Assembly: GCA_023701125.1 (NCBI GenBank) | Contig: JAMPXO010000009.1 | Span: forward strand, 5,264 to 69,263 | Source of the DNA: Vicinamibacteria bacterium | GTDB lineage: Bacteria > Acidobacteriota > Vicinamibacteria > Fen-336 | DNA length: 64,000 bases | Direction: 5' to 3' | Part shown: positions 1 to 64,000 of the stretch, in pieces | Numbering within the stretch: the first letter of the stretch is position 1 | Layout of the letters: the number at the start of each line of letters is the position of its first letter | Position numbers and translations under genes: made by a program | Notes under the pieces: generated by a model | Told to the model about the DNA's origin: nothing | Seen by the model: the letters and a program-made list of their open reading frames with translations, nothing else | Database searches by the model: none

Positions 1-1109
1 ACCATCTCGGGCGCATCCTCGCGGTTGGTCAGGTCGTCGGTCGCCAGCAGCGCATCGGCGGCAGGCAGGCCGTTGCGGCCGATGATGTTGTAGTGGTCGA
101 GCTGGAACGTGCCCGTGAAGGTGTCGTTCGGGCTCGGCTGCCAGGTCAGCTTGCTGTTGAAGCGCGGCGACACCTCGTTCAGCCGGGTGATCGCGCTGGC
201 CGGGTCCTGGTCGCGCTCGAAGCGCTGCACGGACAGGAAGTAGAACAGCTCGTCCTTCACCAGCGGGCCCGAGACCTGGCCCGTGAAGTCGAGCAGCTTG
301 TTGAGCTTGGGCGACGCCGCCAGCGACGGGTTCTGGGCGATCTGCGCAGGCGTCACGTTGTCGGTCGCGAGGCTGTCCTCGCTGTAGATGACGTCGAACA
401 GGCCGCCCATGCGGTTGCCGCCCGAGCGGGTGACGGTGTTGACGACCGCACCGGTGAACGAGCCGAACTCGGCGGGTGCGCCGATGCCGCTGACCTGCAC
501 CTCCTCGACGATGTTGAAGTTGAAGAAGGTCCAGGCCGAGCCGCCCTCCGGGTCGCGGGTGTCGACGCCGTCGAGCAGCAGCGCGTTGCCCGTGTCGCCG
601 TCACCGCCGAAGGCCGAGCCGCCGTTGATGCCGGGCAGGAAGTTCATCAGGCCGACCGCCGCATTGGTCGGGCGCACGGGCAGGTTGAACAGCAGGTCCT
701 GGCCGAGCTTCTGGTCGCTCGACGAGCTGCTGGTGTCGACCACCGGCGCCTCGCCGGTGACGGTGATCGTCTCGGCCATCTGGCCGACGCCGAGCACGAA
801 GTCGATCTCCGAGGTCTTGCCGATCGAGACCGGGATCGCCGTGCGACCCTTCGGCGTGAAGCCCGACAGCTCGGCCCGGACCTCGTAGCTGCCCGGGTCG
901 AGGCCGACGAAGCGGTAGGCGCCGGAGCCGTCCGTCGTGGCCTGGCGGCTGCCGGTCTTGCTGACCAGCACGACGGTGGCGCCGGGCAGCGCTCCGCCCT
1001 GCTCGTCCCTCACCAGGCCCGCGATCGATCCGGTCAGCGACTGGGCCAGTCCGGGCCAGGCCGCCGCCAGGATCGCGAGCGCCGCGAGGTATGTCCTCAT
1101 CTTGCGCAT
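1..1109 (-). CDS. TonB-dependent receptor-like outer membrane protein (partial, C-terminus beyond window); signal peptide, carboxypeptidase-regulatory-like domain and plug region
   Basis: Hand translation of the minus strand gives MRKMRTYLAALAILAAAWPGLAQS signal peptide, then SGAYRFVGLDPGSYEV (CarbopepD_reg-like) and ETITVTGEAPVVDT plug-like motifs. Not in the ORF track because it runs off the window edge. The + ORF 93..1181 is its antisense artefact. Confidence 0.7.
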   Translation of the reverse strand, partial: MRKMRTYLAALAILAAAWPGLAQSLTGSIAGLVRDEQGGALPGATVVLVSKTGSRQATTDGSGAYRFVGLDPGSYEVRAELSGFTPKGRTAIPVSIGKTSEIDFVLGVGQMAETITVTGEAPVVDTSSSSSDQKLGQDLLFNLPVRPTNAAVGLMNFLPGINGGSAFGGDGDTGNALLLDGVDTRDPEGGSAWTFFNFNIVEEVQVSGIGAPAEFGSFTGAVVNTVTRSGGNRMGGLFDVIYSEDSLATDNVTPAQIAQNPSLAASPKLNKLLDFTGQVSGPLVKDELFYFLSVQRFERDQDPASAITRLNEVSPRFNSKLTWQPSPNDTFTGTFQLDHYNIIGRNGLPAADALLATDDLTNREDAPEM

Positions 1110-1126
1110 GGGCTCTCCTTCTCTCC

Positions 1127-1459
1127 TCAGTTGCGAATCGGCGACTTGACGCGGTCGTTGTCAGCCGAGTACACGGTGTAGCCGGCGGCCGCGACCAGCA
1201 GGGTCAGCACGGCCACGCCCTTGCCGGACTTGAAGAAGCCCTTCTCCGTGCCGCTGGCCTGGGCCTGGGCCGGCGCCAGCGCGGCGGCGGGCAGCGCCGC
1301 GGCGGCCTTCACGCCCGCGGCGTGGGCCAGGGTCGGGGTTGCGGTTGCGGTTACGGCGACGGGCTCGGGGGCGGGCTCCGCAGCCAGGGCCCGGCTCGGC
1401 CCGACCACGGCGGCGAGCGCCAGCGCGCCCACGACGGCGGATCGCAATGACTTGCGCAT
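1127..1459 (-). CDS. small secreted or membrane-anchored hypothetical protein (about 110 aa)
   Basis: Internal ATG at 1459 is preceded by GGAGGA. N-terminal signal peptide MRKSLRSAVVGALALAAVVGPSRALA. C-terminal hydrophobic helix. Ala/Pro-rich low-complexity middle. Confidence 0.45.
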   Translation of the reverse strand: MRKSLRSAVVGALALAAVVGPSRALAAEPAPEPVAVTATATPTLAHAAGVKAAAALPAAALAPAQAQASGTEKGFFKSGKGVAVLTLLVAAAGYTVYSADNDRVKSPIRN

Positions 1460-1504
1460 TCGTCCTCCAGGACTCTGAACAGACGGCTTGAAAACAGGCA
1501 CGGC

Positions 1505-1978
1505 CTACGACTCCTCGGCCTCCGCGACCGCGACCAGCGCGTCCTGGGCGAGCGGGCGCTTCATCACGTACAGGCCCCACTGGTACAGCGCGCCGACCAC
1601 CGGCTTGAGCGACTCGCCGACGGGCGTCAGCGAGTAGCCGGTGCTTCGGCCCGCCTCGAAGCGCACCTCGCGCCGGACCAGCCCGAGGCGCTCCATCTCG
1701 GCCAGCTCGCGCCGCAGCGTCTTCTTGCTGATGCCGGCCGTCAGCCGCATCAGCTCGCAGAACGGCCGCGCGCCCCAGAACAGGTGCCAGACGATCAGCG
1801 GCTTGTAGCGACCCTCGAGCACGTCGAGCGCGACCTCGACGGGCGTGCGGCCCGCCGCGGCCGGAGCCTCGGCGCGGGGCGACGCGGATGCCGGCCGGCG
1901 CACGGGCGGCACGGCGGCCAGCACGGGCGGGACCCGGGGTGTCGGGTACGGGGGGCGCAGCGCGAATGCAGTCGCCAT
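1505..1978 (-). CDS. HxlR-family winged-helix transcriptional regulator
   Basis: CELMRLTAGISKKTLRRELAEMERLGLVRR HTH typical of HxlR/MarR-like. Start re-set to the internal ATG (MATAFAL). Confidence 0.7.
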   Translation of the reverse strand: MATAFALRPPYPTPRVPPVLAAVPPVRRPASASPRAEAPAAAGRTPVEVALDVLEGRYKPLIVWHLFWGARPFCELMRLTAGISKKTLRRELAEMERLGLVRREVRFEAGRSTGYSLTPVGESLKPVVGALYQWGLYVMKRPLAQDALVAVAEAEES

Positions 1979-2159
1979 CGTCTCTCCTCCGGTTCGCGGT
2001 TCAGCGGTGAACCCACGCTGCGCAACGCAGAGCTCCGCCACCATGAGAGCGGAGTGATCGCGGGATGAGCCGGACCTGAGGCCGGAACCCGCTCGAGGGA
2101 GAAGAGTTAGAAGGGAGGGGCTGGCGCCCCTTCACGTCTTGCTACAACTGCGACGGGGG

Positions 2160-2327
2160 TTCGGGGGCGGAGGAGCGTCCGTCCGCGACGGAGCCCCCGA
2201 GGGCCCGAGCGCCGGGCTCTGCCCGGCCCGAGCCGCCCGATCATCGTTCGGGGGCGGAGGAGCGTCCGTCCGCGACGGAGCCCCCGAGGGCCCGAGCGCC
2301 GGGCTCTGCCCGGCCCGAGCCGCCCGA
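2160..2327. repeat. tandem pair of 81-bp repeat units (period 87 bp), a diverged member of the dispersed REP-like family
   Basis: Units 2160-2240 and 2247-2327 are near-identical (GGGGGCGGAGGAGCGTCCGTCCGCGACGGAGCCCCCGAGGGCCC...). They share the GGGGGCGGAGGAG...GCCCCC core with the other loci. Confidence 0.8.
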
Positions 2328-3731
2328 CGGGTGCTCGAAGTAGTTCAAGCCGCTGGCTTCGCTCGCCCGGCGCAGCATCGACTCCGAGATCGCGTTCGCC
2401 TCGCTGACCAGCGCGCCGACGTCGAGGCCGCGGATCTCGCCGCCTTCGACCCGCACACAGCCGTTGACGATCGCCAGGTCCACGGGCGACGGCCAGGGAG
2501 AGAAGACGAGCGCCGCCAGCGGATCGGAGGACGCGCCGGCGTACGACAGCCGGCGGGTGTCGATGGCGATCAGGTCCGCAGCCTTGCCCGGCTCGAGGCT
2601 GCCGATGTCGTCGCGGCCGAGGCAGCGGGCGCCTCCGCGGGTCGCCATCCACAGCACCTCGCGGGCCGTCACCCACTTCGCCGTGTCCTCGACCAGCCGG
2701 TGGGCCAGCAGTGCCTGGCGCAGTTCGGCCAGCATGTTGGACGCGTCGTTGGAAGCCGAGCCGTCGACGCCGAGGCCGACCGGCACCCCCGCCTGGATCA
2801 TCTTCTTGACCGGCGCGATGCCGGAGCCGAGCCGGAAGTTCGAGGACGGGCAGTGGGCGACGCCCGTGCCGGTCTCGGCGAACAGCACGATCTCCTCGTC
2901 GTTCAGGTGCACGCAGTGAGCCAGCCACACGTCGTCGCCGAGCCAGCCCAGCCGGCGCAGGAACTCGACCGGGCGGCAGCCGTAGACCTCTGCGCAGTAG
3001 ACCTCTTCGTCCCGGGTCTCGGCCATGTGGGTGTGCAGCCGCACGCCGTGCTCGCGGGCCATGTCGAGGGTGCGCCTCATCAGGTCCTCGGAGACCGAGA
3101 ACGGCGCGCACGGCGCCAGCGCGATCCGCGTCATCGCCCGCGGCTTGGGGTCGTGGTGCTCGCGGATCAGCCGCAGGCAGTCGGCGAGGATCGTTTCCTC
3201 GTCCTGGCAGACGTCATCGGGCGGCAAGCCGCCCTGGCTCTGGCCGCGGCTCATCGAGCCGCGCGTCGGCTGGAAGCGCATGCCGACCTCGCGCGCCGCC
3301 TCGATCTCGACGTCGATGAAGCGCTCCTGGCCGCGCGGGAACAGGTAGAGGTGATCGGTCGTCGTCGTGCAGCCGGTCAGCAGCAACTCGGCCCAGCCCA
3401 CCCGCGCCGCGGCCCGCACCGCCTTCTGGTCCCAGTAGCGCCAGACCTGGTACAGCTCGGTCAGCCAGCGGAACAGCGGCGCCTCCTGCACCCGCGGCAC
3501 GTTGCGGGTCAGGATCTGCGGCACGTGGTGGTGGGTGTTGACGAAGCCGGGCAGCAGCACGCGGCCGCGCAGGTCGATCACGCGCGCGCCCGCCAGCCGG
3601 TCGGGCGGCGGCTCGCCTTCGCCCAGCGCCGTGATCGCGTCGCCGTCGACGCGGACCCAGGCGTCCTTCAGCACGCGTTGTGCGTCGTCCATCGTGGCGC
3701 ACAGCAGGGCGTTGCGCAGCAGCAGGCTCAT
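2241..3731 (-). CDS. amidohydrolase superfamily protein, 8-oxoguanine deaminase / guanine-deaminase-like
   Basis: LPGFVNTHHHVPQ metal-binding motif, HTHMAETRDE, GVDGSASND. 496 aa. The last roughly 29 codons are encoded by repeat unit B and the stop lies in the inter-unit spacer. Confidence 0.7.
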   Translation of the reverse strand: MSLLLRNALLCATMDDAQRVLKDAWVRVDGDAITALGEGEPPPDRLAGARVIDLRGRVLLPGFVNTHHHVPQILTRNVPRVQEAPLFRWLTELYQVWRYWDQKAVRAAARVGWAELLLTGCTTTTDHLYLFPRGQERFIDVEIEAAREVGMRFQPTRGSMSRGQSQGGLPPDDVCQDEETILADCLRLIREHHDPKPRAMTRIALAPCAPFSVSEDLMRRTLDMAREHGVRLHTHMAETRDEEVYCAEVYGCRPVEFLRRLGWLGDDVWLAHCVHLNDEEIVLFAETGTGVAHCPSSNFRLGSGIAPVKKMIQAGVPVGLGVDGSASNDASNMLAELRQALLAHRLVEDTAKWVTAREVLWMATRGGARCLGRDDIGSLEPGKAADLIAIDTRRLSYAGASSDPLAALVFSPWPSPVDLAIVNGCVRVEGGEIRGLDVGALVSEANAISESMLRRASEASGLNYFEHPSGGSGRAEPGARALGGSVADGRSSAPER

Positions 3732-3769
3732 CGATCGCTCCAGTGGGGGCGGCGCCCCGGCATCGGCCC

Positions 3770-4570
3770 CTAGCGGCCCTCGAACTTCGGGGCCCGTTTC
3801 TCCACGTGGGCCGCGAGGCCCTCGCGGGCGTCGGCCGAGAGGAACAACTGCTGCTGCAGCTCGCGTTCGAGGGCAAGGCCCTCCGCGAAGCTCGCCTCGC
3901 CGCCGCTGATCACGGCGCGCTTGATCAGGCCGATCGCCTTCGACGAGCGCTTCGGCGGGATCAGCTCGCGCACCCGCTCGTGGACGGCGGCCAGGAACGC
4001 ATCCGCGCTCCCGGCCTCGATCACGTCGTGGACGAGACCGGCCTCGCGGGCCGCGTCGAAGTCCATCAGCCGGCCGTGGGCCATCAGCTCGAACGCGCGG
4101 GCGCGGCCGAGCAGCCGCACCAGGCGCTGGGTGCCGCCGGTGCCGGGCAGCACGCCGAGGGCCACCTCGGGCAGCCCCAGCTTGCCGGCGCCGCGGCGCG
4201 CGATCCGCAGGTCGGCGGCGAGGGCCACCTCGAAGCCGCCGCCGACGGTGTGGCCGTTGAGCGCTGCCACCACCAGCTTGGGCGTCTGCTCCAGCCGCTG
4301 CAGGGTCTCGTTGGCGTGCAGGCAGAACGCGTACTTGAAGCCGGGCGTCGCCTTCTGGAGCATCTTGATGTCGGCGCCCGCGCAGAAGAACTTCTCGCCG
4401 GCCCCGCGCAGCACGATCGCGTGCACCGAGTCGTCCATGCGCGCATCGAGGATCGCCGCGTCCAGGGCCCGCAGCATGTCGTACGAGTAGGTGTTGGCCG
4501 GCGCGTCGTCGAGGGTCAGGGTGAAGATGCCGTCGGCCGTCTGGTCGCGGCGGATGAGGTTGTCGTTCAT
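3770..4570 (-). CDS. enoyl-CoA hydratase/isomerase (crotonase family)
   Basis: FCAGADIK oxyanion-hole motif, GGGFEVALAADLRIA. Start set at MNDNLIRR (ATG 4570). Confidence 0.8.
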   Translation of the reverse strand: MNDNLIRRDQTADGIFTLTLDDAPANTYSYDMLRALDAAILDARMDDSVHAIVLRGAGEKFFCAGADIKMLQKATPGFKYAFCLHANETLQRLEQTPKLVVAALNGHTVGGGFEVALAADLRIARRGAGKLGLPEVALGVLPGTGGTQRLVRLLGRARAFELMAHGRLMDFDAAREAGLVHDVIEAGSADAFLAAVHERVRELIPPKRSSKAIGLIKRAVISGGEASFAEGLALERELQQQLFLSADAREGLAAHVEKRAPKFEGR

Positions 4571-4626
4571 GGTTCGTTTCGATTCTAGCCTCGCGCTAGG
4601 ATCGGGAACTTCGCGGAGGGTTCGAC

Positions 4627-6270
4627 ATGCGCAAGCCGCCGCCAGCCGACGCGCCGCCCCCGGTGTCCACTGCCGGCTCGCTCTCGATCCGCCTCGGCTG
4701 CCCCAAGTGCGGCGCACCGGAGTCGATCGACGACGAGACCGTCAGCCTGCGCTGCGACCACTGCGGCTCGCTGCTGGTCGTCGCGGCCCCCGACCGCACC
4801 GAGGTCTACCTCGCGGAAGGCACGGTCGCCGAGCCCGCGGCGCTGCTGGAGACGCTGATCGAGTACCGCGTGCGGGCCCACCGCGCGGAAGTGATCCACC
4901 GTTACAAGGACAAGGACGGCAACCCGCCCCCGGAGATCTTCATCGCCGCCCAGCTCGCCCGCTTCGAGTCGAAGCTCCGCGAGCGCGCGCGGATGGTCGA
5001 GGCCCACCGCTTCTTCGTGCCCTACTGGCACGTCTCCGGGAAGATCGTGCAGGCCGTGCTCGGCCGCCGTGGCGACGGTCCCAAGTTGACCCGGGTGCGG
5101 GCCTTCGCGGTGGAGCACACCGTGCCCGGCTACGACGTCGCCCGCGCCAACCTGCGCGACAAGGGGCTGCGGCTCGCCCGCTCGCGAGTGAGGCCGCTGC
5201 TGGCCCAGGACGTCGCCGACCTGAAGGCGTTCGTCGAGGACGCGCCGCTCGCCGAGAGCTCGTGGCGCGAGATCGACCGCTACCGCGGGCGCGATCTCGA
5301 GCGCGGCATCGAATCCGTCGCGAAGAGCGGCCAGTTCCTGTTCCAGCACCGCGTGCTCGTCTATCGGCCCTACTGGGTGGCGCTCGCCGAGGCCGACAAG
5401 GGGCCGGAGTGGGTGCTGTTCGACGGCGGCTTCGGCACCGTCGCGGGCTATCCCGACGCGGCCGAGGCGCGCGCGCTGCGGCAGCAGGCCCGCCACGACC
5501 CGCTGGGCGCGGGCGAGGCCGCGTACCGCCGGATCGTCGTCGCCGCCTCGCGCTGTCCCGACTGCGGCCACGAGCAGGCCTTCGACCCGCGCGACCACGT
5601 TTCCGTGTGCCCCAACTGCCACCTCGCGCTGGAGCCGCGGCCCGCGGGCATCGCGGTCACCGGCTACGACCACGTCGTGCCGCAGACCGGGGCTTCGCTC
5701 GACGCCACGTACGTGCCCGTGTGGAGCTTCCCGTTCGAGCTGCGGATCGGCAAGGCCGCGCCGATCACCACTCTGCCCGCGTGGGGCCAGGCCGTGATCG
5801 CCGGTGGCCTGCCCGCGCCTGCCGCGCTGGCGGGCGACCGCCTCCACGTACCGGCGCTGCGGCTGCTCGGCACGGAGCCGGGCGACGAGGTGTTCAAGGC
5901 GATGGCCGAGTGGCTGCACCGCGACCCGCCGCGGGTGGCCGACGGCAAGCTGCCGCTCGGTGGCCGGCCGCGCTTCGTCGGTGCCGCGTTGTCCGAGGCC
6001 GAAGCCCGCGAGTTGGGCCCGTTCGTGCTGCTGGGCGCCTGCGGCAAGGCGGCGGCGGCCCGCCTCAATGCGATGGGCCTGAAGCGCGCGCTGTTCGACG
6101 CGGCGCTGAGCCTGGGCCCCGGCCGTCTCTTGATGCTGCCGTTCGCTCGCAACGCGGAGGGCGACCTCGCGGCCGGCGGCAACGCGGTTCGCGTCCCACG
6201 CCTGCTGCTCGAAGGCGGCGAAGCGCTGGAGCAGATGCGGGCGACGGTCTGGAGCGAGGCCGCGAAGTAG
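4627..6270 (+). CDS. hypothetical protein with two Cys4 zinc-ribbon motifs
   Basis: CPKCG..CDHCG and CPDCG..CPNCH pairs. Coherent codon bias. No recognisable catalytic domain. Confidence 0.6.
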   Translation: MRKPPPADAPPPVSTAGSLSIRLGCPKCGAPESIDDETVSLRCDHCGSLLVVAAPDRTEVYLAEGTVAEPAALLETLIEYRVRAHRAEVIHRYKDKDGNPPPEIFIAAQLARFESKLRERARMVEAHRFFVPYWHVSGKIVQAVLGRRGDGPKLTRVRAFAVEHTVPGYDVARANLRDKGLRLARSRVRPLLAQDVADLKAFVEDAPLAESSWREIDRYRGRDLERGIESVAKSGQFLFQHRVLVYRPYWVALAEADKGPEWVLFDGGFGTVAGYPDAAEARALRQQARHDPLGAGEAAYRRIVVAASRCPDCGHEQAFDPRDHVSVCPNCHLALEPRPAGIAVTGYDHVVPQTGASLDATYVPVWSFPFELRIGKAAPITTLPAWGQAVIAGGLPAPAALAGDRLHVPALRLLGTEPGDEVFKAMAEWLHRDPPRVADGKLPLGGRPRFVGAALSEAEARELGPFVLLGACGKAAAARLNAMGLKRALFDAALSLGPGRLLMLPFARNAEGDLAAGGNAVRVPRLLLEGGEALEQMRATVWSEAAK

Positions 6271-6291
6271 GGCGTCGCGCGCTCGCGTCCT

Positions 6292-7242
6292 CTAGCGAAG
6301 TTCCTTGACCGTCGAGCCGCCCTGGACGCGAGCGGTGAACGACTCGCCGACCGCGAGCTGCTGCCAGCGCTCGCAGCCGAGGTCGGAGCGGTAGGTGCGG
6401 CTGGCGCCCTTCAGCACCGCGATGCACTCTTCCTTGCGCGCGCCCTCGCGCTCGTTCCGGTCCAGGTCGAGCTGCGGCCAGTAGCGTTCTTCGCCGCCCG
6501 GGCCGTCGGCCTTCTCGGTGCGCACCGTGACCCAGCGCTCGACCTCCCACGCCGCGCGCGTGTCCTTCACCTCGCGCTCGTCGTAGACGGGCTGGTCCTC
6601 GTAGACGTCCTCGAAGAAGCCGTTGCCCTTGTCGCGGACGCCGGTCTTGACCCGCTCGGTGCCGACCTGCACGCGCTCGGTCGAGCGTACCGCCTGCCAG
6701 CGGTTCAGGACCCGGGCGCCGCTCGGGCGCTCGTCGAGCCAGCCCTCCTCGCGCACCGTCTGCAGCGCCTCGACGTCGATGCTGCGCGACCACTCGAGGT
6801 TCTCGACGGTGACGGGCTCGTCGCTCTCGCGGAATGCGAAGTAACCGAGGCCGGCGCAGAACGCCAGGCCGAGCAGCAGCAGCCCGACGACCCACTTGAA
6901 GCAGCCCGAGGATGAAGCGGCCGGCGCCGGCATCGCGGGCACCGGGCCTGCCAGCGGGATCTCCTTCACCTCGCGGGCGCGCGCCTGCTCCCGTTCGGCG
7001 CCGCACTGCTTGCACTTCTTCTCGAGCGCCGGGTTGGAGGTGGAGCAGTACTCGCAGAGCCACTCCGCGCCCGCCTCGGCCCGGCGCAGCAGCTCGGCGT
7101 CGGTGACCTCCGCCGCGTCCTCCTCGAGGAAGAACGTGACGTTCTCGTCGCGGGTCGCCCCGCAGCCCAGGCACGCGAGCTGGGAGCCGCGCTCGACCCG
7201 CCCGCAGTTCGTGCAACGCCACTTGCCTTCCCGAATCGCCAT
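6292..7242 (-). CDS. membrane protein with N-terminal double zinc ribbon and a periplasmic charged domain
   Basis: WRCTNCG..CLGCG and CEYCS..CKQCG ribbons, one TM helix (WVVGLLLLGLAFCAGLGYFAF), Glu/Arg-rich C-terminal domain. Confidence 0.6.
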   Translation of the reverse strand: MAIREGKWRCTNCGRVERGSQLACLGCGATRDENVTFFLEEDAAEVTDAELLRRAEAGAEWLCEYCSTSNPALEKKCKQCGAEREQARAREVKEIPLAGPVPAMPAPAASSSGCFKWVVGLLLLGLAFCAGLGYFAFRESDEPVTVENLEWSRSIDVEALQTVREEGWLDERPSGARVLNRWQAVRSTERVQVGTERVKTGVRDKGNGFFEDVYEDQPVYDEREVKDTRAAWEVERWVTVRTEKADGPGGEERYWPQLDLDRNEREGARKEECIAVLKGASRTYRSDLGCERWQQLAVGESFTARVQGGSTVKELR

Positions 7243-7292
7243 ACCGGGGGCGAACGCTACGAGCGGAACGGCCGCGGGTCAAGGCGCCGGCC

Positions 7293-7544
7293 TCAGGCGG
7301 GGCCGGGCTCCAACAGCGCTCGCAACGTGGCCTCGTCGACGCGGTGGCGGGCGAGTTCGTGCCCGTCCCGCATCAGCACGGGGATCTCGAAGATGTAGCG
7401 CCGCTCGAGCTCGGGGTCGTCGGCCACGTCGACCTCCTGCAGCGGCAGCCCCAGCGGACCCGCGACAGCGAGCACGACGGCGCGCATCTCGTCGCAGAGG
7501 TGGCAGCCGGGTCGGCCCACCAGCACGAGCGGGCTCCGGCTCAC
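7293..7544 (-). CDS. glutaredoxin-like protein (DUF836/YruB-type thioredoxin fold)
   Basis: PGCHLCDEM active-site-like CxxC near the N-terminus. 83 aa. Confidence 0.6.
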   Translation of the reverse strand: MSRSPLVLVGRPGCHLCDEMRAVVLAVAGPLGLPLQEVDVADDPELERRYIFEIPVLMRDGHELARHRVDEATLRALLEPGPA

Positions 7545-7725
7545 GACCGCGCCGTCGCCCCAGCCGCGGCCCGGGGCAGGATCCTGGCGCGGACGGGCGA
7601 GAGGATGAAGGGGCTCGCGGCGCGCGGCGCGCCCCCAGGGGCCGAAGCGGTCGCAGCCATGGAGCGATCAGGTTAACAACGCGCGGCCGCGGCGGGCAAG
7701 GCGATCCCCCGACCGAGCGGCTAGA

Positions 7726-9483
7726 ATGCGCCCTTCGATGGCCTGGGGAGTGCAAACCGCGCTCGCCGCCCTGCCGGTGCAGCCGGCGGCGGCGCTCCGA
7801 AGATCGTGGGCCGAAGGCTACGGAGCGCCCCAACTCAAGGCCGACGCGATGGCCGGCGCCGTGGTCGGTATCGTGGCGCTGCCGCTGTCGATGGCGCTGG
7901 CGATCGCCTCCGGCGTCGCCCCCCAGCACGGGCTCTACACCGCGATCGTGTCCGGCTTCCTGATCGCGCTGCTCGGCGGCTCGCGGGTCCAGGTCTCGGG
8001 CCCGACCGCGGCCTTCGTCGTGATCCTGGCCCCGATCGCCACCCGCCACGGCCTCGGCGGCCTGCTGGTGGCCACCGTGCTCGCCGGCCTGATGCTGATG
8101 GCGATGGGCCTCGCCCGCTTCGGCAAGCTGATCGAGTTCGTGCCGTACCCCGTCACCACCGGCTTCACTGCCGGCATCGCAGTCGTGATCGCGACCCTGC
8201 AGGTGCGCGATTTCCTGGGCCTCGACGTGGCGAAGATGCCCGAGCACTTCCCCGAGCGGGTCGCAGCCCTGTTCCACGCGCTGCCGACCGCCCACCTCTC
8301 GGACGTCGTGATCGGCGGGCTGACGCTGGCCATCCTGCTGCTGTGGCCGCAGGCCTTCCGCCAGGTGCCGGCGCCGCTGGTCGCGCTGCCGCTGGCGATC
8401 GTCGCCGCCGCGCTGATCCAGAAGCTGATCCCCGGCATGCACGCGGCGACCATCGCCGACCGATTCGCCTACGACGCCGGCGGCGGCCTGATGGCGCCCG
8501 GCATCCCGCGCCTGCCGCCGCTGCCCGGCCTGCCGTGGAACTTCCCCGGCGGCGACGGCGCGCCGCTCGGCCTCGACTTCGCGCTGATCCGCGACCTCGC
8601 CCCGTCCGCGTTCGCGATCGCGATGCTGGGCGCGATCGAGTCGCTGCTCTCGGCGGTCGTGGCGGACGGCATGACCGGCCACAAGCACGACCCCGACGCC
8701 GAGCTGTTCGCCCAGGGCGTGGGCAACCTGGTCGGCCCGTTCCTGGGCGGCTTCGCGGCCACGGGCGCGATCGCGCGCACCGCGACCAACATCCGCTCCG
8801 GTGCGAAGACCCCCGTCGCCGCCATGATCCACGCGCTGATCGTGCTGGCGGCGGTCGTGCTGCTGGCCCCGCTGCTCGGCATGCTGCCGATGGCCGCGCT
8901 CGCCGCGCTGCTGTTTGTGGTGGCGTGGAACATGAGCGAGGCCAAGCACTTCGGCCACACGCTGCGGGCCGCGCCGCGGGCCGACGTGATCGTGCTGCTG
9001 CTCTGCTTCGGGCTGACCGTGGTCTTCGACATGGTGGTCTCGGTGACGGTCGGCGTGCTGCTCGCCTCGCTGCTGTTCATGAAGCGGATGGCCGAGGTCA
9101 GCGGCGTGCGACTGGTCGAGCCCGACGAGCACCCGCGCGGCGAGCCGCTGCCGCGCGGCGTGCTGCTGTACGAGGTGGCCGGCCCACTGTTCTTCGGCGC
9201 GGCGCAGAAGGCGATGAGCGCGCTGGAGACCGTCAACCCCGGCGTGCGGGTGGTGCTGCTCGACCTGCGCGCCGTGCCGGCGATGGACGCCACCGCGATG
9301 GTCAACCTGGAGTCCGCGTTCGAGCGCCTGCACCGCCACGAGGTGCTGATCGTGCTCGGCGGCGTGCAGCCGCAGCCGCTGCGGGCGATGGCCCGCGCCG
9401 GCTGGAGCGGCCGCAAGGGCCGGCTGCTGATCTACCGCTCGTGGGACAAGGCGGTCGCCGAGGTGCGGCAGGCTTTCGGATGA
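7726..9483 (+). CDS. SulP-family anion (sulfate/bicarbonate) transporter with C-terminal STAS domain
   Basis: Polytopic membrane N-terminus typical of SulP (GLYTAIVSGF..GGSRVQVSGPTAAFVV). C-terminal STAS-like region (VVLLDLRAVPAMDATA). Confidence 0.85.
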   Translation: MRPSMAWGVQTALAALPVQPAAALRRSWAEGYGAPQLKADAMAGAVVGIVALPLSMALAIASGVAPQHGLYTAIVSGFLIALLGGSRVQVSGPTAAFVVILAPIATRHGLGGLLVATVLAGLMLMAMGLARFGKLIEFVPYPVTTGFTAGIAVVIATLQVRDFLGLDVAKMPEHFPERVAALFHALPTAHLSDVVIGGLTLAILLLWPQAFRQVPAPLVALPLAIVAAALIQKLIPGMHAATIADRFAYDAGGGLMAPGIPRLPPLPGLPWNFPGGDGAPLGLDFALIRDLAPSAFAIAMLGAIESLLSAVVADGMTGHKHDPDAELFAQGVGNLVGPFLGGFAATGAIARTATNIRSGAKTPVAAMIHALIVLAAVVLLAPLLGMLPMAALAALLFVVAWNMSEAKHFGHTLRAAPRADVIVLLLCFGLTVVFDMVVSVTVGVLLASLLFMKRMAEVSGVRLVEPDEHPRGEPLPRGVLLYEVAGPLFFGAAQKAMSALETVNPGVRVVLLDLRAVPAMDATAMVNLESAFERLHRHEVLIVLGGVQPQPLRAMARAGWSGRKGRLLIYRSWDKAVAEVRQAFG

Positions 9484-9617
9484 GCGTCCCGCTCCCGCGC
9501 CGCGGCTTCCTGGCCAGCCAGCTCGCGGCTACGCGTGGGAGTCGCGGCTCGATTTCTCGTTCCGGCTGACCGAGATCACGCCCCCGCGCTGACGCCCCGC
9601 GCTACCATCGGCGGCCA

Positions 9618-10628
9618 ATGAGCGAACCCTTCGCCGCCTGGCCCAAGACCGAAGTCCACCTCCACCTCGAGGGCACCGTGTCGCCCGAGACGCTGTGGGA
9701 CCTGGCGACGCGCAACGGTGTCCCACTTCCGGCTGCGTCGCTCGCGGAGCTGAAGGCCCACTACGCGTTCGACGGCTTCGACCGCTTCCTCACGCTGTGG
9801 CTCGCGATGTGCCGCTCGTTGCGTCAGCCGCGCGACTACGAGGAGATGGTCGACGGCTACCTCGCCGAGTGCCGGCGCCAGAACGTGCGCTACGTCGAGG
9901 CCCACTTCACGCCCTACAACCACGAGCGCTTCGGCTTCGGCGGCCGCCGCGCGCTGGACATCGTCTGCGACCGGCTGCGCGCGGCCGAGGCCGCGGGTGG
10001 CCCGGTCACCCGGCTGATCCTCGACATCCCCAGCGAGTCGGTGCCCGAGAGCGGCCCGTACACGATCGAGTTGCTCGAGCAGATCGCCGAGCCGCTGGTG
10101 GTCGCGATCGGCCTCGGCGGCCCCGAGGAGGGCTTCCCGCGGGCGCTGGTCGCCCCGTTCTTCGAGCGCGCGCGGGCGGCCGGCTACCCGTGCGTCGCCC
10201 ACGCGGGCGAGACGGCCGGCGCGTCGTTCGTGCGCGAGGTGGTCGAGCTGCTGAAGGTCCGCCGCGTGCAGCACGGCATCCGCGCGCTGGAAGACCCGGC
10301 GCTGGTGCAGGTGCTGGCCGAGCGCGAGATCTGCTGCGACGTGGCGCTGACCTCGAACTCGCTGCTGACCATCCACCGCGAGATCGCCGCCCACCCGTTG
10401 CCCGCGCTGCTCGCGGCGGGCGTGCCCTGCACGCTGTCCACCGACGACCCGCCGTTCTTCGGCACCGACCTCGACCGCGAGTACGAGCTGGCCCACCACG
10501 TGCTCGGCCTCGACCCCGCCACGCTGTGGCAGCTCAACCTCAACGGCCTCCGCTTCGGCCTCGCCGACGTAGCACTGCGCCGCCGCCTGCTCCTCGAGTT
10601 CGCGGCCTGGCGCCAGGAGAACCCGTGA
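9618..10628 (+). CDS. add: adenosine deaminase
   Basis: EVHLHLEG, AHAGE, STDDP zinc and catalytic motifs. Confidence 0.85.
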   Translation: MSEPFAAWPKTEVHLHLEGTVSPETLWDLATRNGVPLPAASLAELKAHYAFDGFDRFLTLWLAMCRSLRQPRDYEEMVDGYLAECRRQNVRYVEAHFTPYNHERFGFGGRRALDIVCDRLRAAEAAGGPVTRLILDIPSESVPESGPYTIELLEQIAEPLVVAIGLGGPEEGFPRALVAPFFERARAAGYPCVAHAGETAGASFVREVVELLKVRRVQHGIRALEDPALVQVLAEREICCDVALTSNSLLTIHREIAAHPLPALLAAGVPCTLSTDDPPFFGTDLDREYELAHHVLGLDPATLWQLNLNGLRFGLADVALRRRLLLEFAAWRQENP

Positions 10629-12721
10629 CCCGAAACACCCTCGCCGCCTTCGCCCTTGGCGCCCTGCTCGCCCCCGTCGCCACGGCGCAGACGTCGCCAT
10701 TCCTGCCCGACGCCCTGCACCGCGCGCTGGTCAACGAGATCTCGGGCGACCGCGCGTTCGAGCACGTGCGCCACCTGTCCCACTTCCACCGCACGGGCGG
10801 CAGCCACGACTTCTTCGCGGCGACCGAGTACCTGCGCGGCGCGGCGGCCGCGGCCGGCCTGAAGGACGTGGCCCTCGTGCGCCAGAAGTGGCCGGGCGCG
10901 CACGCCTGGAGCGCGACGTCGGGCGAGGCCTGGGTGCGCGGCCCCGAGGAGTGGAAGCTCGCGTCCTACGGCGAGATCGCCCTGTCGGTGGCGGACAACA
11001 GCCGCACGACCCACGTCAAGGCCGCACTGGTCGACGTCGGCGCCGGCGTGACCGACGCGGACTACGAGGGCCGCGACGTGAAGGGCAAGATCGTGCTGGC
11101 CTCCGGCGCACCCGGCAAGGTCACCGAGCTGGCGGTGTGGAAGCGCGGCGCGCTGGGCATCGTCTCATCGGTCACCAACCGCAAGGAGGCGTTCGACGCC
11201 CCCGATCAGGTCGCGTGGGCGCGGGTGCCGTACGAGGCGAAGGGGATCGAGGGCGTGGCGGACGGCACCCCCGGGACCTTCGCGGTCGTGATCTCGCCGC
11301 GCCGCGCGCGCACCCTGCAGAAGCTGGTCGCCGCGGGCCCGGTCGAGGTCGCGGTCGACATCGAGGCGTCGTTCGCCGAGCCCGCCGAGCAGGCCTACGT
11401 CGAGGGCTACATCCGCGGCAGCGAGCCGGGCGAACCGCAGGTGGTGCTGACCGCTCACATCCAGGAGGAGATGACCTCCGCCAACGACGACGGCTCGGGC
11501 TGCGGCAACCTGCTGGAGATCGCCCGCGCGCTCGACGTGCTGATCGCGGAGGGCCGCGTGCCGCGGCCGCGGCGCGACATCCGCTTCTGGTGGGTCAACG
11601 AGTTCTCGAGCGAGGAGCAGTGGTTCCGCGAGAACCCCGAGGCCCCGCGCAAGATGCTGGTGGCGCTCAACCAGGACATGGTCGGCGCCCGCCAGAGCCA
11701 GGGCGGCCGCGTGCAGTACGCCTCGCGGCTGCCGTGGAGCCTGCCCCACGCCCTCGACGACGTGATGGAGAGCGTGCTGACCGCGGTCCGCGACGGCAAC
11801 AACGAGCTGCTGACCATGCGCGGGCAGAAGATCCCACAGCCGTTCTCGAAGGAGATCGTCGCGGTCAAGGGCTCGCGCGAGCCGTTCCACGCGCGGATGG
11901 TTCCCTACTTCGGCAACACCGACCACCACGCGTTCACGCCCGCCCGTATCGGGGTGCCGGCCACGACGCTCACCAACTGGCCCGACGAGTTCATCCACTC
12001 GACGGGCGACGAGCTCGACAACATCGACGCCACCCAGCTCGAGCGCAACGCGGTGGTGATCGCCGCCGTGGCCTGGTACTTCGCCAACGTCGGCGAGGCC
12101 GACGCGCCGCTGCTGGCCACCCAGGTCGCCGCGGGCGCCCGGGCGCGTGCCGCGCTCGACTTGCGCACCGCGCAGGCCCACCTGGCCCAGGCGAAGCCGG
12201 AGGAGCGTGCGGCCGCATTTCGGGCGGCGCGCAACCTGGTCAGCCAGGCGTACGCGAAGGAGTTGAAGGCGCTCGGTTCCGTGCGCCGCTTCGCCGGCAA
12301 GGGCCGCGCCGCCGAACTGGTCGCCGCCTTCTCGCAGCGCTTCGAGGGCGCCCGCGCCGCCGACTTCGAGGCGCTGGAGCGCGCCTTCACCGCCTTCACC
12401 GGTCAGCAGCCGCCGAACGTCGCGCTCTCCGCCGAGGAGCGCAAGATGGCCGAGGAGGTCTACGCCCCGCTCAAGGACCCGGTCGCCTGGGAGTCGGCGA
12501 TGGACAAGGCCAAGCTGCCCTCGGGCCTTCACCCGATCGTGCGCTTCGAGATCCTCAACCTGGCCGACGGCCGGCGCACGACGCTCGAGGTGCACGACGT
12601 CGTCGCCGCCCAGGCGCTTTCGGCCGGCGCCTGGTACTACGGGACTGTGACGCCGGCTCAGGTCAAGGCCGTGCTCGAGGCCGCCGCGACCGCCGGCGCT
12701 TACACCCGCAAGGGTCGCTGA
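10625..12721 (+). CDS. secreted M28-family metallopeptidase with PA domain
   Basis: GTG start overlaps the add stop (GTGA). Signal peptide VTRNTLAAFALGALLAPVATAQ. HIQEEMTSANDDGSGCGNL M28 zinc-ligand region. Confidence 0.75.
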   Translation: MTRNTLAAFALGALLAPVATAQTSPFLPDALHRALVNEISGDRAFEHVRHLSHFHRTGGSHDFFAATEYLRGAAAAAGLKDVALVRQKWPGAHAWSATSGEAWVRGPEEWKLASYGEIALSVADNSRTTHVKAALVDVGAGVTDADYEGRDVKGKIVLASGAPGKVTELAVWKRGALGIVSSVTNRKEAFDAPDQVAWARVPYEAKGIEGVADGTPGTFAVVISPRRARTLQKLVAAGPVEVAVDIEASFAEPAEQAYVEGYIRGSEPGEPQVVLTAHIQEEMTSANDDGSGCGNLLEIARALDVLIAEGRVPRPRRDIRFWWVNEFSSEEQWFRENPEAPRKMLVALNQDMVGARQSQGGRVQYASRLPWSLPHALDDVMESVLTAVRDGNNELLTMRGQKIPQPFSKEIVAVKGSREPFHARMVPYFGNTDHHAFTPARIGVPATTLTNWPDEFIHSTGDELDNIDATQLERNAVVIAAVAWYFANVGEADAPLLATQVAAGARARAALDLRTAQAHLAQAKPEERAAAFRAARNLVSQAYAKELKALGSVRRFAGKGRAAELVAAFSQRFEGARAADFEALERAFTAFTGQQPPNVALSAEERKMAEEVYAPLKDPVAWESAMDKAKLPSGLHPIVRFEILNLADGRRTTLEVHDVVAAQALSAGAWYYGTVTPAQVKAVLEAAATAGAYTRKGR

Positions 12722-12724
12722 GCC

Positions 12725-13702
12725 GTGATGTCCGAAGCGCCAGCCCTGCCCACCTTCGCCGACGTCGAGGCCGCCGCGACCCGACTGAAGGGCCTCGCCC
12801 ACCACACCCCGGTCGCCAGTTCGCGCACGCTGGACGAGCGGCTCGGGGCCCGCGTGTTCCTCAAGTGCGAGAACCTGCAGCGCGCCGGCGCGTTCAAGTT
12901 CCGCGGCGCGGCCAACGCCCTGCTGCAGCTCGACCCCGCCACCCGCGAGCGCGGCGTGCTCGCCTTCTCCTCGGGCAACCACGCCCAGGCGATCGCGCTC
13001 GCCGCGCGCCTGCTCGGCTCGAAGGCGACGGTCGTGATGCCGACCGACGCGCCGGCAGCCAAGCGCCGTGCCACCGAGGGCTACGGCGCCCGGGTCGTGC
13101 CCTACGACCCGGCGACCGAGAACCGCGAGGAGATCGCGCGCGCGATCGCGGAGCGGGAGCGGCCGGCGCTGATCCCACCCTACGACCACCCGCACGTGAT
13201 CGCGGGCGCGGGCACGGCGGCCTGCGAGCTGATCGACGAGGTCGGCGCGCTCGACCTGCTGCTGGTGCCGTGCGGCGGCGGCGGGCTGCTCTCCGGTTCG
13301 TCGCTGTCGGCCCGCGCGCTGGCGCCCGCCTGCCGCGTCGTGGGCGTCGAGCCCGAGGCCGGCGACGACGCCAACCGCTCGTTCCGCAGCAAGACGCTGC
13401 ACACGGTCCACAACCCGCGCACGATCGCGGACGGCGCGCGCACGCCGTCGCTGGGCAAGCTGACCTTCCCGCTGGTGATGGCCAACGTCGACGACATGGC
13501 GACCGCCAGCGACGCGCAACTGGTCGAGGCGATGCGCTTCGTCTGGGAGCGGATGAAGCTGGTGGTCGAGCCGACGGGCGTACTCGGCCTGGCCGCGGCG
13601 CTCGCGGGCACCGTGCCCGTGCGCGGCCTGCGCGTGGGCGTGATTCTCTCCGGCGGCAACGTGGACCTGGCGGATGCGGGAAGGTTGTTCGCGACGGCCT
13701 GA
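12725..13702 (+). CDS. PLP-dependent threonine/serine dehydratase-family enzyme
   Basis: FKFRGA lysine motif, SGNHAQ, GGGGL glycine loop. Confidence 0.8.
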   Translation: MMSEAPALPTFADVEAAATRLKGLAHHTPVASSRTLDERLGARVFLKCENLQRAGAFKFRGAANALLQLDPATRERGVLAFSSGNHAQAIALAARLLGSKATVVMPTDAPAAKRRATEGYGARVVPYDPATENREEIARAIAERERPALIPPYDHPHVIAGAGTAACELIDEVGALDLLLVPCGGGGLLSGSSLSARALAPACRVVGVEPEAGDDANRSFRSKTLHTVHNPRTIADGARTPSLGKLTFPLVMANVDDMATASDAQLVEAMRFVWERMKLVVEPTGVLGLAAALAGTVPVRGLRVGVILSGGNVDLADAGRLFATA

Positions 13703-13717
13703 GCGGCCGTCGGGTGG

Positions 13718-14065
13718 TCAGTCGAGCGGCGACGGCGAGACCAAGGGCGCGACTTGCGATCGCGTCGCTTCGGCCACCGCCACCGCCGCAGCCGCCGTCT
13801 CACGGTCCGGCCAGAACTCCACGTCGTAGCGAGAGTCGACGCCGTGGCTCGTGAGCTCCCCCAACTCCAGGTCAGCTAGCTGGAGCGACAGCTCGAGCCG
13901 CACGGCGCTTTGCGCGAGTTCCTCCAGGTCATGCGTTCTCGGAATCGCGTGGCCGCGAAGCGCCAGCACTGCCTTCAGGTACTTCTCCGCGGCCTGTCGG
14001 GCATGAAAACAGGCGGTGTCGTAAGGCCCCTCACTGGCGAGCGTCCGTCGCGCGTCCGAGATCAC
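13718..14065 (-). CDS. HEPN-domain protein (putative toxin of a HEPN/MNT pair)
   Basis: FHARQAAEKYLKAVL...IPRTHDLEEL HEPN signature. GTG start 46 nt after the MNT stop, same frame. Confidence 0.7.
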   Translation of the reverse strand: MISDARRTLASEGPYDTACFHARQAAEKYLKAVLALRGHAIPRTHDLEELAQSAVRLELSLQLADLELGELTSHGVDSRYDVEFWPDRETAAAAVAVAEATRSQVAPLVSPSPLD

Positions 14066-14110
14066 TGTCGCCCTTGCGGATCCAGCCGTCCGCGAGACCC
14101 CGCTGATCCT

Positions 14111-14449
14111 TCATCGCGGATACAGGGTTCTCCCTGCCGCCAGGATAGACGTGATGAACGCGTTCGGGACGTCTCGCCACTCGGCGATCTCCTGCGGCGT
14201 CCAGACCACGATGTCCTTCGAAGGAAACAGCCCCAGCAGCGCCCGCCGATAGCGGCCCGCCCGCCGATGGCGAGGGAGATCGGAGTCCTCCACGATCAAC
14301 AAGTCGAGGTCGCTGTCAGGGCTCGCGTCCCCGCGCGCGTGGGACCCGAAGAGCACAATGCGGCTCGGGCTGCCCGACGCGACGATGCGGGCGACGGCCT
14401 CGTCGAGGAGAGCCTCCGTCACGGGTGGGTACTCGACAGCAGCGAGCAT
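14111..14449 (-). CDS. minimal nucleotidyltransferase (MNT antitoxin of the HEPN/MNT pair)
   Basis: RIVLFGSHARGDASPDSDLDLL nucleotidyltransferase motif. ATG 14449 is immediately preceded by TACAAT. Confidence 0.75.
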   Translation of the reverse strand: MLAAVEYPPVTEALLDEAVARIVASGSPSRIVLFGSHARGDASPDSDLDLLIVEDSDLPRHRRAGRYRRALLGLFPSKDIVVWTPQEIAEWRDVPNAFITSILAAGRTLYPR

Positions 14450-14474
14450 GGGACATTGTAACGAGGCTATTCGC

Positions 14475-15083
14475 CTAGCGCAGCGCCTCGCGGACGCAGA
14501 TCCGCAGCGCTCTCTCGACCGTCTCCAGCGCCAGGCTGGGAGCGCCGGGCTTCGCGGCCGCCTGCTGCGGCGAGTACGGGATGTGGATGAAGCCCGCGCG
14601 GGTCGACGCACCCTGCTCCGTCAGCCGGTGGCACAGCGCGAACAGCACCGCGTTGCAGACGAACGTGCCGGCCGTGTACGAGACCTCCGTCGGCACGCCC
14701 GCGTCGCGCAGCGCGGCGGCCAGCGCCTTGACCGGCAGCGGCGCGAAGTAGGCCGCGGGCGCATCCTCGACCACCGGCACGTCGACCGGCTGCGCGCCCG
14801 CGTTGTCGCGGATGCGGGCATCGCAGAGGTTGACCGCGACGCGCTCCAGCGAGATGGCGGCCCGCCCCCCTGCCTGGCCGACGCACAACACCAGCGTCGG
14901 CTGGTGACGCGCCATCGCCCGGAACAACGCGCGCGGCGCGCGCGCGAACTCCGTCGGCAGTCGCGCGACAGCCACGGTGTGGCCGGCGATGCGCGCCCCG
15001 CGCAGGCGCTTGACGGCCTCCCATGACGGGTTGACGCGCTCGCCGTCGAACGGGTCGAAGCCCGTCAGCAGCACGGTCTTCAT
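14475..15083 (-). CDS. pcp: pyroglutamyl-peptidase I (peptidase C15)
   Basis: MKTVLLTGFDPFDGERVNPSWEAV N-terminus, catalytic Cys region GTFVCN, IHIPY. GGAGG RBS. Start re-derived at 15083. Confidence 0.85.
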   Translation of the reverse strand: MKTVLLTGFDPFDGERVNPSWEAVKRLRGARIAGHTVAVARLPTEFARAPRALFRAMARHQPTLVLCVGQAGGRAAISLERVAVNLCDARIRDNAGAQPVDVPVVEDAPAAYFAPLPVKALAAALRDAGVPTEVSYTAGTFVCNAVLFALCHRLTEQGASTRAGFIHIPYSPQQAAAKPGAPSLALETVERALRICVREALR

Positions 15084-15094
15084 CGGGCCTCCAC

Positions 15095-16045
15095 TCAGCG
15101 GAAGACGATCACGTACATCAACACGACGTTGACGCCCAGCAGCGCCAGGCCGGTCGGGGCCTGGGCCCGGATCACGGCGTGCGGGTCCTTCAGCTCCAGC
15201 AGCGCGGCCGGCACGATGTTGAAGTTGGCGGCCATCGGCGTCAGCAGCGTGCCGCAGTAGCCGGACAGCATGCCGATCGCCGCCATCGACGCGGGCTCCG
15301 CGCCGTGCATCTTGACCAGCAGCGGCAGGCCGATGCCCGCGGTCATCACCGGGAAGGCGGCGAACGCATTGCCCATCAGCATCGTGAACAGCGCCATCCC
15401 GACCGCGTAGGCGATCACGCACGCCAGCCGGCTCTCGACCGGGATCACGGCCGACACCCCGCGCGCCAAGAGGTCGCCCACGCCCGACACCGCGAACACG
15501 GCGCCCAGCGCCGCCAGCATCAGCGGCAGCACGCAGGCCCAGCTCATCGCCTCCAGCAGCTCGCGCGCCGCGTGGACCGCGTCGCCCGGGCCGCGCCGGG
15601 TCAGCGCCGCCGCCGCGGTGACGGCCAGCGCGCAGGCCAGGGCCAGCGCCCACAGGGTCTGGATCTGCGGCTCGACCAGCGGCCGGCCGTTCCACGTCGC
15701 GTTCCGCAGCACGAGCAGCAGCAGCACGGTCGCGGCCGGGATCGCGAGCGCGGGGCCGAACAGGCGATGGCCGAGTCGAGCCGCGGACGCCACCCGCTCC
15801 GCGGCCGGGTCTTCCTGCCGCGGCCCGCGGGTGACGCCGCCGGAGCCCGCCAGCAGAGCGAGCGCCACCGCGATCGCCCCTGCCGCGTGCGGCCCCATCA
15901 CATCGCCGGCGAGGAACAGCAGCGCCAGCAGGCCCCAGAACGCGCCGCTGGCCTTCCGCCGCGGGTTGCCGGGGTCGCGGCTCACGTGCCAGGCGGCGCC
16001 CGCGAGCAGCGCGCCGATCGCGAGATAGATCGGCAGCAGGGTCAC
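15095..16045 (-). CDS. DUF979 family membrane protein
   Basis: GTG start overlaps the DUF969 stop (GTGA). Polytopic. Always paired with DUF969 and commonly adjacent to pcp and pxpABC. Confidence 0.7.
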   Translation of the reverse strand: MTLLPIYLAIGALLAGAAWHVSRDPGNPRRKASGAFWGLLALLFLAGDVMGPHAAGAIAVALALLAGSGGVTRGPRQEDPAAERVASAARLGHRLFGPALAIPAATVLLLLVLRNATWNGRPLVEPQIQTLWALALACALAVTAAAALTRRGPGDAVHAARELLEAMSWACVLPLMLAALGAVFAVSGVGDLLARGVSAVIPVESRLACVIAYAVGMALFTMLMGNAFAAFPVMTAGIGLPLLVKMHGAEPASMAAIGMLSGYCGTLLTPMAANFNIVPAALLELKDPHAVIRAQAPTGLALLGVNVVLMYVIVFR

Positions 16046-16752
16046 GAGCGCTCCCCCTCGCCGGGGGGCGCGGCGCGTTCGGCCTCGGCCTCGCGGGCGA
16101 GCCGGGCGTCGAGCCGCGACAGCCGGAAGCCGTGGATCAGGAACGCGGCGATCGCGGTCGGCAGGCCCCACAGCGCGATCCGGATCGGCTCGACGACGAT
16201 CCCGTTCGTCTCCAGGAAGCCCTGGATCAGCAGCACGGCACCGAAGGCCACGAACACGTCCTCGCCGAAGAACAGGCCGACGTTGTCGGTGCCGGCGACC
16301 AGGCCCAACAGCCGCTCGCGGGTGCGCGGCGGCAGCGGGCCGCTCCTTTTCGCGGCCGCCGCCTCGGCCATCGGCGCGATCAGCGGCCGCACCGTCTGGG
16401 CGTGGCCCGCGATGTTGGTCAGGCCCAGCATCGACAGCGCCTGGCGCAGCGCGAGGTAGGCCAGCAGCAGCCGGCCCGCGGTCACGGCCCGCAACCGCGC
16501 GATGAAGGCCTGGGCGTGCTCGCGCAGTCCGGAGCGCTCCAGCAGACCGATCACCGGCAGCGTCAACACGAACAACAGCAGGTAGCGGTTCTTGAGCACG
16601 CCCTCGCCGAGCAGCCGCAGCACCTCGTCGGGCGGCAGGCCCGCGAACAGGCCCGTGGCCAGGCCGGCGACTACGACCACCATCAGCGGGTTGAGGCGCA
16701 GCGCGAAGCCGACGACGACCAGCGCGACGCCGAGCAGTGGCCAGGCGTTCAT
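16042..16752 (-). CDS. DUF969 family membrane protein
   Basis: 236 aa polytopic protein. Its start overlaps the pxpA stop (ATGA). Confidence 0.7.
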   Translation of the reverse strand: MNAWPLLGVALVVVGFALRLNPLMVVVVAGLATGLFAGLPPDEVLRLLGEGVLKNRYLLLFVLTLPVIGLLERSGLREHAQAFIARLRAVTAGRLLLAYLALRQALSMLGLTNIAGHAQTVRPLIAPMAEAAAAKRSGPLPPRTRERLLGLVAGTDNVGLFFGEDVFVAFGAVLLIQGFLETNGIVVEPIRIALWGLPTAIAAFLIHGFRLSRLDARLAREAEAERAAPPGEGERS

Positions 16753-17519
16753 GCAGCCTGCCCCGGCGCGGCGACGGCGAGCCCCGCGGCGGCCAGCGCC
16801 TCGCGCAGCGCGCGGGCGAACACCGCGGCATCTGGCCGGTCGCCGTGAACGCAGATCGTGTCGGCGCGCAGGTGCACCACGCCGCCGCCACGGGCCGCAA
16901 CCTCGCCGCGCAGCGCGATCCCCACCGCCTGGGCCGCGGCCTGCACCGGGTCCTCGATCACCGCGCCCGGCCGCGAGCGCGGCGTCAACTGGCCGTCGGG
17001 CTCGTAGCCGCGGTCGGCGAAGGCCTCCTCGGCGACCGCCAGGCCTGCCGCGCGCCCTGCCGTGATCAGCGCGCTGCCGGCCAGCCCGAACAGCACCAGC
17101 CCGCGGTCGAACGCGGCCACGGCCGACGCGATCGCCGCCGCCAGGGCCGCGTCGCGGGCGGCCATGTTGTACAGCGCGCCGTGCGGCTTCACGTGGGCCA
17201 CCCGCGCGTCACAGGCGCGCGCCACGCCGGCGAGCGCGCCCAGCTGGTAGAGCGTGAAGGCGTGGGCCTCGTCGGGCGTCACCTTCATCTCGCGACGGCC
17301 GAAGCCCTGCAGGTCGGGCAGCGCGACGTGGGCGCCGATGCGCACGCCGTGACGGGCCGCGGCGCGCACGGTCGCCAACATCACCTGCGGGTCGCCGGCG
17401 TGGAAGCCGCAGGCGACGTTGGCGGAGGTGACGAACGGCAGCACCGCTTCGTCCTGTCCCATCGTCCACGCCCCGAAGGACTCGCCGAGGTCGCAGTTGA
17501 GATCGATCGTCCCGCTCAT
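16749..17519 (-). CDS. pxpA: 5-oxoprolinase subunit A (LamB/YcsF family)
   Basis: IDLNCDLGES and ANVACGFHAGDP motifs. Confidence 0.85.
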   Translation of the reverse strand: MSGTIDLNCDLGESFGAWTMGQDEAVLPFVTSANVACGFHAGDPQVMLATVRAAARHGVRIGAHVALPDLQGFGRREMKVTPDEAHAFTLYQLGALAGVARACDARVAHVKPHGALYNMAARDAALAAAIASAVAAFDRGLVLFGLAGSALITAGRAAGLAVAEEAFADRGYEPDGQLTPRSRPGAVIEDPVQAAAQAVGIALRGEVAARGGGVVHLRADTICVHGDRPDAAVFARALREALAAAGLAVAAPGQAA

Positions 17520-18520
17520 GCCCCCCTCCGTCGACTGGCGATCGCCGCGCTCCGCTCCTGGAGGGCCCGCTGCCGCGCGTGCCACGCCGCCGCCGCCGCC
17601 TCGGGTTCGACTGGCGTGAGCCGCACCTCGTCACCCGCCCGCAACTGCATCGCGCGATCGAGGTCGGCGCGAATCACGTGGGCGACGATCGGGTACCCGC
17701 CCACGGTCTGGGCGTCGACCCCGAGCAGCACCGGGCGTCCACCCGCCGGCAGTTGCAGGCAACCCGGCAGCACCGGCGCGGAGACCCGGTCGGGCGCCAC
17801 AGCCAAGGTGAGCGCGGGTCCGTCGAGCGTCACGCCCATGCGGTCGGAGTCGGAGCCGACGCTCCACGTCGCCGCGAAGAGCGCAGCGCGGGACGCCGGA
17901 GCCACCGCTGCGAGGTCGGCGCCCGGCAGTACCCGCAAGAGCGCGCGGTCGCCCAGCGCGTCGAGCGGGTGGATCGACCACGGGGCGGCGGACACCGCGG
18001 CATTCTGCCCTGCCGCGCGCCGCGGCGACGGAGTCTTCCCGGCGCTGGAAGCCGACGCCGCCTGCTCGGCCAGCACGTCGCCCGGGCGCAGGGCACGGCC
18101 CGCGAGGCCGCCGAAGCCGCCCCGGCGGTCCGTGCTGCAGCTACCCATCACCTGCAGCACGTCGAGCCCGCCTGCGACGGCCAGGAAGGCGCGCGCGCCG
18201 CGGGTGACGCGACCCAACTCGAGCACGGCGCCCGCGGGCAGCGCGACCGGACGCCATCCCGGCACCGCTCGCCCCGCGCACCGGGCCTCGACCTCGCCGC
18301 CCGTCAGCGCGATCACCGCGGGCGCGCCGAAGCGCAACCGCGGCCCCAGCAGCGTCAGCTCCAGCCCCGCGGCCTCCGGGTCGTTGCCGACGAGGCGCTG
18401 GGCGAGGACGTGCGCGGCCTGGTCGGCGGCCCCCGCGTGGACCACGCCGAGGTGGCGCAGACCGGGGCGCCCGCGGTCCTGCACGGTCGTCAGCAGGCCG
18501 GCCGTGAGCACCTCGATCAC
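17516..18520 (-). CDS. pxpC: 5-oxoprolinase subunit C (KipA / allophanate hydrolase subunit 2 family)
   Basis: GLLTTVQDRGRPG N-terminal motif. GTG start overlaps the pxpB stop, and its own stop overlaps the pxpA start. Confidence 0.8.
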   Translation of the reverse strand: MIEVLTAGLLTTVQDRGRPGLRHLGVVHAGAADQAAHVLAQRLVGNDPEAAGLELTLLGPRLRFGAPAVIALTGGEVEARCAGRAVPGWRPVALPAGAVLELGRVTRGARAFLAVAGGLDVLQVMGSCSTDRRGGFGGLAGRALRPGDVLAEQAASASSAGKTPSPRRAAGQNAAVSAAPWSIHPLDALGDRALLRVLPGADLAAVAPASRAALFAATWSVGSDSDRMGVTLDGPALTLAVAPDRVSAPVLPGCLQLPAGGRPVLLGVDAQTVGGYPIVAHVIRADLDRAMQLRAGDEVRLTPVEPEAAAAAWHARQRALQERSAAIASRRRGA

Positions 18521-19197
18521 GGCGCGACCTCGACCAGAGCCGTGTCCAGCTCCGCCGCAGCGGTCGCGCGGAAGCGCACGTGGTCGCCGGGCAGCAGCAG
18601 CGAAGGCGGCTCGCGGTGCGGCTCGAACAGCACGGCGGAGGTGCGCCCGATCAGCCGCCAGCCACCCGGCGAGTCGCGCGGGTAGATGCCGGCCTGGGCC
18701 CCGCCGATCGCCACCGCGCCACGCGGCACGAGCGGGCGTGGCGCAGCGCGGCGCGGCATCGCCAGCGCGGGATCGAGGCCCAGCAGATATGGGAAGCCCG
18801 GCTGGAAACCGAGCAGGGCCACCGTGTAGACGCCGCCAGCATGGCGAGCGATCACCTCGTCGACCGACAGGCCCGCGTGGGCGGCCAGCTCGGCGAGGTC
18901 CGGGCCGTCGTAGCAGCACGGCAGCGTGACCGTGCGCACGGCGCCGGCGGCGCGGGCGGCGTGCGGACCCGGGACCGCCACCCGCACGAGCTCCGCGAGG
19001 ACCGCCTCCGGATTGCCCGCGGGCGCCAGCGCGACGGCGACGCTCGCATACGCGGGCACGACGTCGGCCACGCCCGGGATCGCGGCGGCCCGCACGGCTG
19101 CGGCCAGCGCGTGGGCCCGCGCGTTGGCCACGGCGTCGAGCGTGGTGGCGAAGACGAAGACGAACCCGGAGTCCCCGAGCGGCTGCCAGCGGCCCAT
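18517..19197 (-). CDS. pxpB: 5-oxoprolinase subunit B (KipI / allophanate hydrolase subunit 1 family)
   Basis: Carboxyltransferase-like domain (DSGFVFVFATTLD..., GFQPGFPYLLGLD). Confidence 0.8.
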   Translation of the reverse strand: MGRWQPLGDSGFVFVFATTLDAVANARAHALAAAVRAAAIPGVADVVPAYASVAVALAPAGNPEAVLAELVRVAVPGPHAARAAGAVRTVTLPCCYDGPDLAELAAHAGLSVDEVIARHAGGVYTVALLGFQPGFPYLLGLDPALAMPRRAAPRPLVPRGAVAIGGAQAGIYPRDSPGGWRLIGRTSAVLFEPHREPPSLLLPGDHVRFRATAAAELDTALVEVAP

Positions 19198-19304
19198 TGC
19201 GCGCGAGTCTAGTGCGCTCCCCGCCCGCGACGCGAAATCCCGTGCTTCGCCCTGCTGACGAGCGTACGATCCGCGCACCCACTCGACCAAGAAAGCGTGA
19301 GCCC

Positions 19305-20480
19305 ATGAGCGATGCCTGGTGGTACGCCGAAGGGGAGAACCGCATGGGCCCGGTGCGAACCCGGGACCTCGGCGCCCTGCTCCGGGGCTCGCTGCCCGCG
19401 GGCACGCTCGTCTGGCGCGAGGGCTTCCCCGACTGGAAGCCGGCGGACCAGGTGCCCGAGTTCCGCGCCTGGCTGGCGCCGCCGCTCGCGGCCGCGGCGT
19501 CTCACGCGGCCGGCGAGGAGGCCCCCACCTGGAACCCGATCCGGCTGGTCAGCCGATCCCTGGCCACGGGAGGTCGTTTCGACCGCAACGAGTACCTGCT
19601 CGCGAACCTGACCGCCATGGCGCCCGCGCTGCTGATCGAAGGCCTGGCCTTCTGGAAGACGCTGTCCGGCGAGCCGGCGCTCGTCGCCCATTGGCAGACC
19701 GTCGTCCGGCTGGTCTGGATTCTGACCGCCCCGATCTGGTTCTTCGTCGGGATCGGCAGCATCCTGCGCCGACTGAACGACCTCGGGAAACCGGGTTGGT
19801 GGCTGGTCGGCGCGTTCCTGCCTGGCGTCAACGCGATCGTCGGGTTGTACCTGCTGTTCACCCCGGGTGAGCCCTGGACTCCCGGCAGCGCCCGGTCGCC
19901 TGGAGGGCCCGCGCCACCGGCCGCCGGCCGCTCGGTCGCCTCGACGGTCGTGCTGGTGGGCGGCCTCGGCTGCCTCGGCGTGATGGGCCTCGGCATCGTC
20001 GCCGCGATCGTCGTCCCTTCGCTCGCGCGAGCCCGGCAAGCCGCCAACGAGGCGGGCGCGCTCGGCGACCTGCGCGCCATGGTCGCCGCGCAGAAAGCCT
20101 ACGCGCTCGTCAACGGCAGCTTCTTCGAGGGCGACGGAGCGTGCCTGAGCGCTCCGACCAGGTGCCTGGCGGGCTACAAGGGCGCGCCGCTGCTGGACCC
20201 GGCCGTGGTCGACTCCGCACGTAACGGCTATCGGTGGGAGATCTATCGTGGCCAGGTGTTCGCCCCCGGCACGGCGCCCCTGGGGCGCTCGCCGTCGAGC
20301 ACCAACGCCTTCGCCTTCGTCGGCGTGCCGCTCTCGGACCTCCACGGCCGCCGCCTGTTCTGCGCCGACTCCTGGGGGGCCCTCTGCGCCGCCGACACCG
20401 GACCACCGGCGCAGCTCGTCGAACAACTCCCGAGCACGCCCTGGGTGCGCTGCGCGAGCCGCTGTCAGCCGCTCCCGTAG
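19305..20480 (+). CDS. fusion membrane protein: N-terminal DUF4339 (GYF-like) plus DUF805 membrane core plus pilin-like C-terminal helix domain
   Basis: WWYAEGENRMGPV..TLVWREGFPDW (DUF4339). ILRRLNDLGKPGWW (DUF805). AAIVVPSLARARQAANEAGALGDL pilin-like helix. Confidence 0.6.
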   Translation: MSDAWWYAEGENRMGPVRTRDLGALLRGSLPAGTLVWREGFPDWKPADQVPEFRAWLAPPLAAAASHAAGEEAPTWNPIRLVSRSLATGGRFDRNEYLLANLTAMAPALLIEGLAFWKTLSGEPALVAHWQTVVRLVWILTAPIWFFVGIGSILRRLNDLGKPGWWLVGAFLPGVNAIVGLYLLFTPGEPWTPGSARSPGGPAPPAAGRSVASTVVLVGGLGCLGVMGLGIVAAIVVPSLARARQAANEAGALGDLRAMVAAQKAYALVNGSFFEGDGACLSAPTRCLAGYKGAPLLDPAVVDSARNGYRWEIYRGQVFAPGTAPLGRSPSSTNAFAFVGVPLSDLHGRRLFCADSWGALCAADTGPPAQLVEQLPSTPWVRCASRCQPLP

Positions 20481-20492
20481 CCATCGGAACGC

Positions 20493-21401
20493 CTACCGCG
20501 CGGGCATCGGGCGCTCGGCCGCCGCCGCGGCCAGTTCCGCGAGCAGTCCGGTGCCCGCGGGCACGATCGTGACCCGCAAGTCCGGGCTCTCCAGCAGTTG
20601 CTGGGTCTCCAGCACGTCGAACAACGCGCCGGCGACCTCCGGGTCGCGACTGACCTCGGCCAGTGCCGCGCCGACGATGCGCGGGCGCATCGCGCCGGCC
20701 TTCGCGAACTCGACCGCCGCTTCGCGCTCCGCCGTCGAGCGGATCACGTTGACGCGGTTGGAGCCGTCCTGCTGGATCGCCGCGGTCACCTGGCGCAGCC
20801 TGTTGACGACCTTCTGCTCGATCTGCGAGATCATGCCGTGGTCGCGGAAGTGGACCTTGCGGATGTAGACGCTGCCGAGCTTGTAGCCCCACTCCTGCGA
20901 CTTGGCCGAGACCTCCTCGCGCACCGTGCGGCTCATGGTGTGGCGGTCCTCCAGCATGCGCTCGAGCTGCATGTTGCTCAGGCTGCGCACGGTCGCGTTC
21001 GACACGTTGGCACGCAGCGAGCCGGCGGGGTCCGCGTTCTTGTACAGCAGCGCCTGCGGGTCGGAGACGACCATCTCGTACCAGACGCCGATGCCCATCG
21101 GCGCGCCTTCTTCGGAGTTGACCGGCTGGCTGCGCAGGTAGGCCTGGTCGAGCCGCAGGTCGACCCAGTGCTTGCGGCCGAAGAACGGGATCAGCGCCGC
21201 GAACGGCCCGATCCGCAACCACGGGAAGTACAGACCCGGCTCGGAGATCACGTCGCGTACCGTGCCGAACAGCTCGAACACGATGCACTGGCGTTCGCGG
21301 ACGATCACGTACATGCCGAAGGCGCGGGCCAGGCCGAGCAGGATCGGCACGCCGACGAAGCTGACGAAGAACGTGGCGAGGGCAGCGGTCAGGAAGCTCA
21401 C
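20493..21401 (-). CDS. SPFH/Band-7 (stomatin/prohibitin-like) domain protein
   Basis: GTG start overlaps the upstream SPFH stop. N-terminal TM then a band-7 domain. Confidence 0.7.
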   Translation of the reverse strand: MSFLTAALATFFVSFVGVPILLGLARAFGMYVIVRERQCIVFELFGTVRDVISEPGLYFPWLRIGPFAALIPFFGRKHWVDLRLDQAYLRSQPVNSEEGAPMGIGVWYEMVVSDPQALLYKNADPAGSLRANVSNATVRSLSNMQLERMLEDRHTMSRTVREEVSAKSQEWGYKLGSVYIRKVHFRDHGMISQIEQKVVNRLRQVTAAIQQDGSNRVNVIRSTAEREAAVEFAKAGAMRPRIVGAALAEVSRDPEVAGALFDVLETQQLLESPDLRVTIVPAGTGLLAELAAAAAERPMPAR

Positions 21402-22399
21402 GAGCGCACCCCCTCCGCCTGCACGGCGATCAGCGAGCGGCTGCGCGACAGCAGCTTCAACCGCGTGTTCCGCACGTAGGCCTGAAGCGCCCCGGCGCCC
21501 TGGGCCTTCAGCTCGCCGAGCTGCGCCGCCAGCGCCAGCAGCGGTTCGACCTCGGCCTGGGCGTTCAGGGTCTCGATCTCGACCGCCCGCTTCGACTGCA
21601 CGATCTTCTGGTCGGCCGCGGCCTGGGCCAGCGAGATCTCCGACGAGACCTGGTTGTGGGCGGTGTTGATCGCCGCCAGCGCCGAGTCGATCTCCGCAGG
21701 CGGGTCGATGCCCGTGATCAGCGCCGCGTCCAGGATGATGCCGTAGCGCGCCGCGGCCGAGGCGCACTCGTCGTCCATCCGCTCGTTGAGGTTGCGCAGG
21801 TTCTTGCGCAGGTCGTTGATCGAGATGCCCTGGGCGACGCCGAGGTCGGAGCCGCCGGCGGCTTCGATCGCGGCGGTGCGGTCCGGTGCCTCGAAGTTGG
21901 CAATGCGGTCGCGCAGGATCGAGACGAAGTAGCCCATCACGTGCGAGACCGGGTTCTTGACGCCGAACAGGTAGGCGTACAGGTTGCGCTCCGAGACGGT
22001 GTAGCGCAGCTGACCGGTGAGGCCGGTGTTGAGCTGGTCCTTGGTCACGGCCTCGAGCACCTGGCCGTGCTGGTTGGCGTCGGGCTGGTCGGGGTCGTGG
22101 GCGATCGACACCGTCACCGTCGCCACCGAGACCTTGTACACGTCCTGCCACGGGAACTTCCAGGAGAAGCCCGGCCCGATCACCCGCACCTGGGGGTACG
22201 CGTAACGCTCGACTTCTTCGGGGCGCAGGCCGTGGGCCACCGGGTCCTCGAGCGTCGTGTGATCGCCCAGCCGCTGGGCGCGGCCGAACGTCGTGATCAC
22301 CGCCCGCTCGTTGGGGCCGATCGTGTAGAAGCCACCCAGCCCGTACCGGACGAAGAACCAGGCCAGGAACCCGAACGCCACGCCCAACAAAGTCGCCAT
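21398..22399 (-). CDS. SPFH/Band-7 domain protein (HflK/C-like paralog)
   Basis: N-terminal TM, then NERAVITTFGR..., C-terminal coiled-coil. Confidence 0.75.
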   Translation of the reverse strand: MATLLGVAFGFLAWFFVRYGLGGFYTIGPNERAVITTFGRAQRLGDHTTLEDPVAHGLRPEEVERYAYPQVRVIGPGFSWKFPWQDVYKVSVATVTVSIAHDPDQPDANQHGQVLEAVTKDQLNTGLTGQLRYTVSERNLYAYLFGVKNPVSHVMGYFVSILRDRIANFEAPDRTAAIEAAGGSDLGVAQGISINDLRKNLRNLNERMDDECASAAARYGIILDAALITGIDPPAEIDSALAAINTAHNQVSSEISLAQAAADQKIVQSKRAVEIETLNAQAEVEPLLALAAQLGELKAQGAGALQAYVRNTRLKLLSRSRSLIAVQAEGVRS

Positions 22400-22459
22400 G
22401 GGGGGAAACCTCCGTGCCGGGAAGGTAGCAGACCCCGCGCGGCGCGGGTGTGACGGCCG

Positions 22460-23290
22460 CTACCCCAGCGCGGTGTCGAGCACCATCATCAGGGCGAAGC
22501 CGATCATCAGGCCCAGCGTGGCCGCGGTCTGGTGGCCGTTGCGGTGGGTCTCCGGGATCACCTCGTGGGAGACGACGAAGATCATCGCGCCGGCAGACAG
22601 GCCGAGGCCGATTGGATAAGCGAGGGCGAGACCGCTCGACAGCGACACGCCCAGCAGCGCGCCGGCGGGCTCCAGCAGGCCGGTGCCAGCCGCGACCGCC
22701 ACCGACAGCAGCGGGCGGAAGCCCGCGCTGCGCAGGGCCAGCGCGACGGCCAGCCCTTCCGGCACGTCCTGCAAGGCGATGGCGGTGGTCAGCGGCAGGC
22801 CCACGGCGAGGTCGGCCTGGGCGAAGCTGACGCCGATCGCCATGCCCTCGGGCAGGTTGTGCAGGGCGATCGCGAACACGAACAGCCACAGCCGGCCGCA
22901 GTGCTCGTGGCCCGGCCCGCAGGGGCCGGCGCTCTCGTGCTCGTGCGGCGTGAAGCGGTCGAGGCCGAGCATCAGCAGCACCCCGAGCGTCATCCCCAGC
23001 ACCACCACCGCGGAGCCGCGCGGGGCGGACCCCGTCAGGGCGGTGGCGGCCTCCAGGCCCGGCAGCAGCAGCGAGAACGCGCTGGCCGCCAGCATCATCC
23101 CCGCCGCCCAGCCCAGCAGCATGTCTTCGATCCGCTGCGGCAACCCGCGCAGGACCAGCGCCGGAGCGGCGCCCAGCGCGGTCGCCCCGAACGCCACGAA
23201 CCCGCCCATCAGCGCCAGCCGCACGGCCGCCGCGTTGGATGCGACGACGTGGGCGAGGCCCTGAACGAGCAGGCCGAGCACCACCAGCAA
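22460..23290 (-). CDS. ZIP-family divalent metal transporter (ZupT-like)
   Basis: HNLPEG and HEVIPE signature motifs, His-rich loop HEHESAGPCGPGHEHCG. The track ORF runs upstream into a repeat copy (ATGs at 23395/23404 are repeat-encoded). Start provisionally placed at TTG 23290 (or GTG 23284) downstream of the repeat. Confidence 0.65.
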   Translation of the reverse strand: MLVVLGLLVQGLAHVVASNAAAVRLALMGGFVAFGATALGAAPALVLRGLPQRIEDMLLGWAAGMMLAASAFSLLLPGLEAATALTGSAPRGSAVVVLGMTLGVLLMLGLDRFTPHEHESAGPCGPGHEHCGRLWLFVFAIALHNLPEGMAIGVSFAQADLAVGLPLTTAIALQDVPEGLAVALALRSAGFRPLLSVAVAAGTGLLEPAGALLGVSLSSGLALAYPIGLGLSAGAMIFVVSHEVIPETHRNGHQTAATLGLMIGFALMMVLDTALG

Positions 23291-23366
23291 CGCGACCCCG
23301 GAGGCCGCCGCCGCCCACGCGTTGCGGCGGGCGTGGTCGCGCAGCAGCGCCCCCCAGCCCACCGTC

Positions 23367-23447
23367 GGGTTCCGATGTCGGGCAGAGCCCGCCATCGGTC
23401 CCATGGGGGCTACGTCGCGAACGGAGCTCCTCCGCCCCCAAGCCCCG
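23367..23447. repeat. single 81-bp copy of the dispersed REP-like element (reverse orientation)
   Basis: GGGTTCCGATGTCGGGCAGAGCCCGCCATCGGTCCCATGGGGGCTACGTCGCGAACGGAGCTCCTCCGCCCCCAAGCCCCG is near-identical to the 31.4 kb and 56.5 kb copies. Confidence 0.85.
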
Positions 23448-23481
23448 TCGTGCTCGCCGTGCCGGTCGCCATGCTGCCGGG

Positions 23482-24390
23482 CTACCGCTTCTTCTTCGCG
23501 GCCTTGCCGCCGCCCTCGGCCTCGAGCAACGCGCGGGCCTCGGCGAAACCACGCCGCTGCTCTTCGCCCACCCTGGGGAAGTGCAGGTCGAGGCCCTCGA
23601 GTGTGTCGACGACAGCACGCGCGACCGCCAGCCGCGTGAACCACTTGTTGTCCGCGGGGATCACGTACCAGGGCGCGTCCTTCGTCGCAGTGCGGCGGAT
23701 GGCGTCCTCGTAGGCCGCCTGGTACTCGTCCCAGTGGCCGCGCTCGCGCACGTCGCCCGCCGAAAACTTCCAGTTCTTCTCCGGCTCGTCGAGCCGGGAC
23801 AGGAAGCGCCGCTTCTGCTCCGCCTTCGACACGTGCAGGAAGAACTTGACGATCTTCACGCCGTTGCGGGACAGGTAGCGCTCGTGGGCGGCGATGTCCT
23901 CGCAGCGCTGTTCCCAGATGCGCTTCGTCACCAGCTCCTCCGGCAGGTGCTGGCCCTTCAGGTACTCGGGGTGGACGCGGACGACCAGTACCTCCTCGTA
24001 GTACGAGCGGTTGAAGATGCCGATCCGCCCGCGCTCCGGCAGGCAGCGCGCGGTGCGCCACAGGAAGTCGTGGTCGAGCTCCTCGGGCGAGGGCGACTTG
24101 AACGAGAAGACCTGCACGCCCTGCGGGTTGACGCCGGACATCACGTGCTCAACCGCGCCGTCCTTGCCCGCCGCGTCCATCGCCTGGAACACGAGCAGCA
24201 CGGCCCAGCGGTCCTGGGCGTAGAGCTTCTCCTGCAGCGCAGCCAGTTGCTCGACACCCGCGGCCAACGACTCCCTGGCCTTGTCCTTGCTCTTGAGCCC
24301 GCCGGTGTCGCCGGGGTCGATGTCACGCAGCCGGAAGCGGCGACCGTCGGTGATGCGGTACGGGGCGGCGAAGTCCTTGTCCTGCGGCAT
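23482..24390 (-). CDS. polyphosphate kinase 2 (PPK2) family phosphotransferase
   Basis: Walker-A-like FQAMDAAGKDG, lid region. Start re-set to MPQDKDF, preceded by GGAGGGAG. Confidence 0.85.
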   Translation of the reverse strand: MPQDKDFAAPYRITDGRRFRLRDIDPGDTGGLKSKDKARESLAAGVEQLAALQEKLYAQDRWAVLLVFQAMDAAGKDGAVEHVMSGVNPQGVQVFSFKSPSPEELDHDFLWRTARCLPERGRIGIFNRSYYEEVLVVRVHPEYLKGQHLPEELVTKRIWEQRCEDIAAHERYLSRNGVKIVKFFLHVSKAEQKRRFLSRLDEPEKNWKFSAGDVRERGHWDEYQAAYEDAIRRTATKDAPWYVIPADNKWFTRLAVARAVVDTLEGLDLHFPRVGEEQRRGFAEARALLEAEGGGKAAKKKR

Positions 24391-24491
24391 CGGTCTCCCT
24401 CCGGGATCGGCGGCGCGGCAAGCATCCCATGGGTTGTATGCTGATCGCCTGCCGTTTCGCCCTCGCTCGCGGGCGACTCCAGCAAGAGGCC

Positions 24492-25814
24492 ATGCTCTCC
24501 ACCCGGGACGCGGAACTCGCACATGCGTTCGTCGAGGCGTCGTCGGACGCCCTGATCGTCGCCGACGATCGCGGGCGGATCCTGTTCGCGAACGCGTCCG
24601 CCGAGGCCCTGCTGGGCCACGAGCCCGGGTCGCTGCGCAGCCACGAGGTCGACGAGCTGGTGCCCGCGCGCTTCCACCAGCATCGGCAGCAGCGCGAGGA
24701 GTTCGCTGCCGATCCCCACCCGCGCCCGATGGGCCGCGGCCTGGAGCTGTTCGCGCGCCACGCCGCCGGCCACGAGATCCCGGTGGACATCGCGCTGACG
24801 CCGATCGTGGTGGGCGGGCGGCGGCTGATCGGCTGCGCGCTGCGCGACCTGCGCGGCCGCAGCCAGGGGCCTGATGCCCTGCGCATCCAGGCCACCGCCC
24901 TGCGCTCCGCCGCCAACGGCATCGTGATCACCGACAAGCAGGGCTACATCACGTGGGTCAATCCCGCCGCCTGCACGATCACCGGCTACCGCGCGTTCGA
25001 GCTGATCGGCCAGCACACCCGCATCCTCAAGTCCGGGCACCACGACCCCGCCTTCTACAAGGCGATCTGGGAGACGATCACGCGCGGCGAGACGTGGTCG
25101 GGGACGATCGTCAACCGCCGCAAGGACGGCACCCTGTGCGACGAACAGCAGACGATCGCGCCCGTCTCCGACGACCAGGGCTGGGTCACCCACTTCATCG
25201 CCATCAAGCAGGACGTGACCGAGCAGCGGCGGACCCAGTCCGCGCTGGCCGCGGCCCACGCGGAGTTGGCCGCGCGGCTGGTGGAGATCGAGAGCCTCAA
25301 CTCCATGCTGCGCGAGCAGGCGGTCCGTGACCCGCTGACCGGCCTGCACAACCGCCGCTTCCTGCACGAGTCGATCGAGCGCGAGATCGCCCGCGCGGCG
25401 CGCAGCGGCCAGCCGATGGCGGTCGTCGCCCTGGACCTCGATCACTTCAAGGCGGTCAACGACGTCCACGGCCACGCCGCCGGGGACGCCGTGCTGCGAC
25501 ACGTCGGCCTGCTGCTGCGCAGCCACGTGCGGGCCTCGGATCTGGCCTGCCGCACCGGCGGCGAGGAGTTCGCGGTCGTGTTGCCGGGCAGCCCGCTGCC
25601 GATCGCGCTCGACCGCGCGGAGGCCTGGCGCACCGCGCTGGCGGCGGCCCCGGTCGAGACCGCCGGCACCGCCGTCGCCTGCACGATGTCCGTCGGCGTC
25701 GCCCTGCTGCACGCCGAGGGCGAGACCTTCGAGCAGTGCTGGGCGCGCGCGGACGGCGCGCTCTACCGCGCGAAGCAGCAGGGCCGCAACCGCGTGGTCT
25801 GCGCGGAGGACTGA
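24492..25814 (+). CDS. PAS-PAS-GGDEF diguanylate cyclase
   Basis: Two PAS-like blocks and RTGGEEF with DLDHFKAVND. Confidence 0.8.
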   Translation: MLSTRDAELAHAFVEASSDALIVADDRGRILFANASAEALLGHEPGSLRSHEVDELVPARFHQHRQQREEFAADPHPRPMGRGLELFARHAAGHEIPVDIALTPIVVGGRRLIGCALRDLRGRSQGPDALRIQATALRSAANGIVITDKQGYITWVNPAACTITGYRAFELIGQHTRILKSGHHDPAFYKAIWETITRGETWSGTIVNRRKDGTLCDEQQTIAPVSDDQGWVTHFIAIKQDVTEQRRTQSALAAAHAELAARLVEIESLNSMLREQAVRDPLTGLHNRRFLHESIEREIARAARSGQPMAVVALDLDHFKAVNDVHGHAAGDAVLRHVGLLLRSHVRASDLACRTGGEEFAVVLPGSPLPIALDRAEAWRTALAAAPVETAGTAVACTMSVGVALLHAEGETFEQCWARADGALYRAKQQGRNRVVCAED

Positions 25815-25878
25815 GGCCGCCTCTGGCCCGCGGCCATCCAGTTGTACGCACCAGAACGCGGCGCTAGGCTCGGCCCGC

Positions 25879-26316
25879 ATGAAGGTCACCCGCGCTTCGT
25901 CCGGTTCCACGTGGGAACGCACGTTCGGCTACGCGCGCGCGGCGCGGGCGGGCGACACGATCGTCGTGTCCGGCACCGTCGGCGCCGACGCCCTCGGCCG
26001 GCCGGCGACGCCCGACGCCCACGGCCAGACGCGGGCGGCGCTGGCGATCGTCGACGAGGCGCTGCGCAAGCTGGGCGGCTCGCTCGACGGCGTGCTGCGG
26101 CTGCGCGTCCATTTCGTCGACCCCGAGGTCGGGCCCGGCGTGATGGCGGCGCTGCACGAGGCCTTCGGCGAATCGCTTCCCGCGCTGACGACGCTCCGGG
26201 TCGCAGGGCTGGCCGATCCCGGGTTCCTGGTGGAGCTGGAAGTCGACGCGGTCGCGCTCGACGACGACCCGCGGACGACGCGCCTTCGCCCGGCGTGGGA
26301 CGAAGAAGCGGACTAG
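25879..26316 (+). CDS. RidA/YjgF-family protein
   Basis: 145 aa. TIVVSGTVG..., size and fold consistent with the Rid family. Confidence 0.65.
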   Translation: MKVTRASSGSTWERTFGYARAARAGDTIVVSGTVGADALGRPATPDAHGQTRAALAIVDEALRKLGGSLDGVLRLRVHFVDPEVGPGVMAALHEAFGESLPALTTLRVAGLADPGFLVELEVDAVALDDDPRTTRLRPAWDEEAD

Positions 26317-26331
26317 CAAGGAAGGCACAGC

Positions 26332-27405
26332 ATGGGACTGCACCTCGTCACCGGCTTTCCGGGATTCCTCGGCGCGCGCCTGCTGCCCCGGCTGCTGGAG
26401 CTGGCCCCGGAAGACCGCGTCGTCTGCCTCGTCCAGCCCAAGTTCGCGGACTTCGCGAAGGCCGAGGTCGCGCGGCTGGAGGCCGCCCACCCGCACGTGC
26501 GCGGGCGCATGGAGCTGACGGAGGGCGACATCGTCGCGGCGGACCTCGGCCTGCGCGATGCCACCCTGAAGGACCGCGTCACCAGCGCCTTCCACCTCGC
26601 CGCCGTCTACGATCTCGCAGTGGGCCGCGACTTCGCCATCAAGGTCAACGTCGAGGGCACCCGCAACGTGTTGCGCTTCCTCGCCAGCTGTCGGCAGCTC
26701 GAGCGCCACCACTACATCTCGACCTGCTACGTCTCCGGCGACCACAAGGGCGTGTTCAGGGAGACGGACCTCGAGCTGGGCCAGGGCTTCAAGAACTTCT
26801 ACGAGGAGACCAAGTACCTGGCCGAGGTCGAGGTCGCACGCTCCGGCCTGCCGACGACCGTCTACCGGCCCGGGATCGTCGTCGGCGACTCGCGCACCGG
26901 CGAGACCGCCAAGTTCGACGGCCCGTACTTCGTGATGACCGCGATGGAGCGGCTGCCCTCGCCCGGCGTGTTCCTGCGCGTGGGCAGCGGCCGCTCGCCG
27001 GCGGGCATCGTGCCGGTCGACTACGTGATCGAGGGCATCGCCCGCCTCGCCACCTCGTCCGTCAGCCTGGGCAAGACCTACCAGCTCACCGACCCCGAGC
27101 CGCTCACGGCCTTCGAGTTGTCGAAGGTGGTCGCTGCGGCGCTGGGCCGCTCGTTCGTCTACCTGCCGGTACCCGCGGGCTTCGCGCGCGCGCTGTTCCA
27201 GCCGAAGTTCGTGCAGCGGCTGCTGGGCCTGCCGCTGCAGTCGCTCGACTACTTCGACCACGACTGCGCGTACGACACGACCCGGGCCGTCGCCGACCTC
27301 GGCGCGATGGGCGTGCGCTGCCCGCGCTTCGCCGACTACGTCGGGACGCTGGTCGCCTTCTACCGGAAGGAGCGCGACCGGGTGCGCCGCACCGCGATGG
27401 TGTAG
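26332..27405 (+). CDS. NAD(P)-binding SDR-family oxidoreductase (thioester-reductase / male-sterility-like domain)
   Basis: TGFPGFLG Rossmann motif, YxxxK-like region. Confidence 0.7.
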   Translation: MGLHLVTGFPGFLGARLLPRLLELAPEDRVVCLVQPKFADFAKAEVARLEAAHPHVRGRMELTEGDIVAADLGLRDATLKDRVTSAFHLAAVYDLAVGRDFAIKVNVEGTRNVLRFLASCRQLERHHYISTCYVSGDHKGVFRETDLELGQGFKNFYEETKYLAEVEVARSGLPTTVYRPGIVVGDSRTGETAKFDGPYFVMTAMERLPSPGVFLRVGSGRSPAGIVPVDYVIEGIARLATSSVSLGKTYQLTDPEPLTAFELSKVVAAALGRSFVYLPVPAGFARALFQPKFVQRLLGLPLQSLDYFDHDCAYDTTRAVADLGAMGVRCPRFADYVGTLVAFYRKERDRVRRTAMV

Positions 27406-29265
27406 GTGCCGGCCCTCGCCTGGTCGACCTGGGCGGCCTGCGCCGCCGCGGGCCTGCTGCTGACGCTCGCCTGGGACCGCACCCCCGGCCGCCTCGCCGA
27501 GCGCGCGGCCGCCGGGGTGGCCATCGGGGTGACCCTGCTCGGCCTCGGCTCCGCCGCGCTGGCCCCGTTGCTCGGCTTCGCCGCCGCTTCAGCGAGCACG
27601 CTCACGCTGCTGCTGCTCGCCGCGATGACTGTGGCGGCGCGGGCGGGCCTCGTCGCCCTGAAGCCGCGGCGCTCGGCTTCCGCCGCGCTCGCCCTCGGCC
27701 TCGTCGGCGCCGTCGCCATCGCGGTCCCGCTCTCGCGCGCCGTGTGGGTCGAGCCCGCGGGGCTGTACACGGGCGGCGACCACAACCTGGGCGACCTGCC
27801 GTTCCACCTCGGCATCGTCCACGCCTTCCTGCACGGCGACGGCAGCCGCCCCGAACACCCCGAGCTGTCCGGCGTCGCCCTCACCTACTCGTGGGCGATC
27901 GATGCGGCGGCCGCGGCGGCTGCGGCGCTCGGGGCCGAGCCCGCGAGCGCCCTGAACAGCCAGGGCATCGCGCTCGGCATCGCACTGGTCGGGCTGCTGT
28001 GGGCATGGGGTCATGCGCTCACGGGCTCGCGCGCGGCGGCGTGCCTGGTGCCGGCACTGGTGCTGCTCAACGGCGGCCTCGGCGTGTTCCGGCTGGCGGC
28101 CGAGGCGGGCGGCGTGGAGGCGGCGTGGGCCGCGCTCGTCCGCGCGTCGCACGACGTCACCATCCACGACCCGTGGGGCCTGCGCTGGGGCAACGCGTTG
28201 GCGGTGCTGCTGATCCCGCAGCGCGCGTTCCTGCTCGGCCTGCCGCTCGGGCTCTACGCCTCGCTGCTGGCGTGGCGCGCCCTCGAAGCCGAACCCGGTT
28301 CGGCCGAGGAGCGGAGGACGATGCTCGGCGCGGGCGCCGTGCTGGGCCTGATGCCGCTCGCCCACGCCCACAGCTTCGCCGCGACGGGCCTGCTGCTGGC
28401 GGTCGCCGCCCTGCTCTTCCGCCGCCTCTCGTTCTGGCGGCTGTTCGCGCTGGCGGCGGCACTCGCCCTGCCACAGGCGCTCGCGCTGGCCGCGGGCAGC
28501 GGCACCGGGCTCGGACGCTTCGTCGCCTTCCACGTCGGCTGGGACCGCGGCGAGCGCGGCGTGCTGGCATTCTGGCTGCAGAACGCGGCGCCCTACCTGC
28601 CGCTGGCGCTGCTCGCCTTCGCCCTGCTGTGGCGCGAACGCGTGACCCGCTTCCTGGCCGCGTCGGCGCTGCTGTTCGTCGTCCCCAACCTGCTGCGGCT
28701 GTCGCCGTGGATCTGGGACAACGTCAAGCTGCTGTACTGGGCCCACGTCGCCGCCGCCCCGCTGGTCGCGCTGCTGCTGGTCCGTCTCGCGCGCCGCGGA
28801 CGGACGAGCGCCGTGGGTGCCGCGCTGCTGCTGCTGGCCAGCGTCGCCTCGGGTGCCAGCGACGGGTGGCGACTCGCCCGCGGCGGCCGCGCCCACCGCG
28901 TGTTCGACGCCGACGCGCTCGCCTTCGGCGCGGAAGTCGCGCGCGTCACGCGGCCCGGCGAGCGCCTGCTGACGGCGCCGACGTACGACCACCCCGCGCT
29001 GCTGTCCGGGCGCGCACAGTACCTCGGCTACGAGGGCCACATCTGGTCGCAGGGCCTCGACGCGAGCGGACGCCGCGAGCGGGTCGCGGCCGCCTACGCG
29101 GGAGACCCCGCCGCGTGGCGCGAGTTGCGGGCCGCGGGCCTGACGGCGGCGGTCGTCGGCCCCCACGAGCGGGCGGCCTTCGCCGGGGCGGAGGCCGCCT
29201 TCGGCGGCCGGCGCTTGCTCGCGCGGCGCGGACCGTGGAGCCTGTACGCTCTGGAACTCGAATGA
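27406..29265 (+). CDS. polytopic integral membrane protein, possible GT-C-like glycosyltransferase
   Basis: More than 10 predicted TM segments, with conserved-looking loop GDHNLGDLPFHLGIVHAFLHGDG. GTG start right after the SDR stop. Confidence 0.5.
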   Translation: MPALAWSTWAACAAAGLLLTLAWDRTPGRLAERAAAGVAIGVTLLGLGSAALAPLLGFAAASASTLTLLLLAAMTVAARAGLVALKPRRSASAALALGLVGAVAIAVPLSRAVWVEPAGLYTGGDHNLGDLPFHLGIVHAFLHGDGSRPEHPELSGVALTYSWAIDAAAAAAAALGAEPASALNSQGIALGIALVGLLWAWGHALTGSRAAACLVPALVLLNGGLGVFRLAAEAGGVEAAWAALVRASHDVTIHDPWGLRWGNALAVLLIPQRAFLLGLPLGLYASLLAWRALEAEPGSAEERRTMLGAGAVLGLMPLAHAHSFAATGLLLAVAALLFRRLSFWRLFALAAALALPQALALAAGSGTGLGRFVAFHVGWDRGERGVLAFWLQNAAPYLPLALLAFALLWRERVTRFLAASALLFVVPNLLRLSPWIWDNVKLLYWAHVAAAPLVALLLVRLARRGRTSAVGAALLLLASVASGASDGWRLARGGRAHRVFDADALAFGAEVARVTRPGERLLTAPTYDHPALLSGRAQYLGYEGHIWSQGLDASGRRERVAAAYAGDPAAWRELRAAGLTAAVVGPHERAAFAGAEAAFGGRRLLARRGPWSLYALELE

Positions 29266-30731
29266 ACAAGCGACTCCTCGCCAGCCTGCTGGTCCTCGCC
29301 ACGGCGGCCGCGCTGCGCTTCCACGACCTGCCTGCCCGCCCCTTCCACCACGACGAGGGCGTCAACGGCTTCTTCCTGCAGCGGCTGCACGAGTTCGGCG
29401 AGTACAAGTACGACCCCGCCAACTATCACGGCCCGACGCTCTACTTCCTGACCCTGCCGCTGACGAAGCTCTTCGGCCTGCGCGACGAGGCGCTGCGCGG
29501 CCTGACCGCCCTCGCCGGCCTCGGCGCCGTGCTGATCGCGCTCTCGATGCGCGGTGTGCTCGGCCGCACCGGCGCGCTCGTGGCGGCCGCCCTGCTCGCG
29601 GTCTCGAATTCCGCCGTCTATTACTCGCGCTACTACATTCACGAGTCACTGGTCGTGCTGTTCGGCCTCGGCGCGGCGGCTGCGGCGCTGCGCTACCTGC
29701 GCACCGGGCGCCCGCTGTTCCTGTACCTGGGTGGCGCCAGCCTCGGCCTGCTGCTGGCGACCAAGGAGACGACGGTCGTCCACATCGCGGTGGCGCTGAT
29801 CGCCGCCGCGCTCGCGATGCTGACGCGGCCCGGGCGCGCGCTGCCGCGGCCGTCGCCTGCACAGCTCGGGTCGGCCTTCGGCGTCCTGCTCGGTGTCGCC
29901 GCGGTCTTCTACTCCTCGTTCGGGCGCGACCCGCAGGGTCTCGAGGGCGCGCTGAAGACCCTCGCGATCTGGGCCAAGACCGGCCGCGAGGCCCACGTGA
30001 ACCCCTGGTACCAGCACGCGCTGTGGCTGTGGGAGGGCGACCCCGCGCTGCTCGTCGCGGGCTCGATCGGCCTGCTGCTGGTGCTGGTCCCGACCGTGAT
30101 CGGGTTGCCCGCGCGCTGGCGCGAGCTGCGCGGCGGCGCCACCGAGCTGGCGGGCCGCCCCGGCCGTGCCGACGTCGCCCTCGCCGCGGGCGCGATCGGC
30201 ATCCTCTGCGCCTACTCGCTGGTCGCCTACAAGACGCCGTGGCTCGCGCTCAACGTGTCGGTGCCGCTGGCGCTGCTCGGCGGCCTCGCCGTCGACCGCG
30301 TCGGCAGCCGCAGCCGGCTGGCCGCGGCGCTGCTGCTGGTCGCGGCGCTCGGCTTCAGCGCGCGCACGACGATGGTCCAGTCCTTCGAGCGGCCCGCGGA
30401 CGAGACCCTGCCCTGGGCCTACGCCCACACCGACCCGCGCTATCCGGAGCTGGTGCGCGCGATCCGGAGCTTCGCGGAGCGCAGCGGCGCCGGCACTTCC
30501 CAGGCCGTCACGGTCACCTCGCCGGACTACTGGCCGCTGCCGTGGACGCTGCACGACTACCCCGCGATCGGCTATTGGGGCAAGGTCCCGGAGAACATCC
30601 CGAAGGGCCTGATCCTGGCCACCGCGGTGCAGCTCGAGGAGATCGGGCGCGGGGCCGCGGCCGCGCCGCGCGAGATCAGCCGCTTTCCGCTGCGGCCCGG
30701 CGTGGAGCTGGTGCTGCTGGAGAAGCCGTAG
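29262..30731 (+). CDS. GT39/ArnT-like membrane glycosyltransferase-family protein (TIGR03663-like)
   Basis: ATG overlaps the upstream stop (ATGA). RFHDLPARPFHHDEGVNGFF N-terminal motif typical of PMT/ArnT-like GT-C enzymes. Confidence 0.65.
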   Translation: MNKRLLASLLVLATAAALRFHDLPARPFHHDEGVNGFFLQRLHEFGEYKYDPANYHGPTLYFLTLPLTKLFGLRDEALRGLTALAGLGAVLIALSMRGVLGRTGALVAAALLAVSNSAVYYSRYYIHESLVVLFGLGAAAAALRYLRTGRPLFLYLGGASLGLLLATKETTVVHIAVALIAAALAMLTRPGRALPRPSPAQLGSAFGVLLGVAAVFYSSFGRDPQGLEGALKTLAIWAKTGREAHVNPWYQHALWLWEGDPALLVAGSIGLLLVLVPTVIGLPARWRELRGGATELAGRPGRADVALAAGAIGILCAYSLVAYKTPWLALNVSVPLALLGGLAVDRVGSRSRLAAALLLVAALGFSARTTMVQSFERPADETLPWAYAHTDPRYPELVRAIRSFAERSGAGTSQAVTVTSPDYWPLPWTLHDYPAIGYWGKVPENIPKGLILATAVQLEEIGRGAAAAPREISRFPLRPGVELVLLEKP

Positions 30732-30734
30732 CGC

Positions 30735-30884
30735 TCAGGCCCGTTCGATACGGCCGTTGTAGCAGCCGGGGCGGGCGTTGTGCAGGTGCAGGTAGCGGAC
30801 CTCGGGGTCCTCGAACGGGCGCTCGATCGCGGCCTCGAGCTCCACGCCTTCCACCACCTCCGCGCCCACCATCATCGCGGCCAC
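30735..30884 (-). CDS. possible small ORF (about 49 aa) or gene remnant
   Basis: Strong GC3 codon bias over VAAMMVGAEVVEGVELEAAIERPFEDPEVRYLHLHNARPGCYNGRIERA. No recognisable family. Upstream region is AT-richer. Confidence 0.25.
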   Translation of the reverse strand: MAAMMVGAEVVEGVELEAAIERPFEDPEVRYLHLHNARPGCYNGRIERA

Positions 30885-31022
30885 GAAGCGGAAGCAAGGG
30901 GGGGCCTGACCCCGGAGATTAGGACGGGACGCCGGCTGGGGGCGAGCATTTCGTGCCGGCCTCGGGTAGTTTCGGAGGATGCGTCCCGGCAGGGGGCCGG
31001 GCGCAGAGGAGGTCGACCAAGG

Positions 31023-31385
31023 ATGAAGAGGCAGAAGCTGGTGCTGGCCGCGGTGGCTGGCCTGGTCGCCGGTGTCGGTGCCGGGGCGCAGTCCCCGGCC
31101 GCCAAGCCGGAGAACGTTCAGTGCTGGGGCGTCAACAGCTGCGGCGGGCAGGCGAAGTGTTCGGTCACCACCGAGGACCTGGCGGCCGTCAAGAAGCTGA
31201 TGGGCGACGCCGAGTACCAGAAGAAGTTCGGCAAGTCCGAGGTCCACTCCTGCTCGGGCAAGGCCAAGTGTGGCGGCACGATGGGCGTCCTCAACTGGAT
31301 GGAACTCCCCGGCGACGTCTGCAAGGCCCGCGGCGGCCTGCTGCTCGAGGGCAAGCCCGGCGCGCGCGTCGCCCGCAAGGCGTAA
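31023..31385 (+). CDS. small secreted Cys-rich protein, DUF2282/bufferin-precursor-like
   Basis: GAGGAGG RBS. Signal peptide MKRQKLVLAAVAGLVAGVGAGAQS. Core with CWGVNSC, HSCSGKAKCGG and NWMELPGDVC, resembling the DUF2282 pattern (C-Y/W-G ... SC-A/S-G ... W..VP.G.C). Confidence 0.6.
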   Translation: MKRQKLVLAAVAGLVAGVGAGAQSPAAKPENVQCWGVNSCGGQAKCSVTTEDLAAVKKLMGDAEYQKKFGKSEVHSCSGKAKCGGTMGVLNWMELPGDVCKARGGLLLEGKPGARVARKA

Positions 31386-31390
31386 CCTCC

Positions 31391-31575
31391 CGGCGCCGGA
31401 ACCCACCGGGGGTTTGGGGGCGGAGGAGTTCCGTTTGCGACGTAGCCCCCATGGGACCGGCGCCGGGTTCATCCCGGCGTCGGAACCCACCGGGGGTTTG
31501 GGGGCGGAGGAGTTCCGTTTGCGACGTAGCCCCCATGGGACCGGCGCCGGGTTCATCCCGGCGTCGGAACCCGAC
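31391..31575. repeat. tandem pair (plus a partial) of 84-bp REP-like units
   Basis: GGAACCCACCGGGGGTTTGGGGGCGGAGGAGTTCCGTTTGCGACGTAGCCCCCATGGGACCGGCGCCGGGTTCATCCCGGCGTC occurs twice head-to-tail. It has internal palindromes CCCATGGG and CGCCGGG-ttcat-CCCGGCG. Confidence 0.9.
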
Positions 31576-31635
31576 GGGCGGCCCTCCCTGGCGAGTGGCC
31601 GCCCCGCGTCGTTTCTGCGCCGCGCCGGAGGACGA

Positions 31636-32871
31636 ATGAGAACCCGCACCGTGGCCTTCACCCTCGCGAGCCTGCTGCTGCCGGCCGCGGCATCCGCAGC
31701 GGAGGCGCCCGACGTGCTCGACCAGATCCTGCGCGGGCGGCCGGAGCTCGCCACCGTGCTGCAGCAGGCCGAGCGGCACCGGCTGCAGATCCTCTACACC
31801 CAGATCGACCGCGACGCGGCCAACAAGCCGACCTTCCGCTCGTACGGCTACCGGCTCGACGACCCGCGCTACTTCTACCCCGCGAGCACGGTGAAGCTGC
31901 CCGCCGCAGTGCTGGCGCTCGAGAAGCTGCACGACCTGAAGGTCCCGGGCCTGACCCGCGACACGCCGCTGCGGATCGAGGCCGGCACGCCGCGCCAGAC
32001 GGCCGTCGACCGCGACGAGAGCAAGGCCGACGGCCTGCCGACGATCGCCCACTTCGTGAAGAAGATCTTCCTGGTCAGCGACAACGACGCCTTCAATCGG
32101 CTGTTCGAGTTCCTCGGCCAGCGCGGGCTCAACGAGCGATTGTGGGAGCTTGGCCACCAGGACGCCCGCATCCTGCGCCGACTGGAGGCCGGGATGGACG
32201 ACGCGGAGAACCGCGTCACCAACCCGTTCGTGTTCTTCCAGGGGCCGAAGGAGATCCACCGCCAGCCGCTCGCCCGCAACGACGCGGAGTGGACGATCGA
32301 CAGGCCCGACGTGCGCCAGGGTCGCGGCTACATCAAGGACGGCGCGCTGGTCGAGCAGCCGATGGACTTCAGCCGTTCCAACTTCCTGTCGCTGAAGACG
32401 CTGCAGGACGTGCTCAAGGCCGTCGTGTTCCCCGAGGCGATGCCGCAGGAGAAGCGCCTCCGGTTGAGCGAGGACGACCGCCGCTTCCTGCTGCGCGCGA
32501 TGTCGACGCTGCCCCGCGAGAGCACCGAGCCCGCCTACCCGAACCGCGACGAGTTCCCCGACGCGTACGTGAAGTACTTCCTGTACGCCGGCTCGAAGCA
32601 GCCGATCCCCGCCAACATCCGCATCTACAACAAGGTGGGCCAGGCCTACGGCTACCTGCTCGACGACGCCTACGTGGTCGACTTCGACAACGGCGTCGAG
32701 TTCCTGCTGACCGCGGTGCTGCAGGTCAACGACGACCAGGTCTACAACGACGACAAGTACGAGTACGACACCGTCGGCTTCCCGTTCCTGGCCCAGCTCG
32801 GCCGCGCGGTGTACGAGCACGAGCTGAAGCGCCCCCGCCCCCGCCGCCCGGACCTGTCCCACCTGCGTTGA
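31636..32871 (+). CDS. class-A beta-lactamase-like serine hydrolase (secreted)
   Basis: Signal peptide. STVK (SxxK), SDN, and a K-V-G (KTG-like) motif. GGAGGA RBS. The track ORF start at 31270 is an artefact of translating through the repeats. Confidence 0.7.
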   Translation: MRTRTVAFTLASLLLPAAASAAEAPDVLDQILRGRPELATVLQQAERHRLQILYTQIDRDAANKPTFRSYGYRLDDPRYFYPASTVKLPAAVLALEKLHDLKVPGLTRDTPLRIEAGTPRQTAVDRDESKADGLPTIAHFVKKIFLVSDNDAFNRLFEFLGQRGLNERLWELGHQDARILRRLEAGMDDAENRVTNPFVFFQGPKEIHRQPLARNDAEWTIDRPDVRQGRGYIKDGALVEQPMDFSRSNFLSLKTLQDVLKAVVFPEAMPQEKRLRLSEDDRRFLLRAMSTLPRESTEPAYPNRDEFPDAYVKYFLYAGSKQPIPANIRIYNKVGQAYGYLLDDAYVVDFDNGVEFLLTAVLQVNDDQVYNDDKYEYDTVGFPFLAQLGRAVYEHELKRPRPRRPDLSHLR

Positions 32872-32896
32872 GGCTTGTGCCGGGCGCCCGCCCGCC

Positions 32897-32980
32897 GACG
32901 GGGTTTGGGGGTGGAGGCCCTCCGTTCGGGCCGGAGCCCCCATGGGACCGGCGACGGGTTCATCCCGGCGCCGGAACCCA
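32897..32980. repeat. single diverged copy of the REP-like element
   Basis: GGGGTTTGGGGGTGGAGGCCCTCCGTTCGGGCCGGAGCCCCCATGGGACCGGCGACGGGTTCATCCCGGCGCCGGAACCC. Confidence 0.85.
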
Positions 32981-32997
32981 TCCCGATGCGACGACGC

Positions 32998-33417
32998 TCA
33001 GCGCCAGAGCTTCACGCCGGCGCGGCGGGCGGCCTCGCGCAGCGGACCGTCCTTGCAGGCGAGCTCCAGCCTTCGCCGCTGCGCCAGCTCGAGATAGGCC
33101 GCGTCGTAGACGGAGATCTCGTGCGTCATCGCCAACTCGGCCAGCCGCGAGAAGGCCAGCGCGGCCATCTCGTGGTCCACGCGAAGCGCGAGGCCGCCCA
33201 GCCAGCCGAGTGCCTGCTGCCGCTCCTCGGCGGTGAGCTTCTTCCTGCGGACCAGCACCGTCAGCGCGTTCGCGACCTCCAACGGCCACAGCGCCGGCAC
33301 CTCGACGGCCGCACCTTGGACCAGGGCGTCGAGCATCGACTCGGTCGCCGACGTCGCCTGTCCCGGATGTACCCAGGCCACGGCGACTGATGCGTCTGCC
33401 ACGAAGGCGGGTTTCAA
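32998..33417 (-). CDS. vapC: PIN-domain toxin VapC
   Basis: PIN fold: acidic residues (FVADASV ... YDAAYLELA). 139 aa. Confidence 0.8.
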   Translation of the reverse strand: MKPAFVADASVAVAWVHPGQATSATESMLDALVQGAAVEVPALWPLEVANALTVLVRRKKLTAEERQQALGWLGGLALRVDHEMAALAFSRLAELAMTHEISVYDAAYLELAQRRRLELACKDGPLREAARRAGVKLWR

Positions 33418-33671
33418 GCGCGCCCGTCGTCGATGGCCGCCCGGACCTCGCGGTCACTGAGGCCGGCCTTGCTCCGCCGCCGGATCTGCTGCTGCAAGCC
33501 ACGCAGGCCAGCGACGGCGCGACCCACCGCCTCCAGCCGTTGGCCTCCCTCCGGGATCACGCGAGCGACGGGCTTGTCGTGGCGGGTGATGACGATCTCC
33601 TCGCCGCGGGCCACCCGGCCCAGCAGCGCGCCGAAGTGGGTCTTGGCCTCCAGGGCCGTCACTCTGGCCAC
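33414..33671 (-). CDS. vapB: Phd/YefM-type antitoxin VapB
   Basis: 85 aa. GTG start with GGGAGGGAA RBS. ATGA overlap with vapC. TGATCA-N5-TGATCA inverted boxes in its promoter. Confidence 0.8.
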   Translation of the reverse strand: MARVTALEAKTHFGALLGRVARGEEIVITRHDKPVARVIPEGGQRLEAVGRAVAGLRGLQQQIRRRSKAGLSDREVRAAIDDGRA

Positions 33672-33747
33672 AAATTCCCTCCCGTTCGATATTGATCAGT
33701 CGATGATCATTCTAGCCGGTCGCGAGGTCCGGTAAGCTCGCGGCTCC

Positions 33748-35430
33748 ATGGCCGCCCTCGCCCTGTTCGTGATGATCGTGCTCGCCGCCGGGTACCGCCT
33801 GTACGGCGGCTGGGTGGCGGCGCAGTTCTCCCTCGACGACGGCCGCACCACGCCCGCCGTCTCGCGCGAAGACGGGGTCGATTTCGTGCCCACCCGTCCG
33901 TTCTACCTGATGGGCCAGCACTTCAGCGCGATCGCCGCCGCCGGCCCGATCGCCGGCCCGATCCTCGCCGCGCAACAGTTCGGCTGGCTGCCGTGCATCC
34001 TCTGGATCGGGCTCGGCGTGATCTTCATCGGCGCAGTGCACGATTTCTCCGCGCTGGTCGCCTCCGTGCGCCACGAGGCGCGCTCGATCGCGGAGATCGT
34101 GCGCATCCACCTCGGCACGCGGGCGTGGAAGGCGATCATGGCCTTCATCTGGCTGGCCCTCGTCTACGTGATCCTGGCCTTCACGGACATCACCGCCGCC
34201 ACGTTCGTGGGCGTGACGGAGGACATCGCGGGTCTCTCCTTCTCCTTCAATCCCGGCGGCGCGGTCGCGCTGGCGTCGGTGCTCTACCTGGTGCTGTCGA
34301 TGCTGCTCGGCCTCGCCGAGCGCTACCTGCACCCGCCGCTGTGGCTGACGACGGTGATCGGCGTGCCGGCCACGCTGCTGTGCGTCTGGCTCGGCACCCA
34401 GTACTCGACGCTGCTGGTCGCGGACGCCCGCACCTGGGGCGTGATCATCCTGCTCTATTGCCTGGTCGCCTCGCTGACCCCCGTGTGGCTGCTGCTTCAG
34501 CCGCGCGGATATCTCGGCGGCTTCGTGCTCTACATGGCGATCGCGGTCGGCCTGATCGGCATCTTCTTCGGCGGCTTCGAGATCCAGCAGGACGCGTTCA
34601 AGACCTGGCACGCGCCCGGCGCCACCGGCGCGCTGTTCCCGTTCCTGTTCGTGACCATCGCCTGCGGCGCCTGCTCCGGCTTCCACGGCCTCGTCTGCTC
34701 GGGCACCACGTCGAAGCAGATCGCCCACGAATCGGACACGCGGCCCGTCGGCTACGGCGCGATGCTGCTCGAGGGCTTCGTGGCGCTGATCGCGCTGTCG
34801 ACCGTGATGATCGCGGTGCCGGCCGAGCTCGCCGGCAAGGGCCCGGGGGCCATCTACGGCGCCGGCCTCGGCCGCTACCTGACCGTGTTGATCGGCGAAC
34901 AGCACCTGCTGTTCGCCACGACCTTCGGCGCGATGGCGTTCTCGACCTTCGTCTTCGACACCCTCGACGTCACCACCCGGCTCGGCCGCTACATCGTCCA
35001 GGAGCTGTTCGGGGCGACCAGCCGCACGGGCGCCTGGATCGGCACCGCGGTCACCGTGCTGGTGCCGCTCGCGCTGCTGCTGCTGGCCGGCGAGGGCGCG
35101 TACCGCTCGTTCTGGGTCCTGTTCGGCACCTCGAACCAGTTGCTGGCGGCGCTGAGCCTGCTCGGCATCTCGGTGTGGCTGCGGCGAACCGGGCGGCGCA
35201 GTCTCTTCACGCTGCTGCCGATGGCGTTCGTGCTGACGATCACGCTGGCCTCGCTGGTGATCCAGATCCGGGCCGCGGCGGCCCAGGTCGCGGCCCGCGG
35301 CGTCGCCTTCGATGTGGGGGATCTCAACGGTTTCGTCTCCGTGCTGCTCTTCGGGCTGGCGCTGGTCCAGGTCGTGGAGGCCGTGCGGGCCTGGAAGCGC
35401 CCCCTGGACGCTGCCGGGGCCATCGCGTAA
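33748..35430 (+). CDS. cstA: carbon starvation protein A (peptide transporter family)
   Basis: Strong CstA-like N-terminus (FYLMGQHFSAIAAAGPIAGPILAAQ..) and length. Confidence 0.85.
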   Translation: MAALALFVMIVLAAGYRLYGGWVAAQFSLDDGRTTPAVSREDGVDFVPTRPFYLMGQHFSAIAAAGPIAGPILAAQQFGWLPCILWIGLGVIFIGAVHDFSALVASVRHEARSIAEIVRIHLGTRAWKAIMAFIWLALVYVILAFTDITAATFVGVTEDIAGLSFSFNPGGAVALASVLYLVLSMLLGLAERYLHPPLWLTTVIGVPATLLCVWLGTQYSTLLVADARTWGVIILLYCLVASLTPVWLLLQPRGYLGGFVLYMAIAVGLIGIFFGGFEIQQDAFKTWHAPGATGALFPFLFVTIACGACSGFHGLVCSGTTSKQIAHESDTRPVGYGAMLLEGFVALIALSTVMIAVPAELAGKGPGAIYGAGLGRYLTVLIGEQHLLFATTFGAMAFSTFVFDTLDVTTRLGRYIVQELFGATSRTGAWIGTAVTVLVPLALLLLAGEGAYRSFWVLFGTSNQLLAALSLLGISVWLRRTGRRSLFTLLPMAFVLTITLASLVIQIRAAAAQVAARGVAFDVGDLNGFVSVLLFGLALVQVVEAVRAWKRPLDAAGAIA

Positions 35431-35438
35431 CTGCCCGT

Positions 35439-35522
35439 CGGTTCCGTCGCCGGGGGAACCCGGCGCCGGTCCCATGGGGCCTACGTCGCCAACGGCGGCT
35501 CCTCCGCCCCAAACCCCCGTCG
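35439..35522. repeat. single copy of the REP-like element (reverse orientation)
   Basis: CGGGGGAACCCGGCGCCGGTCCCATGGGGCCTACGTCGCCAACGGCGGCTCCTCCGCCCCAAACCCCCG, starting 9 bp after the cstA stop. Confidence 0.85.
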
Positions 35523-35692
35523 AAGTTCGCGAAACCGGGCTCCTCATGGGCGCCTCATCGACGGCTCGGCAACAACATTCAATTTTCACGAAACCCCCGC
35601 GTCGCTGCCGGCGTCTTACTCGGCAGTCCAGCACATTCGACGCGGGCGCCCGAGGGGGGCTTCGGAGCGGCCTGCGAGGAGCACAGCACGCG

Positions 35693-35947
35693 ATGAAGCG
35701 GATCCTGCCCACCCCGGACGGTCGCCCCGGCCTGCGCCACCTGCTCGACGCATACGAGCGCCAGATCATCGAGGCCGCGCTGCGCACCCGCCACGGCAAC
35801 CAGCGCCGCGCCGCGGCCGATCTCGGGCTGCTGCCGACGACGCTGCACGAGAAGATGAAGCGGCTGGGCCTGCTGCGGCGCGAGCGGGCGGCCGCGGTGC
35901 CGGCAGCGAGCGCGAGCGGCGTGGCGGGCTGGGCCCAGGCCAGCTGA
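35693..35947 (+). CDS. small Fis-family HTH DNA-binding protein
   Basis: 84 aa. QRRAAADLGLLPTTLHEKMKRLGL is a Fis-type C-terminal HTH. Confidence 0.55.
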   Translation: MKRILPTPDGRPGLRHLLDAYERQIIEAALRTRHGNQRRAAADLGLLPTTLHEKMKRLGLLRRERAAAVPAASASGVAGWAQAS

Positions 35948-35954
35948 CCGCGGG

Positions 35955-37340
35955 TCAGGCGCGCGCGGTCTCGTCGAGCCGGCGGCATCCCTCCAGCAGG
36001 AGCTGCGCGAAGTTCTCGCCCAGCGCGGCACCGCGCGCGGCGGGCCCCGGCCGGAACTCGAAGTCGCCGCGGGTCAGGCCGATCACCCCGTAGACCGCGG
36101 CCTCGGCCTCGAGCCCCGGGCCGCGTGCGCCGACGATCTCGCCAAGGGCGAAGTCCACGTCCCACGACTGCTGGCCCGAGCGCAGCTCGAGCCGGCCCGT
36201 CATGCGGCCGAGGTGACACATCTGCAGTGCGCCGGGCGCGCCGACCGCTTCCAGCCGGCCCTCGACCCCGGTGCCAGGCGCGCGGCGCTCGCGGCGGCCG
36301 AGGTCGGAGAAGCGCTTGAGGATCAGCCGCACGCGGATCAGCAACTCGCGCACCGGCGTGTCCTTGGAGAGGAACTCGTCCGCGCCGGCCTCCAGGCCCT
36401 CGTAGCGCTGCTCGTAGCCGTCCCAGCCCGAGAGGAAGATGAGCGGCACGTGGCGAGTCAGGCTGTGGGCGCGGATCTCGCGGCACAGGGCGAGGCCGTC
36501 CATGCCACTCATCGCGACGTCGGTGAGGATCAGCCACGGCCGCCGCTCCAGCGCGACGTGGACCGCCTCTTCGCCGCCCGAGGCCTCCAGCACCTCGAAG
36601 CCCTGGGCCAGGAACAGGCTCTTCAGGAAGCTGCGGAACGTGAGGTTGTCGTCGACCAGCAGCACGCTGCGCAGTGGCTGCGGGATGTCGTCGAAGCTCG
36701 GCAGCTCGGGCAGCGAGCCCGGCAGCCGGCTCGGCTCCGGCGTGGCGACGACCTCGCGGGTGGGATCGAGCTCGCGGAACAGGACGCGGGCCCCGGGTGC
36801 CGCCTGGACCGCGCCCGCGACCACCGCCCCGGCGTGGACGAGGGCCGTGCCGCCGCCCTCGACCGAGACGAGCCCGCTGCGCTGCTCGCGGCCGACCTCT
36901 TCGAGCAGCTCGCGAGCGCCGTCGGGGCCGGCGGTCTCGGCGACGGTGCCGCTGCGGTCTGCGAGCGACTCCAGGATGCGAGCGATGCGGCGCAGCAGCA
37001 GCTCGCGGGTGAACGGCTTGGTCATGTAGTCGACGACACCGTAGCGGAAGGCCTCGACCCGCGAGGTGAACTCGCGGTGAGCGGTCAGGAAGACGACGGG
37101 GCGATCGACGGTCTCGGGGTCGGCCTGCAGCGCGCGCAGCACACCGTAGCCGTCGAGGCCGGGCATCGAGATGTCGCACAGCACGAGGTCGGGCTGCTCG
37201 CGGCGCACGATCGGCAGCGCGTCGTGGGGATCGCCGGTCGAGACGACCCGGTAGCCGGCCGACCCGAGCAATGCCTCGAGCAGCTCCCGGATCGCGGGCT
37301 CGTCCTCGACGACGACGATGGAGCGCTGGCGATCGGGCAC
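35955..37340 (-). CDS. dual receiver-domain response regulator with C-terminal DUF4388-like domain
   Basis: Two REC domains (IVVVEDEPAIRELL..DLVLCDISMPGLDG and VLLVDDNLTFRSFL..LILTDVAMSGMDG). C-terminal domain GRMTGRLELRSGQQSWDVDFALGEIV. Confidence 0.75.
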   Translation of the reverse strand: MPDRQRSIVVVEDEPAIRELLEALLGSAGYRVVSTGDPHDALPIVRREQPDLVLCDISMPGLDGYGVLRALQADPETVDRPVVFLTAHREFTSRVEAFRYGVVDYMTKPFTRELLLRRIARILESLADRSGTVAETAGPDGARELLEEVGREQRSGLVSVEGGGTALVHAGAVVAGAVQAAPGARVLFRELDPTREVVATPEPSRLPGSLPELPSFDDIPQPLRSVLLVDDNLTFRSFLKSLFLAQGFEVLEASGGEEAVHVALERRPWLILTDVAMSGMDGLALCREIRAHSLTRHVPLIFLSGWDGYEQRYEGLEAGADEFLSKDTPVRELLIRVRLILKRFSDLGRRERRAPGTGVEGRLEAVGAPGALQMCHLGRMTGRLELRSGQQSWDVDFALGEIVGARGPGLEAEAAVYGVIGLTRGDFEFRPGPAARGAALGENFAQLLLEGCRRLDETARA

Positions 37341-37408
37341 GGGGGGCTAGGGTACACGAAGCGCTACCATCGCGGCAGGGCGGGCGGTTCCGTGCGCGAG
37401 GAGACCAG

Positions 37409-37738
37409 GTGGCGATCGAAGCCGTGCCGTTCACGACGACGGACTGGGCGAAGGTACCGGTGACCGAGCACCCGGGCACCACCGGTGTGGCTCGCTGGCG
37501 CACCGTCCTGCAGGGCAACGTCCGGGTCAGGATGGTCGAGTACAGCCCGGGGTACGTGGCCGACCACTGGTGCGAGCGCGGTCACGTGCTGCTGGTGCTG
37601 GAGGGCGAGCTGGTCACGGAGCTGGCGGACGGCCGCGAGGTCCGCCTGCGGCCCGGCACCAGCTACCAGGTCGGCGACGGCGTGATGGCGCACCGCTCAC
37701 GAACCGCCGGCGGCGCCCGGCTGTTCATCGTGGATTGA
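37409..37738 (+). CDS. small cupin-fold protein (DHCW-motif type)
   Basis: GTG start after GAGGAG. GYVADHWCERGHVLLVLEGEL. Confidence 0.55.
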   Translation: MAIEAVPFTTTDWAKVPVTEHPGTTGVARWRTVLQGNVRVRMVEYSPGYVADHWCERGHVLLVLEGELVTELADGREVRLRPGTSYQVGDGVMAHRSRTAGGARLFIVD

Positions 37739-37750
37739 GGCGACGCCGGG

Positions 37751-38662
37751 CTAGAGGCGGACCCAGCGGCCCGTGCGCTTCTTGTCCGCGAGCCAGGCGC
37801 CGAGCCACGGGGCGTCATCGCCCGAGGTGGCCGCCGGCCAGGTGACGCGCGCGATCACGTCGTGCTCCGGTTCGCCCGGGCGGCCCACGACGACGCCATC
37901 GTCGAGCACGCGCCAGCCCGCGACCGGGTGGACCTCGAAGGCCCCGTCCGCGAGGCTCTCGACCACCAGCGCCTTGCCGGCACGGGGCCCGGCGCAGGCC
38001 GGCAGCAGTGCGTCGTGCTCCGGGGGCGCCGCGAGCCGCGCGGCCACGCTCGCGGCGCGCGCGCGGTAGGTCGTTTCAGCCTCGCGGGCAAGGCAGGGCG
38101 CCGCGCAGGTGCGGACCTGGGCGTAGACGCAGCGCAGGCCCGTCGGCCACGCGGGGTCCGGTGCGAAGTCGAAGTCGCAGGGGCGCAGCAGGTGCTGCTT
38201 CTGCAGCGCGTCGCGGGCGCGCGTCGCCGTCTTCGCATCGCGGAACGGGCCGAAAACGTCGCCGCCGAAAGCACCGTGGGCGAGCAGCCGCGGGAAGCGC
38301 TCCGCCGTCAGCCACAGCCAGCCCGGGGGCCGCAGGTCGCGGCGGCGGGAGAGCGGCACGAGCGGGGCCATCAGCCGCTCGAAGAGCAGCCGCTCGTGGA
38401 ACGGCGAGCGGGCAAGCGCGAAGCGAATCGAGGCCGCCAGCTTCGACAGGTCGACGCGGGGTCGCGCACCCGGCTTCGGGCTCGGCCGGGCGCGGCCGAG
38501 CTGGCCGCGGGCCCAGGATCGGATCGAGGCGCCGCGGCCGACGACCAGGCTCTCGCCACGGGCGTCCAGCAACTGGGCCACGCCGCGCGCCGCCGGCAGT
38601 GCGAGCAACGCGGCAGCGAGATCCCCGGCGAGCGGCCGAAGGACGAAATCCGGAGCCGTCAC
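37751..38662 (-). CDS. UvrC N-terminal-half homolog (Cho-like) with degenerate GIY-YIG motif
   Basis: GVAQLLDARGESLVVGRGASIRSWARGQL aligns to GIY-YIG but the Tyr positions are replaced by A/V. FGPF...LRPCDFDF...CVYAQVRTCAAPCL matches the UvrC Cys-rich region. Confidence 0.6.
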   Translation of the reverse strand: MTAPDFVLRPLAGDLAAALLALPAARGVAQLLDARGESLVVGRGASIRSWARGQLGRARPSPKPGARPRVDLSKLAASIRFALARSPFHERLLFERLMAPLVPLSRRRDLRPPGWLWLTAERFPRLLAHGAFGGDVFGPFRDAKTATRARDALQKQHLLRPCDFDFAPDPAWPTGLRCVYAQVRTCAAPCLAREAETTYRARAASVAARLAAPPEHDALLPACAGPRAGKALVVESLADGAFEVHPVAGWRVLDDGVVVGRPGEPEHDVIARVTWPAATSGDDAPWLGAWLADKKRTGRWVRL

Positions 38663-38682
38663 CCGCGCGGGGCCTTCGCGGA

Positions 38683-39150
38683 CTAGACCTGGTCGTGGAT
38701 GGTGACGAGCTTGACGATCTCGAAGTGGCGAGTGCCGGACGGGACCTTGGCCTCGATCTCGTCGCCCTCTTCGCGACCCAGGAAGGCCTTGCCGATCGGC
38801 GAGCCGGGCGAGATGCGGCCCAGGGTCGGGTCCGCCTCCTCCGGGGTCACGATCGCGTAGACCACCTCGTCACCGCTCTGCACGTCGCGCACGGTGACCG
38901 TGGAACCGAGGCCGACCTTGTCGCGCGGGATCTTGTCGAGGTTGACCATCGAGAGCGCGGCGACGCGGCCCTGGAGCTGGCTGATCCGGGCCTGGATGAA
39001 GCTCTGGCGCTCCTTCGCGGACTTGTACTCCGCGTTCTCGCGCAGGTCGCCGTACTCGCGGGCGCGCTGGATCTCTTTCGGCAGGACGACCTTCAGCTCG
39101 TAGTCGAGCGTCTTGATCTCCTCTTCCAGGCGCTTCTTGATATCGTTCAT
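38683..39150 (-). CDS. greA: transcription elongation factor GreA
   Basis: [20 protein letters not shown]...[11 protein letters not shown] hallmark. Confidence 0.9.
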
Positions 39151-39199
39151 CGGTCGACCGTCCCCAAAAGTCCATCCTAGCGGAAAACGCCCGAAAGCA

Positions 39200-39999
39200 A
39201 TGGCCGTCGAGACCATCCGCAGCCGCAGCAACCCGCTGTTCCGTCGCCTCCGCGAGCTGCGCGAGCACGCCGCGGACGACGGCCTCGCGCTGCTCGAGGG
39301 GCCGAAGCTGATCGAGGAGGCGCTGCTGTCCGGCGTCACGGTGCTGGAAGTGGCGGCATCGCCGCGCGCCGAACGCTCCCAGCGCGGCGCGCGGGTGCTG
39401 CGCGAGCTGGCGGCGCGGGGCGTGACCGTGCGCGCGATGAGCGACGAGCTGGTGGCCTCGCTGTCCGAGGCCGAGTCGAGCCAGGGCCTGCTGGCGCTGG
39501 CGGCACGGCCGGCCTTCGACGAGGCGGCGCTGTTCGCGGGCGTGCCGCTGATCGCCGTCGCGGTCGGCGTGCAGGACCCGGGCAACCTCGGTGGCCTGCT
39601 GCGCACGGCGGAGGCCGCGGGCGCCACCGGCGCCTACCTCACGCCCGGCTGCGCCGACCCGTTCGGCTGGAAGGCGTTGCGCGGCTCGATGGGCAGCGCG
39701 CTGCGCCTGCCTCACGTGCGCGGCGTCGAGGCTGCCCTGGTCGTGTCGCGACTCAAGGCGCGCGGGGTGCGGGTGGCCGCGACCGCCACGGATGCGGCCC
39801 AGGCCTACGACGAGGCCGACCTGAAGCGGCCCGTCGCGATCCTGCTCGGCAACGAGGGCGCGGGGCTGCCGGACGAGTTGCTGCGGGCAGCGGACATCAC
39901 GGTGCGCATCCCGCTGGCCGGCCACGCCGAGAGCCTCAACGTCGGTGTCGCGGCCGGCGTCGTGTTGTTCGAGGCCGCCCGACAGCGGCGGCAGCGGCC

Positions 40000-40003
<4 letters not shown>
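39200..40003 (+). CDS. TrmH/SpoU-family RNA 2'-O-methyltransferase
   Basis: SPOUT motifs ([44 protein letters not shown]). Confidence 0.8.
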
Positions 40004-41411
<1,408 letters not shown>

Positions 41412-41415
<4 letters not shown>

Positions 41416-42947
41416 GAGGCCCTCGACTGGTCGAGCGCCGGGGGCGGCGCGGGCAGCGGCGTCGCCGGCGCAAGGGTCGGCGCCACCGCCCGGATCGGCA
41501 GCGCCATCCGCGCCCGGGTGCCGTGGCCGAGCGCACTCTCGAGCGTCAGCCGGCCGCCGTGGTCTTCGACGATCTTGTGGGTCAGCGCCAGGCCCAGCCC
41601 CAGCCCCGCCTCCTTGGTCGAGAAGTAGGGCTCGAAGGCCTGCGCCACCTGCTCCTCGCTCATGCCCGCGCCGGTGTCGGCGACCATGATCACCGCCAGC
41701 TCGCCCTCGCGCGCCAGCGAGACGCCGAGCTGGCCGCCCGAGCCCATCGCGTCGAGCGCGTTGATCGTCAGGTTCAGCAGGCAGGTCTTGAGCAGCTCGG
41801 GGTCGACGCGCACGTCGGGCAGCCCGGCCTCGACGTCGAGCGACATGACGACGCCCTGGGCGCGGGCCTTGGGCTCGACCAGCCCCGCCACGTCGCGGAC
41901 CAGGCTGTCGAGCGCGCACTCGCGGACGTGGAGCTGCATCGGCTTGCCGAAGCGCAGGAACTCGGCGACCAGGCGGTTGATGCGGCTGATCTCGCCCTTC
42001 ACGCTCTGCAGCACGCGCTGGAACTCCTCGCGCCGGCTCTCGTCGTCGGGGCCGAGCCGGCTGCGCACGTGGTCGATCGACAGGTTGATGAAGTTGAGCG
42101 GGTTGCGCACCTCGTGGGCGACGGCCGAAGCCAGCCGGCCGAGCGCCGTCGAGCGCTCGGCGAAGTGCAGCCGCTCCTCGAGCGCCCTGTTCTCGCGCAG
42201 GCGCACGACCATCTCGTTGAAGGCGCGGCCCAGCGACGCCAGCTCGTCGGTGCCCCGCACCGCGACCTGGACCGAGAGGTCGCCGCCCGCGACCCGGCCG
42301 GCGGCTTCCGACAGCTCGGACAGGGGCCGGGTGAACGAGACGGACAGGTAGAGCGCCAGCAGGATGCCGAGCGCGAACACCGCGAGGGTGGCGGCCAGGC
42401 GCGAGAACAGGCCGCGCTGCGACAGCATCTCGAAGTCGTCGAGGTAGCGGGTGACCAGCAGCGAGCCGATGCGCTGGTCGCCGACGACGATCGGGATCGC
42501 CAGCGTCGACGTGCGCTGCGAGCCGGGCGGCCCCGACTCCTCGCCGAGCACGCCGCGCACGACGTACCGGGTCGGGCCCTTGCGTCGCACCAGCCGCTTG
42601 CCGACGATCTTGGGGTTGGTCGAGGCCTGCACGACCTCCTCGGAGGCGTCGGCCAGGGTGACGTCCTTCACGCCGAGCTGGCGCAGCTTGTCGGCGTAGG
42701 CCTCGAGCGCCTCGGTGGGGCTGCGAGCGCCGGCCGCCGGCTGCTCCTGGGCGATCTCCAGCGTGGTCGACAGCTCGTCCGTGTAGTCGCGGATCTGGTT
42801 GAGCAGCTCGCGCTCGGAGTACAGGTGGATGTTGAACAGCGACACCACCGACAGCACCAGCAGCGACACCAGCATCAGCAGCAGCCGGGTGCGCAGCGAG
42901 AGGTGGCGCAGCCCGGCGCCGGCTGCGGCCAGCGCGCGCTGAATCAC
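41412..42947 (-). CDS. sensor histidine kinase (TM, HAMP, HisKA, HATPase)
   Basis: HEVRNPL H-box, DTGAGM G-box, HAMP (RPLSELSEAAGRVAGGDLS). GTG start overlaps the clpA stop. Confidence 0.8.
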
Positions 42948-45295
42948 GGCTCGGGCTTGGACGGACCGGGCGCGTCGGCGCCTGGGGCTGCGGGGGCGGC
43001 TGCGCCGTCCGACGGGTCGGTCCCTTCGGTGGGAGGCAGCGGCGCGAACGAGAAGTGGAGGACCTCCTCGACCACGCTCAGCGTCACCTCGCCGCCGTGC
43101 TCGAGGGCGCCGAACAGGATCTCGTCGGTCAGCCGGTCGCGGACCTCGGACTGGATCACGCGGGCCAGCGGGCGCGCGCCCATCCGCGGGTCGAAGCCCT
43201 TCTGCGCGAGCCAGGCGCGGGCGTCGGGCTGCAAGGTGATCGCCACCTTGCGCTCGCGCAACTGCGACTCCAGCTCCAGCACGAACTTCTCGACGATCGT
43301 CTCCATCGCCGCGGGCGACAGCGAGTCGAAGGTGACGATCGCGTCGAGCCGGTTGCGGAACTCGGGCGAGAACAGCCGCTCGACCGCGTGCTTGCCGCGC
43401 GCGCCCTGCTCCTTGGCGTCGTCGCGGCCGATGCCGATCAGCTTCTGCGCCATCTCGCGCGAGCCGGCATTGCTGGTCATGATCAGGATCACCTGGCGGA
43501 AGTCCGCCTTGCGGCCGCTGTTGTCGGTCAGCGTCGCGTGGTCCATCACCTGCAGCAGGATGTTGTAGATGTCGGGGTGGGCCTTCTCGATCTCGTCGAG
43601 CAGCACGACCGCGTACGGATGCTGGCGCACGGCGTCGACGAGCTGGCCACCCTGCTCGAAGCCGACATAGCCGGGCGGCGCGCCGATCAGCCGCGCGACC
43701 GCGTGCTTCTCCATGTACTCGGACATGTCGAAGCGCAGGAACTCGTTGCCGAGGTGGCGGGCGAGCTGCTTGGCGAGCTCGGTCTTGCCGACGCCCGTGG
43801 GGCCGGTGAACAGGAAGCAGCCAGCGGGGCGCTCGGGCGCGGCGAGGCCGGCGCGCGAGCGCTTGATGGCGCGCGCGACCTGGGCGACCGCGGGCTCCTG
43901 GCCGAACACCACCCGCTGCAGCGACTCCTCGAGCGTGCGCAGCCGCTCCTTGTCGGAGGTCGTGGCCTGCTTCTCGGGGATGCGCGCCATGTGCGCGATC
44001 ACGCGCTCGATTTCGGGCACGTCGACGCTCATCGGCGAGCCGGGCGCCGCCGCCAGCCGTAGCTTGGCGCCGGCCTCGTCGAGCACGTCGATCGCGCCGT
44101 CGGGCAGCCGGAAATCGCGCAGGTGGCGCTGGGCCAGCTTGGCCGCGGCCTCCAGCGCGCCCTTGGTGTAGGTCACGCCGTGGTGCTTCTCGTACCGCGT
44201 GCGCAGCCCTTCCAGGATGCGCACGGATTCCTCGAGCGACGGCTCCTCCACCGCGATCTTCTGCACCCGGCGGAACAGCGCGCGGTCCTTCTCGATGTGC
44301 TTGAACTCCTCGAACGTGGTGGCGCCGAGCAGCCGGATCTCGCCTTCCGTCAGGATCGGCTTGATCAGGTTGGCGAGGTCCATCGTGCCGCCCGTGGTGG
44401 CGCCCGCGCCGACCATCGTGTGCAACTCGTCCACGAACAGGATCGGCTTGCCGCGCTTCTTGAGCGCCGCGATCAGCGCCTTGAAGCGCTCCTCGAAGTC
44501 GCCACGGTAGCGGGTGCCGGCCAGCAGCGAGCCGGTGTCGAGCGCGAACACCTCGACCCCCTTCAGCACGTCCGGCACGTCGTCCTGCAGCAGGCGCTGG
44601 GCCAGGCCCTCGACCAGCGCGGTCTTGCCGACGCCGGGGTCGCCGACGAAGACCGGGTTGTTCTTGCGCCGCCGGCACAGGATCTCCATCGCCCGCGTCA
44701 GCTCGCGGGCGCGGCCGATCAGCGGGTCGAGCTGGCCGGCCCGCGCCTTCTCGGTCAGGTTGACCGCGTAGGCGACCAGCGGTTCGCGGGAGGCCCCGGG
44801 GCCCTCCTCGCCGTCCCCCGCGGGCGCGCCGCCGCCGGGCTCGGGCTCGACAGGCGTCGGCATCCGCGAGATGCCGTGGGAGATGAAGTTCAGCACGTCG
44901 AGCCGGCTGACGCCCTGCTGGCCGAGCAGGTCCGCGGCGTGCGAGCGCGGCTGCGCCAGCAGCGCCGCCAGGATGTCGCCGAGGTCGGCCTCGGTCTTGC
45001 CCGCGCTCTGCACGTGCAGCACCGCGGTCTGCAGTGCGCGGCGGAACGCCACGGTCTGCTCGGGTGGCTTGCGGCGGCCGCCGTCGGGCTGGCGCTCCAC
45101 GTGCTCCTCGAGGAAGGCCTTGAGGTCGCGGCGCAGGCGCTCGACGTCCGCGCCGGAGCTGCCGAGGATGCGCTCGCCGCCGGGGTCGTTGGCGAGCGCG
45201 TAGAGCAGGTGCTCGAGGGTGAGGTAGGCGTGGCGCCGCGCGACCGCCTCGCGCGAGGCGACCACCAGCACCCGTTCGAGGGCCGCGCTGAACAC
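42944..45295 (-). CDS. clpA: ATP-dependent Clp protease ATP-binding subunit ClpA
   Basis: ClpA N-domain, two AAA+ modules (GDPGVGKT, GPTGVGKT). Confidence 0.9.
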   Translation of the reverse strand: MFSAALERVLVVASREAVARRHAYLTLEHLLYALANDPGGERILGSSGADVERLRRDLKAFLEEHVERQPDGGRRKPPEQTVAFRRALQTAVLHVQSAGKTEADLGDILAALLAQPRSHAADLLGQQGVSRLDVLNFISHGISRMPTPVEPEPGGGAPAGDGEEGPGASREPLVAYAVNLTEKARAGQLDPLIGRARELTRAMEILCRRRKNNPVFVGDPGVGKTALVEGLAQRLLQDDVPDVLKGVEVFALDTGSLLAGTRYRGDFEERFKALIAALKKRGKPILFVDELHTMVGAGATTGGTMDLANLIKPILTEGEIRLLGATTFEEFKHIEKDRALFRRVQKIAVEEPSLEESVRILEGLRTRYEKHHGVTYTKGALEAAAKLAQRHLRDFRLPDGAIDVLDEAGAKLRLAAAPGSPMSVDVPEIERVIAHMARIPEKQATTSDKERLRTLEESLQRVVFGQEPAVAQVARAIKRSRAGLAAPERPAGCFLFTGPTGVGKTELAKQLARHLGNEFLRFDMSEYMEKHAVARLIGAPPGYVGFEQGGQLVDAVRQHPYAVVLLDEIEKAHPDIYNILLQVMDHATLTDNSGRKADFRQVILIMTSNAGSREMAQKLIGIGRDDAKEQGARGKHAVERLFSPEFRNRLDAIVTFDSLSPAAMETIVEKFVLELESQLRERKVAITLQPDARAWLAQKGFDPRMGARPLARVIQSEVRDRLTDEILFGALEHGGEVTLSVVEEVLHFSFAPLPPTEGTDPSDGAAAPAAPGADAPGPSKPEP

Positions 45296-45607
45296 CTACT
45301 CCTCCTCCAGGGTCGCGCGCAGCGGGTAGCCGGCCTCGCGCGCCTCGTCGTGGACGCGGTCGACCTTGGTCTCCGCGATCTCGTGAGTATAGGTGCCGCA
45401 GACACCGACGCCCTGCGTGTGGACGAACATCATGACGCGGTGGGCCTCGGCCGGCGACTTGTCGAAGATGTTCTCCAGCACGTGGATCACGAACTCCATC
45501 GTCGTGTAGTCGTCGTTGTGCAGGAGCACCCGGAAGAGCGGCGGCTTCGCCGTCTTCGTGCGGGTCTTCTCCTGGACGTTCCCCTGCCGGTCCGGGCTGC
45601 GTGCCAT
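45296..45607 (-). CDS. clpS: ClpS adaptor protein
   Basis: FRVLLHNDDYTTMEFVIHVL... Confidence 0.85.
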   Translation of the reverse strand: MARSPDRQGNVQEKTRTKTAKPPLFRVLLHNDDYTTMEFVIHVLENIFDKSPAEAHRVMMFVHTQGVGVCGTYTHEIAETKVDRVHDEAREAGYPLRATLEEE

Positions 45608-45649
45608 TCGATTCGATTGTAGTCCCCGCCCCGCGCGGCGAAATCGGGC

Positions 45650-45678
45650 TTGACAGATATTTTAGTTATAACTAAATT
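45650..45678 (+). promoter_or_regulatory. sigma70-like promoter in an AT-rich island (TTGACA -35 with -10 candidates TATAAC / TAAATT)
   Basis: CTTGACAGATATTTTAGTTATAACTAAATTG in an otherwise 72% GC context. The track's TTG start at 45650 is the -35 hexamer itself. Confidence 0.5.
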
Positions 45679-45685
45679 GCTGCCC

Positions 45686-46054
45686 GTGGGCCTGGAAACG
45701 GCAGCGCTGGCGGCGATCGCCAGCCCGCGACGGCGCGAGATCCTGCGCCTCGTGTGGCGCGAGGAACGGGCGGCGGGCGAGATCCATCGCGCGATGGGAG
45801 ACGTCACGTTCGGTGCGGTGTCGCAGCAGTTGCGAGCGCTCTGCGAATCGGGACTGCTCGAGGCGCGGGCCGACGGGCGGCAGCGCTTCTACAAGGCACG
45901 ACGGGAGGCCATGGGCCCGGTCGGCGAGCTGCTGGAACGGATGTGGGACGACGCGCTGTGGCAACTGAAACAGCGCGCCGAGCTGGCGGAGCGGCGCCGG
46001 GGGCCGAGGGCCGCGCGCCCGCGCGGCAGCCGGCGCAAGAAAGGAACGGCATGA
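45686..46054 (+). CDS. ArsR/SmtB-family transcriptional regulator
   Basis: ETAALAAIASPRRREILRLV HTH start. GTG 45686 (or TTG 45677) is in frame and lies directly downstream of the promoter, so possibly leaderless. Confidence 0.7.
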   Translation: MGLETAALAAIASPRRREILRLVWREERAAGEIHRAMGDVTFGAVSQQLRALCESGLLEARADGRQRFYKARREAMGPVGELLERMWDDALWQLKQRAELAERRRGPRAARPRGSRRKKGTA

Positions 46055-46827
46055 GCGGACGTGAGCACTCCCTCGAACGCGAGCTGGTGATCGAGGCCCG
46101 GCCGGAGACCGTGTTCTCCTTCTTCACCGACAGCGCCCGCTGGGCGTCCTGGTGGGGCGCCGGCTCGACCATCGAACCGTCCGTCGGCGGCGCGATGCTG
46201 ATCCGCCATCCCAACGGGCTCGAGGTCGTGGGCGAGGTGGTGGCATTCGAGCCGCCGCGTGCGATCGCGTTCACCTACGGCTACGCCTCGGGCGCGCCGA
46301 TCGCGCCGGGCGGCTCACTCGTGCGCATCGAGCTCGCGCCCGAGCCGAGCGGCACCCGCCTGCGCCTCCACCACGAGTTCGACGCGGCCGCGCCGCGCGA
46401 CCTGCACGTCCAGGGCTGGCGCTTCCAGCTCTCGCTGTTCGCGAACCTCGTCGCGGACCGGGTGGCGTCCACGGCGGCGGAGACCGTCGACGCCTGGTTC
46501 GCGGCCTGGGCCGAGCCCGAGGCCGCGGCTCGCCAGGCGGCTTTCGTTCGCCTCGCCACCGCCGACGTCCGCTTCCGCGACCGCTTCAGCCGCCTGGACG
46601 GCCTCGCCGAGGTGCTGCCCCACGTCGAGGCCGCGCAGCGCTTCATGCCCGGGATGCGCCTCGCCCGCCGCGGCGAGCTGCGCCACTGCCAGGGCACCGT
46701 GCTCGCCGACTGGACCGCGACCGGCCCCGATGGCGCGGAGCGCGGCCGCGGCACCAACGTCTTCACGCTCGACGCCGACGGCCGGATCGCGACGGCGACG
46801 GGCCTGTGGGAGGGCCCCGACCACTGA
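46051..46827 (+). CDS. SRPBCC (Aha1/polyketide-cyclase-like) domain protein with C-terminal SnoaL/NTF2-like domain
   Basis: ATGA overlap with arsR. ETVFSFFTDSARWASWWG SRPBCC start. Classic ArsR plus Aha1-domain pair. Confidence 0.7.
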   Translation: MSGREHSLERELVIEARPETVFSFFTDSARWASWWGAGSTIEPSVGGAMLIRHPNGLEVVGEVVAFEPPRAIAFTYGYASGAPIAPGGSLVRIELAPEPSGTRLRLHHEFDAAAPRDLHVQGWRFQLSLFANLVADRVASTAAETVDAWFAAWAEPEAAARQAAFVRLATADVRFRDRFSRLDGLAEVLPHVEAAQRFMPGMRLARRGELRHCQGTVLADWTATGPDGAERGRGTNVFTLDADGRIATATGLWEGPDH

Positions 46828-46924
46828 GCAGGCGGGGTGCTAGCATCCGACATCCAACGCAAGATTCTGCCCCGGGGCCGCTGTTTTCCGTCCTGGGGCC
46901 GAGGGGCTCGAGGGGAGGTGCTGG

Positions 46925-47503
46925 ATGCGCGCGCCCAAGCCACGCCCGGCGACACGACGGGCCGCGGGCCTGCTCTCACCCCGCGAGGGCTTCCTTCGCG
47001 GTGCGGCGCCCGACGCCCAGCAGGTGCGCAGCGATTGGCTGCCGCACCAGGCCGCGATTGAGGGCGTCTCGGTACGCGAGACCCGCAACGTCTCCAAGGG
47101 CAGGGGTTACCTGACGGAGATGTGGCGGTCCGAGTGGCAGCTCGGCGGCAGCGTCGAGCAGGTGTTCCAGGCCCTGCTGGGGCCCCACGAGATCTCTGCC
47201 TGGCACGTCCATCAAACGACCTGCGACCGGCTGTTCGTCAACCACGGGTCGGTCCGGGTGGTGCTCTACGACGCGCGGCGCGGCGGCTCCAGCTTCGGGG
47301 TCGTGAACACGTTCCGTTTCGGCGCCCATCGCCCCGCGCTGTTGATCGTGCCTGCCGGGGTCTGGCACGGGCTGCAGAACCTGCTGGACACGCCGAGCAG
47401 CGTGATCAACATCGTCGACCACGCCTACTCGTACGAGGCGCCGGATCACTGGCGGCTGCCGGCGGACTCGCGGCGCATCCCGTATCGTTTCCCGGCCCCT
47501 TGA
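46925..47503 (+). CDS. RmlC-like cupin (dTDP-sugar epimerase-like)
   Basis: Cupin with GVWHG-type motif (LIVPAGVWHGLQNL). Confidence 0.55.
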   Translation: MRAPKPRPATRRAAGLLSPREGFLRGAAPDAQQVRSDWLPHQAAIEGVSVRETRNVSKGRGYLTEMWRSEWQLGGSVEQVFQALLGPHEISAWHVHQTTCDRLFVNHGSVRVVLYDARRGGSSFGVVNTFRFGAHRPALLIVPAGVWHGLQNLLDTPSSVINIVDHAYSYEAPDHWRLPADSRRIPYRFPAP

Positions 47504-48375
47504 GCGCGACGAGGCCTGCGGCTGATCGCCGGGTCGACGTGCTGCTGGCCACCTACTGCCGGCCACACACGATCCGATACGCGATCGAGGCCGTGCTGCA
47601 GCAGACCCACGCCGACTTCACCCTGCACGTGGTCGGCGACGGTTGCGACGACGAGACGGAGCGGATCGTGCGTTCGTTCGCCGATCCGCGCCTTCGCTTC
47701 TACCGCTTCCCGAAGGCGATGGGCTTCGGCTACGTCCACCGCAACACGGTGCTGCGCCAGTGCGACGCGCCGTTCGTCGCCTACATGACGGACGACGACC
47801 TCTGGTTCCCGGACCACCTGCAGCGCGGCGTCGAAACGCTCGTCGAACGCGAGCTGGGCCTGGTCGCCTTCCGCTCGATCCAGGTCCGCTACCCGAACCT
47901 GCTCGACCCGTACTTCTTCGCCTTCGACTGGCGGCTGGGGCCATGGTCGCGCTGGCTCCGCAACTGGTTCATGGGCGCCGTCGGCTGCGTCCACCGGCGC
48001 GAGGTCTTCACCGCGGTCGGTTACTGGGACGAATCGCTGTTCCGCTTCGGCGACCGCGACTTCTACCACCGCGTGCGGGTCTCGCCGGTGCCCTCGAGCT
48101 ACGAGGACCGGGTGACCGTGCTGCGCTTCTACGCCCAACACTGGGACCCGTGCTACGCGCTGGTCGCGGAGCCGCCGCAGAAGGCCTGGGTGGGGCGCCT
48201 GCGCGAGCCCGGCTTCCGGGCCGAGGTCGAGGCCGCGCTGGCGGGACCGCGCGACCTGCTGGCCCGCTGGCGACAGGCCGACGACTTCGTGGCCTTCGCG
48301 GTGCGCTCGGGGCCGAGGTTCTTGCGGTTCCTGTTCCACAAGGCGCGGGCATGGGCGACCGGGTCCAGGCGCTGA
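47500..48375 (+). CDS. family-2 glycosyltransferase (polyprenyl-phosphate sugar transferase-like)
   Basis: VDVLLATYCRPHT..., VVGDGCDDET, DDD motif region. In-frame TTG 47500 overlaps the cupin stop (TTGA). Start uncertain. Confidence 0.65.
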   Translation: MSATRPAADRRVDVLLATYCRPHTIRYAIEAVLQQTHADFTLHVVGDGCDDETERIVRSFADPRLRFYRFPKAMGFGYVHRNTVLRQCDAPFVAYMTDDDLWFPDHLQRGVETLVERELGLVAFRSIQVRYPNLLDPYFFAFDWRLGPWSRWLRNWFMGAVGCVHRREVFTAVGYWDESLFRFGDRDFYHRVRVSPVPSSYEDRVTVLRFYAQHWDPCYALVAEPPQKAWVGRLREPGFRAEVEAALAGPRDLLARWRQADDFVAFAVRSGPRFLRFLFHKARAWATGSRR

Positions 48376-49631
48376 GCCGGCGCCAGGCGTGGCTCGTGCT
48401 CGGCGTCGCGCTGGCCGCCCGGCTGACGACAGCCGGCTTCGCCTGGGCGCGCGATCCGGGCGCGCTGATCGCGAGCGACTCCGAAGGCTACGTCGCGCTG
48501 GCCCACGGGCTGCTCGACCAGGGGCGCTTCCAGGCGCCCGGGGAGACCCTCGGCCACACCCGGCGTACCCCCGGCCTGCCGCTGCTGATCGCGGCCGTCT
48601 ACGCGCTGTGCGGTGAGCGCCCCGAGGCGGCGGTGCTCGTCGGCGTGCTGCTGAGCGCGGCGACCGCCTGGCTCACGGCGGCGACCGCGGCCGCGCTGGC
48701 TGGCCCGGTGGCCGGCCTGGCCGCAGGGCTGCTGCTGGCGCTGGACACGGCCTCGATCGTCGGTTGTCACCAGTTGCTGACCGAGCCGGCCTTCACGTTC
48801 CTGCTCGCCGCCGCCACGCTGTGCGCCGTGCGCGGACCGCAGCCCGGCCTGGGCAGCGCCGGGGGCTCGGGCCTGTTGCTGGCCGCCGCCGTGCTGACGC
48901 GCCCGGTGGGGCTGGTGCTGATCCTGCCGTTCGCCGCCTGGGTCGCGGCGCTCGCCGCGCCGGGCCGGCGGGCCCGCACGCTCGGCGCGTTCGTCATCCC
49001 GTTCGTGGTGCTGGTCGGCGGCTGGCAGGTGCGCAACGGACTGGTGGCCGGGGCCTACACTCCCTCGCACGGGCCGGCGAAGTTCTTGCTGCTGAGCCGC
49101 GGCTCGGACATCGTGTCGCAGCGCGACGGCCTCCCCTTCCGGGCGGCCCGGACGCGTCTCGAGACCGAGGTCGAGACCGCTCCTTTGCCCTCCGGCCGCC
49201 GGCGCGAGTCGCTCTACCTCGACCGCGCCCTGGAGCTGTTCACGGCCCACCCAGGGCTGCTGCTGTGGACCCAGGTGCGCTGGTTGCCCGAGCTGATGCT
49301 CGGCACCGGCGCGGCGGGACTCACCGCGCGGCTGGGACTCGCCGAGCCCGGCGGGCAGACGGTATCGTCCATGACGTTGTCGGCCGCTGCTGCCATGCAC
49401 CTGCTGTTGCTCTACGTCGGCACGGGGCTGGCCCTGCGCGACCGGCTGTGGAGTTCGGGCCGCACGCAGCGGACCGTTGCGGGCCTGGCGGCGCTCATCC
49501 TCGCGCTGGTGCTTGCGTCCACCGGGCCCCAGGGCTACTCGCGACTCCGCGTCCCGTTCGCACCGCTGCTCGCGGTCCTGGCCGGCGTGGGACTCTCCCC
49601 GCTCGTGCAGCGTCCGCCGGAGCGACAATGA
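48351..49631 (+). CDS. GT39/PMT_2 (ArnT-like) membrane glycosyltransferase-family protein
   Basis: Polytopic, with conserved loop ASDSEGYVALAHGL. Begins 25 bp before the GT2 stop. Confidence 0.65.
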   Translation: MGDRVQALSRRQAWLVLGVALAARLTTAGFAWARDPGALIASDSEGYVALAHGLLDQGRFQAPGETLGHTRRTPGLPLLIAAVYALCGERPEAAVLVGVLLSAATAWLTAATAAALAGPVAGLAAGLLLALDTASIVGCHQLLTEPAFTFLLAAATLCAVRGPQPGLGSAGGSGLLLAAAVLTRPVGLVLILPFAAWVAALAAPGRRARTLGAFVIPFVVLVGGWQVRNGLVAGAYTPSHGPAKFLLLSRGSDIVSQRDGLPFRAARTRLETEVETAPLPSGRRRESLYLDRALELFTAHPGLLLWTQVRWLPELMLGTGAAGLTARLGLAEPGGQTVSSMTLSAAAAMHLLLLYVGTGLALRDRLWSSGRTQRTVAGLAALILALVLASTGPQGYSRLRVPFAPLLAVLAGVGLSPLVQRPPERQ

Positions 49632-49634
49632 GGC

Positions 49635-50648
49635 GTGGCGCGCCGCCCCGAGCAGATGGATCTCTTCGGCCCCGACCCCGCCCCGGTTCCGCCACGGCCT
49701 GCCGGCCCGACACCCCGACCGGCCGAGTTGCCCGACCTCGCCGGCCTGCGCGCGCTCGCCGCCCGAGTGCCCCCCGGGCTGCACTTCGGCACCTGCTCCT
49801 GGGCCTTCCCGGGCTGGGCCGGCCTCGTCTATGCCGAGCAGCGCAAGGCCAGCGACCTCGCCCACGACGGCCTCGCGGAGTACGCGCGCCACCCGCTGCT
49901 GCGCACGGTGGAGATCGATCGTTCGTACTACGCACCGGTACCCGAGGCCGACTTCGAGCGCTACGCCTTCCAGCTGCCGCCCGGCTTCCGCTGCGCGCTC
50001 AAGGCGCCGGCCGCGGTGACCTCTCTTCAACTCCCCCACAAGCGCGAGGTCCGCCCCAACCCCGATTTCCTGAGCGCCGCCCGGCTCGAGCGGGAGTTGC
50101 TGGAGCCCGCCCATCGCGCCTTCGCGTCTCACCTCGGGCCCGTGATCCTCGAGTTCCCCGCCCCGCGATTTCCGCTCGCCCTGCCGCCGCGGGTCTTCGC
50201 CGAGCAACTCGACGAGTTCCTGTGCCGGCTTCCGACCGGCTTCGACTACGCCATCGAGTTGCGGGACGCGAGTTGGCTGTCGCCGCTCTACCGCCAGGTA
50301 CTGGCCCGCCACCGGGTCGCCCACGTCTACAGCTACTGGAGCCACATGCCGCGCCCCGTTGCGCAGGAGCGCCTGGTGCCGATGGCGGGCGCACGGTTCC
50401 TGCTGTTGCGGCTGTTGTTGCCACCGGGTGCGCGCTACGACGACAAGAAGGACGCCTTCGCCCCTTTCGACCGACTCGAGGCACCCGACCCGGCGATGCG
50501 GCGCGAGGTGGTCGCGTTGTGTCGGGCGGCGCTCGCGCGCGGGATGCCGGCCTTCGTGCTGGTCAACAACAAGGCCGAGGGCTCGTCACCGCTGACGGTG
50601 CGCGCGCTGGCGGAGGCGCTGGCGGTGGACCTCGACAGCGGGGACTGA
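49635..50648 (+). CDS. DUF72 family protein
   Basis: GTCSWAFPGW.GLVY and characteristic YSYW.HMP motifs. Confidence 0.75.
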   Translation: MARRPEQMDLFGPDPAPVPPRPAGPTPRPAELPDLAGLRALAARVPPGLHFGTCSWAFPGWAGLVYAEQRKASDLAHDGLAEYARHPLLRTVEIDRSYYAPVPEADFERYAFQLPPGFRCALKAPAAVTSLQLPHKREVRPNPDFLSAARLERELLEPAHRAFASHLGPVILEFPAPRFPLALPPRVFAEQLDEFLCRLPTGFDYAIELRDASWLSPLYRQVLARHRVAHVYSYWSHMPRPVAQERLVPMAGARFLLLRLLLPPGARYDDKKDAFAPFDRLEAPDPAMRREVVALCRAALARGMPAFVLVNNKAEGSSPLTVRALAEALAVDLDSGD

Positions 50649-50650
50649 CG

Positions 50651-52564
50651 ATGTGCGGGATCTGCGGCTACGCGGGCTTCGAGGCAGCCCCGGGCCTGCT
50701 CGATCGCATGGCGGACTCGATCCGCCACCGGGGCCCGGACAGCCAGGGTCGCTTCCGCGGCGTCGCGTCGGGCCTGGCCGTCGAGCGCCTCGCCATGGTG
50801 GACCTCGCCCGTGGCGAGCAGCCGATCCGGAACGAGGATGGGTCCGTGGTCCTCGTGCTCAATGGCGAGATCTACAACCACGCCGAGCTGAGGGCCGGAC
50901 TGGAGGCGCGCGGGCACCGCCTGCGCTCGGGGTCGGACGCGGAGGTGGTGGTCCACCTCTACGAAGAGCAGGGCATCGCCTGCCTGAACAGGCTGCGCGG
51001 CATGTTCGCCCTCGGCTTGCACGACCTGCGCCGCGGCGAGACCTTTCTGGCCCGCGACCGCCTGGGCCTCAAGCCTCTCTACTACTGGTCGCAGGGCGGT
51101 CGGCTGCTCTTCGCTTCCGAGACCAAGGCCCTGCTCGAGTCCGGCCTGGTGTCCCGCGAGGTGCGCCTCGAGGCGGTCGACGCCTACCTGCGGCTGCGCT
51201 TCGTGCCTGGCCCGGCCACCATGATCCAGGGCGTGAACAGGCTGCCGGCGGGACACTGGCTGTGTCACCGTGGTCACGAGGTCCGCATCGAGCGCTACTG
51301 GCAGCTCCCGATCGACGACGGCGGTCGCGAGCAGACCGACCGCGAGTGGGTCGAGCAGTTCGAGCACCTCTTCGACGAGACCGTGCGGCTCCACATGCGC
51401 GGCGACGTCGCGGTCGGCGCGTACCTGAGCGGCGGCCTCGACTCGAGTCTCGTGGTGGCCGCGGCGGCACGCGTGGACGATCGCCTCCACACGTTCTCGA
51501 TCGGCTTCGCCGGCGAGGCCGACGAGGGCTCCGCGGCGCGCGCGATGGCCGCCCATGCAGGCACGGTGCACCACCGGTCCGCCTGCGACGCCGATGCGCT
51601 TCGCTTCTTGCCCCAGGTCGTCTGGCATGCGGACGAGCCGCCAGCGGCCGTGGCGTTGCCTCTCTTCCTGCTCGCCCGTGACGCCCGGCCGCACGTGAAA
51701 GCGGTGCTCAGCGGTGAAGGGGCCGACGAGGTGCTGGCCGGCTACGCGGCCCATCGTGCCCTCGAGGCGCTCCGCCGGACCCGCTCCCTGGCGGCACCCG
51801 CCGTGCTGCGCGGAGCGGCCTGGTTGGCTTCCCTTGCGAGTCGCAGCGGCATCGACCTGCGCCTCGACCATCCCGCGCCGCTCGGCCGCAGCGGCTGGCA
51901 GCGGATCGAGCACGTGCTGAAGGCCGCCCGCGGATCGCTCGCCGCGACCTGGGAGGCGGCCATCTCGCTGTTCGCCGACGTCGAACTCGAGAGGCTGTAT
52001 CGGCGGGGCGGACCGCTCGTTCACCTCGCCCGCCGCCTGCACCCGGTGGCGGGGCCGGACGCTGCGCCGGGCAGCCTGGACGCCGTGCTCGCGCAGCAGT
52101 TCGACACCTGGCTGCCCGACAACGTGCTCTCCCGCCAGGACAAGATGTCGATGGCCCACTCGGTCGAAGTCCGCCTGCCCTACCTCGATCACGTCCTCGT
52201 CGAGTTCCTCTTCACCGTGCCGCCGCACCTGAAGCTGAGGCTGCTCCCGCCCGGCGGCAAGATCCTGTCCCGGCGCCTGGCTCGACACCGGCTTCCGGCG
52301 GCGTTGGCCAGCCGCCGAAAGCAATCGCTGACGGTGCCCCTGGAGGCGCACCTGGACAGCGCCACCTTCGGCGAACTGCTGGCATCCACGCTGAACGAAG
52401 CCCGGGTTCGGCGCCGGGGCTACTTCGAACCGGCCGCCGTTCGCGACCTCGTCCAGCGCGCGCGGCAGACGCGCGAGTTCGTGCTCGCCAAGCAGGTGCT
52501 GGCCCTCGTCCTGTTGGAGCTCTGGCACGAGCAGTTCGTCGACGGCGTCCGCCGATCGGCCTGA
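50651..52564 (+). CDS. asnB: asparagine synthase (glutamine-hydrolysing)
   Basis: MCGICG Ntn-glutaminase start, SGGLDSS PP-loop. Confidence 0.85.
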   Translation: MCGICGYAGFEAAPGLLDRMADSIRHRGPDSQGRFRGVASGLAVERLAMVDLARGEQPIRNEDGSVVLVLNGEIYNHAELRAGLEARGHRLRSGSDAEVVVHLYEEQGIACLNRLRGMFALGLHDLRRGETFLARDRLGLKPLYYWSQGGRLLFASETKALLESGLVSREVRLEAVDAYLRLRFVPGPATMIQGVNRLPAGHWLCHRGHEVRIERYWQLPIDDGGREQTDREWVEQFEHLFDETVRLHMRGDVAVGAYLSGGLDSSLVVAAAARVDDRLHTFSIGFAGEADEGSAARAMAAHAGTVHHRSACDADALRFLPQVVWHADEPPAAVALPLFLLARDARPHVKAVLSGEGADEVLAGYAAHRALEALRRTRSLAAPAVLRGAAWLASLASRSGIDLRLDHPAPLGRSGWQRIEHVLKAARGSLAATWEAAISLFADVELERLYRRGGPLVHLARRLHPVAGPDAAPGSLDAVLAQQFDTWLPDNVLSRQDKMSMAHSVEVRLPYLDHVLVEFLFTVPPHLKLRLLPPGGKILSRRLARHRLPAALASRRKQSLTVPLEAHLDSATFGELLASTLNEARVRRRGYFEPAAVRDLVQRARQTREFVLAKQVLALVLLELWHEQFVDGVRRSA

Positions 52565-52594
52565 GCTGGTCCCGGGCCCTAGAATGCACACGTC

Positions 52595-52837
52595 ATGAGC
52601 ACGATCTTCGTGATGGTGAAGTGCGAGCTCGGTCGCGCCTACGAGGTGGCCGCCGCGATCGCGGACCGGGTCGAGGAGGCGTCCGAGGTGTGGTCCACCT
52701 CGGGCCAGTACGACCTGCTCGTGAAGTGCGTGCTGGCGCCGGGGCGCGACGCCGGCCACTTCGTGACGGAGTCGCTGCAGCGCCTGCCCGGCGTGCGCGA
52801 CACCTTCACCCTGATCGCGTTCCAGGCCTTTCGCTAG
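52595..52837 (+). CDS. stand-alone Lrp/AsnC-type RAM (ligand-binding) domain protein
   Basis: 80 aa. VMVKCELGRAYEVAAAIA..VWSTSGQYDLLVKCVLA is a RAM-domain pattern without an HTH. Confidence 0.6.
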   Translation: MSTIFVMVKCELGRAYEVAAAIADRVEEASEVWSTSGQYDLLVKCVLAPGRDAGHFVTESLQRLPGVRDTFTLIAFQAFR

Positions 52838-53496
52838 GAGATCGAGCCCCCAGGCTTGCGGCCACCCGGCTTGCGCGGGCGTGCGTCCGACCACGGCGTC
52901 AGCGGCGCGCGCGCCCAGGCGGGCGCGGGCTGTGGATCGGGGGCCAGGTCGCGGAAGTCGGCGATCTCCCGGATGCGCCCTGCGCGGGTGCGGAACAGCC
53001 GGCCCTCGCGGGTGAACACGATGTCGCCCGCGTGGTCGCGGCCGGCCCACTCCTCGGAGCGGAACGTCGCGGGCCGCCAGCCGGTCGCCACTTCGAGGCC
53101 GATGGCCGGGTGGTCGGGATGGGTGCGGAGATCGCCGCCGAAGACGACGACCTGGCGGCGACCGGCGAAGTAGCCGCCGCCGCCCCAGGTGCTGCCGTGC
53201 GGCCACAGCGCCAGCGCGTGCAGCCAGGGCGCGCGGCTGACCGCCGTCCACGACCCGGTGTACGAGGTCCCGAACTTCCGCCCCTGCAGCGCGAAGTACA
53301 GGAACAGCTTGCCGTCCGGCGAGAGGTCGCAGCGCTCCTCGTAGAGGCGGCCCCGGAACCACGCACCCGGCTCCAGGGCGTCGGTGTCGGTGTGCCAGCG
53401 GATCAAGTGGTACCACTGGGTGGGCCCGCGGCGCAGGATCAGCCCGATCGGCGTGTCGCGGGCGAGCAGCACGTGGAGTCGCGGCGGGGAGGCCAT
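52834..53496 (-). CDS. hypothetical protein
   Basis: 220 aa. Coherent composition (WYHLIRWHTDTDALEPGAWFRGRLYEERCDLSPDGKLFLYF...). Divergent from padR. Confidence 0.45.
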   Translation of the reverse strand: MASPPRLHVLLARDTPIGLILRRGPTQWYHLIRWHTDTDALEPGAWFRGRLYEERCDLSPDGKLFLYFALQGRKFGTSYTGSWTAVSRAPWLHALALWPHGSTWGGGGYFAGRRQVVVFGGDLRTHPDHPAIGLEVATGWRPATFRSEEWAGRDHAGDIVFTREGRLFRTRAGRIREIADFRDLAPDPQPAPAWARAPLTPWSDARPRKPGGRKPGGSIS

Positions 53497-53519
53497 GCGC
53501 CCGCCATGGTAATCGTCCC

Positions 53520-53547
53520 TTGACATTGTGTGCGTCACGCATATATT
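53520..53547 (+). promoter_or_regulatory. strong sigma70-like promoter: TTGACA, 16-bp spacer, TATATT
   Basis: CCTTGACATTGTGTGCGTCACGCATATATTCCACGCGTG. The GTG at 53554 lies 7 nt after the -10. The track's GTG start 53530 sits inside the spacer. Confidence 0.6.
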
Positions 53548-53553
53548 CCACGC

Positions 53554-53913
53554 GTGACTATCGAACGCGACGCCGCGGCCCTGCTGCCGCTGCCTGAGGT
53601 GACCTTCCACGTGCTCGTCGCGCTGGCGGATGGCGAGCGGCACGGCTACGCCATCCTGCAGGATGTCGAGGCGCGCACGGACGGCGCCGTGCGCCTCTCC
53701 GCAGGCACCCTGTACCGGGCGATCCACCGCATGCTCGAGCAGGGCCTCGTCGTGGAGAGCGACGACCGCCCCGCCCGCAGCGAGGACGACGAGCGTCGGC
53801 GCTACTACCGCATCACGGTGCTGGGGGCTGCGGCCGTGCGCGCCGAGTCCGCGCGCCTGTCGCGGCTGGTCGAGCTGGCCCGGGCCAAGGGGCTGGCGCC
53901 GCGCCGGAGCTGA
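53554..53913 (+). CDS. PadR-family transcriptional regulator
   Basis: HVLVALADGERHGYAILQDVE winged-helix. Likely leaderless GTG start. Confidence 0.75.
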   Translation: MTIERDAAALLPLPEVTFHVLVALADGERHGYAILQDVEARTDGAVRLSAGTLYRAIHRMLEQGLVVESDDRPARSEDDERRRYYRITVLGAAAVRAESARLSRLVELARAKGLAPRRS

Positions 53914-53915
53914 CG

Positions 53916-56504
53916 ATGCGACTGCACCGCCTGCTGCTGCTGCTGTTCCCCGCCGCGTTCCGCGCCGAGTACGGGGCCGAGCTGCTGCGCGACCTCGCGG
54001 CGCGCCACCGCGAGCGCGAGGGGCTGGCCCGCGCGGCATTGCTGGTGCACGACGTGCCCGAGCTGCTGCTGGACGCCATCGCCGCGCAGTGGGACGTGCT
54101 GACCCAGGACCTGCGCCAGGCGCGGCGCTCGCTGCGCCGACAGCCGGGCTTCTGCGCGGCGGTCGTGACGGTGGCGGCGCTCGGCATCGGCGCCAACACC
54201 GCCGTGTTCTCGGCCCTCGACCGCACGCTGCTGCGGCCGCTGCCCTATCCCGAGCCCGATCGGCTCGTGCGCCTGTTCGAGCGCGAGCCCGGTTACGGCC
54301 GGCTGGAGACCTCGCCTGCCAACTACCGCGACTGGAAGGCGCAGGTGGGCTCGTTCACCTCGATCGCCGCCCACCACACGCAGTGGGTGAACCTCGTCGG
54401 CCGCGGCGAGCCGCAGCGGCTGGCGGCGACCGCGACGGAGGCCGCGCTGTTCCCGATGCTCGGCGTGGAACCACTGCTGGGGCGGCTGATCGACGCCGCG
54501 GACGACGTGGTCGGGGCGCCGGGCGTGCTGCTGCTGAGCCACGCGCTGTGGGTCCGCGAGTTCGGCGCCGATCCGGCCGCGATCGGGGCGCAGGTGAGGC
54601 TGGACGACGAGCCGTTCACGATCGTCGGCGTGCTGCCGCCCGCGTTCAGCTACCCGACCCGCGACACCCCGCTCTGGGTGCCGCTGCGGCTGGGCACAGG
54701 CGGCTCGTTCGACGACCGCGAGAACCACTACCTGTGGACCCTGGCGCGGCTCCGGCCCGGCGTTTCGCACGAGCAGGCGCAGGCCGAGATGGACGTGATC
54801 GCCGCCCGCCTCGCCGCCGCGTACCCGGAGCCGATGGCCCGCAAGGGCGTGAGCGTCCGCGCGCTGGCCGACGAGGTGCCGGTGCAGGCCCGCCAGCTCC
54901 TGCTCGGGCTGGCCGCGGCCGCGGGCCTCGTGCTGCTGGTCGCCTGCGCCAACCTCGCCAACCTGCTCCTGGCGCGGACGCTGTCGCGGGTGCGCGAGCT
55001 GTCGGTGCGCGCCGCGCTGGGCGCCGGCCGCGAGCGCCTGCTGCGCCAGATCCTGGCCGAGTCGCTGCTGCTGGCAGCCTGCGGCGGCCTGGGCGGCCTC
55101 GCCCTCGCCGCCGCCCTGCTGCCGGTCGCCGCGAGCCTGGTGCCGACGCTGCTGCCGGTACCGGCGCCGGTTGCGCTCGACCTGCGCGTGCTGGCGCTGG
55201 GCGCAGGGCTGACGCTCGTCACCGGCCTCGGCTTCGGCGTGCTGCCGGCGCTGCGCCTGGGCGCGCGGCCGGACCTGCGCACGCTGCGCGAGACGTCGCA
55301 GACGAGCCGCGGCAGCAGCCGCGCTGGCGTGCGCCAGGCACTGGTCGTCGCGGAGGTGGGCGCCGCGGTGGCACTGATGTTCGCGGGTGGCCTGCTGCAC
55401 GCGGCGCTGCAGCGGGTGGAGGCCGTCGATCCCGGGTTCGAGGCGCGCGGCACCCTCGCGCTGCAGACTCCGCCGCCGTTTCCGCGATATGCCGAGGTTG
55501 GCCGCCGCGAAGCGCTCTACGCGAGCGTGCTCGACGACGTGCGGGCGCGGCCCGGGGTGACGGCGGCGGGCTACGGCAGCTTCCTGCCGATGACGATGCG
55601 CGGCGGCGTGTGGCCGGTGCGCGAGGCTGGCGGCGCGGCGCAGGACGGCGAGCGCCCGACGGCGCTGCTGCGCCTCGTCACGCCGGGCTTCCTGGAGGCG
55701 CTGGGGGTGCCGCTGCAGCGCGGACGCACGATCGCCCGCGAAGACGTGCGCGAGGCGCAGGCCGTCGCCGTGGTCAGCGAGTCGTTCGCGCTCCGGCACT
55801 GGCCCGGCCAGGACCCGCTCGGCCGCTCGTTCGCGATCGCGTTCTCCGAGCCCGTCGTCGTGGGCGTCGTCGGCGACGTCCGGGTGCGCGGCCTGGAGCG
55901 CGAGAGCGAACCCCAGGTCTACCTGTCGAGCGCTCAGGTCGCGGACGGCTCGCTCGTCTTCTACGTGCCGAAGGAGCTGCTGATCCGTTTCGAGGGCAAC
56001 CCCGCGGCGCTGGCCACTGCCGCCCGCGCGGCCGTGCATCGCGCCGATCCGGACCTGCCGATCGCCGAGGTGCGCGGGCTCGACGACATCGTCGCCGCCG
56101 ACTCCGGACAGCGGCGGCTGCAGGCGCAGATGATCGCGGCGTTCGGCGCGCTCGCGGTGCTGCTGGCCGCGGTCGGCCTGCACGGCCTGCTGGCGTTCAC
56201 GGTGACCCAGCGACTGCCGGAGTTCGGCCTGCGCCGCGCGCTGGGAGCCAGTTCGTGCCAGCTCCTGCAACTCGTGCTCGGCGACGGCTTGCGGCTGGCG
56301 ATGCTCGGTTGCGTCGTCGGTGCCCTGCTCGGCTGGGGCGCCTCGCGCGTGCTCGAGTCGCTGCTGTTCGGCGTGCCGCCGAGCGAGCCGACGGTGGCGC
56401 TGGTCGCGTTCGCCGTCGGCATCGGCATGACGCTCGCTGGCAGCCTCGGCCCCGCCCTGCGAGCGCTGCGAGCCGACCCGCTGCTGGTGCTGCGCGCCGA
56501 CTGA
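53916..56504 (+). CDS. ADOP-type (MacB/FtsX-like duplicated) ABC permease
   Basis: 862 aa with two FtsX-like 4-TM modules and large periplasmic domains. PadR plus ADOP pairing is typical of Acidobacteria. Confidence 0.8.
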   Translation: MRLHRLLLLLFPAAFRAEYGAELLRDLAARHREREGLARAALLVHDVPELLLDAIAAQWDVLTQDLRQARRSLRRQPGFCAAVVTVAALGIGANTAVFSALDRTLLRPLPYPEPDRLVRLFEREPGYGRLETSPANYRDWKAQVGSFTSIAAHHTQWVNLVGRGEPQRLAATATEAALFPMLGVEPLLGRLIDAADDVVGAPGVLLLSHALWVREFGADPAAIGAQVRLDDEPFTIVGVLPPAFSYPTRDTPLWVPLRLGTGGSFDDRENHYLWTLARLRPGVSHEQAQAEMDVIAARLAAAYPEPMARKGVSVRALADEVPVQARQLLLGLAAAAGLVLLVACANLANLLLARTLSRVRELSVRAALGAGRERLLRQILAESLLLAACGGLGGLALAAALLPVAASLVPTLLPVPAPVALDLRVLALGAGLTLVTGLGFGVLPALRLGARPDLRTLRETSQTSRGSSRAGVRQALVVAEVGAAVALMFAGGLLHAALQRVEAVDPGFEARGTLALQTPPPFPRYAEVGRREALYASVLDDVRARPGVTAAGYGSFLPMTMRGGVWPVREAGGAAQDGERPTALLRLVTPGFLEALGVPLQRGRTIAREDVREAQAVAVVSESFALRHWPGQDPLGRSFAIAFSEPVVVGVVGDVRVRGLERESEPQVYLSSAQVADGSLVFYVPKELLIRFEGNPAALATAARAAVHRADPDLPIAEVRGLDDIVAADSGQRRLQAQMIAAFGALAVLLAAVGLHGLLAFTVTQRLPEFGLRRALGASSCQLLQLVLGDGLRLAMLGCVVGALLGWGASRVLESLLFGVPPSEPTVALVAFAVGIGMTLAGSLGPALRALRADPLLVLRAD

Positions 56505-56506
56505 CG

Positions 56507-56703
56507 GCGCGCGGGGGTTTACTGGGTTCCGTTGCCGGGCAAAGCCCGTCACCGGTCCCATGGGGGCTACGTCGCAAACGGAAGCTCCTCCGCCCCCAAA
56601 CCCCAGCCGGGTTCCGTTGCCGGGCAAAGCCCGTCACCGGTCCCATGGGGGCTACGTCGCAAACGGAAGCTCCTCCGCCCCCAAACCCCAGCCGGGTTCC
56701 GTT
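56507..56703. repeat. tandem array of REP-like units (2 full 85-bp units plus an 11-bp partial, reverse orientation)
   Basis: GGGTTCCGTTGCCGGGCAAAGCCCGTCACCGGTCCCATGGGGGCTACGTCGCAAACGGAAGCTCCTCCGCCCCCAAACCCCAGCC repeated at 56524 and 56609. Fills the whole gap between the permease stop (56504) and the DinB-like stop (56704). Confidence 0.9.
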
Positions 56704-57192
56704 CTAGGACGAAGCCGAGTCCGCCGACGGACCGTAGATCGACGGCACCTTGCCGCCCATCGGGCGCAGGTAGGTGCTGAGCTGGCCGCGGTGGTGGATC
56801 GCGTCGAACAGGAAGCCCCACACGAACTCGGCCAGCGAGTCGGTCCACGGCTCGGGCATGCCCTCGACGACGAAGCTGACCTTGCGCTCCCACGCGGCGT
56901 CGTCGAGCTTCGCCAGCCGCTCGTTGACCGCCTCGAACGACTTCTCGTAGTGGGCGACGACCGCGTCGTAGCGGGCCGGCGGCGGCGTCTCCTTCCACTC
57001 GATGCGGCCGGTGTCGATCAGCGTCACCAGCGACGCTTCCTCTTCCGCCAGCAGCCAGGTCAGGGCCGCGGCGGTGCGCGCCTTCGGGTCCGGCTTGTAG
57101 TCCAGCCGGTTCGTCGGGACGGCCTTCAGCACGCGCTGGAAGGCCGGGAACTCCGCCTTGCGGCGGGACAGACAGAACTCGCGGTTGTTCAT
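56704..57192 (-). CDS. DinB/YfiT-like four-helix-bundle protein
   Basis: FDAIHHRGQLSTYLR motif. GGGGAGCGAGG RBS. Confidence 0.65.
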   Translation of the reverse strand: MNNREFCLSRRKAEFPAFQRVLKAVPTNRLDYKPDPKARTAAALTWLLAEEEASLVTLIDTGRIEWKETPPPARYDAVVAHYEKSFEAVNERLAKLDDAAWERKVSFVVEGMPEPWTDSLAEFVWGFLFDAIHHRGQLSTYLRPMGGKVPSIYGPSADSASS

Positions 57193-57331
57193 GACGCCTC
57201 GCTCCCCCGTGTTTCGGATGGAAGAAAGATAGGCGAACGAAAAGCGAAGGTCAAGGTGTTTCTGTAGGCCGAATTCAAATCGAGTGCACCGCCGTGGCGC
57301 GGGGCGTAGGCTCCCGCCGGAGTTCCAGCGA

Positions 57332-58984
57332 ATGGCGACCACGTGCGCGGCTTGCGGCAGCCCGCTCGACGCCTCGGCGCGCTTCTGCCCGGGCTGCGGC
57401 GAGCGGGTCCGCGTCGTGGAACCGCCCGTCGATCCGACCCGCCACCTGCTCGAGCGGGCGCTCGGCACTCACTACCGCATCGAGCGCGAACTGGGCCGCG
57501 GCGGAATGGGGGTCGTCTACTTCGCCCACGAGGGCGGCCTCGACCGCGACGTGGCCATCAAGGTACTGCCGCCCGACAAGGCCGAGTCGGAGCTGCACCG
57601 CGAGCGCTTCCGGCGCGAGGCGCGCACGGCCGCCCGACTGAGTCACCCGAACGTCGTACCGCTCCACGCGTTCGGCGAGCACCAGGGAATGCTCTATTAC
57701 GTGATGGGGTACGTCGACGGCGAGTCGCTCGCCGAGCGGATGCAGCGCGAGGGGCCCATGTCCGAGCCCGAGACCCGGCGCATCCTGACCGCCATCGCCG
57801 ACGCGCTCCACCATGCCCACCAGCAGGGCATCGTCCATCGCGACGTGAAGCCGCAGAACGTCCTGCTCGAGGCGGGCTCGGGTCGACCGATGCTGACCGA
57901 CTTCGGCATCTCCAAGCTCGCCGCCGAAGGCAGCGCGCTGACCGCGGCGGGCCTCGTCATCGGCACGCCCGACTACCTGTCGCCCGAGCAGGCCTCGGGC
58001 AGCACCGAGGTCGGACCGCTGGCGGACATCTACTCGCTCGGCGTGGTCGGCTACGCGATGCTCTCGGGCCGGTTGCCGTTCGCGAGCCGCACCGCGGGCG
58101 AGGCGATCGTCAAGCGGTTGACGACCGCGGCGCCACCGCTGGCCGCCGTCGCGCCGGCCACGAGCCCCGCGATGGTCGAGGCCGTGATGCGGTGCCTCGC
58201 GAAGGACCCCGCGCAGCGCTGGCCCGACGCTGCGGCCTTCGCCCGCGCGATCGCCGCACCGGGAGATGAGGAGCAGGGACAGTTCGAGAGCGTCGGCCTG
58301 CTGACTCTCGCCCTGGTGTACTACGCGCTGGTGTCGCGACTGATCTGGGCGGTCGCCGAGCAGGCCGGGCCCGTGATCGAGATCGCCAGCCAGGCGTTGC
58401 CTGCGCTGGCCACGCTCGGGCTGCTGGTGATGGCCGGCAGCTTCGTTCACCTCCGGCGCCAGGGCCACTCGCTGTCGGCCTGGGCCCACGAGATGTTCCG
58501 CGAGCCGCCGGTCTGGATCCTGTGGTACCCGCGCCCGCTGCGCCGCGCCGGCAACGTGTGGGACCAGCTTCCTCGCGACGTGCGCTGGCTGCGGGCGGGT
58601 TTCAGCGCCTTCGTCGCCGGAACGCTCCTCGTCCTCGTTCCGCTGCTGGTGGTGGTGGCCGTGACCCCGAGCGGGCCGGGCCGCTGGCTGAGCACCTGGC
58701 CGCGTTCCGTACGCGTCGCGAGCGGACTGGGCACCACCGCGGCGTTCCTCGCGTGGCTCGTCGCCGCCTGGCGGGTCCCGGAGCGCCTGCGTCGGCGTGG
58801 ACTCAGCCATTGGGAGGCAGAGAGTGTCGCTGTCGGCTCGCCCCTGGCGCGCGCGGCGTTCTGGTCGCGGCCGGCCGTCGCGGTTTTGCTCGGCGCGGCG
58901 AAACAGCCGCGCTCCACGACCGCCGCCGCTGGCCCCTCGACCCACGACGACACCCGCACGATGGGCGGTGGTGGGCCGTGCTAG
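57332..58984 (+). CDS. Ser/Thr protein kinase with N-terminal zinc ribbon and C-terminal membrane region
   Basis: CAACG..CPGCG ribbon. GRGGMGVVY, VAIKVL, HRDVKPQNVLL, DFGISK, GTPDYLSPE. Confidence 0.8.
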   Translation: MATTCAACGSPLDASARFCPGCGERVRVVEPPVDPTRHLLERALGTHYRIERELGRGGMGVVYFAHEGGLDRDVAIKVLPPDKAESELHRERFRREARTAARLSHPNVVPLHAFGEHQGMLYYVMGYVDGESLAERMQREGPMSEPETRRILTAIADALHHAHQQGIVHRDVKPQNVLLEAGSGRPMLTDFGISKLAAEGSALTAAGLVIGTPDYLSPEQASGSTEVGPLADIYSLGVVGYAMLSGRLPFASRTAGEAIVKRLTTAAPPLAAVAPATSPAMVEAVMRCLAKDPAQRWPDAAAFARAIAAPGDEEQGQFESVGLLTLALVYYALVSRLIWAVAEQAGPVIEIASQALPALATLGLLVMAGSFVHLRRQGHSLSAWAHEMFREPPVWILWYPRPLRRAGNVWDQLPRDVRWLRAGFSAFVAGTLLVLVPLLVVVAVTPSGPGRWLSTWPRSVRVASGLGTTAAFLAWLVAAWRVPERLRRRGLSHWEAESVAVGSPLARAAFWSRPAVAVLLGAAKQPRSTTAAAGPSTHDDTRTMGGGGPC

Positions 58985-59020
58985 GGTGCGCGTTCCCAAA
59001 TTCCCTGGAGTGAGAACGAG

Positions 59021-59527
59021 ATGGTGTTGACGAAGGCCGAGTTGATCGCATCCCTGCAGAACGAAGTCCGCATCCTGCTGCACCTCGCCGGCAAGATCGA
59101 TTCGGCGAAGCTCGACTACCGGCCGACGCCGAAGCAGCGCAGCACGTTCGAACTGCTCAAGTACCTGAGCATGATGGGCCCGGCCCTGGTGCGGGCCGCG
59201 AAGACGGGCGCGTTCGACGAGGCCGCGTGGACGGCGGAGGAGAAGTCGGCCGCGGCGCGCAGCTTCGACGAGACGCTGAAGGCGATCGCGAACCAGTCCG
59301 ACGCCTACGCGAGCCTGCTCGCGGACGTCTCGGACGCCGACCTGCGCGCGGAGGTCGACCCGTTCGGCATGGGCAAGACCTCGCGCGGGGCGTTCATCGT
59401 CAACGTGGTGCTCTGCGGCTGCGCCGCCTACCGCACCCAGCTCTTCCTTTACCTCAAGGCCTGCGGCCGCGAGGAGCTGAGCACGATGAACCTGTGGGGC
59501 GGAGTCGACGCGCCAGCCGAGGGCTAG
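59021..59527 (+). CDS. hypothetical helical protein (DinB_2-like)
   Basis: 168 aa, coherent composition. No firm family call. Confidence 0.5.
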   Translation: MVLTKAELIASLQNEVRILLHLAGKIDSAKLDYRPTPKQRSTFELLKYLSMMGPALVRAAKTGAFDEAAWTAEEKSAAARSFDETLKAIANQSDAYASLLADVSDADLRAEVDPFGMGKTSRGAFIVNVVLCGCAAYRTQLFLYLKACGREELSTMNLWGGVDAPAEG

Positions 59528-59556
59528 CCGAGCGTTCCGGCCACCGGGCCAGAAGC

Positions 59557-59585
59557 GCGAGGGGAGGCGCCGGCCCTCCCCTCGC
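59557..59585. terminator. GC-rich hairpin between convergent genes (11-bp stem, 7-nt loop)
   Basis: GCGAGGGGAGG-cgccggc-CCTCCCCTCGC. No T-tract, as is usual for high-GC genomes. Confidence 0.4.
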
Positions 59586-59608
59586 TCACGTCGCTCGCGA
59601 CGAGCCGA

Positions 59609-60973
59609 CTACTGGACGGCGCGCCCCGCGTTCACGAAGCCCTTGCCGTAGACGGGGTCGGTCCCCTTCTTGCCCTCGTCGTCCGCGCTCTGCGCGAGCT
59701 TCGCCTTCAGCTCGCCGAGCGAGATGCCGGGGTTCTTCTGCTTGATCAGCGCCGCCACGGCCGAAGCGGCCGGGGCCGCCATGCTGGTGCCAGCCGTCCA
59801 GGTGTACGAGCTGATGCTGGCGCCCGAGCCGCGGCTCGTGCTGATCACCATGTCGAACGCCCAGCAGGGGATCGTCGCGCTGCCCGATCCGGTCGAGAAC
59901 GGCAGGGTGCAGCCGGCGTTGCCCGGCAGGGCGAAGTCGCCGCCGGGCGCCGCCACGTGGATCACCGAGGTGCCGATGTTCGTGTAGGAGGCCTGGCGCC
60001 GGAAGTTCGTCGCGCCGAGGGCGAACCCGACCGGTCCGGTCGACGAGACCGCGATGCCGCTGCCCGACTCGGCCGGCACGGAGATCAGCGACGCCGACTG
60101 GTCGAGATCGAGCCCGTCGTTGCCCGCCGCCGAGACGACCAGCACGCCGTGACGGTCGGCGTAGTTCACCGCCTTGGCCATCGCCGCGACCAGCGGACCG
60201 GCGCCCGTGTTGCCGCCGCCCCGCGGGAAGACCGCACCCAGGCTCATGTTGATGATGTCCGCTCCACCGCCGCCCTCGGCCAGCGGCGTGGCCGCGTAGA
60301 GGATGCCGGCGATCACCCAGCCGAAGCTGCCGGAGCCGCTGTGCAGGACCTTGACGCCGACGAGCGTCGCGTCGGGCGCGATGCCGACCGAGCCGATGCT
60401 GTTGTTGGCCGCCGCCACGATGCCCGCGACGTGGGTGCCGTGCCACAGCGTCCCGGTGTCCTGGTTGAAGGCGAAGCCCGGCACGAACGAGCGCGACGCC
60501 GCGACGTCGAGATTGGTCCGCAGGTCGATGTGGGTCGAGTGGATGCCGCCGTCGACGATCGCGACGCGCACGCCGCGGCCCGTGTAGCCGGCATCCCAGG
60601 CCGCCGGCGCGTCGACCGCCTGCGGCGCCCACTGGATGTAGCGGTAGTAGTGGTCGTTCGGGGTGACGGCCAGTTCTTCGAGCGCCACCGTCTGCGTCGG
60701 CTTCTGCCACTCGACGACCATGTCCTCGTCCACCGACGAGAACGCCCCGCTCGCCCTCAGGCGTGCGGCGAAGTCGTCCGCCTCGGACGAGACGACGGCG
60801 AGGCCGGCGCCGTCATGCGAAAAATCGACGCTGCCGCCGGCCGCGGCCACGGCCGCCGCCTGATCCTGCCCCCAGTGGGGCGCGTTCACGACATAAGTCC
60901 GAGGCGTGGCCTGGGCCGACACGGCGCCGACGGCCACCACGACTGAGAAAACGAGCGTTCTGCGGAGGTCCAA
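59609..60973 (-). CDS. secreted S8-family subtilisin-like serine protease
   Basis: Signal peptide. D/H/S triad regions (VAIVDGG, HGTHVAGIVAA, GTSMAAP). Confidence 0.85.
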   Translation of the reverse strand: MDLRRTLVFSVVVAVGAVSAQATPRTYVVNAPHWGQDQAAAVAAAGGSVDFSHDGAGLAVVSSEADDFAARLRASGAFSSVDEDMVVEWQKPTQTVALEELAVTPNDHYYRYIQWAPQAVDAPAAWDAGYTGRGVRVAIVDGGIHSTHIDLRTNLDVAASRSFVPGFAFNQDTGTLWHGTHVAGIVAAANNSIGSVGIAPDATLVGVKVLHSGSGSFGWVIAGILYAATPLAEGGGGADIINMSLGAVFPRGGGNTGAGPLVAAMAKAVNYADRHGVLVVSAAGNDGLDLDQSASLISVPAESGSGIAVSSTGPVGFALGATNFRRQASYTNIGTSVIHVAAPGGDFALPGNAGCTLPFSTGSGSATIPCWAFDMVISTSRGSGASISSYTWTAGTSMAAPAASAVAALIKQKNPGISLGELKAKLAQSADDEGKKGTDPVYGKGFVNAGRAVQ

Positions 60974-61121
60974 GCTGGGGTACTCCTCTGAGCTTGCGAC
61001 TCGGGTCTCGCCACCGGCCGAGAAGGCCTTGGCATACAGGGGGTTGGACGGAAGGTTCGTACCATGGGCCGAGCGCCGCAGTCAAGGACTTTGGGACGGG
61101 GTCGACGCGCCCGCCGAGGTT

Positions 61122-61697
61122 CTAGGCCAGCGTCCCCAGCCACCAGGCGTGGAGATCGTCGGCGCCGGTGATCTCCGGGTGGAAGGTCGCGGCGACCACA
61201 CGGCCCTCGCGGACGAGGACCGGGGCGTCGGCGTGGGCGGCGAGCACCTCCACGCCGGCGCCCAGTTGCACGAAGCGCGGCGCGCGGATGAACGCCACGC
61301 CCAGCGGGGCGGCCAGCACGCTGACCGCGAGGTCCGTCTCGAACGAGTCGACCTGGCGGCCGTACGCGTTGCGTTCGATCGTGGCGTCGAGCAGGGCCAG
61401 GCTCTCCTGCGCGGGGTGGCGCACCTCGCGCGAGAGCAGGATCGCGCCAGCGCACGTGCCGAACAGGCTCGCGCCGCGGGCATGGAACGCGCGCAGCGCC
61501 TCGAACCACGGCTCGTCGCGCATCAGGTTGAGCAGCGTGCTGCTCTCGCCGCCCGGGATGACCAGCCCCGCGAGGCCGTCGAGCTGCGCCACGCGGCGGA
61601 TCTCGAGGGGCGCGGCGCCGCAGCGCGCCAGCGCCTTCGCGTGCGCGTCGTAGTCGCCCTGCAGGGCCAGGACGCCGACGGGTGGCATTGCGCTCAT
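61122..61697 (-). CDS. pdxT: pyridoxal 5'-phosphate synthase glutaminase subunit PdxT
   Basis: VGVLALQGD, GTCAG catalytic Cys. Start 61697 gives an ATGA overlap with the PhzF stop. ATG 61688 is the alternative. Confidence 0.85.
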   Translation of the reverse strand: MSAMPPVGVLALQGDYDAHAKALARCGAAPLEIRRVAQLDGLAGLVIPGGESSTLLNLMRDEPWFEALRAFHARGASLFGTCAGAILLSREVRHPAQESLALLDATIERNAYGRQVDSFETDLAVSVLAAPLGVAFIRAPRFVQLGAGVEVLAAHADAPVLVREGRVVAATFHPEITGADDLHAWWLGTLA

Positions 61698-62599
61698 TCC
61701 GGACATTCCATCTCGCCGGAGGACACGCGCACCGCGGTGCCGCCGACTCGGGTCGCCACCACTTCCCCGCCATGCTTGACGGCCTCGATCTCGAGCCGCG
61801 ACGGGCGGCCCATCTCGGTCCCCTGCAGCAGGGTCCAGGCCAGCACGCCGTCGGGCCGCGGGTCGAGGGCGCCGAGCAGGCCCGCGAACGCGACCGCCGC
61901 CGCGCCCGTCGCCGGGTCCTCCGGGATGCCGATCCCGGGCCCGAACATCCGCACCCGCAGCGGCTGCGAAGAATCCGGATCGCCCGCGACGACGTACACC
62001 TGCGGCGACCACTCGGCGGCCAGCGTGCGCTGCCACTCGGCCATCTGCAGCCGCGCGCGGCCGAGGGCGTCGACGTCGCGCAGCGGGACCACCAGGAAGC
62101 GCCCGCCCGCCGAGATGAACGTGGGGCCGAGCGTCGGGTGGTCGAGATCGTCGTCGCTCAGCCCGAGCATCGCGGCCAGCGCGGGCACGCGCGGTGGCCG
62201 CGGGCCGAGCTCGGTCGCCCGCGCCTCGAGTTGCGCGAACTGCAGCACGCCTCCACTGCCGCGCAGGCGGACCTTGATCGGCCCCACTCCTTCTTCGAAC
62301 ACGATTTCGGCTTGGGGGTCGGGCGTCGGCACCAGGCCGAGCGCCGCCAGCAGGAACGCGGTGCCGATCGTCGGGTGGCCCGCGAACGGCAGCTCCGCGC
62401 CAGGCGTGAAGATGCGCAGCTTCGCCAGCCCGCCCTGCTCCGGCGGACGCACGAACACGGTCTCCGACAGGTTCAACTCGCGGGCGATCGTCTGCATCTG
62501 CGCGTCGGACAGCGCCGGTGCGTCCGGAAAAACCGCGAGCGGGTTGCCGGTGAAGGGCTTGTCGGTGAAGACGTCGAGCGTGTGGAAGGCGAGCTTCAT
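61694..62599 (-). CDS. PhzF-family (phenazine-biosynthesis-like) isomerase
   Basis: MKLAFHTLDVFTDKPFTGNPLAVF..., two-domain DAP-epimerase-like architecture. Confidence 0.8.
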   Translation of the reverse strand: MKLAFHTLDVFTDKPFTGNPLAVFPDAPALSDAQMQTIARELNLSETVFVRPPEQGGLAKLRIFTPGAELPFAGHPTIGTAFLLAALGLVPTPDPQAEIVFEEGVGPIKVRLRGSGGVLQFAQLEARATELGPRPPRVPALAAMLGLSDDDLDHPTLGPTFISAGGRFLVVPLRDVDALGRARLQMAEWQRTLAAEWSPQVYVVAGDPDSSQPLRVRMFGPGIGIPEDPATGAAAVAFAGLLGALDPRPDGVLAWTLLQGTEMGRPSRLEIEAVKHGGEVVATRVGGTAVRVSSGEMECPE

Positions 62600-62612
62600 C
62601 TCGGATCGGGGG

Positions 62613-63266
62613 TCAGAGGATCGCGAACGCGCGCACCGTGAACGTGCCGAGGCCGCGGATCGGCGGCGGCACGGCGAAGAAGCGGAAACCGCTGGCCGGC
62701 AGTTGGTCGAGGCCGGTCAGGTGCTCGCAGACCGGGATGCCCGCGGCGAGCAGGTGCGTGTGGGCGGGCCGGCGCAGGTCGGCGGTGTCGTCGATGTTGA
62801 AGGAGTCGATGCCGACCAGCGCGGCTCCGGCCGCGACCAGCGCCTGCGCCGCGTCCTCGGCGACAAAGGGGTGGCCCTCGGCGTAGGCGTCGGTCGCGAA
62901 GTGGCGCGACCAGCCGGTGCGGAACAGCACGGCGCAGCCGCGCAGGTCGCGACCGGTCACGGCCGCGGCGGTGATCGCGCGAGCGTCGATGCCGGCGTCG
63001 ACCACCACGCCCGGCAGGTCGGCGACGCTCGCCAGCGGCAGCGCCGACACATCGGGCCGGCCCTCGAAGCGATGCGCCGGCGCGTCCACGTAGGTGCCCG
63101 TGTTGGCGATCATGTCGATGCGGCCGATGTGGAACGTCGTCCCGGGGGCGTAGCGCCCCGACGCGTCGGCGTAACCGAGGTACTCGGAGAGCCGCGGCGC
63201 GGGCAGGCCCTTGTAGGTGACGAGGCCGTCGTGGACGACGTGCGACAGGTCGACGAGCCGGCTCAC
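62613..63266 (-). CDS. cyclase-family protein (kynurenine-formamidase-like, PF04199-type)
   Basis: GTG start overlaps the pdxS stop. Motif region [13 protein letters not shown] resembles HxGTHxDxPxH but with two His positions substituted. Confidence 0.7.
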
Positions 63267-64000
63267 CAGCCCCGGCCCTGGAGCCGCTCGGCCTCGGGGA
63301 TCGTGCTGATCTCGATGCCCTTCATCGGGTCGCCCAGGCCCTTCGAGACCTCGAGCACGATCTTCGCGTCCTGCCAGTGGGTGGTGGCGCGCACGATCGC
63401 CTTGGCCACCAGCGCGGGGTTCTGCGACTTGAAGATGCCCGAGCCGACGAAGTTGGCCTCGGCGCCCAGCGCGCGCATCAGCGCGGCGTCGGCCGGGGTG
63501 GCGATGCCGCCCGCCGAGAAGTTCGGCACCGGCAGCTTGCCGTCGCGGGCGACCATCCGCACCAGCTCGTACGGCGCGCCTAGGTTCTTGGCCTCGGCCA
63601 TCAGCTCCTCGGGACCGAGGATGGTCAGCCGCCGGATGCCGCCCATCAGCGCGCGCATGTGGCGCACGGCCTCGACCACGTTGCCGGTGCCCGCCTCGCC
63701 CTTGGTGCGGATCATCGCGGCGCCTTCGCCGATCCGGCGCAGCGCCTCGCCCAGGTTGCGGCAGCCGCACACGAACGGGACCGTGAAGGCGTGCTTGTCG
63801 ACGTGGAACTCCTCGTCGGCCGGGGTCAGCACCTCGGACTCGTCGATGTAGTCGACGCCCATCGCCTCCAGCACCCGGGCCTCGGTGAAGTGGCCGATCC
63901 GGCACTTCGCCATCACCGGGATGGAGACGGTCTCCATGATCTGCTCGATGATCCGCGGGTCGGTCATGCGGGCGACGCCGCCGTCCCTGCGGATGTCGGA
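63263..64000 (-). CDS. pdxS: pyridoxal 5'-phosphate synthase lyase subunit PdxS (partial, N-terminus beyond window)
   Basis: [28 protein letters not shown], and a C-terminus typical of PdxS. The true start lies past 64000 (the track's M at 63967 is internal). Confidence 0.85.

Follow-up and report, generated by a model that had tools for sequence, protein, structure and literature searches.

Bufferins, first described in 2024–2025, constitute a widespread copper defence and form the largest group among MNIO-modified RiPPs. In functional bufferins, according to PMC11626156, conversion of the central cysteines yields 5-thiooxazoles (−4 Da per cysteine), copper is bound with high affinity and expression is induced by copper; a disulfide joins CysI to the last cysteine and, in BufA1, connects the first strand to the short helix. 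Stand-alone Buf1 and Buf2 precursor genes are reported to make up a sizeable proportion (PMC12452194). Two fates have been considered for their products: either they are modified from another locus, or they are not modified (PMC12452194, Fig. 3d–e, Table 3). Maturation in trans has already been proposed, and Buf precursors almost never occur in a complete genome without an MNIO somewhere: of the 864 complete genomes that encode Buf2 precursors, none lacks one (PMC12452194).

A bufferin-like gene and its surroundings

The window, that is, the whole 64-kb stretch of DNA analysed here, contains a 120-residue open reading frame (ORF). GenBank, where the source is a Vicinamibacteria MAG, lists its product as a hypothetical protein. 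As judged from sequence, this protein very probably belongs to the bufferin superfamily, as an orphan. The features of the locus are as follows.

30735–30875, minus strand: last 46 codons of a DUF1203 gene, a C-terminal remnant (44.3 bits on PF06718, over positions 72–116 of the 116 in the profile)
30977–31022, plus strand: 5′ leader with ribosome-binding site (RBS), conserved in the orthologous locus L007
31023–31385, plus strand: very probable bufferin-superfamily gene, 'long-form' and BufA2-like, 120 residues (ORF list, GC3, dN/dS, NCBIfam, hhalign)
31023–31088, plus strand: predicted Sec-type signal peptide, approximately residues 1–22 (inspection and hydropathy; putative cleavage site)
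31164–31235, plus strand: insertion of about 24 residues (approximately residues 48–71, VTTEDLAAVKKLMGDAEYQKKFGK) between CysIII and the H-x-C motif of CysIV (gap in hhalign alignments with BufA2 and BufA1; AF2)
31388–31572, plus strand: array of a dispersed, 83–84-bp, GC-rich, hairpin-forming repeat (repeat finding, blastn census, RNA fold)
31636–32871, plus strand: class-A beta-lactamase-like (Beta-lactamase2) gene with its own signal peptide (PF13354, 46.5 bits)

The ORF at 31023–31385 is a real, functional gene under purifying selection, because its third codon positions are strongly GC-biased (GC1/2/3 = 0.65/0.50/0.93), its dN/dS is 0.25–0.26 when compared with two orthologues, and it aligns with a conserved family. 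A GGAGG RBS lies at 31008–31012, 10 nt 5′ of the ATG, and is also kept in L007, the sister genome, to which the block formed by leader and ORF (30977–31390) is about 85% identical; upstream of this block, the two sequences do not align. The RBS and the Sec signal peptide had both been recognized in a preliminary description of this DNA, and both are borne out: by inspection and hydropathy, the N-terminus consists of MKRQK, a hydrophobic stretch (L6–A22) and GAGA|QS. Sec export is predicted, and the mature exported product would comprise about 98 residues. Scans for sigma-70 promoters and intrinsic terminators around the gene found none, and are uninformative for the host phylum and GC content.

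The region upstream of the gene had been described as an AT-richer untranslated stretch. This does not hold: its GC content is 0.68–0.73, versus a window mean of 0.726, and most of it is filled by the DUF1203 remnant, which is nevertheless separate from the bufferin-like gene. The remnant lies within a stretch of about 245 bp (30732–30976) that the sister genome does not have, the alignment with L007 breaking at 30731 and resuming at 30977.

The repeat array begins 3 nt past the stop codon, immediately downstream as first described. It consists of a 17-nt partial copy (31388–31404) and two full copies (31406–31488 and 31490–31572), which are 99–100% identical, and its predicted RNA fold has a free energy of −125 kcal/mol (z = −4.4). 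Six other places in the window carry more copies (eight sites in total in the blastn census). The array is missing from the orthologous loci L003 and L007, where the spacer is 70 bp; the repeat is absent from the whole syntenic L007 stretch, and its sites in the window coincide with window-specific insertions. An Rfam scan of the whole window, repeat included, matched no family. The repeat resembles REP/MITE-like elements in being short (83–84 bp), GC-rich, hairpin-forming, intergenic, sometimes tandem and variable between close genomes; it has no Rfam family, and its relation to the bufferin-like gene is one of adjacency alone. We take the array for an ordinary REP/MITE-like element, specific to this genome, that was recently inserted between the bufferin-like gene and the next gene; it is unrelated to the former, for which its role is at most that of a 3′ transcript hairpin.

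The genes flanking the locus in the window encode a PMT_2 glycosyltransferase and the beta-lactamase-like protein, the latter as originally noted; no metal-related gene adjoins. The order of the bufferin-like and beta-lactamase-like genes is the same in the closest relatives (L003, L005 and L007). This association is syntenic only, and we found no evidence for a functional link between the two. MNIO (DUF692), BufC/DUF2063 and DoxX genes are all absent from the 64-kb window, both by tblastn (E ≤ 0.01) and by hmmsearch --max on the six-frame translation (E ≤ 1), as the preliminary description had stated. The gene is therefore an orphan in the sense that it has no partners in the window, but this status is not unusual, since stand-alone Buf1 and Buf2 precursors are documented (PMC12452194).

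Family assignment and predicted fold

The encoded protein had been likened to the DUF2282 (BufA1) precursors of bufferins. Homology to bufferins is upheld by the profile comparisons below, but membership in DUF2282 is not. Pfam PF10048 (DUF2282; gathering threshold 22.4 bits) does not match the protein even at E ≤ 10, and a local HMM built from seven BufA1 sequences scores it at 17.6 bits. Distant long-form relatives (P0163, P0080 and P0161) do exceed the DUF2282 gathering score, such relatives reaching 38–46 bits. The sole NCBIfam match is to BufA2 (NF050166), in two stretches, with an E-value of 1e-6 and a score of 28.9 bits, under the 60-bit cutoff of the model. Other long-form members score 19–33 bits on the same model, compared with 39–139 bits for classical BufA2 controls; an MNIO-linked control (L024), with 38.9 bits, likewise falls under the cutoff. 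A Pfam GerD match was dismissed as noise.

Profile–profile comparison with hhalign aligned the clade of the window protein with BufA2 at a probability of 99.5% (E 3.9e-22), over the signal peptide, CysI–CysV (five of the six cysteines), the tryptophan and the GG. The corresponding comparison with BufA1/DUF2282 gave 95.7% (E 1e-8); here the signal peptide, H75-S-C77-S-G, W92, C100 and GG104–105 line up, two cysteines are extra, and the insertion makes it ambiguous where CysII belongs. Among the curated models, BufA2, not BufA1, is the nearest, with a sub-threshold score. The protein also matches the long-form family over its full length, insertion included, and a local HMM of that family (alignment A2, which contains the ORF itself) scores it at 120.7 bits.

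The protein contains six cysteines (C34, C40, C46, C77, C83 and C100), together with H75 and W92. They form the framework C-x5-C-x5-C (C34–C40–C46), H-x-C-x5-C (C77–C83), W, C and GG, so that the six-Cys BufA2 spacing is found behind a Sec-type signal peptide. In the AF2 model (overall pLDDT 77.5 for the 120 residues), the signal-peptide region, which aligns with those of BufA2 and BufA1 precursors, has low pLDDT, whereas residues 51–70 have a pLDDT of 95. The insertion is predicted to form two helices (50–60 and 62–69). C34 is borne by a predicted strand (31–35) and C100 by a predicted helix (97–102), a placement that agrees with the published disulfide of BufA1.

Relatives with and without a linked MNIO

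A search of 5.8 billion proteins yielded ten homologues, and a profile search of 1.84 billion yielded 119 representatives, about 60 of them full-length; the 119 include false positives with RCC1 repeats. These large multi-repeat matches (for example, P0067 and P0105) share a CWGxNxxGQLG-like motif and are not relatives. In alignment A1, C34, C40, H75, C77, C83 and W92 are invariant; CysIII is lost in one subclade (P0007–P0010) and CysVI in P0006.

The clade of the window protein is one of Acidobacteriota (Vicinamibacteria, Bryobacteraceae and others) and comprises about 20 loci with 42–93% identity. HMM scans detected an MNIO or partner gene within up to 10 kb at none of them, and the same HMMs detected the partner genes in the positive controls (L023–L030 and L034–L050). 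In members of the clade the insertion is five residues longer, and the C-terminal V-A-(R/K)-K-(A/S) is invariant. DoxX genes lie 0.1–8 kb away at six clade loci, the window locus not being one of them. They score 72 bits on the NCBIfam HvfX model (cutoff 80); this match extends over no more than the generic DoxX half of the model, and any BGC-linked DoxX matches equally well, so that we do not regard it as proof of a link to RiPPs. Outside the window's own subclade, recurrent neighbours encode an NDH-2-like flavoprotein with a cNMP_binding domain, HbpS-like/cupin proteins, DoxX, ECF sigma/anti-sigma factors and S8 peptidases.

Members that share this architecture but are more remote reside in canonical precursor–MNIO–partner operons. 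A long-form precursor followed by a PF05114 MNIO and a partner gene is found at L026 (Silvanigrella aquatica, CP017834), L027, L029/L030, L034 and L035, and the MNIO of L026 is BufB-like (282 bits). Identity between the window protein and the precursors of L034 and L035 is 37% and 39%, respectively, over the full length and with all six cysteines aligned (BLASTP E-values 5e-24 and 3e-22). An earlier suggestion that the gene might represent a distinct small-protein family is thereby overturned, as far as independence from MNIO systems is concerned: the genes of six-Cys relatives bearing the insertion immediately precede those of a BufB-like MNIO and its partner. At the MNIO-linked loci the partner has 250–280 residues, precursors are often in tandem, and many precursors have four cysteines only. 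An orphan long-form gene (L022) is present in Silvanigrellaceae, other members of the order carrying linked copies, and MNIOs are found in Acidobacteriota. A metagenome search with the narrower alignment A5 returned one long-form locus (L035); the remaining matches were classical BufA1 operons drawn in by a shared KCYGI motif.

Proposed function and maturation

The function we propose is modelled on the Caulobacter bufferins (PMC11626156), and the disulfide, the modification and the copper binding are all carried over by analogy. After export, a C34–C100 (CysI–CysVI) disulfide would tie strand β1 to the short helix. C40, C46, C77 and C83 would then lie beside the invariant H75 and could form a metal site, through which the exported protein would buffer periplasmic copper. 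We think a metal-binding role somewhat more likely than not.

As to maturation, our preferred version, held tentatively, is that a BufB-type MNIO and its partner encoded elsewhere in the genome act in trans, and would convert the central cysteines to 5-thiooxazoles prior to export. It is supported by the 864 genomes among which none lacks an MNIO, by the commonness of stand-alone precursors, by the MNIOs of Acidobacteriota and by the Silvanigrellaceae orphan. We count against it the loss of CysIII in P0007–P0010 and of CysVI in P0006, the failure to reach the curated BufA1 and BufA2 thresholds, and the lack of an adjoining metal-related gene.

That the clade is unlinked at every locus examined (about 20, down to 42% identity) fits a lost dependence on MNIO equally well. 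The protein might then be an MNIO-independent descendant of a bufferin precursor: an unmodified, disulfide-stabilized periplasmic protein, binding metal or sensing redox state directly through its free cysteine thiolates and His75. Besides the fact that no clade locus, over the whole range of 42–93% identity, has an MNIO or partner gene within up to 10 kb, this possibility draws on traits peculiar to the clade (the longer insertion and the invariant C-terminal motif), on the loss of CysIII in one subclade, on the recurrence of redox- and stress-type neighbours outside the window's subclade, and on the literature, in which a lack of modification is one of the two options for stand-alone precursors (PMC12452194). 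However, copper binding by Buf1 needs the thiooxazoles (PMC11626156); the exact BufA2 cysteine spacing and the H-x-C motif are kept, as in the MNIO-linked relatives; and precursors without an MNIO are almost absent from complete genomes (PMC12452194). We regard such independence as conceivable but somewhat doubtful.

A functionless relic, the leftover precursor gene of a broken buf operon, is disfavoured and highly improbable. Compared with the sister genome, the locus does show disturbance, with the DUF1203 remnant upstream and the repeat insertion downstream, and maturase genes are absent nearby. Yet the ORF is intact, its RBS is conserved and its dN/dS is 0.25, the key residues are invariant in a clade that reaches 42% identity and spans many MAGs and metagenomes, and the gene order is the same in related species. 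Finally, a chance resemblance between bufferins and the Cys motifs of an unrelated small-protein family, which the lack of a Pfam match, the sub-threshold NCBIfam score and the unrelated RCC1-repeat proteins attracted by the CWGxN motif might suggest, is refuted by the profile–profile alignment over signal peptide, CysI–CysV, W and GG and by the genomic context of a continuum of full-length relatives, some past the DUF2282 gathering score and some in MNIO operons, leaving it with a negligible probability.

Trans maturation thus remains our preferred reading. A broader form of the alternative, likewise conceivable but somewhat doubtful, is that the whole Acidobacteriota clade has escaped its MNIO maturase and that its Sec-exported Cys/His protein, unmodified and equipped with a new helical module, would serve under metal or redox stress. 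If true, a RiPP precursor would have turned into an ordinary small periplasmic protein. As context for this idea, many relatives are encoded beside HbpS-like/cupin, NDH-2–cNMP, DoxX, ECF-sigma and S8-peptidase genes.

Comparison with known bufferin systems

With BufA2/Buf2 (BUF_6/12Cys; Caulobacter vibrioides CCNA_03001; NF050166; PMC11626156, PMC12452194), the window protein has in common a Sec signal peptide, the six-Cys spacing and C-x-G-(V/I)-N-x-C, and its predicted small β/α fold would place CysI and CysVI as in the published disulfide. It differs by the two-helix insertion of about 24 residues, which lengthens the CysIII–CysIV spacer to 30 residues (about 6–8 in BufA2), by four extra residues before the tryptophan, and by the replacement of the second N-x-C-K-G motif with (A/G)-K-C-G-G; in addition, the gene has no adjoining MNIO or DUF2063. 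With BufA1/DUF2282 it shares the motifs K/Q-C-(W/Y)-G, H-S-C-(A/S)-G, W, G-x-C-K and GG. The best-conserved cysteines of the long-form family (C34, C46, C77 and C100) resemble the four-Cys pattern of BufA1, three of them aligning directly and CysII being ambiguous. Two extra cysteines and the insertion set the window protein apart from BufA1, and no buf1-type operon (MNIO, DUF2063, DoxX, SigF/NrsF) surrounds its gene.

The long-form precursors of MNIO operons (L026, L027, L029, L034 and L035) are the true nearest functional relatives, with the same length, helical insertion and Cys framework. There, a BufB-like MNIO and its partner directly follow the precursor, whereas such linkage is lacking for the window gene and the rest of its Acidobacteriota clade. 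What our analysis adds is a subfamily that is divergent and bears a helical insertion; the curated BufA1 and BufA2 models miss it, and the window member is annotated only as a hypothetical protein. The subfamily has two branches, one in classical MNIO operons and one, in Acidobacteriota, unlinked at every locus examined. Comparing both would provide a compact test of whether proteins with the bufferin fold can function without thiooxazoles, and better annotation models are a possible further gain.

The stand-alone precursors of PMC12452194 are alike in being precursor-like genes with no adjacent MNIO. They were found with canonical Buf1 and Buf2 HMMs, and most come from genomes of Pseudomonadota in which linked copies are present as well; here, unlike in those cases, a whole divergent Acidobacteriota clade is unlinked and lies under the thresholds of the curated models. 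As stand-alone precursors have already been documented, the locus reveals no new system but extends a known one.

A cysteine-rich protein of exported type

The bufferin-like ORF is a real gene. Its codon-position GC content (0.65/0.50/0.93) follows the real-gene pattern for genomes of such GC (the window is 72.6% GC), and dN/dS is 0.25–0.26 against the orthologues (83% amino acid identity) in L007, a sister genome, and L003. The proposed ribosome-binding site is present (GGAGG, 10 nt 5′ of the ATG), inside a 46-bp leader with a conserved counterpart in L007; the DNA further upstream cannot be aligned. The AT-richer upstream stretch of the preliminary description is not evident (GC 0.68–0.73 there), and part of it holds a DUF1203 remnant, with the PMT_2 gene on one side and the bufferin-like gene on the other. 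Around this remnant, ~245 bp (30732-30976) are missing from L007, which has 45 bp there instead.

30735-30875, − strand: C-terminal remnant of a DUF1203 gene, 46 codons (PF06718, profile positions 72–116 of 116)
31023-31385, + strand: bufferin-like ORF, 120 aa

The protein is of the exported type, with what on inspection looks like the expected Sec signal peptide (MKRQK, hydrophobic L6–A22, GAGA↓QS). Its mature part contains six cysteines (C34, C40, C46, C77, C83 and C100, here CysI–VI), one histidine and W92. An identical protein is deposited as MCM2254703.1 (GenBank), titled 'MAG: hypothetical protein NDJ94_03430 [Vicinamibacteria bacterium]'.

Relationship to BufA1 and BufA2

The protein encoded by the window ORF is a bufferin homologue. 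The suggested DUF2282 membership did not hold in Pfam, which returned no DUF2282 match even at E ≤ 10; the single NCBIfam match is BufA2 (NF050166; E 1e-6, 28.9 bits where the cutoff is 60, in two stretches). Ten relatives (alignment A1) emerged when 5.8 billion proteins were searched by word index, and full HMMER profile searching across 1.84 billion representatives gave 119 matches, including RCC1-repeat false positives. About 60 of the 119 are full-length proteins of 110–145 aa with the same layout, and some are classical BufA2 proteins (85–95 aa) matching in two stretches. The remainder (P0067, P0079, P0081, P0105 and others) were rejected as RCC1-like repeat proteins, with 5–12 stretches per protein; they cross-match because of a common 'C-W-G-x-N-x-x-G-Q-L-G'-like motif, a pitfall for motif-based mining of bufferin-like precursors.

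In a broad alignment of long-form proteins (A2, 54 sequences), defined by an insertion between CysIII and the H-x-C motif of CysIV, C34 and C77 are invariant, conservation is 90% or more at G36, C46, L90, W92, C100 and G105, and C40 and C83 are variable. Profile–profile comparison of A2 with classical BufA2 (A3) gave 99.5% probability (E 1.1e-22), aligning the signal peptide, CysI–III, H-x-C(IV), CysV, the Trp and GG; in the pairwise rows as printed, the CysVI column is shifted by two positions. Relative to A3, A2 shows a gap of ~24 residues between CysIII and H-x-C, and 4 additional residues before the Trp. A1 alone matches BufA2 at 99.5% (E 3.9e-22) and BufA1/DUF2282 at 95.7% (E 1e-8). The distant long-form Silvanigrellales proteins P0163 (NCBI name, 'DUF2282 domain-containing protein'), P0080 and P0161 clear the Pfam DUF2282 gathering score, in two stretches. 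Thus, by these scores and members, the family bridges BufA1 and BufA2; the Cys framework of the window protein is nearest to BufA2.

Three four-Cys variants from the same clade (P0022, P0025 and P0051; 85–90 aa) resemble clean deletions that run from one to the other of two nearly identical internal motifs (C-G-S-H-A-K-C ... C-G-S-H-A-K-C-G) and take out CysIII, the insertion and CysIV. Whether genuine recombination products or assembly artefacts, as either is possible, these variants also reveal an internal Cys-motif duplication.

Predicted structure

An AlphaFold2 model with A2 as input alignment (pLDDT 77.5, pTM 0.65) contains the following elements.

Residues 31–35: strand carrying C34
Residues 50–60 and 62–69: two confident helices, corresponding to the insertion
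Residues 92–96: strand containing W92
Residues 97–102: helix carrying C100
C-terminal to helix 97–102: two further strands

Comparison of the model with solved structures found none similar. In the published description of BufA1, a disulfide joins the first strand to a short helix, and the predicted positions of C34 and C100 agree with this bond. By analogy with the Caulobacter work, C34–C100 would be the structural disulfide, the central cysteines beside H75 would form the copper site, and the protein may buffer periplasmic copper (PMC11626156).

Maturase linkage and maturation

Local HMMs for the MNIO and its BufC-type partner, built on Pfam-confirmed seeds (PF05114 at 359–369 bits, and PF09836), were run with --max on the window and every fetched locus, translated in six frames. 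All positive controls were detected: classical BufA2 loci (L023–L025), BufA1 loci (L036–L050) and long-form loci (L026 from Silvanigrella aquatica, L027, L029/L030, L034 and L035). In these long-form loci an MNIO and a 250–280-aa partner come immediately after the precursor; the L026 MNIO is BufB-like (282 bits against a cutoff of 310). The window protein is 37% identical to the first L034 precursor over 115 aa and 39% identical to that of L035 over 92 aa, the insertion and six cysteines all aligning in both. Close relatives of the window protein are MNIO-linked.

Two divergent precursors in tandem often precede the single MNIO of an MNIO-linked long-form locus (L027 10001-10867; L034 9597-10363, one six-Cys and one four-Cys). 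Separately, the alphaproteobacterial BufA2 locus L023 has a second MNIO–DUF2063–DoxX set (5470-7557) ~3–4.5 kb upstream of the first operon, with no precursor for it identified in the ORF list inspected.

The window gene's own clade is unlinked. The same search found no MNIO or partner gene in the 64-kb window, upholding the orphan status first proposed, in any window-clade locus (L001–L021, L031–L032; Vicinamibacteria, Bryobacteraceae and other Acidobacteriota MAGs, 42–93% identity), or in the Silvanigrellaceae orphan locus L022. DoxX is likewise missing from the window; six Acidobacteriota clade loci (L002, at 9361-9861 and divergently adjacent; L009, L012, L013, L017 and L021) have it at a distance of 0.1–8 kb from the orphan gene. 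Against the NCBIfam model 'HvfX family Cu-binding RiPP maturation protein' (cutoff 80) these DoxX proteins score ~72 bits, equal to a BGC-linked DoxX; they may be either a buf-type cluster remnant or mere lineage synteny.

Outside the window's subclade, recurrent neighbours (L002, L009, L012, L014, L015, L017, L021 and L031) are an NDH-2-like flavoprotein that carries a cNMP-binding domain, HbpS-like/cupin proteins, DoxX, ECF sigma and zf-HC2 anti-sigma pairs, and an S8 peptidase, which is the direct neighbour in four loci. As a set, these genes resemble a neighbourhood for redox or stress functions. The window subclade (the window and L003–L008) conserves the order NAD-dependent reductase, 619-aa membrane protein, PMT_2 glycosyltransferase, bufferin-like gene and Beta-lactamase2-like protein, the last being the downstream hydrolase already described.

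We tentatively prefer maturation in trans, with the cysteines made thiooxazoles by a maturase encoded elsewhere: a literature count found 0 of 864 Buf2-precursor complete genomes without an MNIO, stand-alone precursors are common (PMC12452194), Acidobacteriota contain MNIOs and a Buf2 cluster, and the protein strictly keeps the modification-site framework. That it functions unmodified, independently of an MNIO, is possible but more doubtful; it is favoured by a deep clade never linked to an MNIO in the loci examined, with its own sequence traits and neighbourhood, and by one subclade that has lost CysIII. All other readings are unlikely.

A genome-specific hairpin repeat

The repeat array reported downstream is indeed there, starting 3 nt past the stop codon with a 17-nt partial and two 83–84-bp copies (99–100% identical). 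Each unit forms a pair of GC-rich hairpins, the stem of one being 11 bp long, and folding of the 201-nt region gives −125 kcal/mol (z = −4.4). Rfam holds no family for it.

2154-2175, + strand: partial copy
23396-23446, − strand: copy in window-specific insertion 23370-23509
31388-31572, + strand: array downstream of the gene
32900-32979, + strand: copy
35440-35519, − strand: copy
56552-56604 and 56637-56689, − strand: tandem pair, 85-bp spacing

The repeat was absent from the fetched loci of other genomes. Its sole match outside the window is a 34-nt contig end of the same organism (L001 4595-4628), a Logan short-read contig that carries an identical gene and ends 34 nt into the array, which suggests that the repeat breaks assemblies of this organism. 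Against L007 (~84% nucleotide identity) the window has four specific insertions; in three of them (23370-23509, 31391-31670 and 32872-35542) the repeat lies inside or at the flanks. Copies confined, among the loci fetched, to the window organism, together with these insertions, point to a recently active, genome-specific REP/MITE-like element. Its position behind the bufferin-like gene is a happenstance landing; a role as 3′ stabiliser or terminator is possible.

The 2.67-kb insertion at 32872-35542, bracketed by inverted copies (32900-32979 and 35440-35519), could be a mobile or recombined segment flanked by repeats.

32998-33417, − strand: PIN/VapC toxin
33414-33671, − strand: Phd/YefM antitoxin
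33748-35430, + strand: CstA carbon-starvation transporter

Comparison with known families

Stand-alone bufferin precursors have already been reported (PMC12452194), and databases already contain insertion-bearing relatives labelled as DUF2282. The insertion-bearing subfamily as such, and its Acidobacteriota branch, unlinked in every locus examined, seem not to have been described in the literature searched. Among known families, BufA2 (Buf_6/12Cys) and BufA1 (DUF2282) come closest. The window protein scores below the curated thresholds of both and its gene lacks the adjacent maturase genes of a bufferin operon, so we classify it as a divergent bufferin-superfamily protein, not as an equivalog of BufA1 or BufA2.

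Follow-up and report, generated by a model that had tools for sequence, protein, structure and literature searches.

What does a UvrC-type protein do when the nuclease motif at its N-terminus is degenerate? The question arises in a 64 000-nucleotide stretch of a Vicinamibacteria contig (JAMPXO010000009.1; 'the window' below means this whole stretch, and coordinates are counted from its first letter). A first-pass annotation made from the sequence alone described a gene next to greA whose 303-aa product resembles the N-terminal half of UvrC and Cho, with both GIY-YIG tyrosines replaced, and suggested that it is probably a nuclease-dead UvrC paralog, possibly with a regulatory or scaffolding part in NER, that had not been characterized. 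Here we call the protein X and follow that suggestion up.

The gene and its family

37751..38662, minus strand: UvrC-N-terminal-like protein X, whole ORF; 303 aa, GTG start, TGA stop

The ORF lies exactly where it had been placed. The DNA is ~75% GC and GC content at third codon positions (GC3) is 0.918, against 0.589 at second positions; such a GC3 is what a real gene in a genome of this composition should have. It is under purifying selection (dN/dS about 0.3; 0.27–0.32 in pairwise comparisons with two orthologs). High-GC DNA yields long spurious ORFs in all frames, and several database 'members' of the family are frameshifted calls, which could favor a decaying pseudogene or a spurious ORF. 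We give that reading next to no probability, as it is already contradicted by full-length orthologs at 48 genome loci (down to 40% identity), by 34 invariant columns in the family alignment, by a confident AlphaFold (AF2) model (pLDDT 89.3, pTM 0.87), and by the dN/dS and GC3 values above.

The NCBI protein MCM2254711.1, in the same 90% cluster as X, has 285 aa and so falls 18 residues short of the ORF. The first 18 residues of the ORF (38609-38662, minus strand) are conserved among orthologs, so the longer start looks right. Its NCBI name is 'hypothetical protein [Vicinamibacteria bacterium]'. Literature searches found no paper describing X or a link between a UvrC homolog and GreA, nor one on uvrC in Vicinamibacter or on a GIY-YIG pseudonuclease, which agrees with the impression that the protein had not been characterized.

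At least 207 clusters (90% identity) of the family are present in the protein database, all of 300–345 aa, and precomputed Pfam annotation of all listed members reports only PF27096 (UvrC_M), with neither UVR nor GIY-YIG. The family profile (A1) is a 61-member alignment, whose sequences are 43–52% identical except for the three closest relatives. An exhaustive profile search of 1.84 billion representatives returned 62 clusters at E≤1e-30. Nothing further appears until E~1e-25, from where on the matches are exonuclease-fused, canonical and other UvrC-like proteins, most of which cover profile positions ~15–220 only.

The 48 loci in species-representative genomes all lie in MAGs of Vicinamibacteria (Acidobacteriota), the one exception being a contig binned as Hyphomicrobium sp. 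(CAXMOH010000462.1, locus L040). Its gene block is the same, SpoU-greA-X-patatin, with identity at the level seen within Vicinamibacteria (71% for GreA), and it is probably a mis-binned Acidobacteriota contig. Many database 'members' (P0147, P0157, P0166, P0175, P0188) are frameshifted or run out of frame into neighboring genes, artefacts to be expected when genes are called on metagenome contigs of 75% GC. One of these, the 422-aa P0147, was considered as a GreA-X fusion and rejected, the ORF call crossing greA out of frame.

Relation to UvrC and Cho

Judged by sequence comparison, the homology of X to UvrC is far beyond chance. BLASTP aligns X residues 14–191 with E. coli UvrC 6–179 (E 1e-9). 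By hhalign, the family profile matches 10 canonical UvrC proteins with a probability of 99.8% (E 2.5e-28, identity 17%), over X 13–303 and E. coli UvrC 5–~345, and 13 DEDD-exonuclease/GIY-YIG fusions with a probability of 99.9% (E 8.4e-34, 24% identity), to the very C-terminus. The profile alignment that the annotation had called for thus gives a match to UvrC over the full length of X, and a partial one to Cho: E. coli Cho aligns over its residues 21–202 only (probability 93%), with the Cho C-terminal domain unmatched. 'Cho-like', the annotation's term, is apt for the UvrC/Cho-type N-terminal homology and goes too far for the remainder of Cho.

Curated models barely register the family. The best NCBIfam match of X is PRK07883 (E 2.6e-20, 72.4 bits against a cutoff of 454), over profile positions 226–418 only; the uvrC model TIGR00194 reaches 27.8 bits where its cutoff is 285.45, and matches residues 116–208 only; and NF007833, the NCBIfam Cho model, is absent among the matches at E≤10. 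A local Pfam scan of X gave no match even at E≤10, PF27096 being newer than the local Pfam copy and known here only from the precomputed annotation. PDB sequence searches with X and with the family profile returned nothing relevant, and the GIY-YIG domain was found by fold comparison only. PADLOC defence models did not match X.

In both hhalign runs the template segment that forms the UVR helices faces a gap in X, and PF02151 is on no listed member. X stops at the point that corresponds to E. coli UvrC ~345, and PF08459, PF22920 and PF14520, all carried by the canonical UvrC matches, are on no listed member of the X family. By these comparisons X is without the UvrB-binding helices, the catalytic RNase H domain and the HhH DNA-binding motif. 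Because the UVR helices are missing, the idea of X as a factor recruited through UvrB is weakened, and X has no evident route into the UvrAB pathway.

Might X nevertheless be the working UvrC or Cho nuclease of its host? Some pipelines imply as much: JGI labels several family members 'excinuclease ABC subunit C', and there are the sub-threshold NCBIfam matches to uvrC and PRK07883. We hold this to be very improbable. Model scores already contradict it (TIGR00194, 27.8 bits against 285; NF007833 and the Cho C-terminal domain unmatched), as do missing residues (those catalytic in the 3′ nuclease, see below) and missing domains (the 5′ nuclease or RNase H domain, HhH and UVR). No canonical uvrC was found within the 64-kb window or in the 53 fetched loci, and in cluster look-ups the best canonical-UvrC matches were clusters from unrelated phyla. 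To our knowledge, uvrC is nearly universal in bacteria.

Two known groups lie close to X in other respects. The fusions of a DEDD exonuclease with a GIY-YIG domain (PRK07883) are its best profile match among proteins with intact catalytic motifs; they correspond to the 'Cho-like+Exo' group of Dunin-Horkawicz et al. 2006 (PMC1564403). They keep GVY/Y[VI]GK/R, an N-terminal DnaQ-type exonuclease and a UVR segment, of which X has none. E. coli Cho (295 aa) resembles X in size, in combining GIY-YIG with a Cys-rich region, in lacking the UvrC C-terminal half, and in having no recognizable UVR segment (Cho: PMC1564403; X: hhalign), but its active site is intact.

A dismantled active site

38351..38599, minus strand: GIY-YIG-like domain (residues 22–104); fold kept, catalytic residues lost
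38495..38584, minus strand: degenerate motif block GVAQ...LVVGRGASIRSWARGQLG (residues 27–56); A29 = GIY Tyr, V40 = YIG Tyr, R43 = Lys, W50 = catalytic Arg

The AlphaFold model of X has the GIY-YIG alpha/beta fold at its N-terminus, with hairpin, arginine helix and glutamate helix. In the block GVAQLLDARGESLVVGRGASIRSWARG (X residues 27–53) the annotation had read Ala and Val in place of the two tyrosines and Arg in place of Lys. BLASTP, hmmalign, hhalign and MAFFT L-INS-i all agree on the placement of A29, V40, R43 and W50. The annotation's own caveat was that the catalytic residues might be conserved in another register; no alternative register in the four alignments restores Tyr/Tyr/Lys, and Glu is ambiguous. 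The loss in fact goes further than was reported: the catalytic Arg is Trp, the Asn of P-x-Y-N falls in a two-residue deletion in the X family, and the Lys column is variable. Residue counts at the four aligned columns of the 61-sequence alignment are as follows.

GIY Tyr column: G44 / A15 / V2
YIG Tyr column: V31 / L26 / M3 / I1
Lys column: R38 / M5 / P5 / T4 / K4 / V2
Catalytic Arg column: W60 / F1

Among 183 family sequences examined, none of the ~147 that cover the N-terminus has Tyr at the GIY or the YIG position. Neighbors of the Lys column (G27, L39, R48, W50) are invariant, and an unconstrained Lys column beside invariant neighbors points to a dismantled active site. The dipeptide E95-R96, on the 'glutamate helix', is also invariant (61/61). 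The metal-binding Glu aligns with E95 by BLASTP and, shifted by one residue, with F/Y94 by hhalign and MAFFT (three of four alignments). X may have some metal or phosphate binding through E95-R96.

Work on GIY-YIG nucleases assigns the role of general base to the GIY Tyr, contacts with the attacking water and the proR oxygen to the Arg, and anchoring of the single metal to the Glu; activity depends on both Tyr (PMC3045582). From the catalytic set of the superfamily, X has lost both Tyr, the Arg and the Asn, with the Glu ambiguous. Since the lost residues have established catalytic roles, we infer that X cannot cut DNA by the GIY-YIG mechanism.

X could still be a nuclease if its active site had been rebuilt from other conserved residues (e.g. 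E95, R96, R48, Q30, H/Q54, R67), or if it used a site outside the GIY-YIG cleft. E95 and R96 are present in 61/61 sequences and R48 and Q30 are nearly invariant, BLASTP sets E95 on the metal-binding Glu, and the YIG Tyr varies naturally in active enzymes, being Lys in Hpy188I (PMC3045582). However, the GIY Tyr is Gly or Ala in 59/61, which leaves no general-base side chain in its place; the water-positioning Arg is Trp; the catalytic Glu falls on F/Y94 in three of the four alignments; and the column equivalent to Lys varies freely (R/M/P/T/K/V), contrary to what a working site would show. A rebuilt nuclease therefore seems to us rather improbable, and both sequence and fold give good support to the description of X as a nuclease-dead protein of the UvrC type.

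Modules retained from UvrC

38240..38350, minus strand: beta-sheet motif common to UvrC (residues 105–141: RRDL, ERFPR, FGPFR); aligned to the UvrC R-D-D-K / FPR / FGPF columns
38084..38188, minus strand: Cys-rich Fe-S motif (residues 159–193), C162-X15-C178-X3-Q182-X3-C186-X3-C190; 4 Cys and Gln in 61/61
37754..37987, minus strand: C-terminal alpha/beta domain (residues 226–303); aligned to the UvrC region after the UvrB-binding helices ('RNase H1' platform domain)

X shares with the N-terminal half of UvrC (E. coli residues ~5–345) a co-linear series of GIY-YIG fold, beta-sheet motif, four-Cys Fe-S motif and platform domain. It differs from UvrC in having lost the catalytic Tyr, Tyr, Arg and Asn, in its unconstrained Lys, and in the absence of the UvrB-binding helices, the catalytic RNase H domain and HhH. 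Domain scheme and names follow Seck et al. 2023 (PMC10085695).

The annotation had pointed to a Cys-rich RPC...C...C..PCL stretch and an FGPF segment, and both are there, at X residues 160–191 and 137–140. The Cys-rich segment is the best conserved part of X (mean top-residue frequency 0.85, against 0.53–0.71 elsewhere). UvrC, for which a cluster has been assigned, has the Fe-S consensus CX6-14CX3H/QX3CX3C (PMC10085695), and X matches it except for one extra residue in the first spacer. AF2 pLDDT is low at this motif, as expected without cofactor. From the motif we infer that X carries an Fe-S cluster.

The C-terminal domain of X aligns by hhalign with E. coli UvrC ~250–345 and with the C-terminus of the exonuclease-fused relatives. 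In UvrC the segment after the UVR helices is an inactive RNase H1 platform domain (Seck et al., PMC10085695). The C-terminal 80–90 residues have about a dozen weak outgroup matches, the fuller of them in the post-UVR position, and D283, W286 and W290 are invariant in this domain. X as a whole is strongly basic (pI 10.5; family median 9.8).

The greA junction

38683..39150, minus strand: greA, directly upstream of X on the same strand, 20-nt gap; Pfam GreA_GreB_N + GreA_GreB
39200..40003, plus strand: SpoU-family RNA methyltransferase, divergent from greA; Pfam SpoU_methylase; upstream of greA in 50/50 informative loci

The annotation's remark that X sits next to greA holds beyond the window. 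In the window the greA stop codon (38683-38685) is 20 nt upstream of the X GTG, and greA is directly upstream of X on the same strand in all 50 loci having upstream sequence. From greA stop to X start the median distance is 9 nt, with a typical range of −4 to +49, and the genes overlap by 4 nt at seven loci; two larger negative gaps are start-selection artefacts. These short gaps and 4-nt overlaps indicate co-transcription: the gaps are too short for a separate promoter, and the two genes are probably translationally coupled. A promoter and terminator scan around X found none, which is weak evidence in 75% GC DNA.

Downstream of X the block varies. A patatin-like phospholipase follows X in 42/50 loci, overlapping it by 4 nt in L004 (L004:11032-12468), and in three loci the downstream gene is something else. 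Because of this variation, the greA-X junction can be said to have survived rearrangement on both sides. In the subclade of the window the patatin-like gene is replaced by a PatA-type response regulator with two receiver domains and DUF4388/PatA_N (35955-37340, minus strand).

Two further observations concern the window itself. A small Cupin_2 ORF on the opposite strand (37271-37738, plus strand) converges on the X 3′ end and fills a gap of ~400 nt; as the closest long relative (L001) has only 28 nt there, the ORF seems to have been inserted recently. A type II toxin-antitoxin pair is formed by a Phd/YefM antitoxin (33414-33671) overlapping a PIN-domain toxin (32998-33417), together spanning 32998-33671 on the minus strand.

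With a patatin-like phospholipase in the block, the ancestral operon is of mixed function, and the data are all from a single class, within which the greA link may be inherited synteny. For these reasons the coupling to greA is held as a lead, not as a demonstration of a shared pathway.

Other degenerate UvrC-like families

Degenerate UvrC N-half proteins are a recurring, unstudied theme. Two further lineage-specific families, one in Terriglobia and one in Planctomycetota/Phycisphaerae, have UvrC_M but no recognizable GIY-YIG domain, and neither they nor the X family reach any NCBIfam cutoff.

Terriglobia family. This uncharacterized family (P0187 type, 430–480 aa; Pfam UvrC_M only) comprises more than 7800 clusters at E≤1e-10. 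It belongs to the same phylum as X, shares with it the UvrC_M-only Pfam annotation and a PDP insert between Cys1 and Cys2, and is closer to X in identity than any other outgroup profile (26%, E 4.6e-29). It differs from X by Phe in place of the GIY Tyr, by a retained YIG Tyr, Arg and UVR-like segment, and by a long insert in the C-terminal domain. Its neighbors are rpe, BamD and SpoIIE. Members are often named 'excinuclease ABC subunit C' by both NCBI and JGI, and the family fails all UvrC/Cho model cutoffs. Examples are L059:6001-7410, L060:6001-7371 and L061:6001-7332 (proteins P0187, P0418-P0536).

Phycisphaerae family. The members of this family (P0214 type, ~390 aa; UvrC_M only), also uncharacterized, have like X lost both Tyr (GVF...ILLAT) and kept the four Cys; unlike X, most keep the Arg, and two listed members have a precomputed Pfam UVR match. 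The gene is always just downstream of a FabA/FabZ-like gene. Examples are L056:6001-7200, L057:6001-7158 and L058:6001-7191 (proteins P0214, P0268-P0320), and in JGI one member goes under the name 'DNA polymerase-3 subunit epsilon'.

A greA link was looked for at the loci of both families and is absent. That two of the three degenerate families are not beside greA argues against a GreA-specific mechanism.

Possible function

The reading that we prefer, with a probability of roughly 0.55, takes X for a derivative of the N-terminal half of UvrC that would bind nucleic acid and carry an Fe-S cluster, would have no catalytic activity, and would be co-expressed with GreA. X would be a cut-down descendant of the N-terminal half of a UvrC/Cho-type excision nuclease; of the UvrC modules it keeps four, in their original order, namely the GIY-YIG fold, the beta-sheet motif, a pair of helices with the four-cysteine Fe-S motif, and the alpha/beta platform domain. 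Produced together with GreA, it would bind nucleic acid and carry its cluster without catalysis. More speculatively, it could occupy or mark DNA structures without incising them, for example where DNA is damaged or unwound at a stalled transcription complex or an NER intermediate.

The Cys-rich motif being the most conserved part of X, the protein might instead be an Fe-S protein that works outside DNA repair and transcription, for example in sensing redox state or iron or in supporting a partner structurally, with greA adjacency reflecting only shared expression in a mixed housekeeping operon. The patatin-like lipase in the operon at 42/50 loci fits such a role, as do the unrelated contexts of the sister families (fabZ-like; rpe/BamD). 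Yet the whole UvrC N-half scaffold is kept co-linear, not the Cys motif alone; X is strongly basic, as expected for nucleic-acid binding; and even at loci where another gene has taken the downstream place, the greA-X gap stays within −4 to +49 nt. We consider this alternative unlikely, though it is one to be kept in mind beside the nucleic-acid-binding derivative of UvrC.

A bolder version of the latter would make X a pseudo-nuclease partnered with GreA, whose UvrC scaffold and Fe-S cluster recognize DNA that is damaged or unwound where RNA polymerase has backtracked or stalled at a lesion, and so link transcript cleavage and restart to damage handling. This is a long shot; if true, it would amount to a transcription-coupled accessory pathway not described in any bacterium.

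The 'excinuclease ABC subunit C' labels on the three families could distort repair-gene inventories in soil Acidobacteriota. For UvrC itself, the roles of the Fe-S cluster, the beta-sheet motif and the RNase H1 domain are listed as open (PMC10085695). In the X family the UvrC N-terminal scaffold, including the Fe-S motif, stays under selection after the nuclease chemistry has been lost, which points to an incision-independent function of the scaffold or the cluster. X would be a natural 'separation-of-function' protein that could help to address these roles.

What the first reader, a model, noticed from the sequence alone, without database searches (positions are those of the whole stretch)
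45650..53556. AT-rich sigma70 consensus promoter islands with apparently leaderless GTG starts for ArsR and PadR regulators
Two of the few AT-rich spots in the window are textbook promoters. One is TTGACA-N16/17-TAAATT at 45650-45678, directly abutting the in-frame GTG (45686) or TTG (45677) of arsR. The other is TTGACA-N16-TATATT at 53520-53547, with the padR GTG at 53554, 7 nt after the -10.

In both cases the ORF-track start codon lies inside the promoter hexamers, which is an annotation trap. The PadR promoter is shared divergently with the hypothetical gene at 53496. Leaderless GTG-initiated regulators would be notable.
Basis: partly seen in the sequence, partly recalled or inferred. Interest (0 to 1): 0.5.

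Follow-up and report, generated by a model that had tools for sequence, protein, structure and literature searches.

The report
Leaderless promoters of two repressor operons
Two small repressor genes (ArsR-type and PadR-type) in this soil acidobacterial genome sit directly against strong promoters, so their messages probably begin at the GTG start codon with no leader; the same layout is kept in about 130 related loci, but this kind of gene organisation is already known.

Summary
TTGACA-N17-TAAATT (45650-45678) ends 7 nt before the arsR GTG (45686). TTGACA-N16-TATATT (53520-53547) ends 6 nt before the padR GTG (53554). These are the only two sigma70 matches of at least 10/12 in the 64 kb window, against 0.035 expected.

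Comparative data support the leaderless reading:
- 73 of 81 ArsR loci and 60 of 79 PadR loci, from Acidobacteriota, Gemmatimonadota and soil metagenomes, keep a strong promoter.
- In those loci an in-frame ATG or GTG follows the -10 box by 4-10 nt (all but one within 5-9; mode 6-7).
- There is almost no Shine-Dalgarno motif in that gap, TTG starts are nearly absent, and the base before the start codon is usually a pyrimidine.
- Syntenic orthologues switch between GTG and ATG at the same codon.

Each promoter carries a palindrome over the spacer and -10 box, which I take to be the repressor's own operator. The second gene of each operon (AHSA1-SnoaL fusion; ADOP permease) has its own Shine-Dalgarno motif.

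No transcription start map exists, so a leader of 0-3 nt cannot be excluded. Leaderless genes were already predicted for about 13% of acidobacterial genes and are enriched among regulators, and GTG-initiated leaderless translation is proven in mycobacteria. This is a well-supported new member of a known kind, of modest interest. Public gene calls already use these GTG starts.

The parts
45296..45607 (-). clpS, divergent neighbour of arsR, followed by clpA at 42944-45295
   Evidence: Pfam ClpS, E=1.7e-33. The same divergent arrangement occurs in orthologous locus L161.
45616..45621 (-). -10-like TACAAT, 8 nt upstream of the clpS ATG; a candidate second (divergent) leaderless or near-leaderless promoter
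   Evidence: The sequence is identical in L161. No good -35 box is present.
45650..45655 (+). arsR -35 hexamer TTGACA
   Evidence: Conserved in orthologous loci.
45661..45676 (.). Perfect 16-bp palindrome TTTAGTTATAACTAAA, the presumed ArsR operator. Its right arm contains the first four bases of the -10 box.
   Evidence: single copy in the window, 0.01 expected. The T[TA]AGTTnnn[ATC]CTAA core is present in 79 of 81 orthologous loci.
45673..45678 (+). arsR -10 hexamer TAAATT
   Evidence: The family consensus is TAAAnT, with CTAAA in 79 of 79 and the final T in 78 of 79 loci.
45686..46054 (+). arsR coding sequence (122 aa) from GTG 45686, the presumed +1 of the mRNA
   Evidence: Pfam HTH_20/HTH_5 from residue 12. 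The N-terminus matches 28 homologues. Identical to NCBI protein P0121.
46040..46046 (+). Shine-Dalgarno-like AAAGGAA, 4 nt before the ATG of the second gene. The ATG overlaps the arsR stop codon (ATGA).
   Evidence: Sequence.
46051..46827 (+). AHSA1/SRPBCC-SnoaL fusion protein (258 aa), second gene of the arsR operon
   Evidence: Pfam AHSA1, Polyketide_cyc2 and SnoaL_2. Found immediately downstream of arsR in 80 of 80 loci.
52834..53496 (-). Divergent hypothetical gene (220 aa), with no family hit
   Evidence: GC by codon position is 0.70/0.60/0.95, which looks like coding sequence. No Pfam or NCBIfam hit. A syntenic 215-aa gene is present in L165.
53506..53511 (-). -10-like TACCAT, 9 nt upstream of the ATG of the divergent gene
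   Evidence: Read. The aligned position in L165 is TAGGAT, 5 nt before a GTG (read).
53520..53525 (+). padR -35 hexamer TTGACA
   Evidence: Conserved in the family.
53527..53545 (.). Imperfect palindrome TGTGTGCGTCACGCATATA (7 of 9 pairs; perfect core TGCGTcACGCA at 53531-53541), the presumed PadR operator. It overlaps the spacer and the -10 box.
   Evidence: It occupies the place of the family consensus aTATAtcCac.gTGgcTATA. Arm positions s7/s15 covary (p about 0.0004).
53534..53558 (.). Second inverted repeat, GTCACGC / GCGTGAC, that brackets the -10 box and includes the GTG start
53542..53547 (+). padR -10 hexamer TATATT
   Evidence: The family consensus is TATAnT.
53554..53913 (+). padR coding sequence (119 aa) from GTG 53554, the presumed +1 of the mRNA
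   Evidence: Pfam PadR, 64.8 bits, from residue 20. Homologues begin 9-12 residues before the LLPLP motif. Identical to P0001. A GTGACT-type start recurs in many homologues.
53906..53909 (+). Shine-Dalgarno GGAG, 6 nt before the ATG of the permease gene
   Evidence: Sequence.
53916..56504 (+). ADOP-family duplicated permease (862 aa), second gene of the padR operon
   Evidence: NCBIfam TIGR03434, 802 bits against a cutoff of 622. Pfam MacB_PCD and FtsX. An ADOP homologue was found by tblastn in 68 of 80 PadR loci.

Best explanation
Both sites are working promoters for the housekeeping sigma factor (sigma70/sigmaA type) of a Vicinamibacteria (Acidobacteriota) genome.

Proposed mechanism:
- Each promoter drives a two-gene operon whose first gene is a small winged-helix repressor.
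- Transcription starts at, or within 0-3 nt of, the G of the GTG start codon. The mRNA therefore has no 5' untranslated region and no Shine-Dalgarno motif.
- A ribosome loads directly on the 5'-terminal GUG (leaderless initiation).
- The second gene is translated from its own Shine-Dalgarno motif. In the arsR operon this is the AHSA1-SnoaL protein, whose ATG overlaps the arsR stop codon. In the padR operon it is the ADOP permease, whose ATG lies 2 nt after the padR stop codon.
- A palindrome lies across the spacer and the -10 box of each promoter. The encoded repressor most likely binds it, blocks RNA polymerase, and so controls its own operon until an unknown ligand releases it.

What is shown and what is inferred:
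- Shown: the sequence elements, their excess over chance, and their conservation together with the fixed -10-to-start distance in about 130 related loci.
- Inferred: the transcription start point, the leaderless mode of translation, and repressor binding to the palindromes.
For: Promoter strength:
- These are the only two sites of at least 10/12 in 64 kb, against 0.035 expected.

ArsR family:
- No Shine-Dalgarno motif lies in the 6-7 nt gaps at either window gene.
- 73 of 81 loci have a promoter of at least 9/12 plus an in-frame start 5-9 nt after the -10 box. Counts by distance are 1, 31, 25, 11 and 5.
- Start codons are ATG 57, GTG 15, TTG 1. A Shine-Dalgarno-like motif occurs in the gap in 2 of 73.

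PadR family:
- 60 of 79 loci show the same layout, with a modal distance of 6 nt.
- Start codons are ATG 43, GTG 17, TTG 0. The -1 base is a pyrimidine in 54 of 60.

Start codon position:
- Syntenic orthologues keep the same start codon position as GTG (L161, L165) or ATG (L162, L166), with small indels in the gap.
- N-termini of homologues and domain boundaries fit the GTG starts.
- Two ArsR loci whose palindrome lies far upstream (L021, L047) carry AAGG or AGGA just before the ATG.

Operators:
- The arsR palindrome is perfect, unique in the window, and conserved in 79 of 81 loci. The sequence upstream of the -35 box is not conserved.
- The padR palindrome matches a family-wide consensus.

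Wider context:
- TANNNT is enriched 6-11 nt before candidate starts across the window: 13 hits in 6 positions against about 0.6 per position elsewhere.
- The same enrichment appears in non-focal genes of related high-GC loci.
- Predicted 5' ends are unpaired in the centroid folds.
- Leaderless genes were predicted at 13.3% in Acidobacteria and are enriched in COG category K (PMC3160421).
- ATG or GTG at the 5' end is necessary and sufficient in mycobacteria, whereas TTG is not (PMC4633059).
Against: - No transcription start, ribosome profiling or N-terminal peptide data exist for this organism. I found no start-site map for any member of Acidobacteria.
- The organism is an uncultured metagenome-assembled genome.
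- In E. coli a leaderless GTG works at under 10% of ATG, as cited in PMC4633059, so efficiency here is unknown.
- About 10% of ArsR loci and about 24% of PadR loci did not pass my automatic criteria. On inspection several of these still show the motif, with a weaker -35 box or a different spacer.
- Symmetry of the PadR palindrome is imperfect in the window (7 of 9 pairs), and arm covariation is significant at only one of five position pairs.
- Repressor-operator binding is untested.
Confidence: 0.72

Rival explanations
1. Very short leader rather than strictly leaderless. RNA polymerase starts 1-5 nt upstream of the GTG, and translation initiates without a Shine-Dalgarno motif on a tiny untranslated region.
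For: The gap between the -10 box and the start codon ranges from 5 to 9 nt among orthologues. Other candidate genes in the window have gaps of 8-10 nt. With a fixed start 7 nt after the -10 box, some of these would carry 1-3 extra bases.
Against: For the two window genes the gaps are 6 and 7 nt, exactly the usual distance to +1. The start-codon G is the first purine in a suitable position. The -1 base is a pyrimidine in 54 of 60 PadR loci. Functionally such mRNAs are normally counted as leaderless.
Confidence: 0.17
2. Leadered mRNA from another promoter further upstream. The main transcript would begin upstream, for example as read-through or from an unrecognised promoter, and the start codon would be used internally without a Shine-Dalgarno motif. 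The TTGACA/TAnnnT boxes would be minor or inactive.
For: Start sites are unmeasured. Many promoters in high-GC genomes do not resemble the consensus, so an unseen one cannot be excluded.
Against: - Both genes are divergent from their upstream neighbours, with only 78 and 57 bp between start codons. There is little room for another promoter and no co-directional upstream gene.
- Conservation in orthologues begins at the -35 box and nothing further upstream is conserved.
- The fixed 5-9 nt distance would have no explanation.
Confidence: 0.06
3. The AT-rich motifs are only protein-binding sites (operators), and their resemblance to -35 and -10 boxes is incidental.
For: In the ArsR family the -10 box is part of the palindrome arm (AACTAAA). 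Its conservation could therefore be due to the operator alone.
Against: - The TTGACA box lies outside the palindrome yet is conserved at a 16-18 nt spacing in both unrelated regulator families.
- The final T of the -10 box lies outside the perfect palindrome and is present in 78 of 79 loci.
- Two unrelated families converge on the same geometry.
Confidence: 0.03
4. The true start codons are elsewhere: TTG 45677 or TTG 45650 for arsR, GTG 53530 for padR, or a downstream codon.
For: These are in-frame, and the ORF listing reports the longest forms.
Against: - The upstream candidates lie inside the promoter (the -35 box, the spacer or the -10 box).
- Homologue N-termini align to the GTG codons, and syntenic orthologues have ATG at exactly that codon.
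- Downstream starts would remove the conserved first helix (ASPRRREILRL) or the LLPLP motif.
- TTG is almost never used at this position in the families (1 of 133).
Confidence: 0.02

Closest known systems
Computationally predicted 'TA-led' leaderless genes of bacteria (Zheng et al. 2011, PMC3160421)
   Same: A TANNNT -10-like signal lies about 10 bp upstream of the start codon, with no Shine-Dalgarno motif. That study reports leaderless genes in 3 of 3 Acidobacteria genomes (mean 13.3%, range 9.7-19.4%) and enrichment in COG category K, transcription.
   Different: Here a full consensus -35 box is also present. The start codon is GTG. The architecture is shown to be conserved gene by gene across about 130 loci, and an operator is embedded in the promoter.
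Mycobacterial leaderless mRNAs (Shell et al. 2015, PMC4633059)
   Same: ATG or GTG at the 5' end acts as the sole initiation signal, and TTG is not used. The same ATG/GTG-only pattern is seen here (100 ATG, 32 GTG, 1 TTG).
   Different: The phylum is different (Acidobacteriota). There is no experimental proof here, and the efficiency of GTG is unknown.
Classical leaderless repressor genes: phage lambda cI transcribed from PRM, and tetR of Tn1721 (from my own knowledge, not checked with a tool)
   Same: A small autoregulated repressor is translated from an mRNA that begins at its start codon, and the operator overlaps the promoter.
   Different: Those use AUG and belong to unrelated repressor families. 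The cases here are chromosomal two-gene cassettes with GTG.
ArsR/SmtB autorepressors with inverted-repeat operators overlapping their promoter (for example SmtB, PDB 1r1t/1r22; SdpR-type autorepressors)
   Same: Winged-helix ArsR fold (Pfam HTH_5/HTH_20; PDB matches). A palindromic site sits over the promoter of its own operon.
   Different: There are no conserved metal-binding cysteines; the single Cys53 is not conserved. The score is below the NCBIfam metalloregulator cutoff (50.4 against 55). The partner gene is an AHSA1-SnoaL fusion of unknown function.
PadR subfamily-2 regulators paired with transporters (LmrR-LmrCD of Lactococcus; Rv3488, PDB 5zhc) and the acidobacterial PadR-ADOP pairs (TIGR03433/TIGR03434)
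   Same: A short PadR of about 110-120 aa sits next to, and upstream of, a membrane permease. The permease is a true ADOP member (802 bits). The closest solved structures are Rv3488 and LmrR-like proteins.
   Different: The regulator scores below the TIGR03433 cutoff (61.7 against 101.8). The operator consensus found here (TATAtcCac.gTGgcTATA) is not the ATGT-N8-ACAT motif that I recall for PadR; that recollection comes from memory and was not tested.

Membership tests
Bacterial leaderless gene/mRNA | The transcription start coincides with the first base of the start codon, or lies within a few nt of it | not testable with these tools
   No transcript 5'-end data are available. Indirect support comes from gaps of 6 and 7 nt after the -10 box, a conserved 5-9 nt gap in 132 related loci, and a pyrimidine at -1 in 54 of 60 PadR loci.
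Bacterial leaderless gene/mRNA | A -10-like TANNNT signal lies about 6-12 nt upstream of the start codon | tested here: met
   TAAATT ends 7 nt and TATATT ends 6 nt before the GTG.
Bacterial leaderless gene/mRNA | No Shine-Dalgarno motif upstream of the start codon | tested here: met
   The gaps GCTGCCC and CCACGC contain no GGAG, GAGG or AGGA. In the families the motif occurs in 2 of 73 and 8 of 60 gaps. The second genes of both operons do have Shine-Dalgarno motifs.
Bacterial leaderless gene/mRNA | The 5'-terminal codon is AUG or GUG | tested here: met
   GTG at both genes. Family usage is ATG 100, GTG 32, TTG 1.
Sigma70/sigmaA-type promoter | -35 TTGACA-like and -10 TATAAT-like hexamers separated by 16-18 nt | tested here: met
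   10/12 and 11/12 matches with spacers of 17 and 16 nt. Simulations expect 0.035 such sites per window.
Sigma70/sigmaA-type promoter | Directs transcription initiation in vivo | not testable with these tools
   Needs a reporter assay or start-site mapping.
ArsR/SmtB family (Pfam HTH_5 PF01022 / HTH_20 PF12840) | Winged helix-turn-helix domain scoring above the family threshold | tested here: met
   HTH_5 scores 26.8 bits (cutoff 22) and HTH_20 scores 27.1 bits (cutoff 27).
ArsR/SmtB metalloregulators (NCBIfam NF033788) | Score above the curated cutoff, and conserved metal-ligand residues | tested here: not met
   50.4 bits against a cutoff of 55. The only cysteine, C53, is not conserved among 28 homologues.
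PadR family (Pfam PF03551) | PadR winged-helix domain scoring above the gathering threshold | tested here: met
   64.8 bits against a cutoff of 27, covering residues 20-96.
Acidobacterial PadR paralogue family (TIGR03433) | Score above the curated cutoff | tested here: not met
   61.7 bits against a cutoff of 101.8. The protein is related to this family but falls outside the model.
ADOP duplicated permease (TIGR03434) | Full-length match above the curated cutoff | tested here: met
   802 bits against a cutoff of 622.3, covering profile positions 1-803.
Autoregulated repressor operon | A palindromic operator overlaps the promoter of the repressor's own gene | tested here: met
   The arsR site is a perfect 16-bp palindrome at 45661-45676, conserved in 79 of 81 loci. 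The padR site is an imperfect 19-bp palindrome that matches a family consensus.
Autoregulated repressor operon | The repressor binds the operator and represses transcription | not testable with these tools
   Needs a gel-shift or footprinting assay, or genetics.

The most novel reading that the evidence does not exclude
The two loci may be examples of compact control modules with no untranslated region, of about 36-45 bp. Each module packs the -35 box, the operator, the -10 box and the start codon together. In the ArsR case the -10 box is part of the palindrome arm.

The ArsR module has been kept almost base for base across two phyla (Acidobacteriota and Gemmatimonadota) while the cassette sits in different genomic neighbourhoods. 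The PadR module recurs in unassigned soil metagenome contigs, and its protein homologues carry Gemmatimonadaceae and Thermoanaerobaculia (Acidobacteriota) labels.

The near-exclusive use of ATG or GTG, never TTG, would mean that Acidobacteriota have efficient, mycobacteria-like leaderless translation that tolerates GUG. This has not been shown experimentally for the phylum.
Probability: 0.55. Interest if true: 0.4.

Novelty: new member of a known kind. Interest (0 to 1): 0.3.

Why it matters
For annotation, the result gives a firm, comparatively supported start codon for two regulator families. It also shows that longest-ORF calls run into the promoter.

For biology, it provides two ready-made and highly conserved promoter-operator sequences for a phylum with almost no characterised promoters or genetic tools:
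- ArsR type: cTTGACA-N4-5-TTTAGTTnnAACTAAAnT
- PadR type: TTGACAaTATAtcCac.gTGgcTATAnT

It adds indirect evidence that Acidobacteriota use GTG as well as ATG, but not TTG, for leaderless initiation. It does not reveal a new mechanism.

Tried and rejected
- Rfam scan of the whole window at gathering thresholds found 0 hits, so there is no known leader or riboswitch. The tRNA scan also found none.
- A search for extra copies of either operator in the window, which would have suggested a regulon, found only the promoter copies. Each ArsR locus holds one palindrome within about 2.5 kb on either side.
- Folding the first 60 nt of each predicted mRNA showed no unusual structure (z = 0.67 and -0.06). 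The 5' GUG is unpaired in both centroid folds.
- I tested covariation between the two arms of the PadR palindrome as evidence for binding by a dimer. Only one of five position pairs was significant (s7-s15, p about 0.0004), so this is weak support only.
- A crude histogram of TANNNT position across all loci, using every in-frame ATG or GTG of long ORFs, was swamped by internal codons and showed nothing. A version restricted to the 5' boundaries of ORFs in high-GC loci showed a modest peak at 5-8 nt.
- The minus strand of the arsR AT-rich island has a TAAAAT box but no usable -35 box; this is my reading. The better clpS candidate is TACAAT at 45616-45621.
- Literature searches for ArsR+SRPBCC operons, for PadR+ADOP, and for start-site maps in Acidobacteria found nothing relevant.

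Full report
**Source and setting.** The window has 72.6% GC. Its ArsR protein is identical to an NCBI protein from a Vicinamibacteria (Acidobacteriota) metagenome-assembled genome (P0121). The gene order around the finding is:
- a sigma54 two-component pair, then clpA and clpS (minus strand);
- arsR, an AHSA1-SnoaL fusion, a cupin, a GT2 glycosyltransferase, PMT_2, DUF72, asparagine synthase and a small AsnC-type ligand-binding-domain protein (plus strand);
- a hypothetical 220-aa gene (minus strand);
- padR and an ADOP permease (plus strand), then DinB (minus strand) and a Ser/Thr kinase (plus strand).

**Check of the observation.** The sequence is as described.
- arsR: TTGACA (45650-45655), a 17-nt spacer, TAAATT (45673-45678), 7 nt, then GTG at 45686.
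- padR: TTGACA (53520-53525), a 16-nt spacer, TATATT (53542-53547), 6 nt, then GTG at 53554.

The tool scan found 2 promoter-like sites in 44-56 kb against 0.1 expected. In my scan of the whole window these are the only two matches of at least 10/12. First-order Markov simulations gave a mean of 0.035, and none of 200 runs had two. At looser thresholds the count is at chance level.

The arsR site is the most AT-rich 40-nt stretch of the window, at 30% GC. The padR site is only moderately AT-rich. The longest-ORF start of arsR is the TTG of the -35 hexamer. The longest-ORF start of padR (GTG 53530) lies in the spacer. Public gene calls already use the two GTGs (P0121 of 122 aa; P0001 of 119 aa).

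**Are the GTGs the real starts?**
- Pfam places the HTH_20/HTH_5 domain from residue 12 of ArsR and the PadR domain from residue 20 of PadR.
- Twenty-eight ArsR homologues begin 5-7 residues before the invariant ASPRRREILRL helix, as the window protein does.
- PadR homologues begin 9-12 residues before the LLPLP motif.
- Solved PadR structures (Rv3488, LmrR-like) start their winged helix within about 3 residues of the same point.
- The syntenic ArsR orthologue L161 (91% identity, with clpS also divergent) has GTG at the same codon, 6 nt after TAAATT. L162 (76%) has ATG at that codon, 8 nt after TAAAGT.
- The syntenic PadR orthologue L165 has GTG 6 nt after TATATT. L166 has ATG 7 nt after TATAGT.

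**Comparative test of the leaderless layout.** I fetched 80 ArsR loci from species-representative genomes. They come from Bryobacteraceae, Terriglobia, Vicinamibacterales and Gemmatimonadaceae. I also fetched 80 PadR loci from soil and other metagenomes.

| Measure | ArsR family | PadR family |
|---|---|---|
| Loci with a promoter of at least 9/12 and an in-frame start 4-10 nt after the -10 box | 73 of 81 | 60 of 79 |
| Gap-length counts | 5:1, 6:31, 7:25, 8:11, 9:5 | 4:1, 5:6, 6:35, 7:12, 8:3, 9:3 |
| Start codons | ATG 57, GTG 15, TTG 1 | ATG 43, GTG 17, TTG 0 |
| Shine-Dalgarno-like motif in the gap | 2 of 73 | 8 of 60 |
| Pyrimidine at -1 | 49 of 73 | 54 of 60 |

A pyrimidine at -1 followed by a purine at +1 is the usual pattern at transcription start sites. 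By eye, several loci that failed the automatic filter still show the same layout with a weaker -35 box. Two ArsR loci whose palindrome lies far upstream (L021, L047) have AAGG or AGGA just before the ATG. This is what one expects if a leader needs a Shine-Dalgarno motif.

A narrow, conserved -10-to-start distance, ATG/GTG-only starts and the absence of Shine-Dalgarno motifs are the accepted sequence signature of leaderless genes (PMC3160421).

**Operators.** The arsR spacer and -10 box hold a perfect 16-bp palindrome, TTTAGTTATAACTAAA (45661-45676). It is unique in the window. The core T[TA]AGTTnnn[ATC]CTAA is present in 79 of 81 loci. The family consensus is cTTGACA-N4-5-tTTTAGTTt.AaCTAAA.Tat, and nothing upstream of the -35 box is conserved. 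The -10 box (TAAAnT) is the outer end of the right palindrome arm.

The PadR family consensus is cTaTAgcCaTTGACAaTATAtcCac.gTGgcTATA.T. The window copy is a diverged version, TGTGTGCGTCACGCATATA (53527-53545), with 7 of 9 symmetric pairs. It lacks the extra CTATAGCC box that most homologues carry just 5' of the -35 box. A second inverted repeat, GTCACGC/GCGTGAC, brackets the -10 box and includes the GTG. Arm covariation in the family is significant at one of five position pairs.

Binding by the adjacent repressors is an inference. It rests on the position of the palindromes and on what is generally known of ArsR and PadR autorepressors.

**Operon partners.** The AHSA1/SRPBCC-SnoaL fusion follows arsR in 80 of 80 loci. 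Its ATG overlaps the arsR stop codon and is preceded by AAAGGAA. clpS is a neighbour in only one of the 80 loci, plus L161, so the cassette is self-contained and sits in varied contexts.

The permease after padR is a full ADOP-family member (802 bits). An ADOP homologue was detected in 68 of 80 PadR loci, and GGAG lies 6 nt before its ATG. The genome therefore does use Shine-Dalgarno motifs; only the first gene of each operon lacks one.

The ArsR protein lacks conserved metal ligands and scores below the metalloregulator model. The PadR protein scores below the TIGR03433 cutoff. The ligands and functions of both are unknown.

**How unusual is this in the genome?** TANNNT boxes pile up 6-11 nt before plausible gene starts across the window. 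There are 13 hits in 6 positions, against about 0.6 per position further upstream. Besides arsR and padR, the candidates are:
- a SulP transporter (7738, +);
- adenosine deaminase (9618, +);
- a CT_C_D protein (19197, -);
- a RidA-like protein (25879, +);
- cstA (33748, +);
- a response regulator (37340, -, GTG);
- clpS (45607, -);
- the AsnC-type ligand-binding-domain protein (52595, +);
- the hypothetical gene at 53496 (-) (TACCAT, 9 nt before its ATG; read).

That is roughly 11 of about 60 genes. It is in line with the 9.7-19.4% predicted for three Acidobacteria genomes, with enrichment among transcription genes (PMC3160421). Non-focal genes in the related high-GC loci show a modest peak at 5-8 nt.

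What sets arsR and padR apart is the perfect -35 box, the embedded operator and the GTG. GTG-initiated leaderless translation is experimentally established in mycobacteria, where TTG and CTG fail (PMC4633059). The codon usage found here follows the same rule.

**Divergent neighbours.** The clpS and arsR start codons are 78 bp apart. clpS has its own TACAAT box 8 nt before its ATG, conserved in L161, and it is well clear of the ArsR palindrome.

The hypothetical gene and padR are 57 bp apart. Its TACCAT box (53506-53511, minus strand) would place its -35 region at about 53529-53534, inside the padR spacer and operator. PadR could therefore plausibly control both directions. This is inference only. 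The aligned box in L165 is TAGGAT.

**Limits.**
- No transcript or protein data exist for this uncultured organism, and I found no start-site map for any member of Acidobacteria.
- A leader of 0-3 nt cannot be told apart from a strictly leaderless mRNA.
- Repressor binding and the efficiency of GUG initiation are untested.

**Verdict.** The phenomenon belongs to a known class, so this is a new, nicely documented member rather than a new kind. I put the interest at about 0.3. The main practical value is the pair of phylum-wide promoter-operator consensus sequences and the firm start-codon assignment.

Noticed in passing
window 7738(+), 9618(+), 19197(-), 25879(+), 33748(+), 37340(-), 45607(-), 52595(+), 53496(-): Nine further genes have a TANNNT box 8-10 nt upstream of a plausible ATG or GTG start and no obvious -35 box. 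They are SulP, adenosine deaminase, a CT_C_D protein, a RidA-like protein, CstA, a response regulator, ClpS, an AsnC-type ligand-binding-domain protein and a hypothetical protein. Together with arsR and padR, about 18% of the genes in the window look leaderless or nearly so.
   Followed up: partly
window 33663-33720: This is the only other island at or below 40% GC. It is the upstream region of a Phd/YefM antitoxin gene on the minus strand (33414-33662). Reading that strand, it has a TAGAAT box, two TGATCA palindromes (TGATCAGTCGATGATCA) and a strong Shine-Dalgarno motif, GGGAGG, 6 nt before a GTG. It is a leadered contrast to arsR and padR in the same genome.
   Followed up: partly
L021:2426-2500 and L047:2426-2500: These are the two ArsR loci where the palindrome and -10 box lie far (about 50-70 nt) upstream of the ATG. 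Both carry a Shine-Dalgarno-like AAGG or AGGA 4-5 nt before the ATG, so they appear to be natural leadered variants of the cassette.
   Followed up: no
PadR loci L081-L160; the corresponding position in the window is 53511-53519: Most PadR homologues carry a third conserved box, cTaTAgcC, immediately 5' of the -35 hexamer. It is a direct repeat of the left operator half-site, about 15 bp away. The window copy lacks it and has AATCGTCCC instead.
   Followed up: no
window 46844-52564 compared with L161, L162 and L165: Gene order differs between relatives. In L161 and L162, DUF72 follows the AHSA1-SnoaL gene directly, and in L162 asparagine synthase lies upstream of arsR. In L165 the order is DUF72, AsnC-type ligand-binding-domain gene, hypothetical gene, then padR. 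The window has cupin, GT2 and PMT_2 genes (46.9-49.6 kb) and asnB inserted between these anchors. In some relatives the two regulator cassettes may therefore be only about 2 kb apart.
   Followed up: partly
window 44000-56000: No intrinsic-terminator-like hairpins were found, against 3.1 expected from shuffles. Rho-independent terminators of the classical type seem to be avoided or absent here.
   Followed up: no
window 57226-57254 (-): The third-best promoter-like site is TTGACC-N17-TATCTT (9/12), upstream of the DinB-family gene. It is followed by GGGGGAG within 30 nt, so it looks like a leadered, Shine-Dalgarno-using promoter. At this score it is within chance expectation.
   Followed up: no
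window 46051-46827 and L001-L080: The AHSA1/SRPBCC and SnoaL domains are fused in one 258-aa protein. This protein has no NCBIfam model, yet it is strictly linked to this ArsR type in 80 of 80 loci across two phyla. It is a conserved pair of unknown function.
   Followed up: partly
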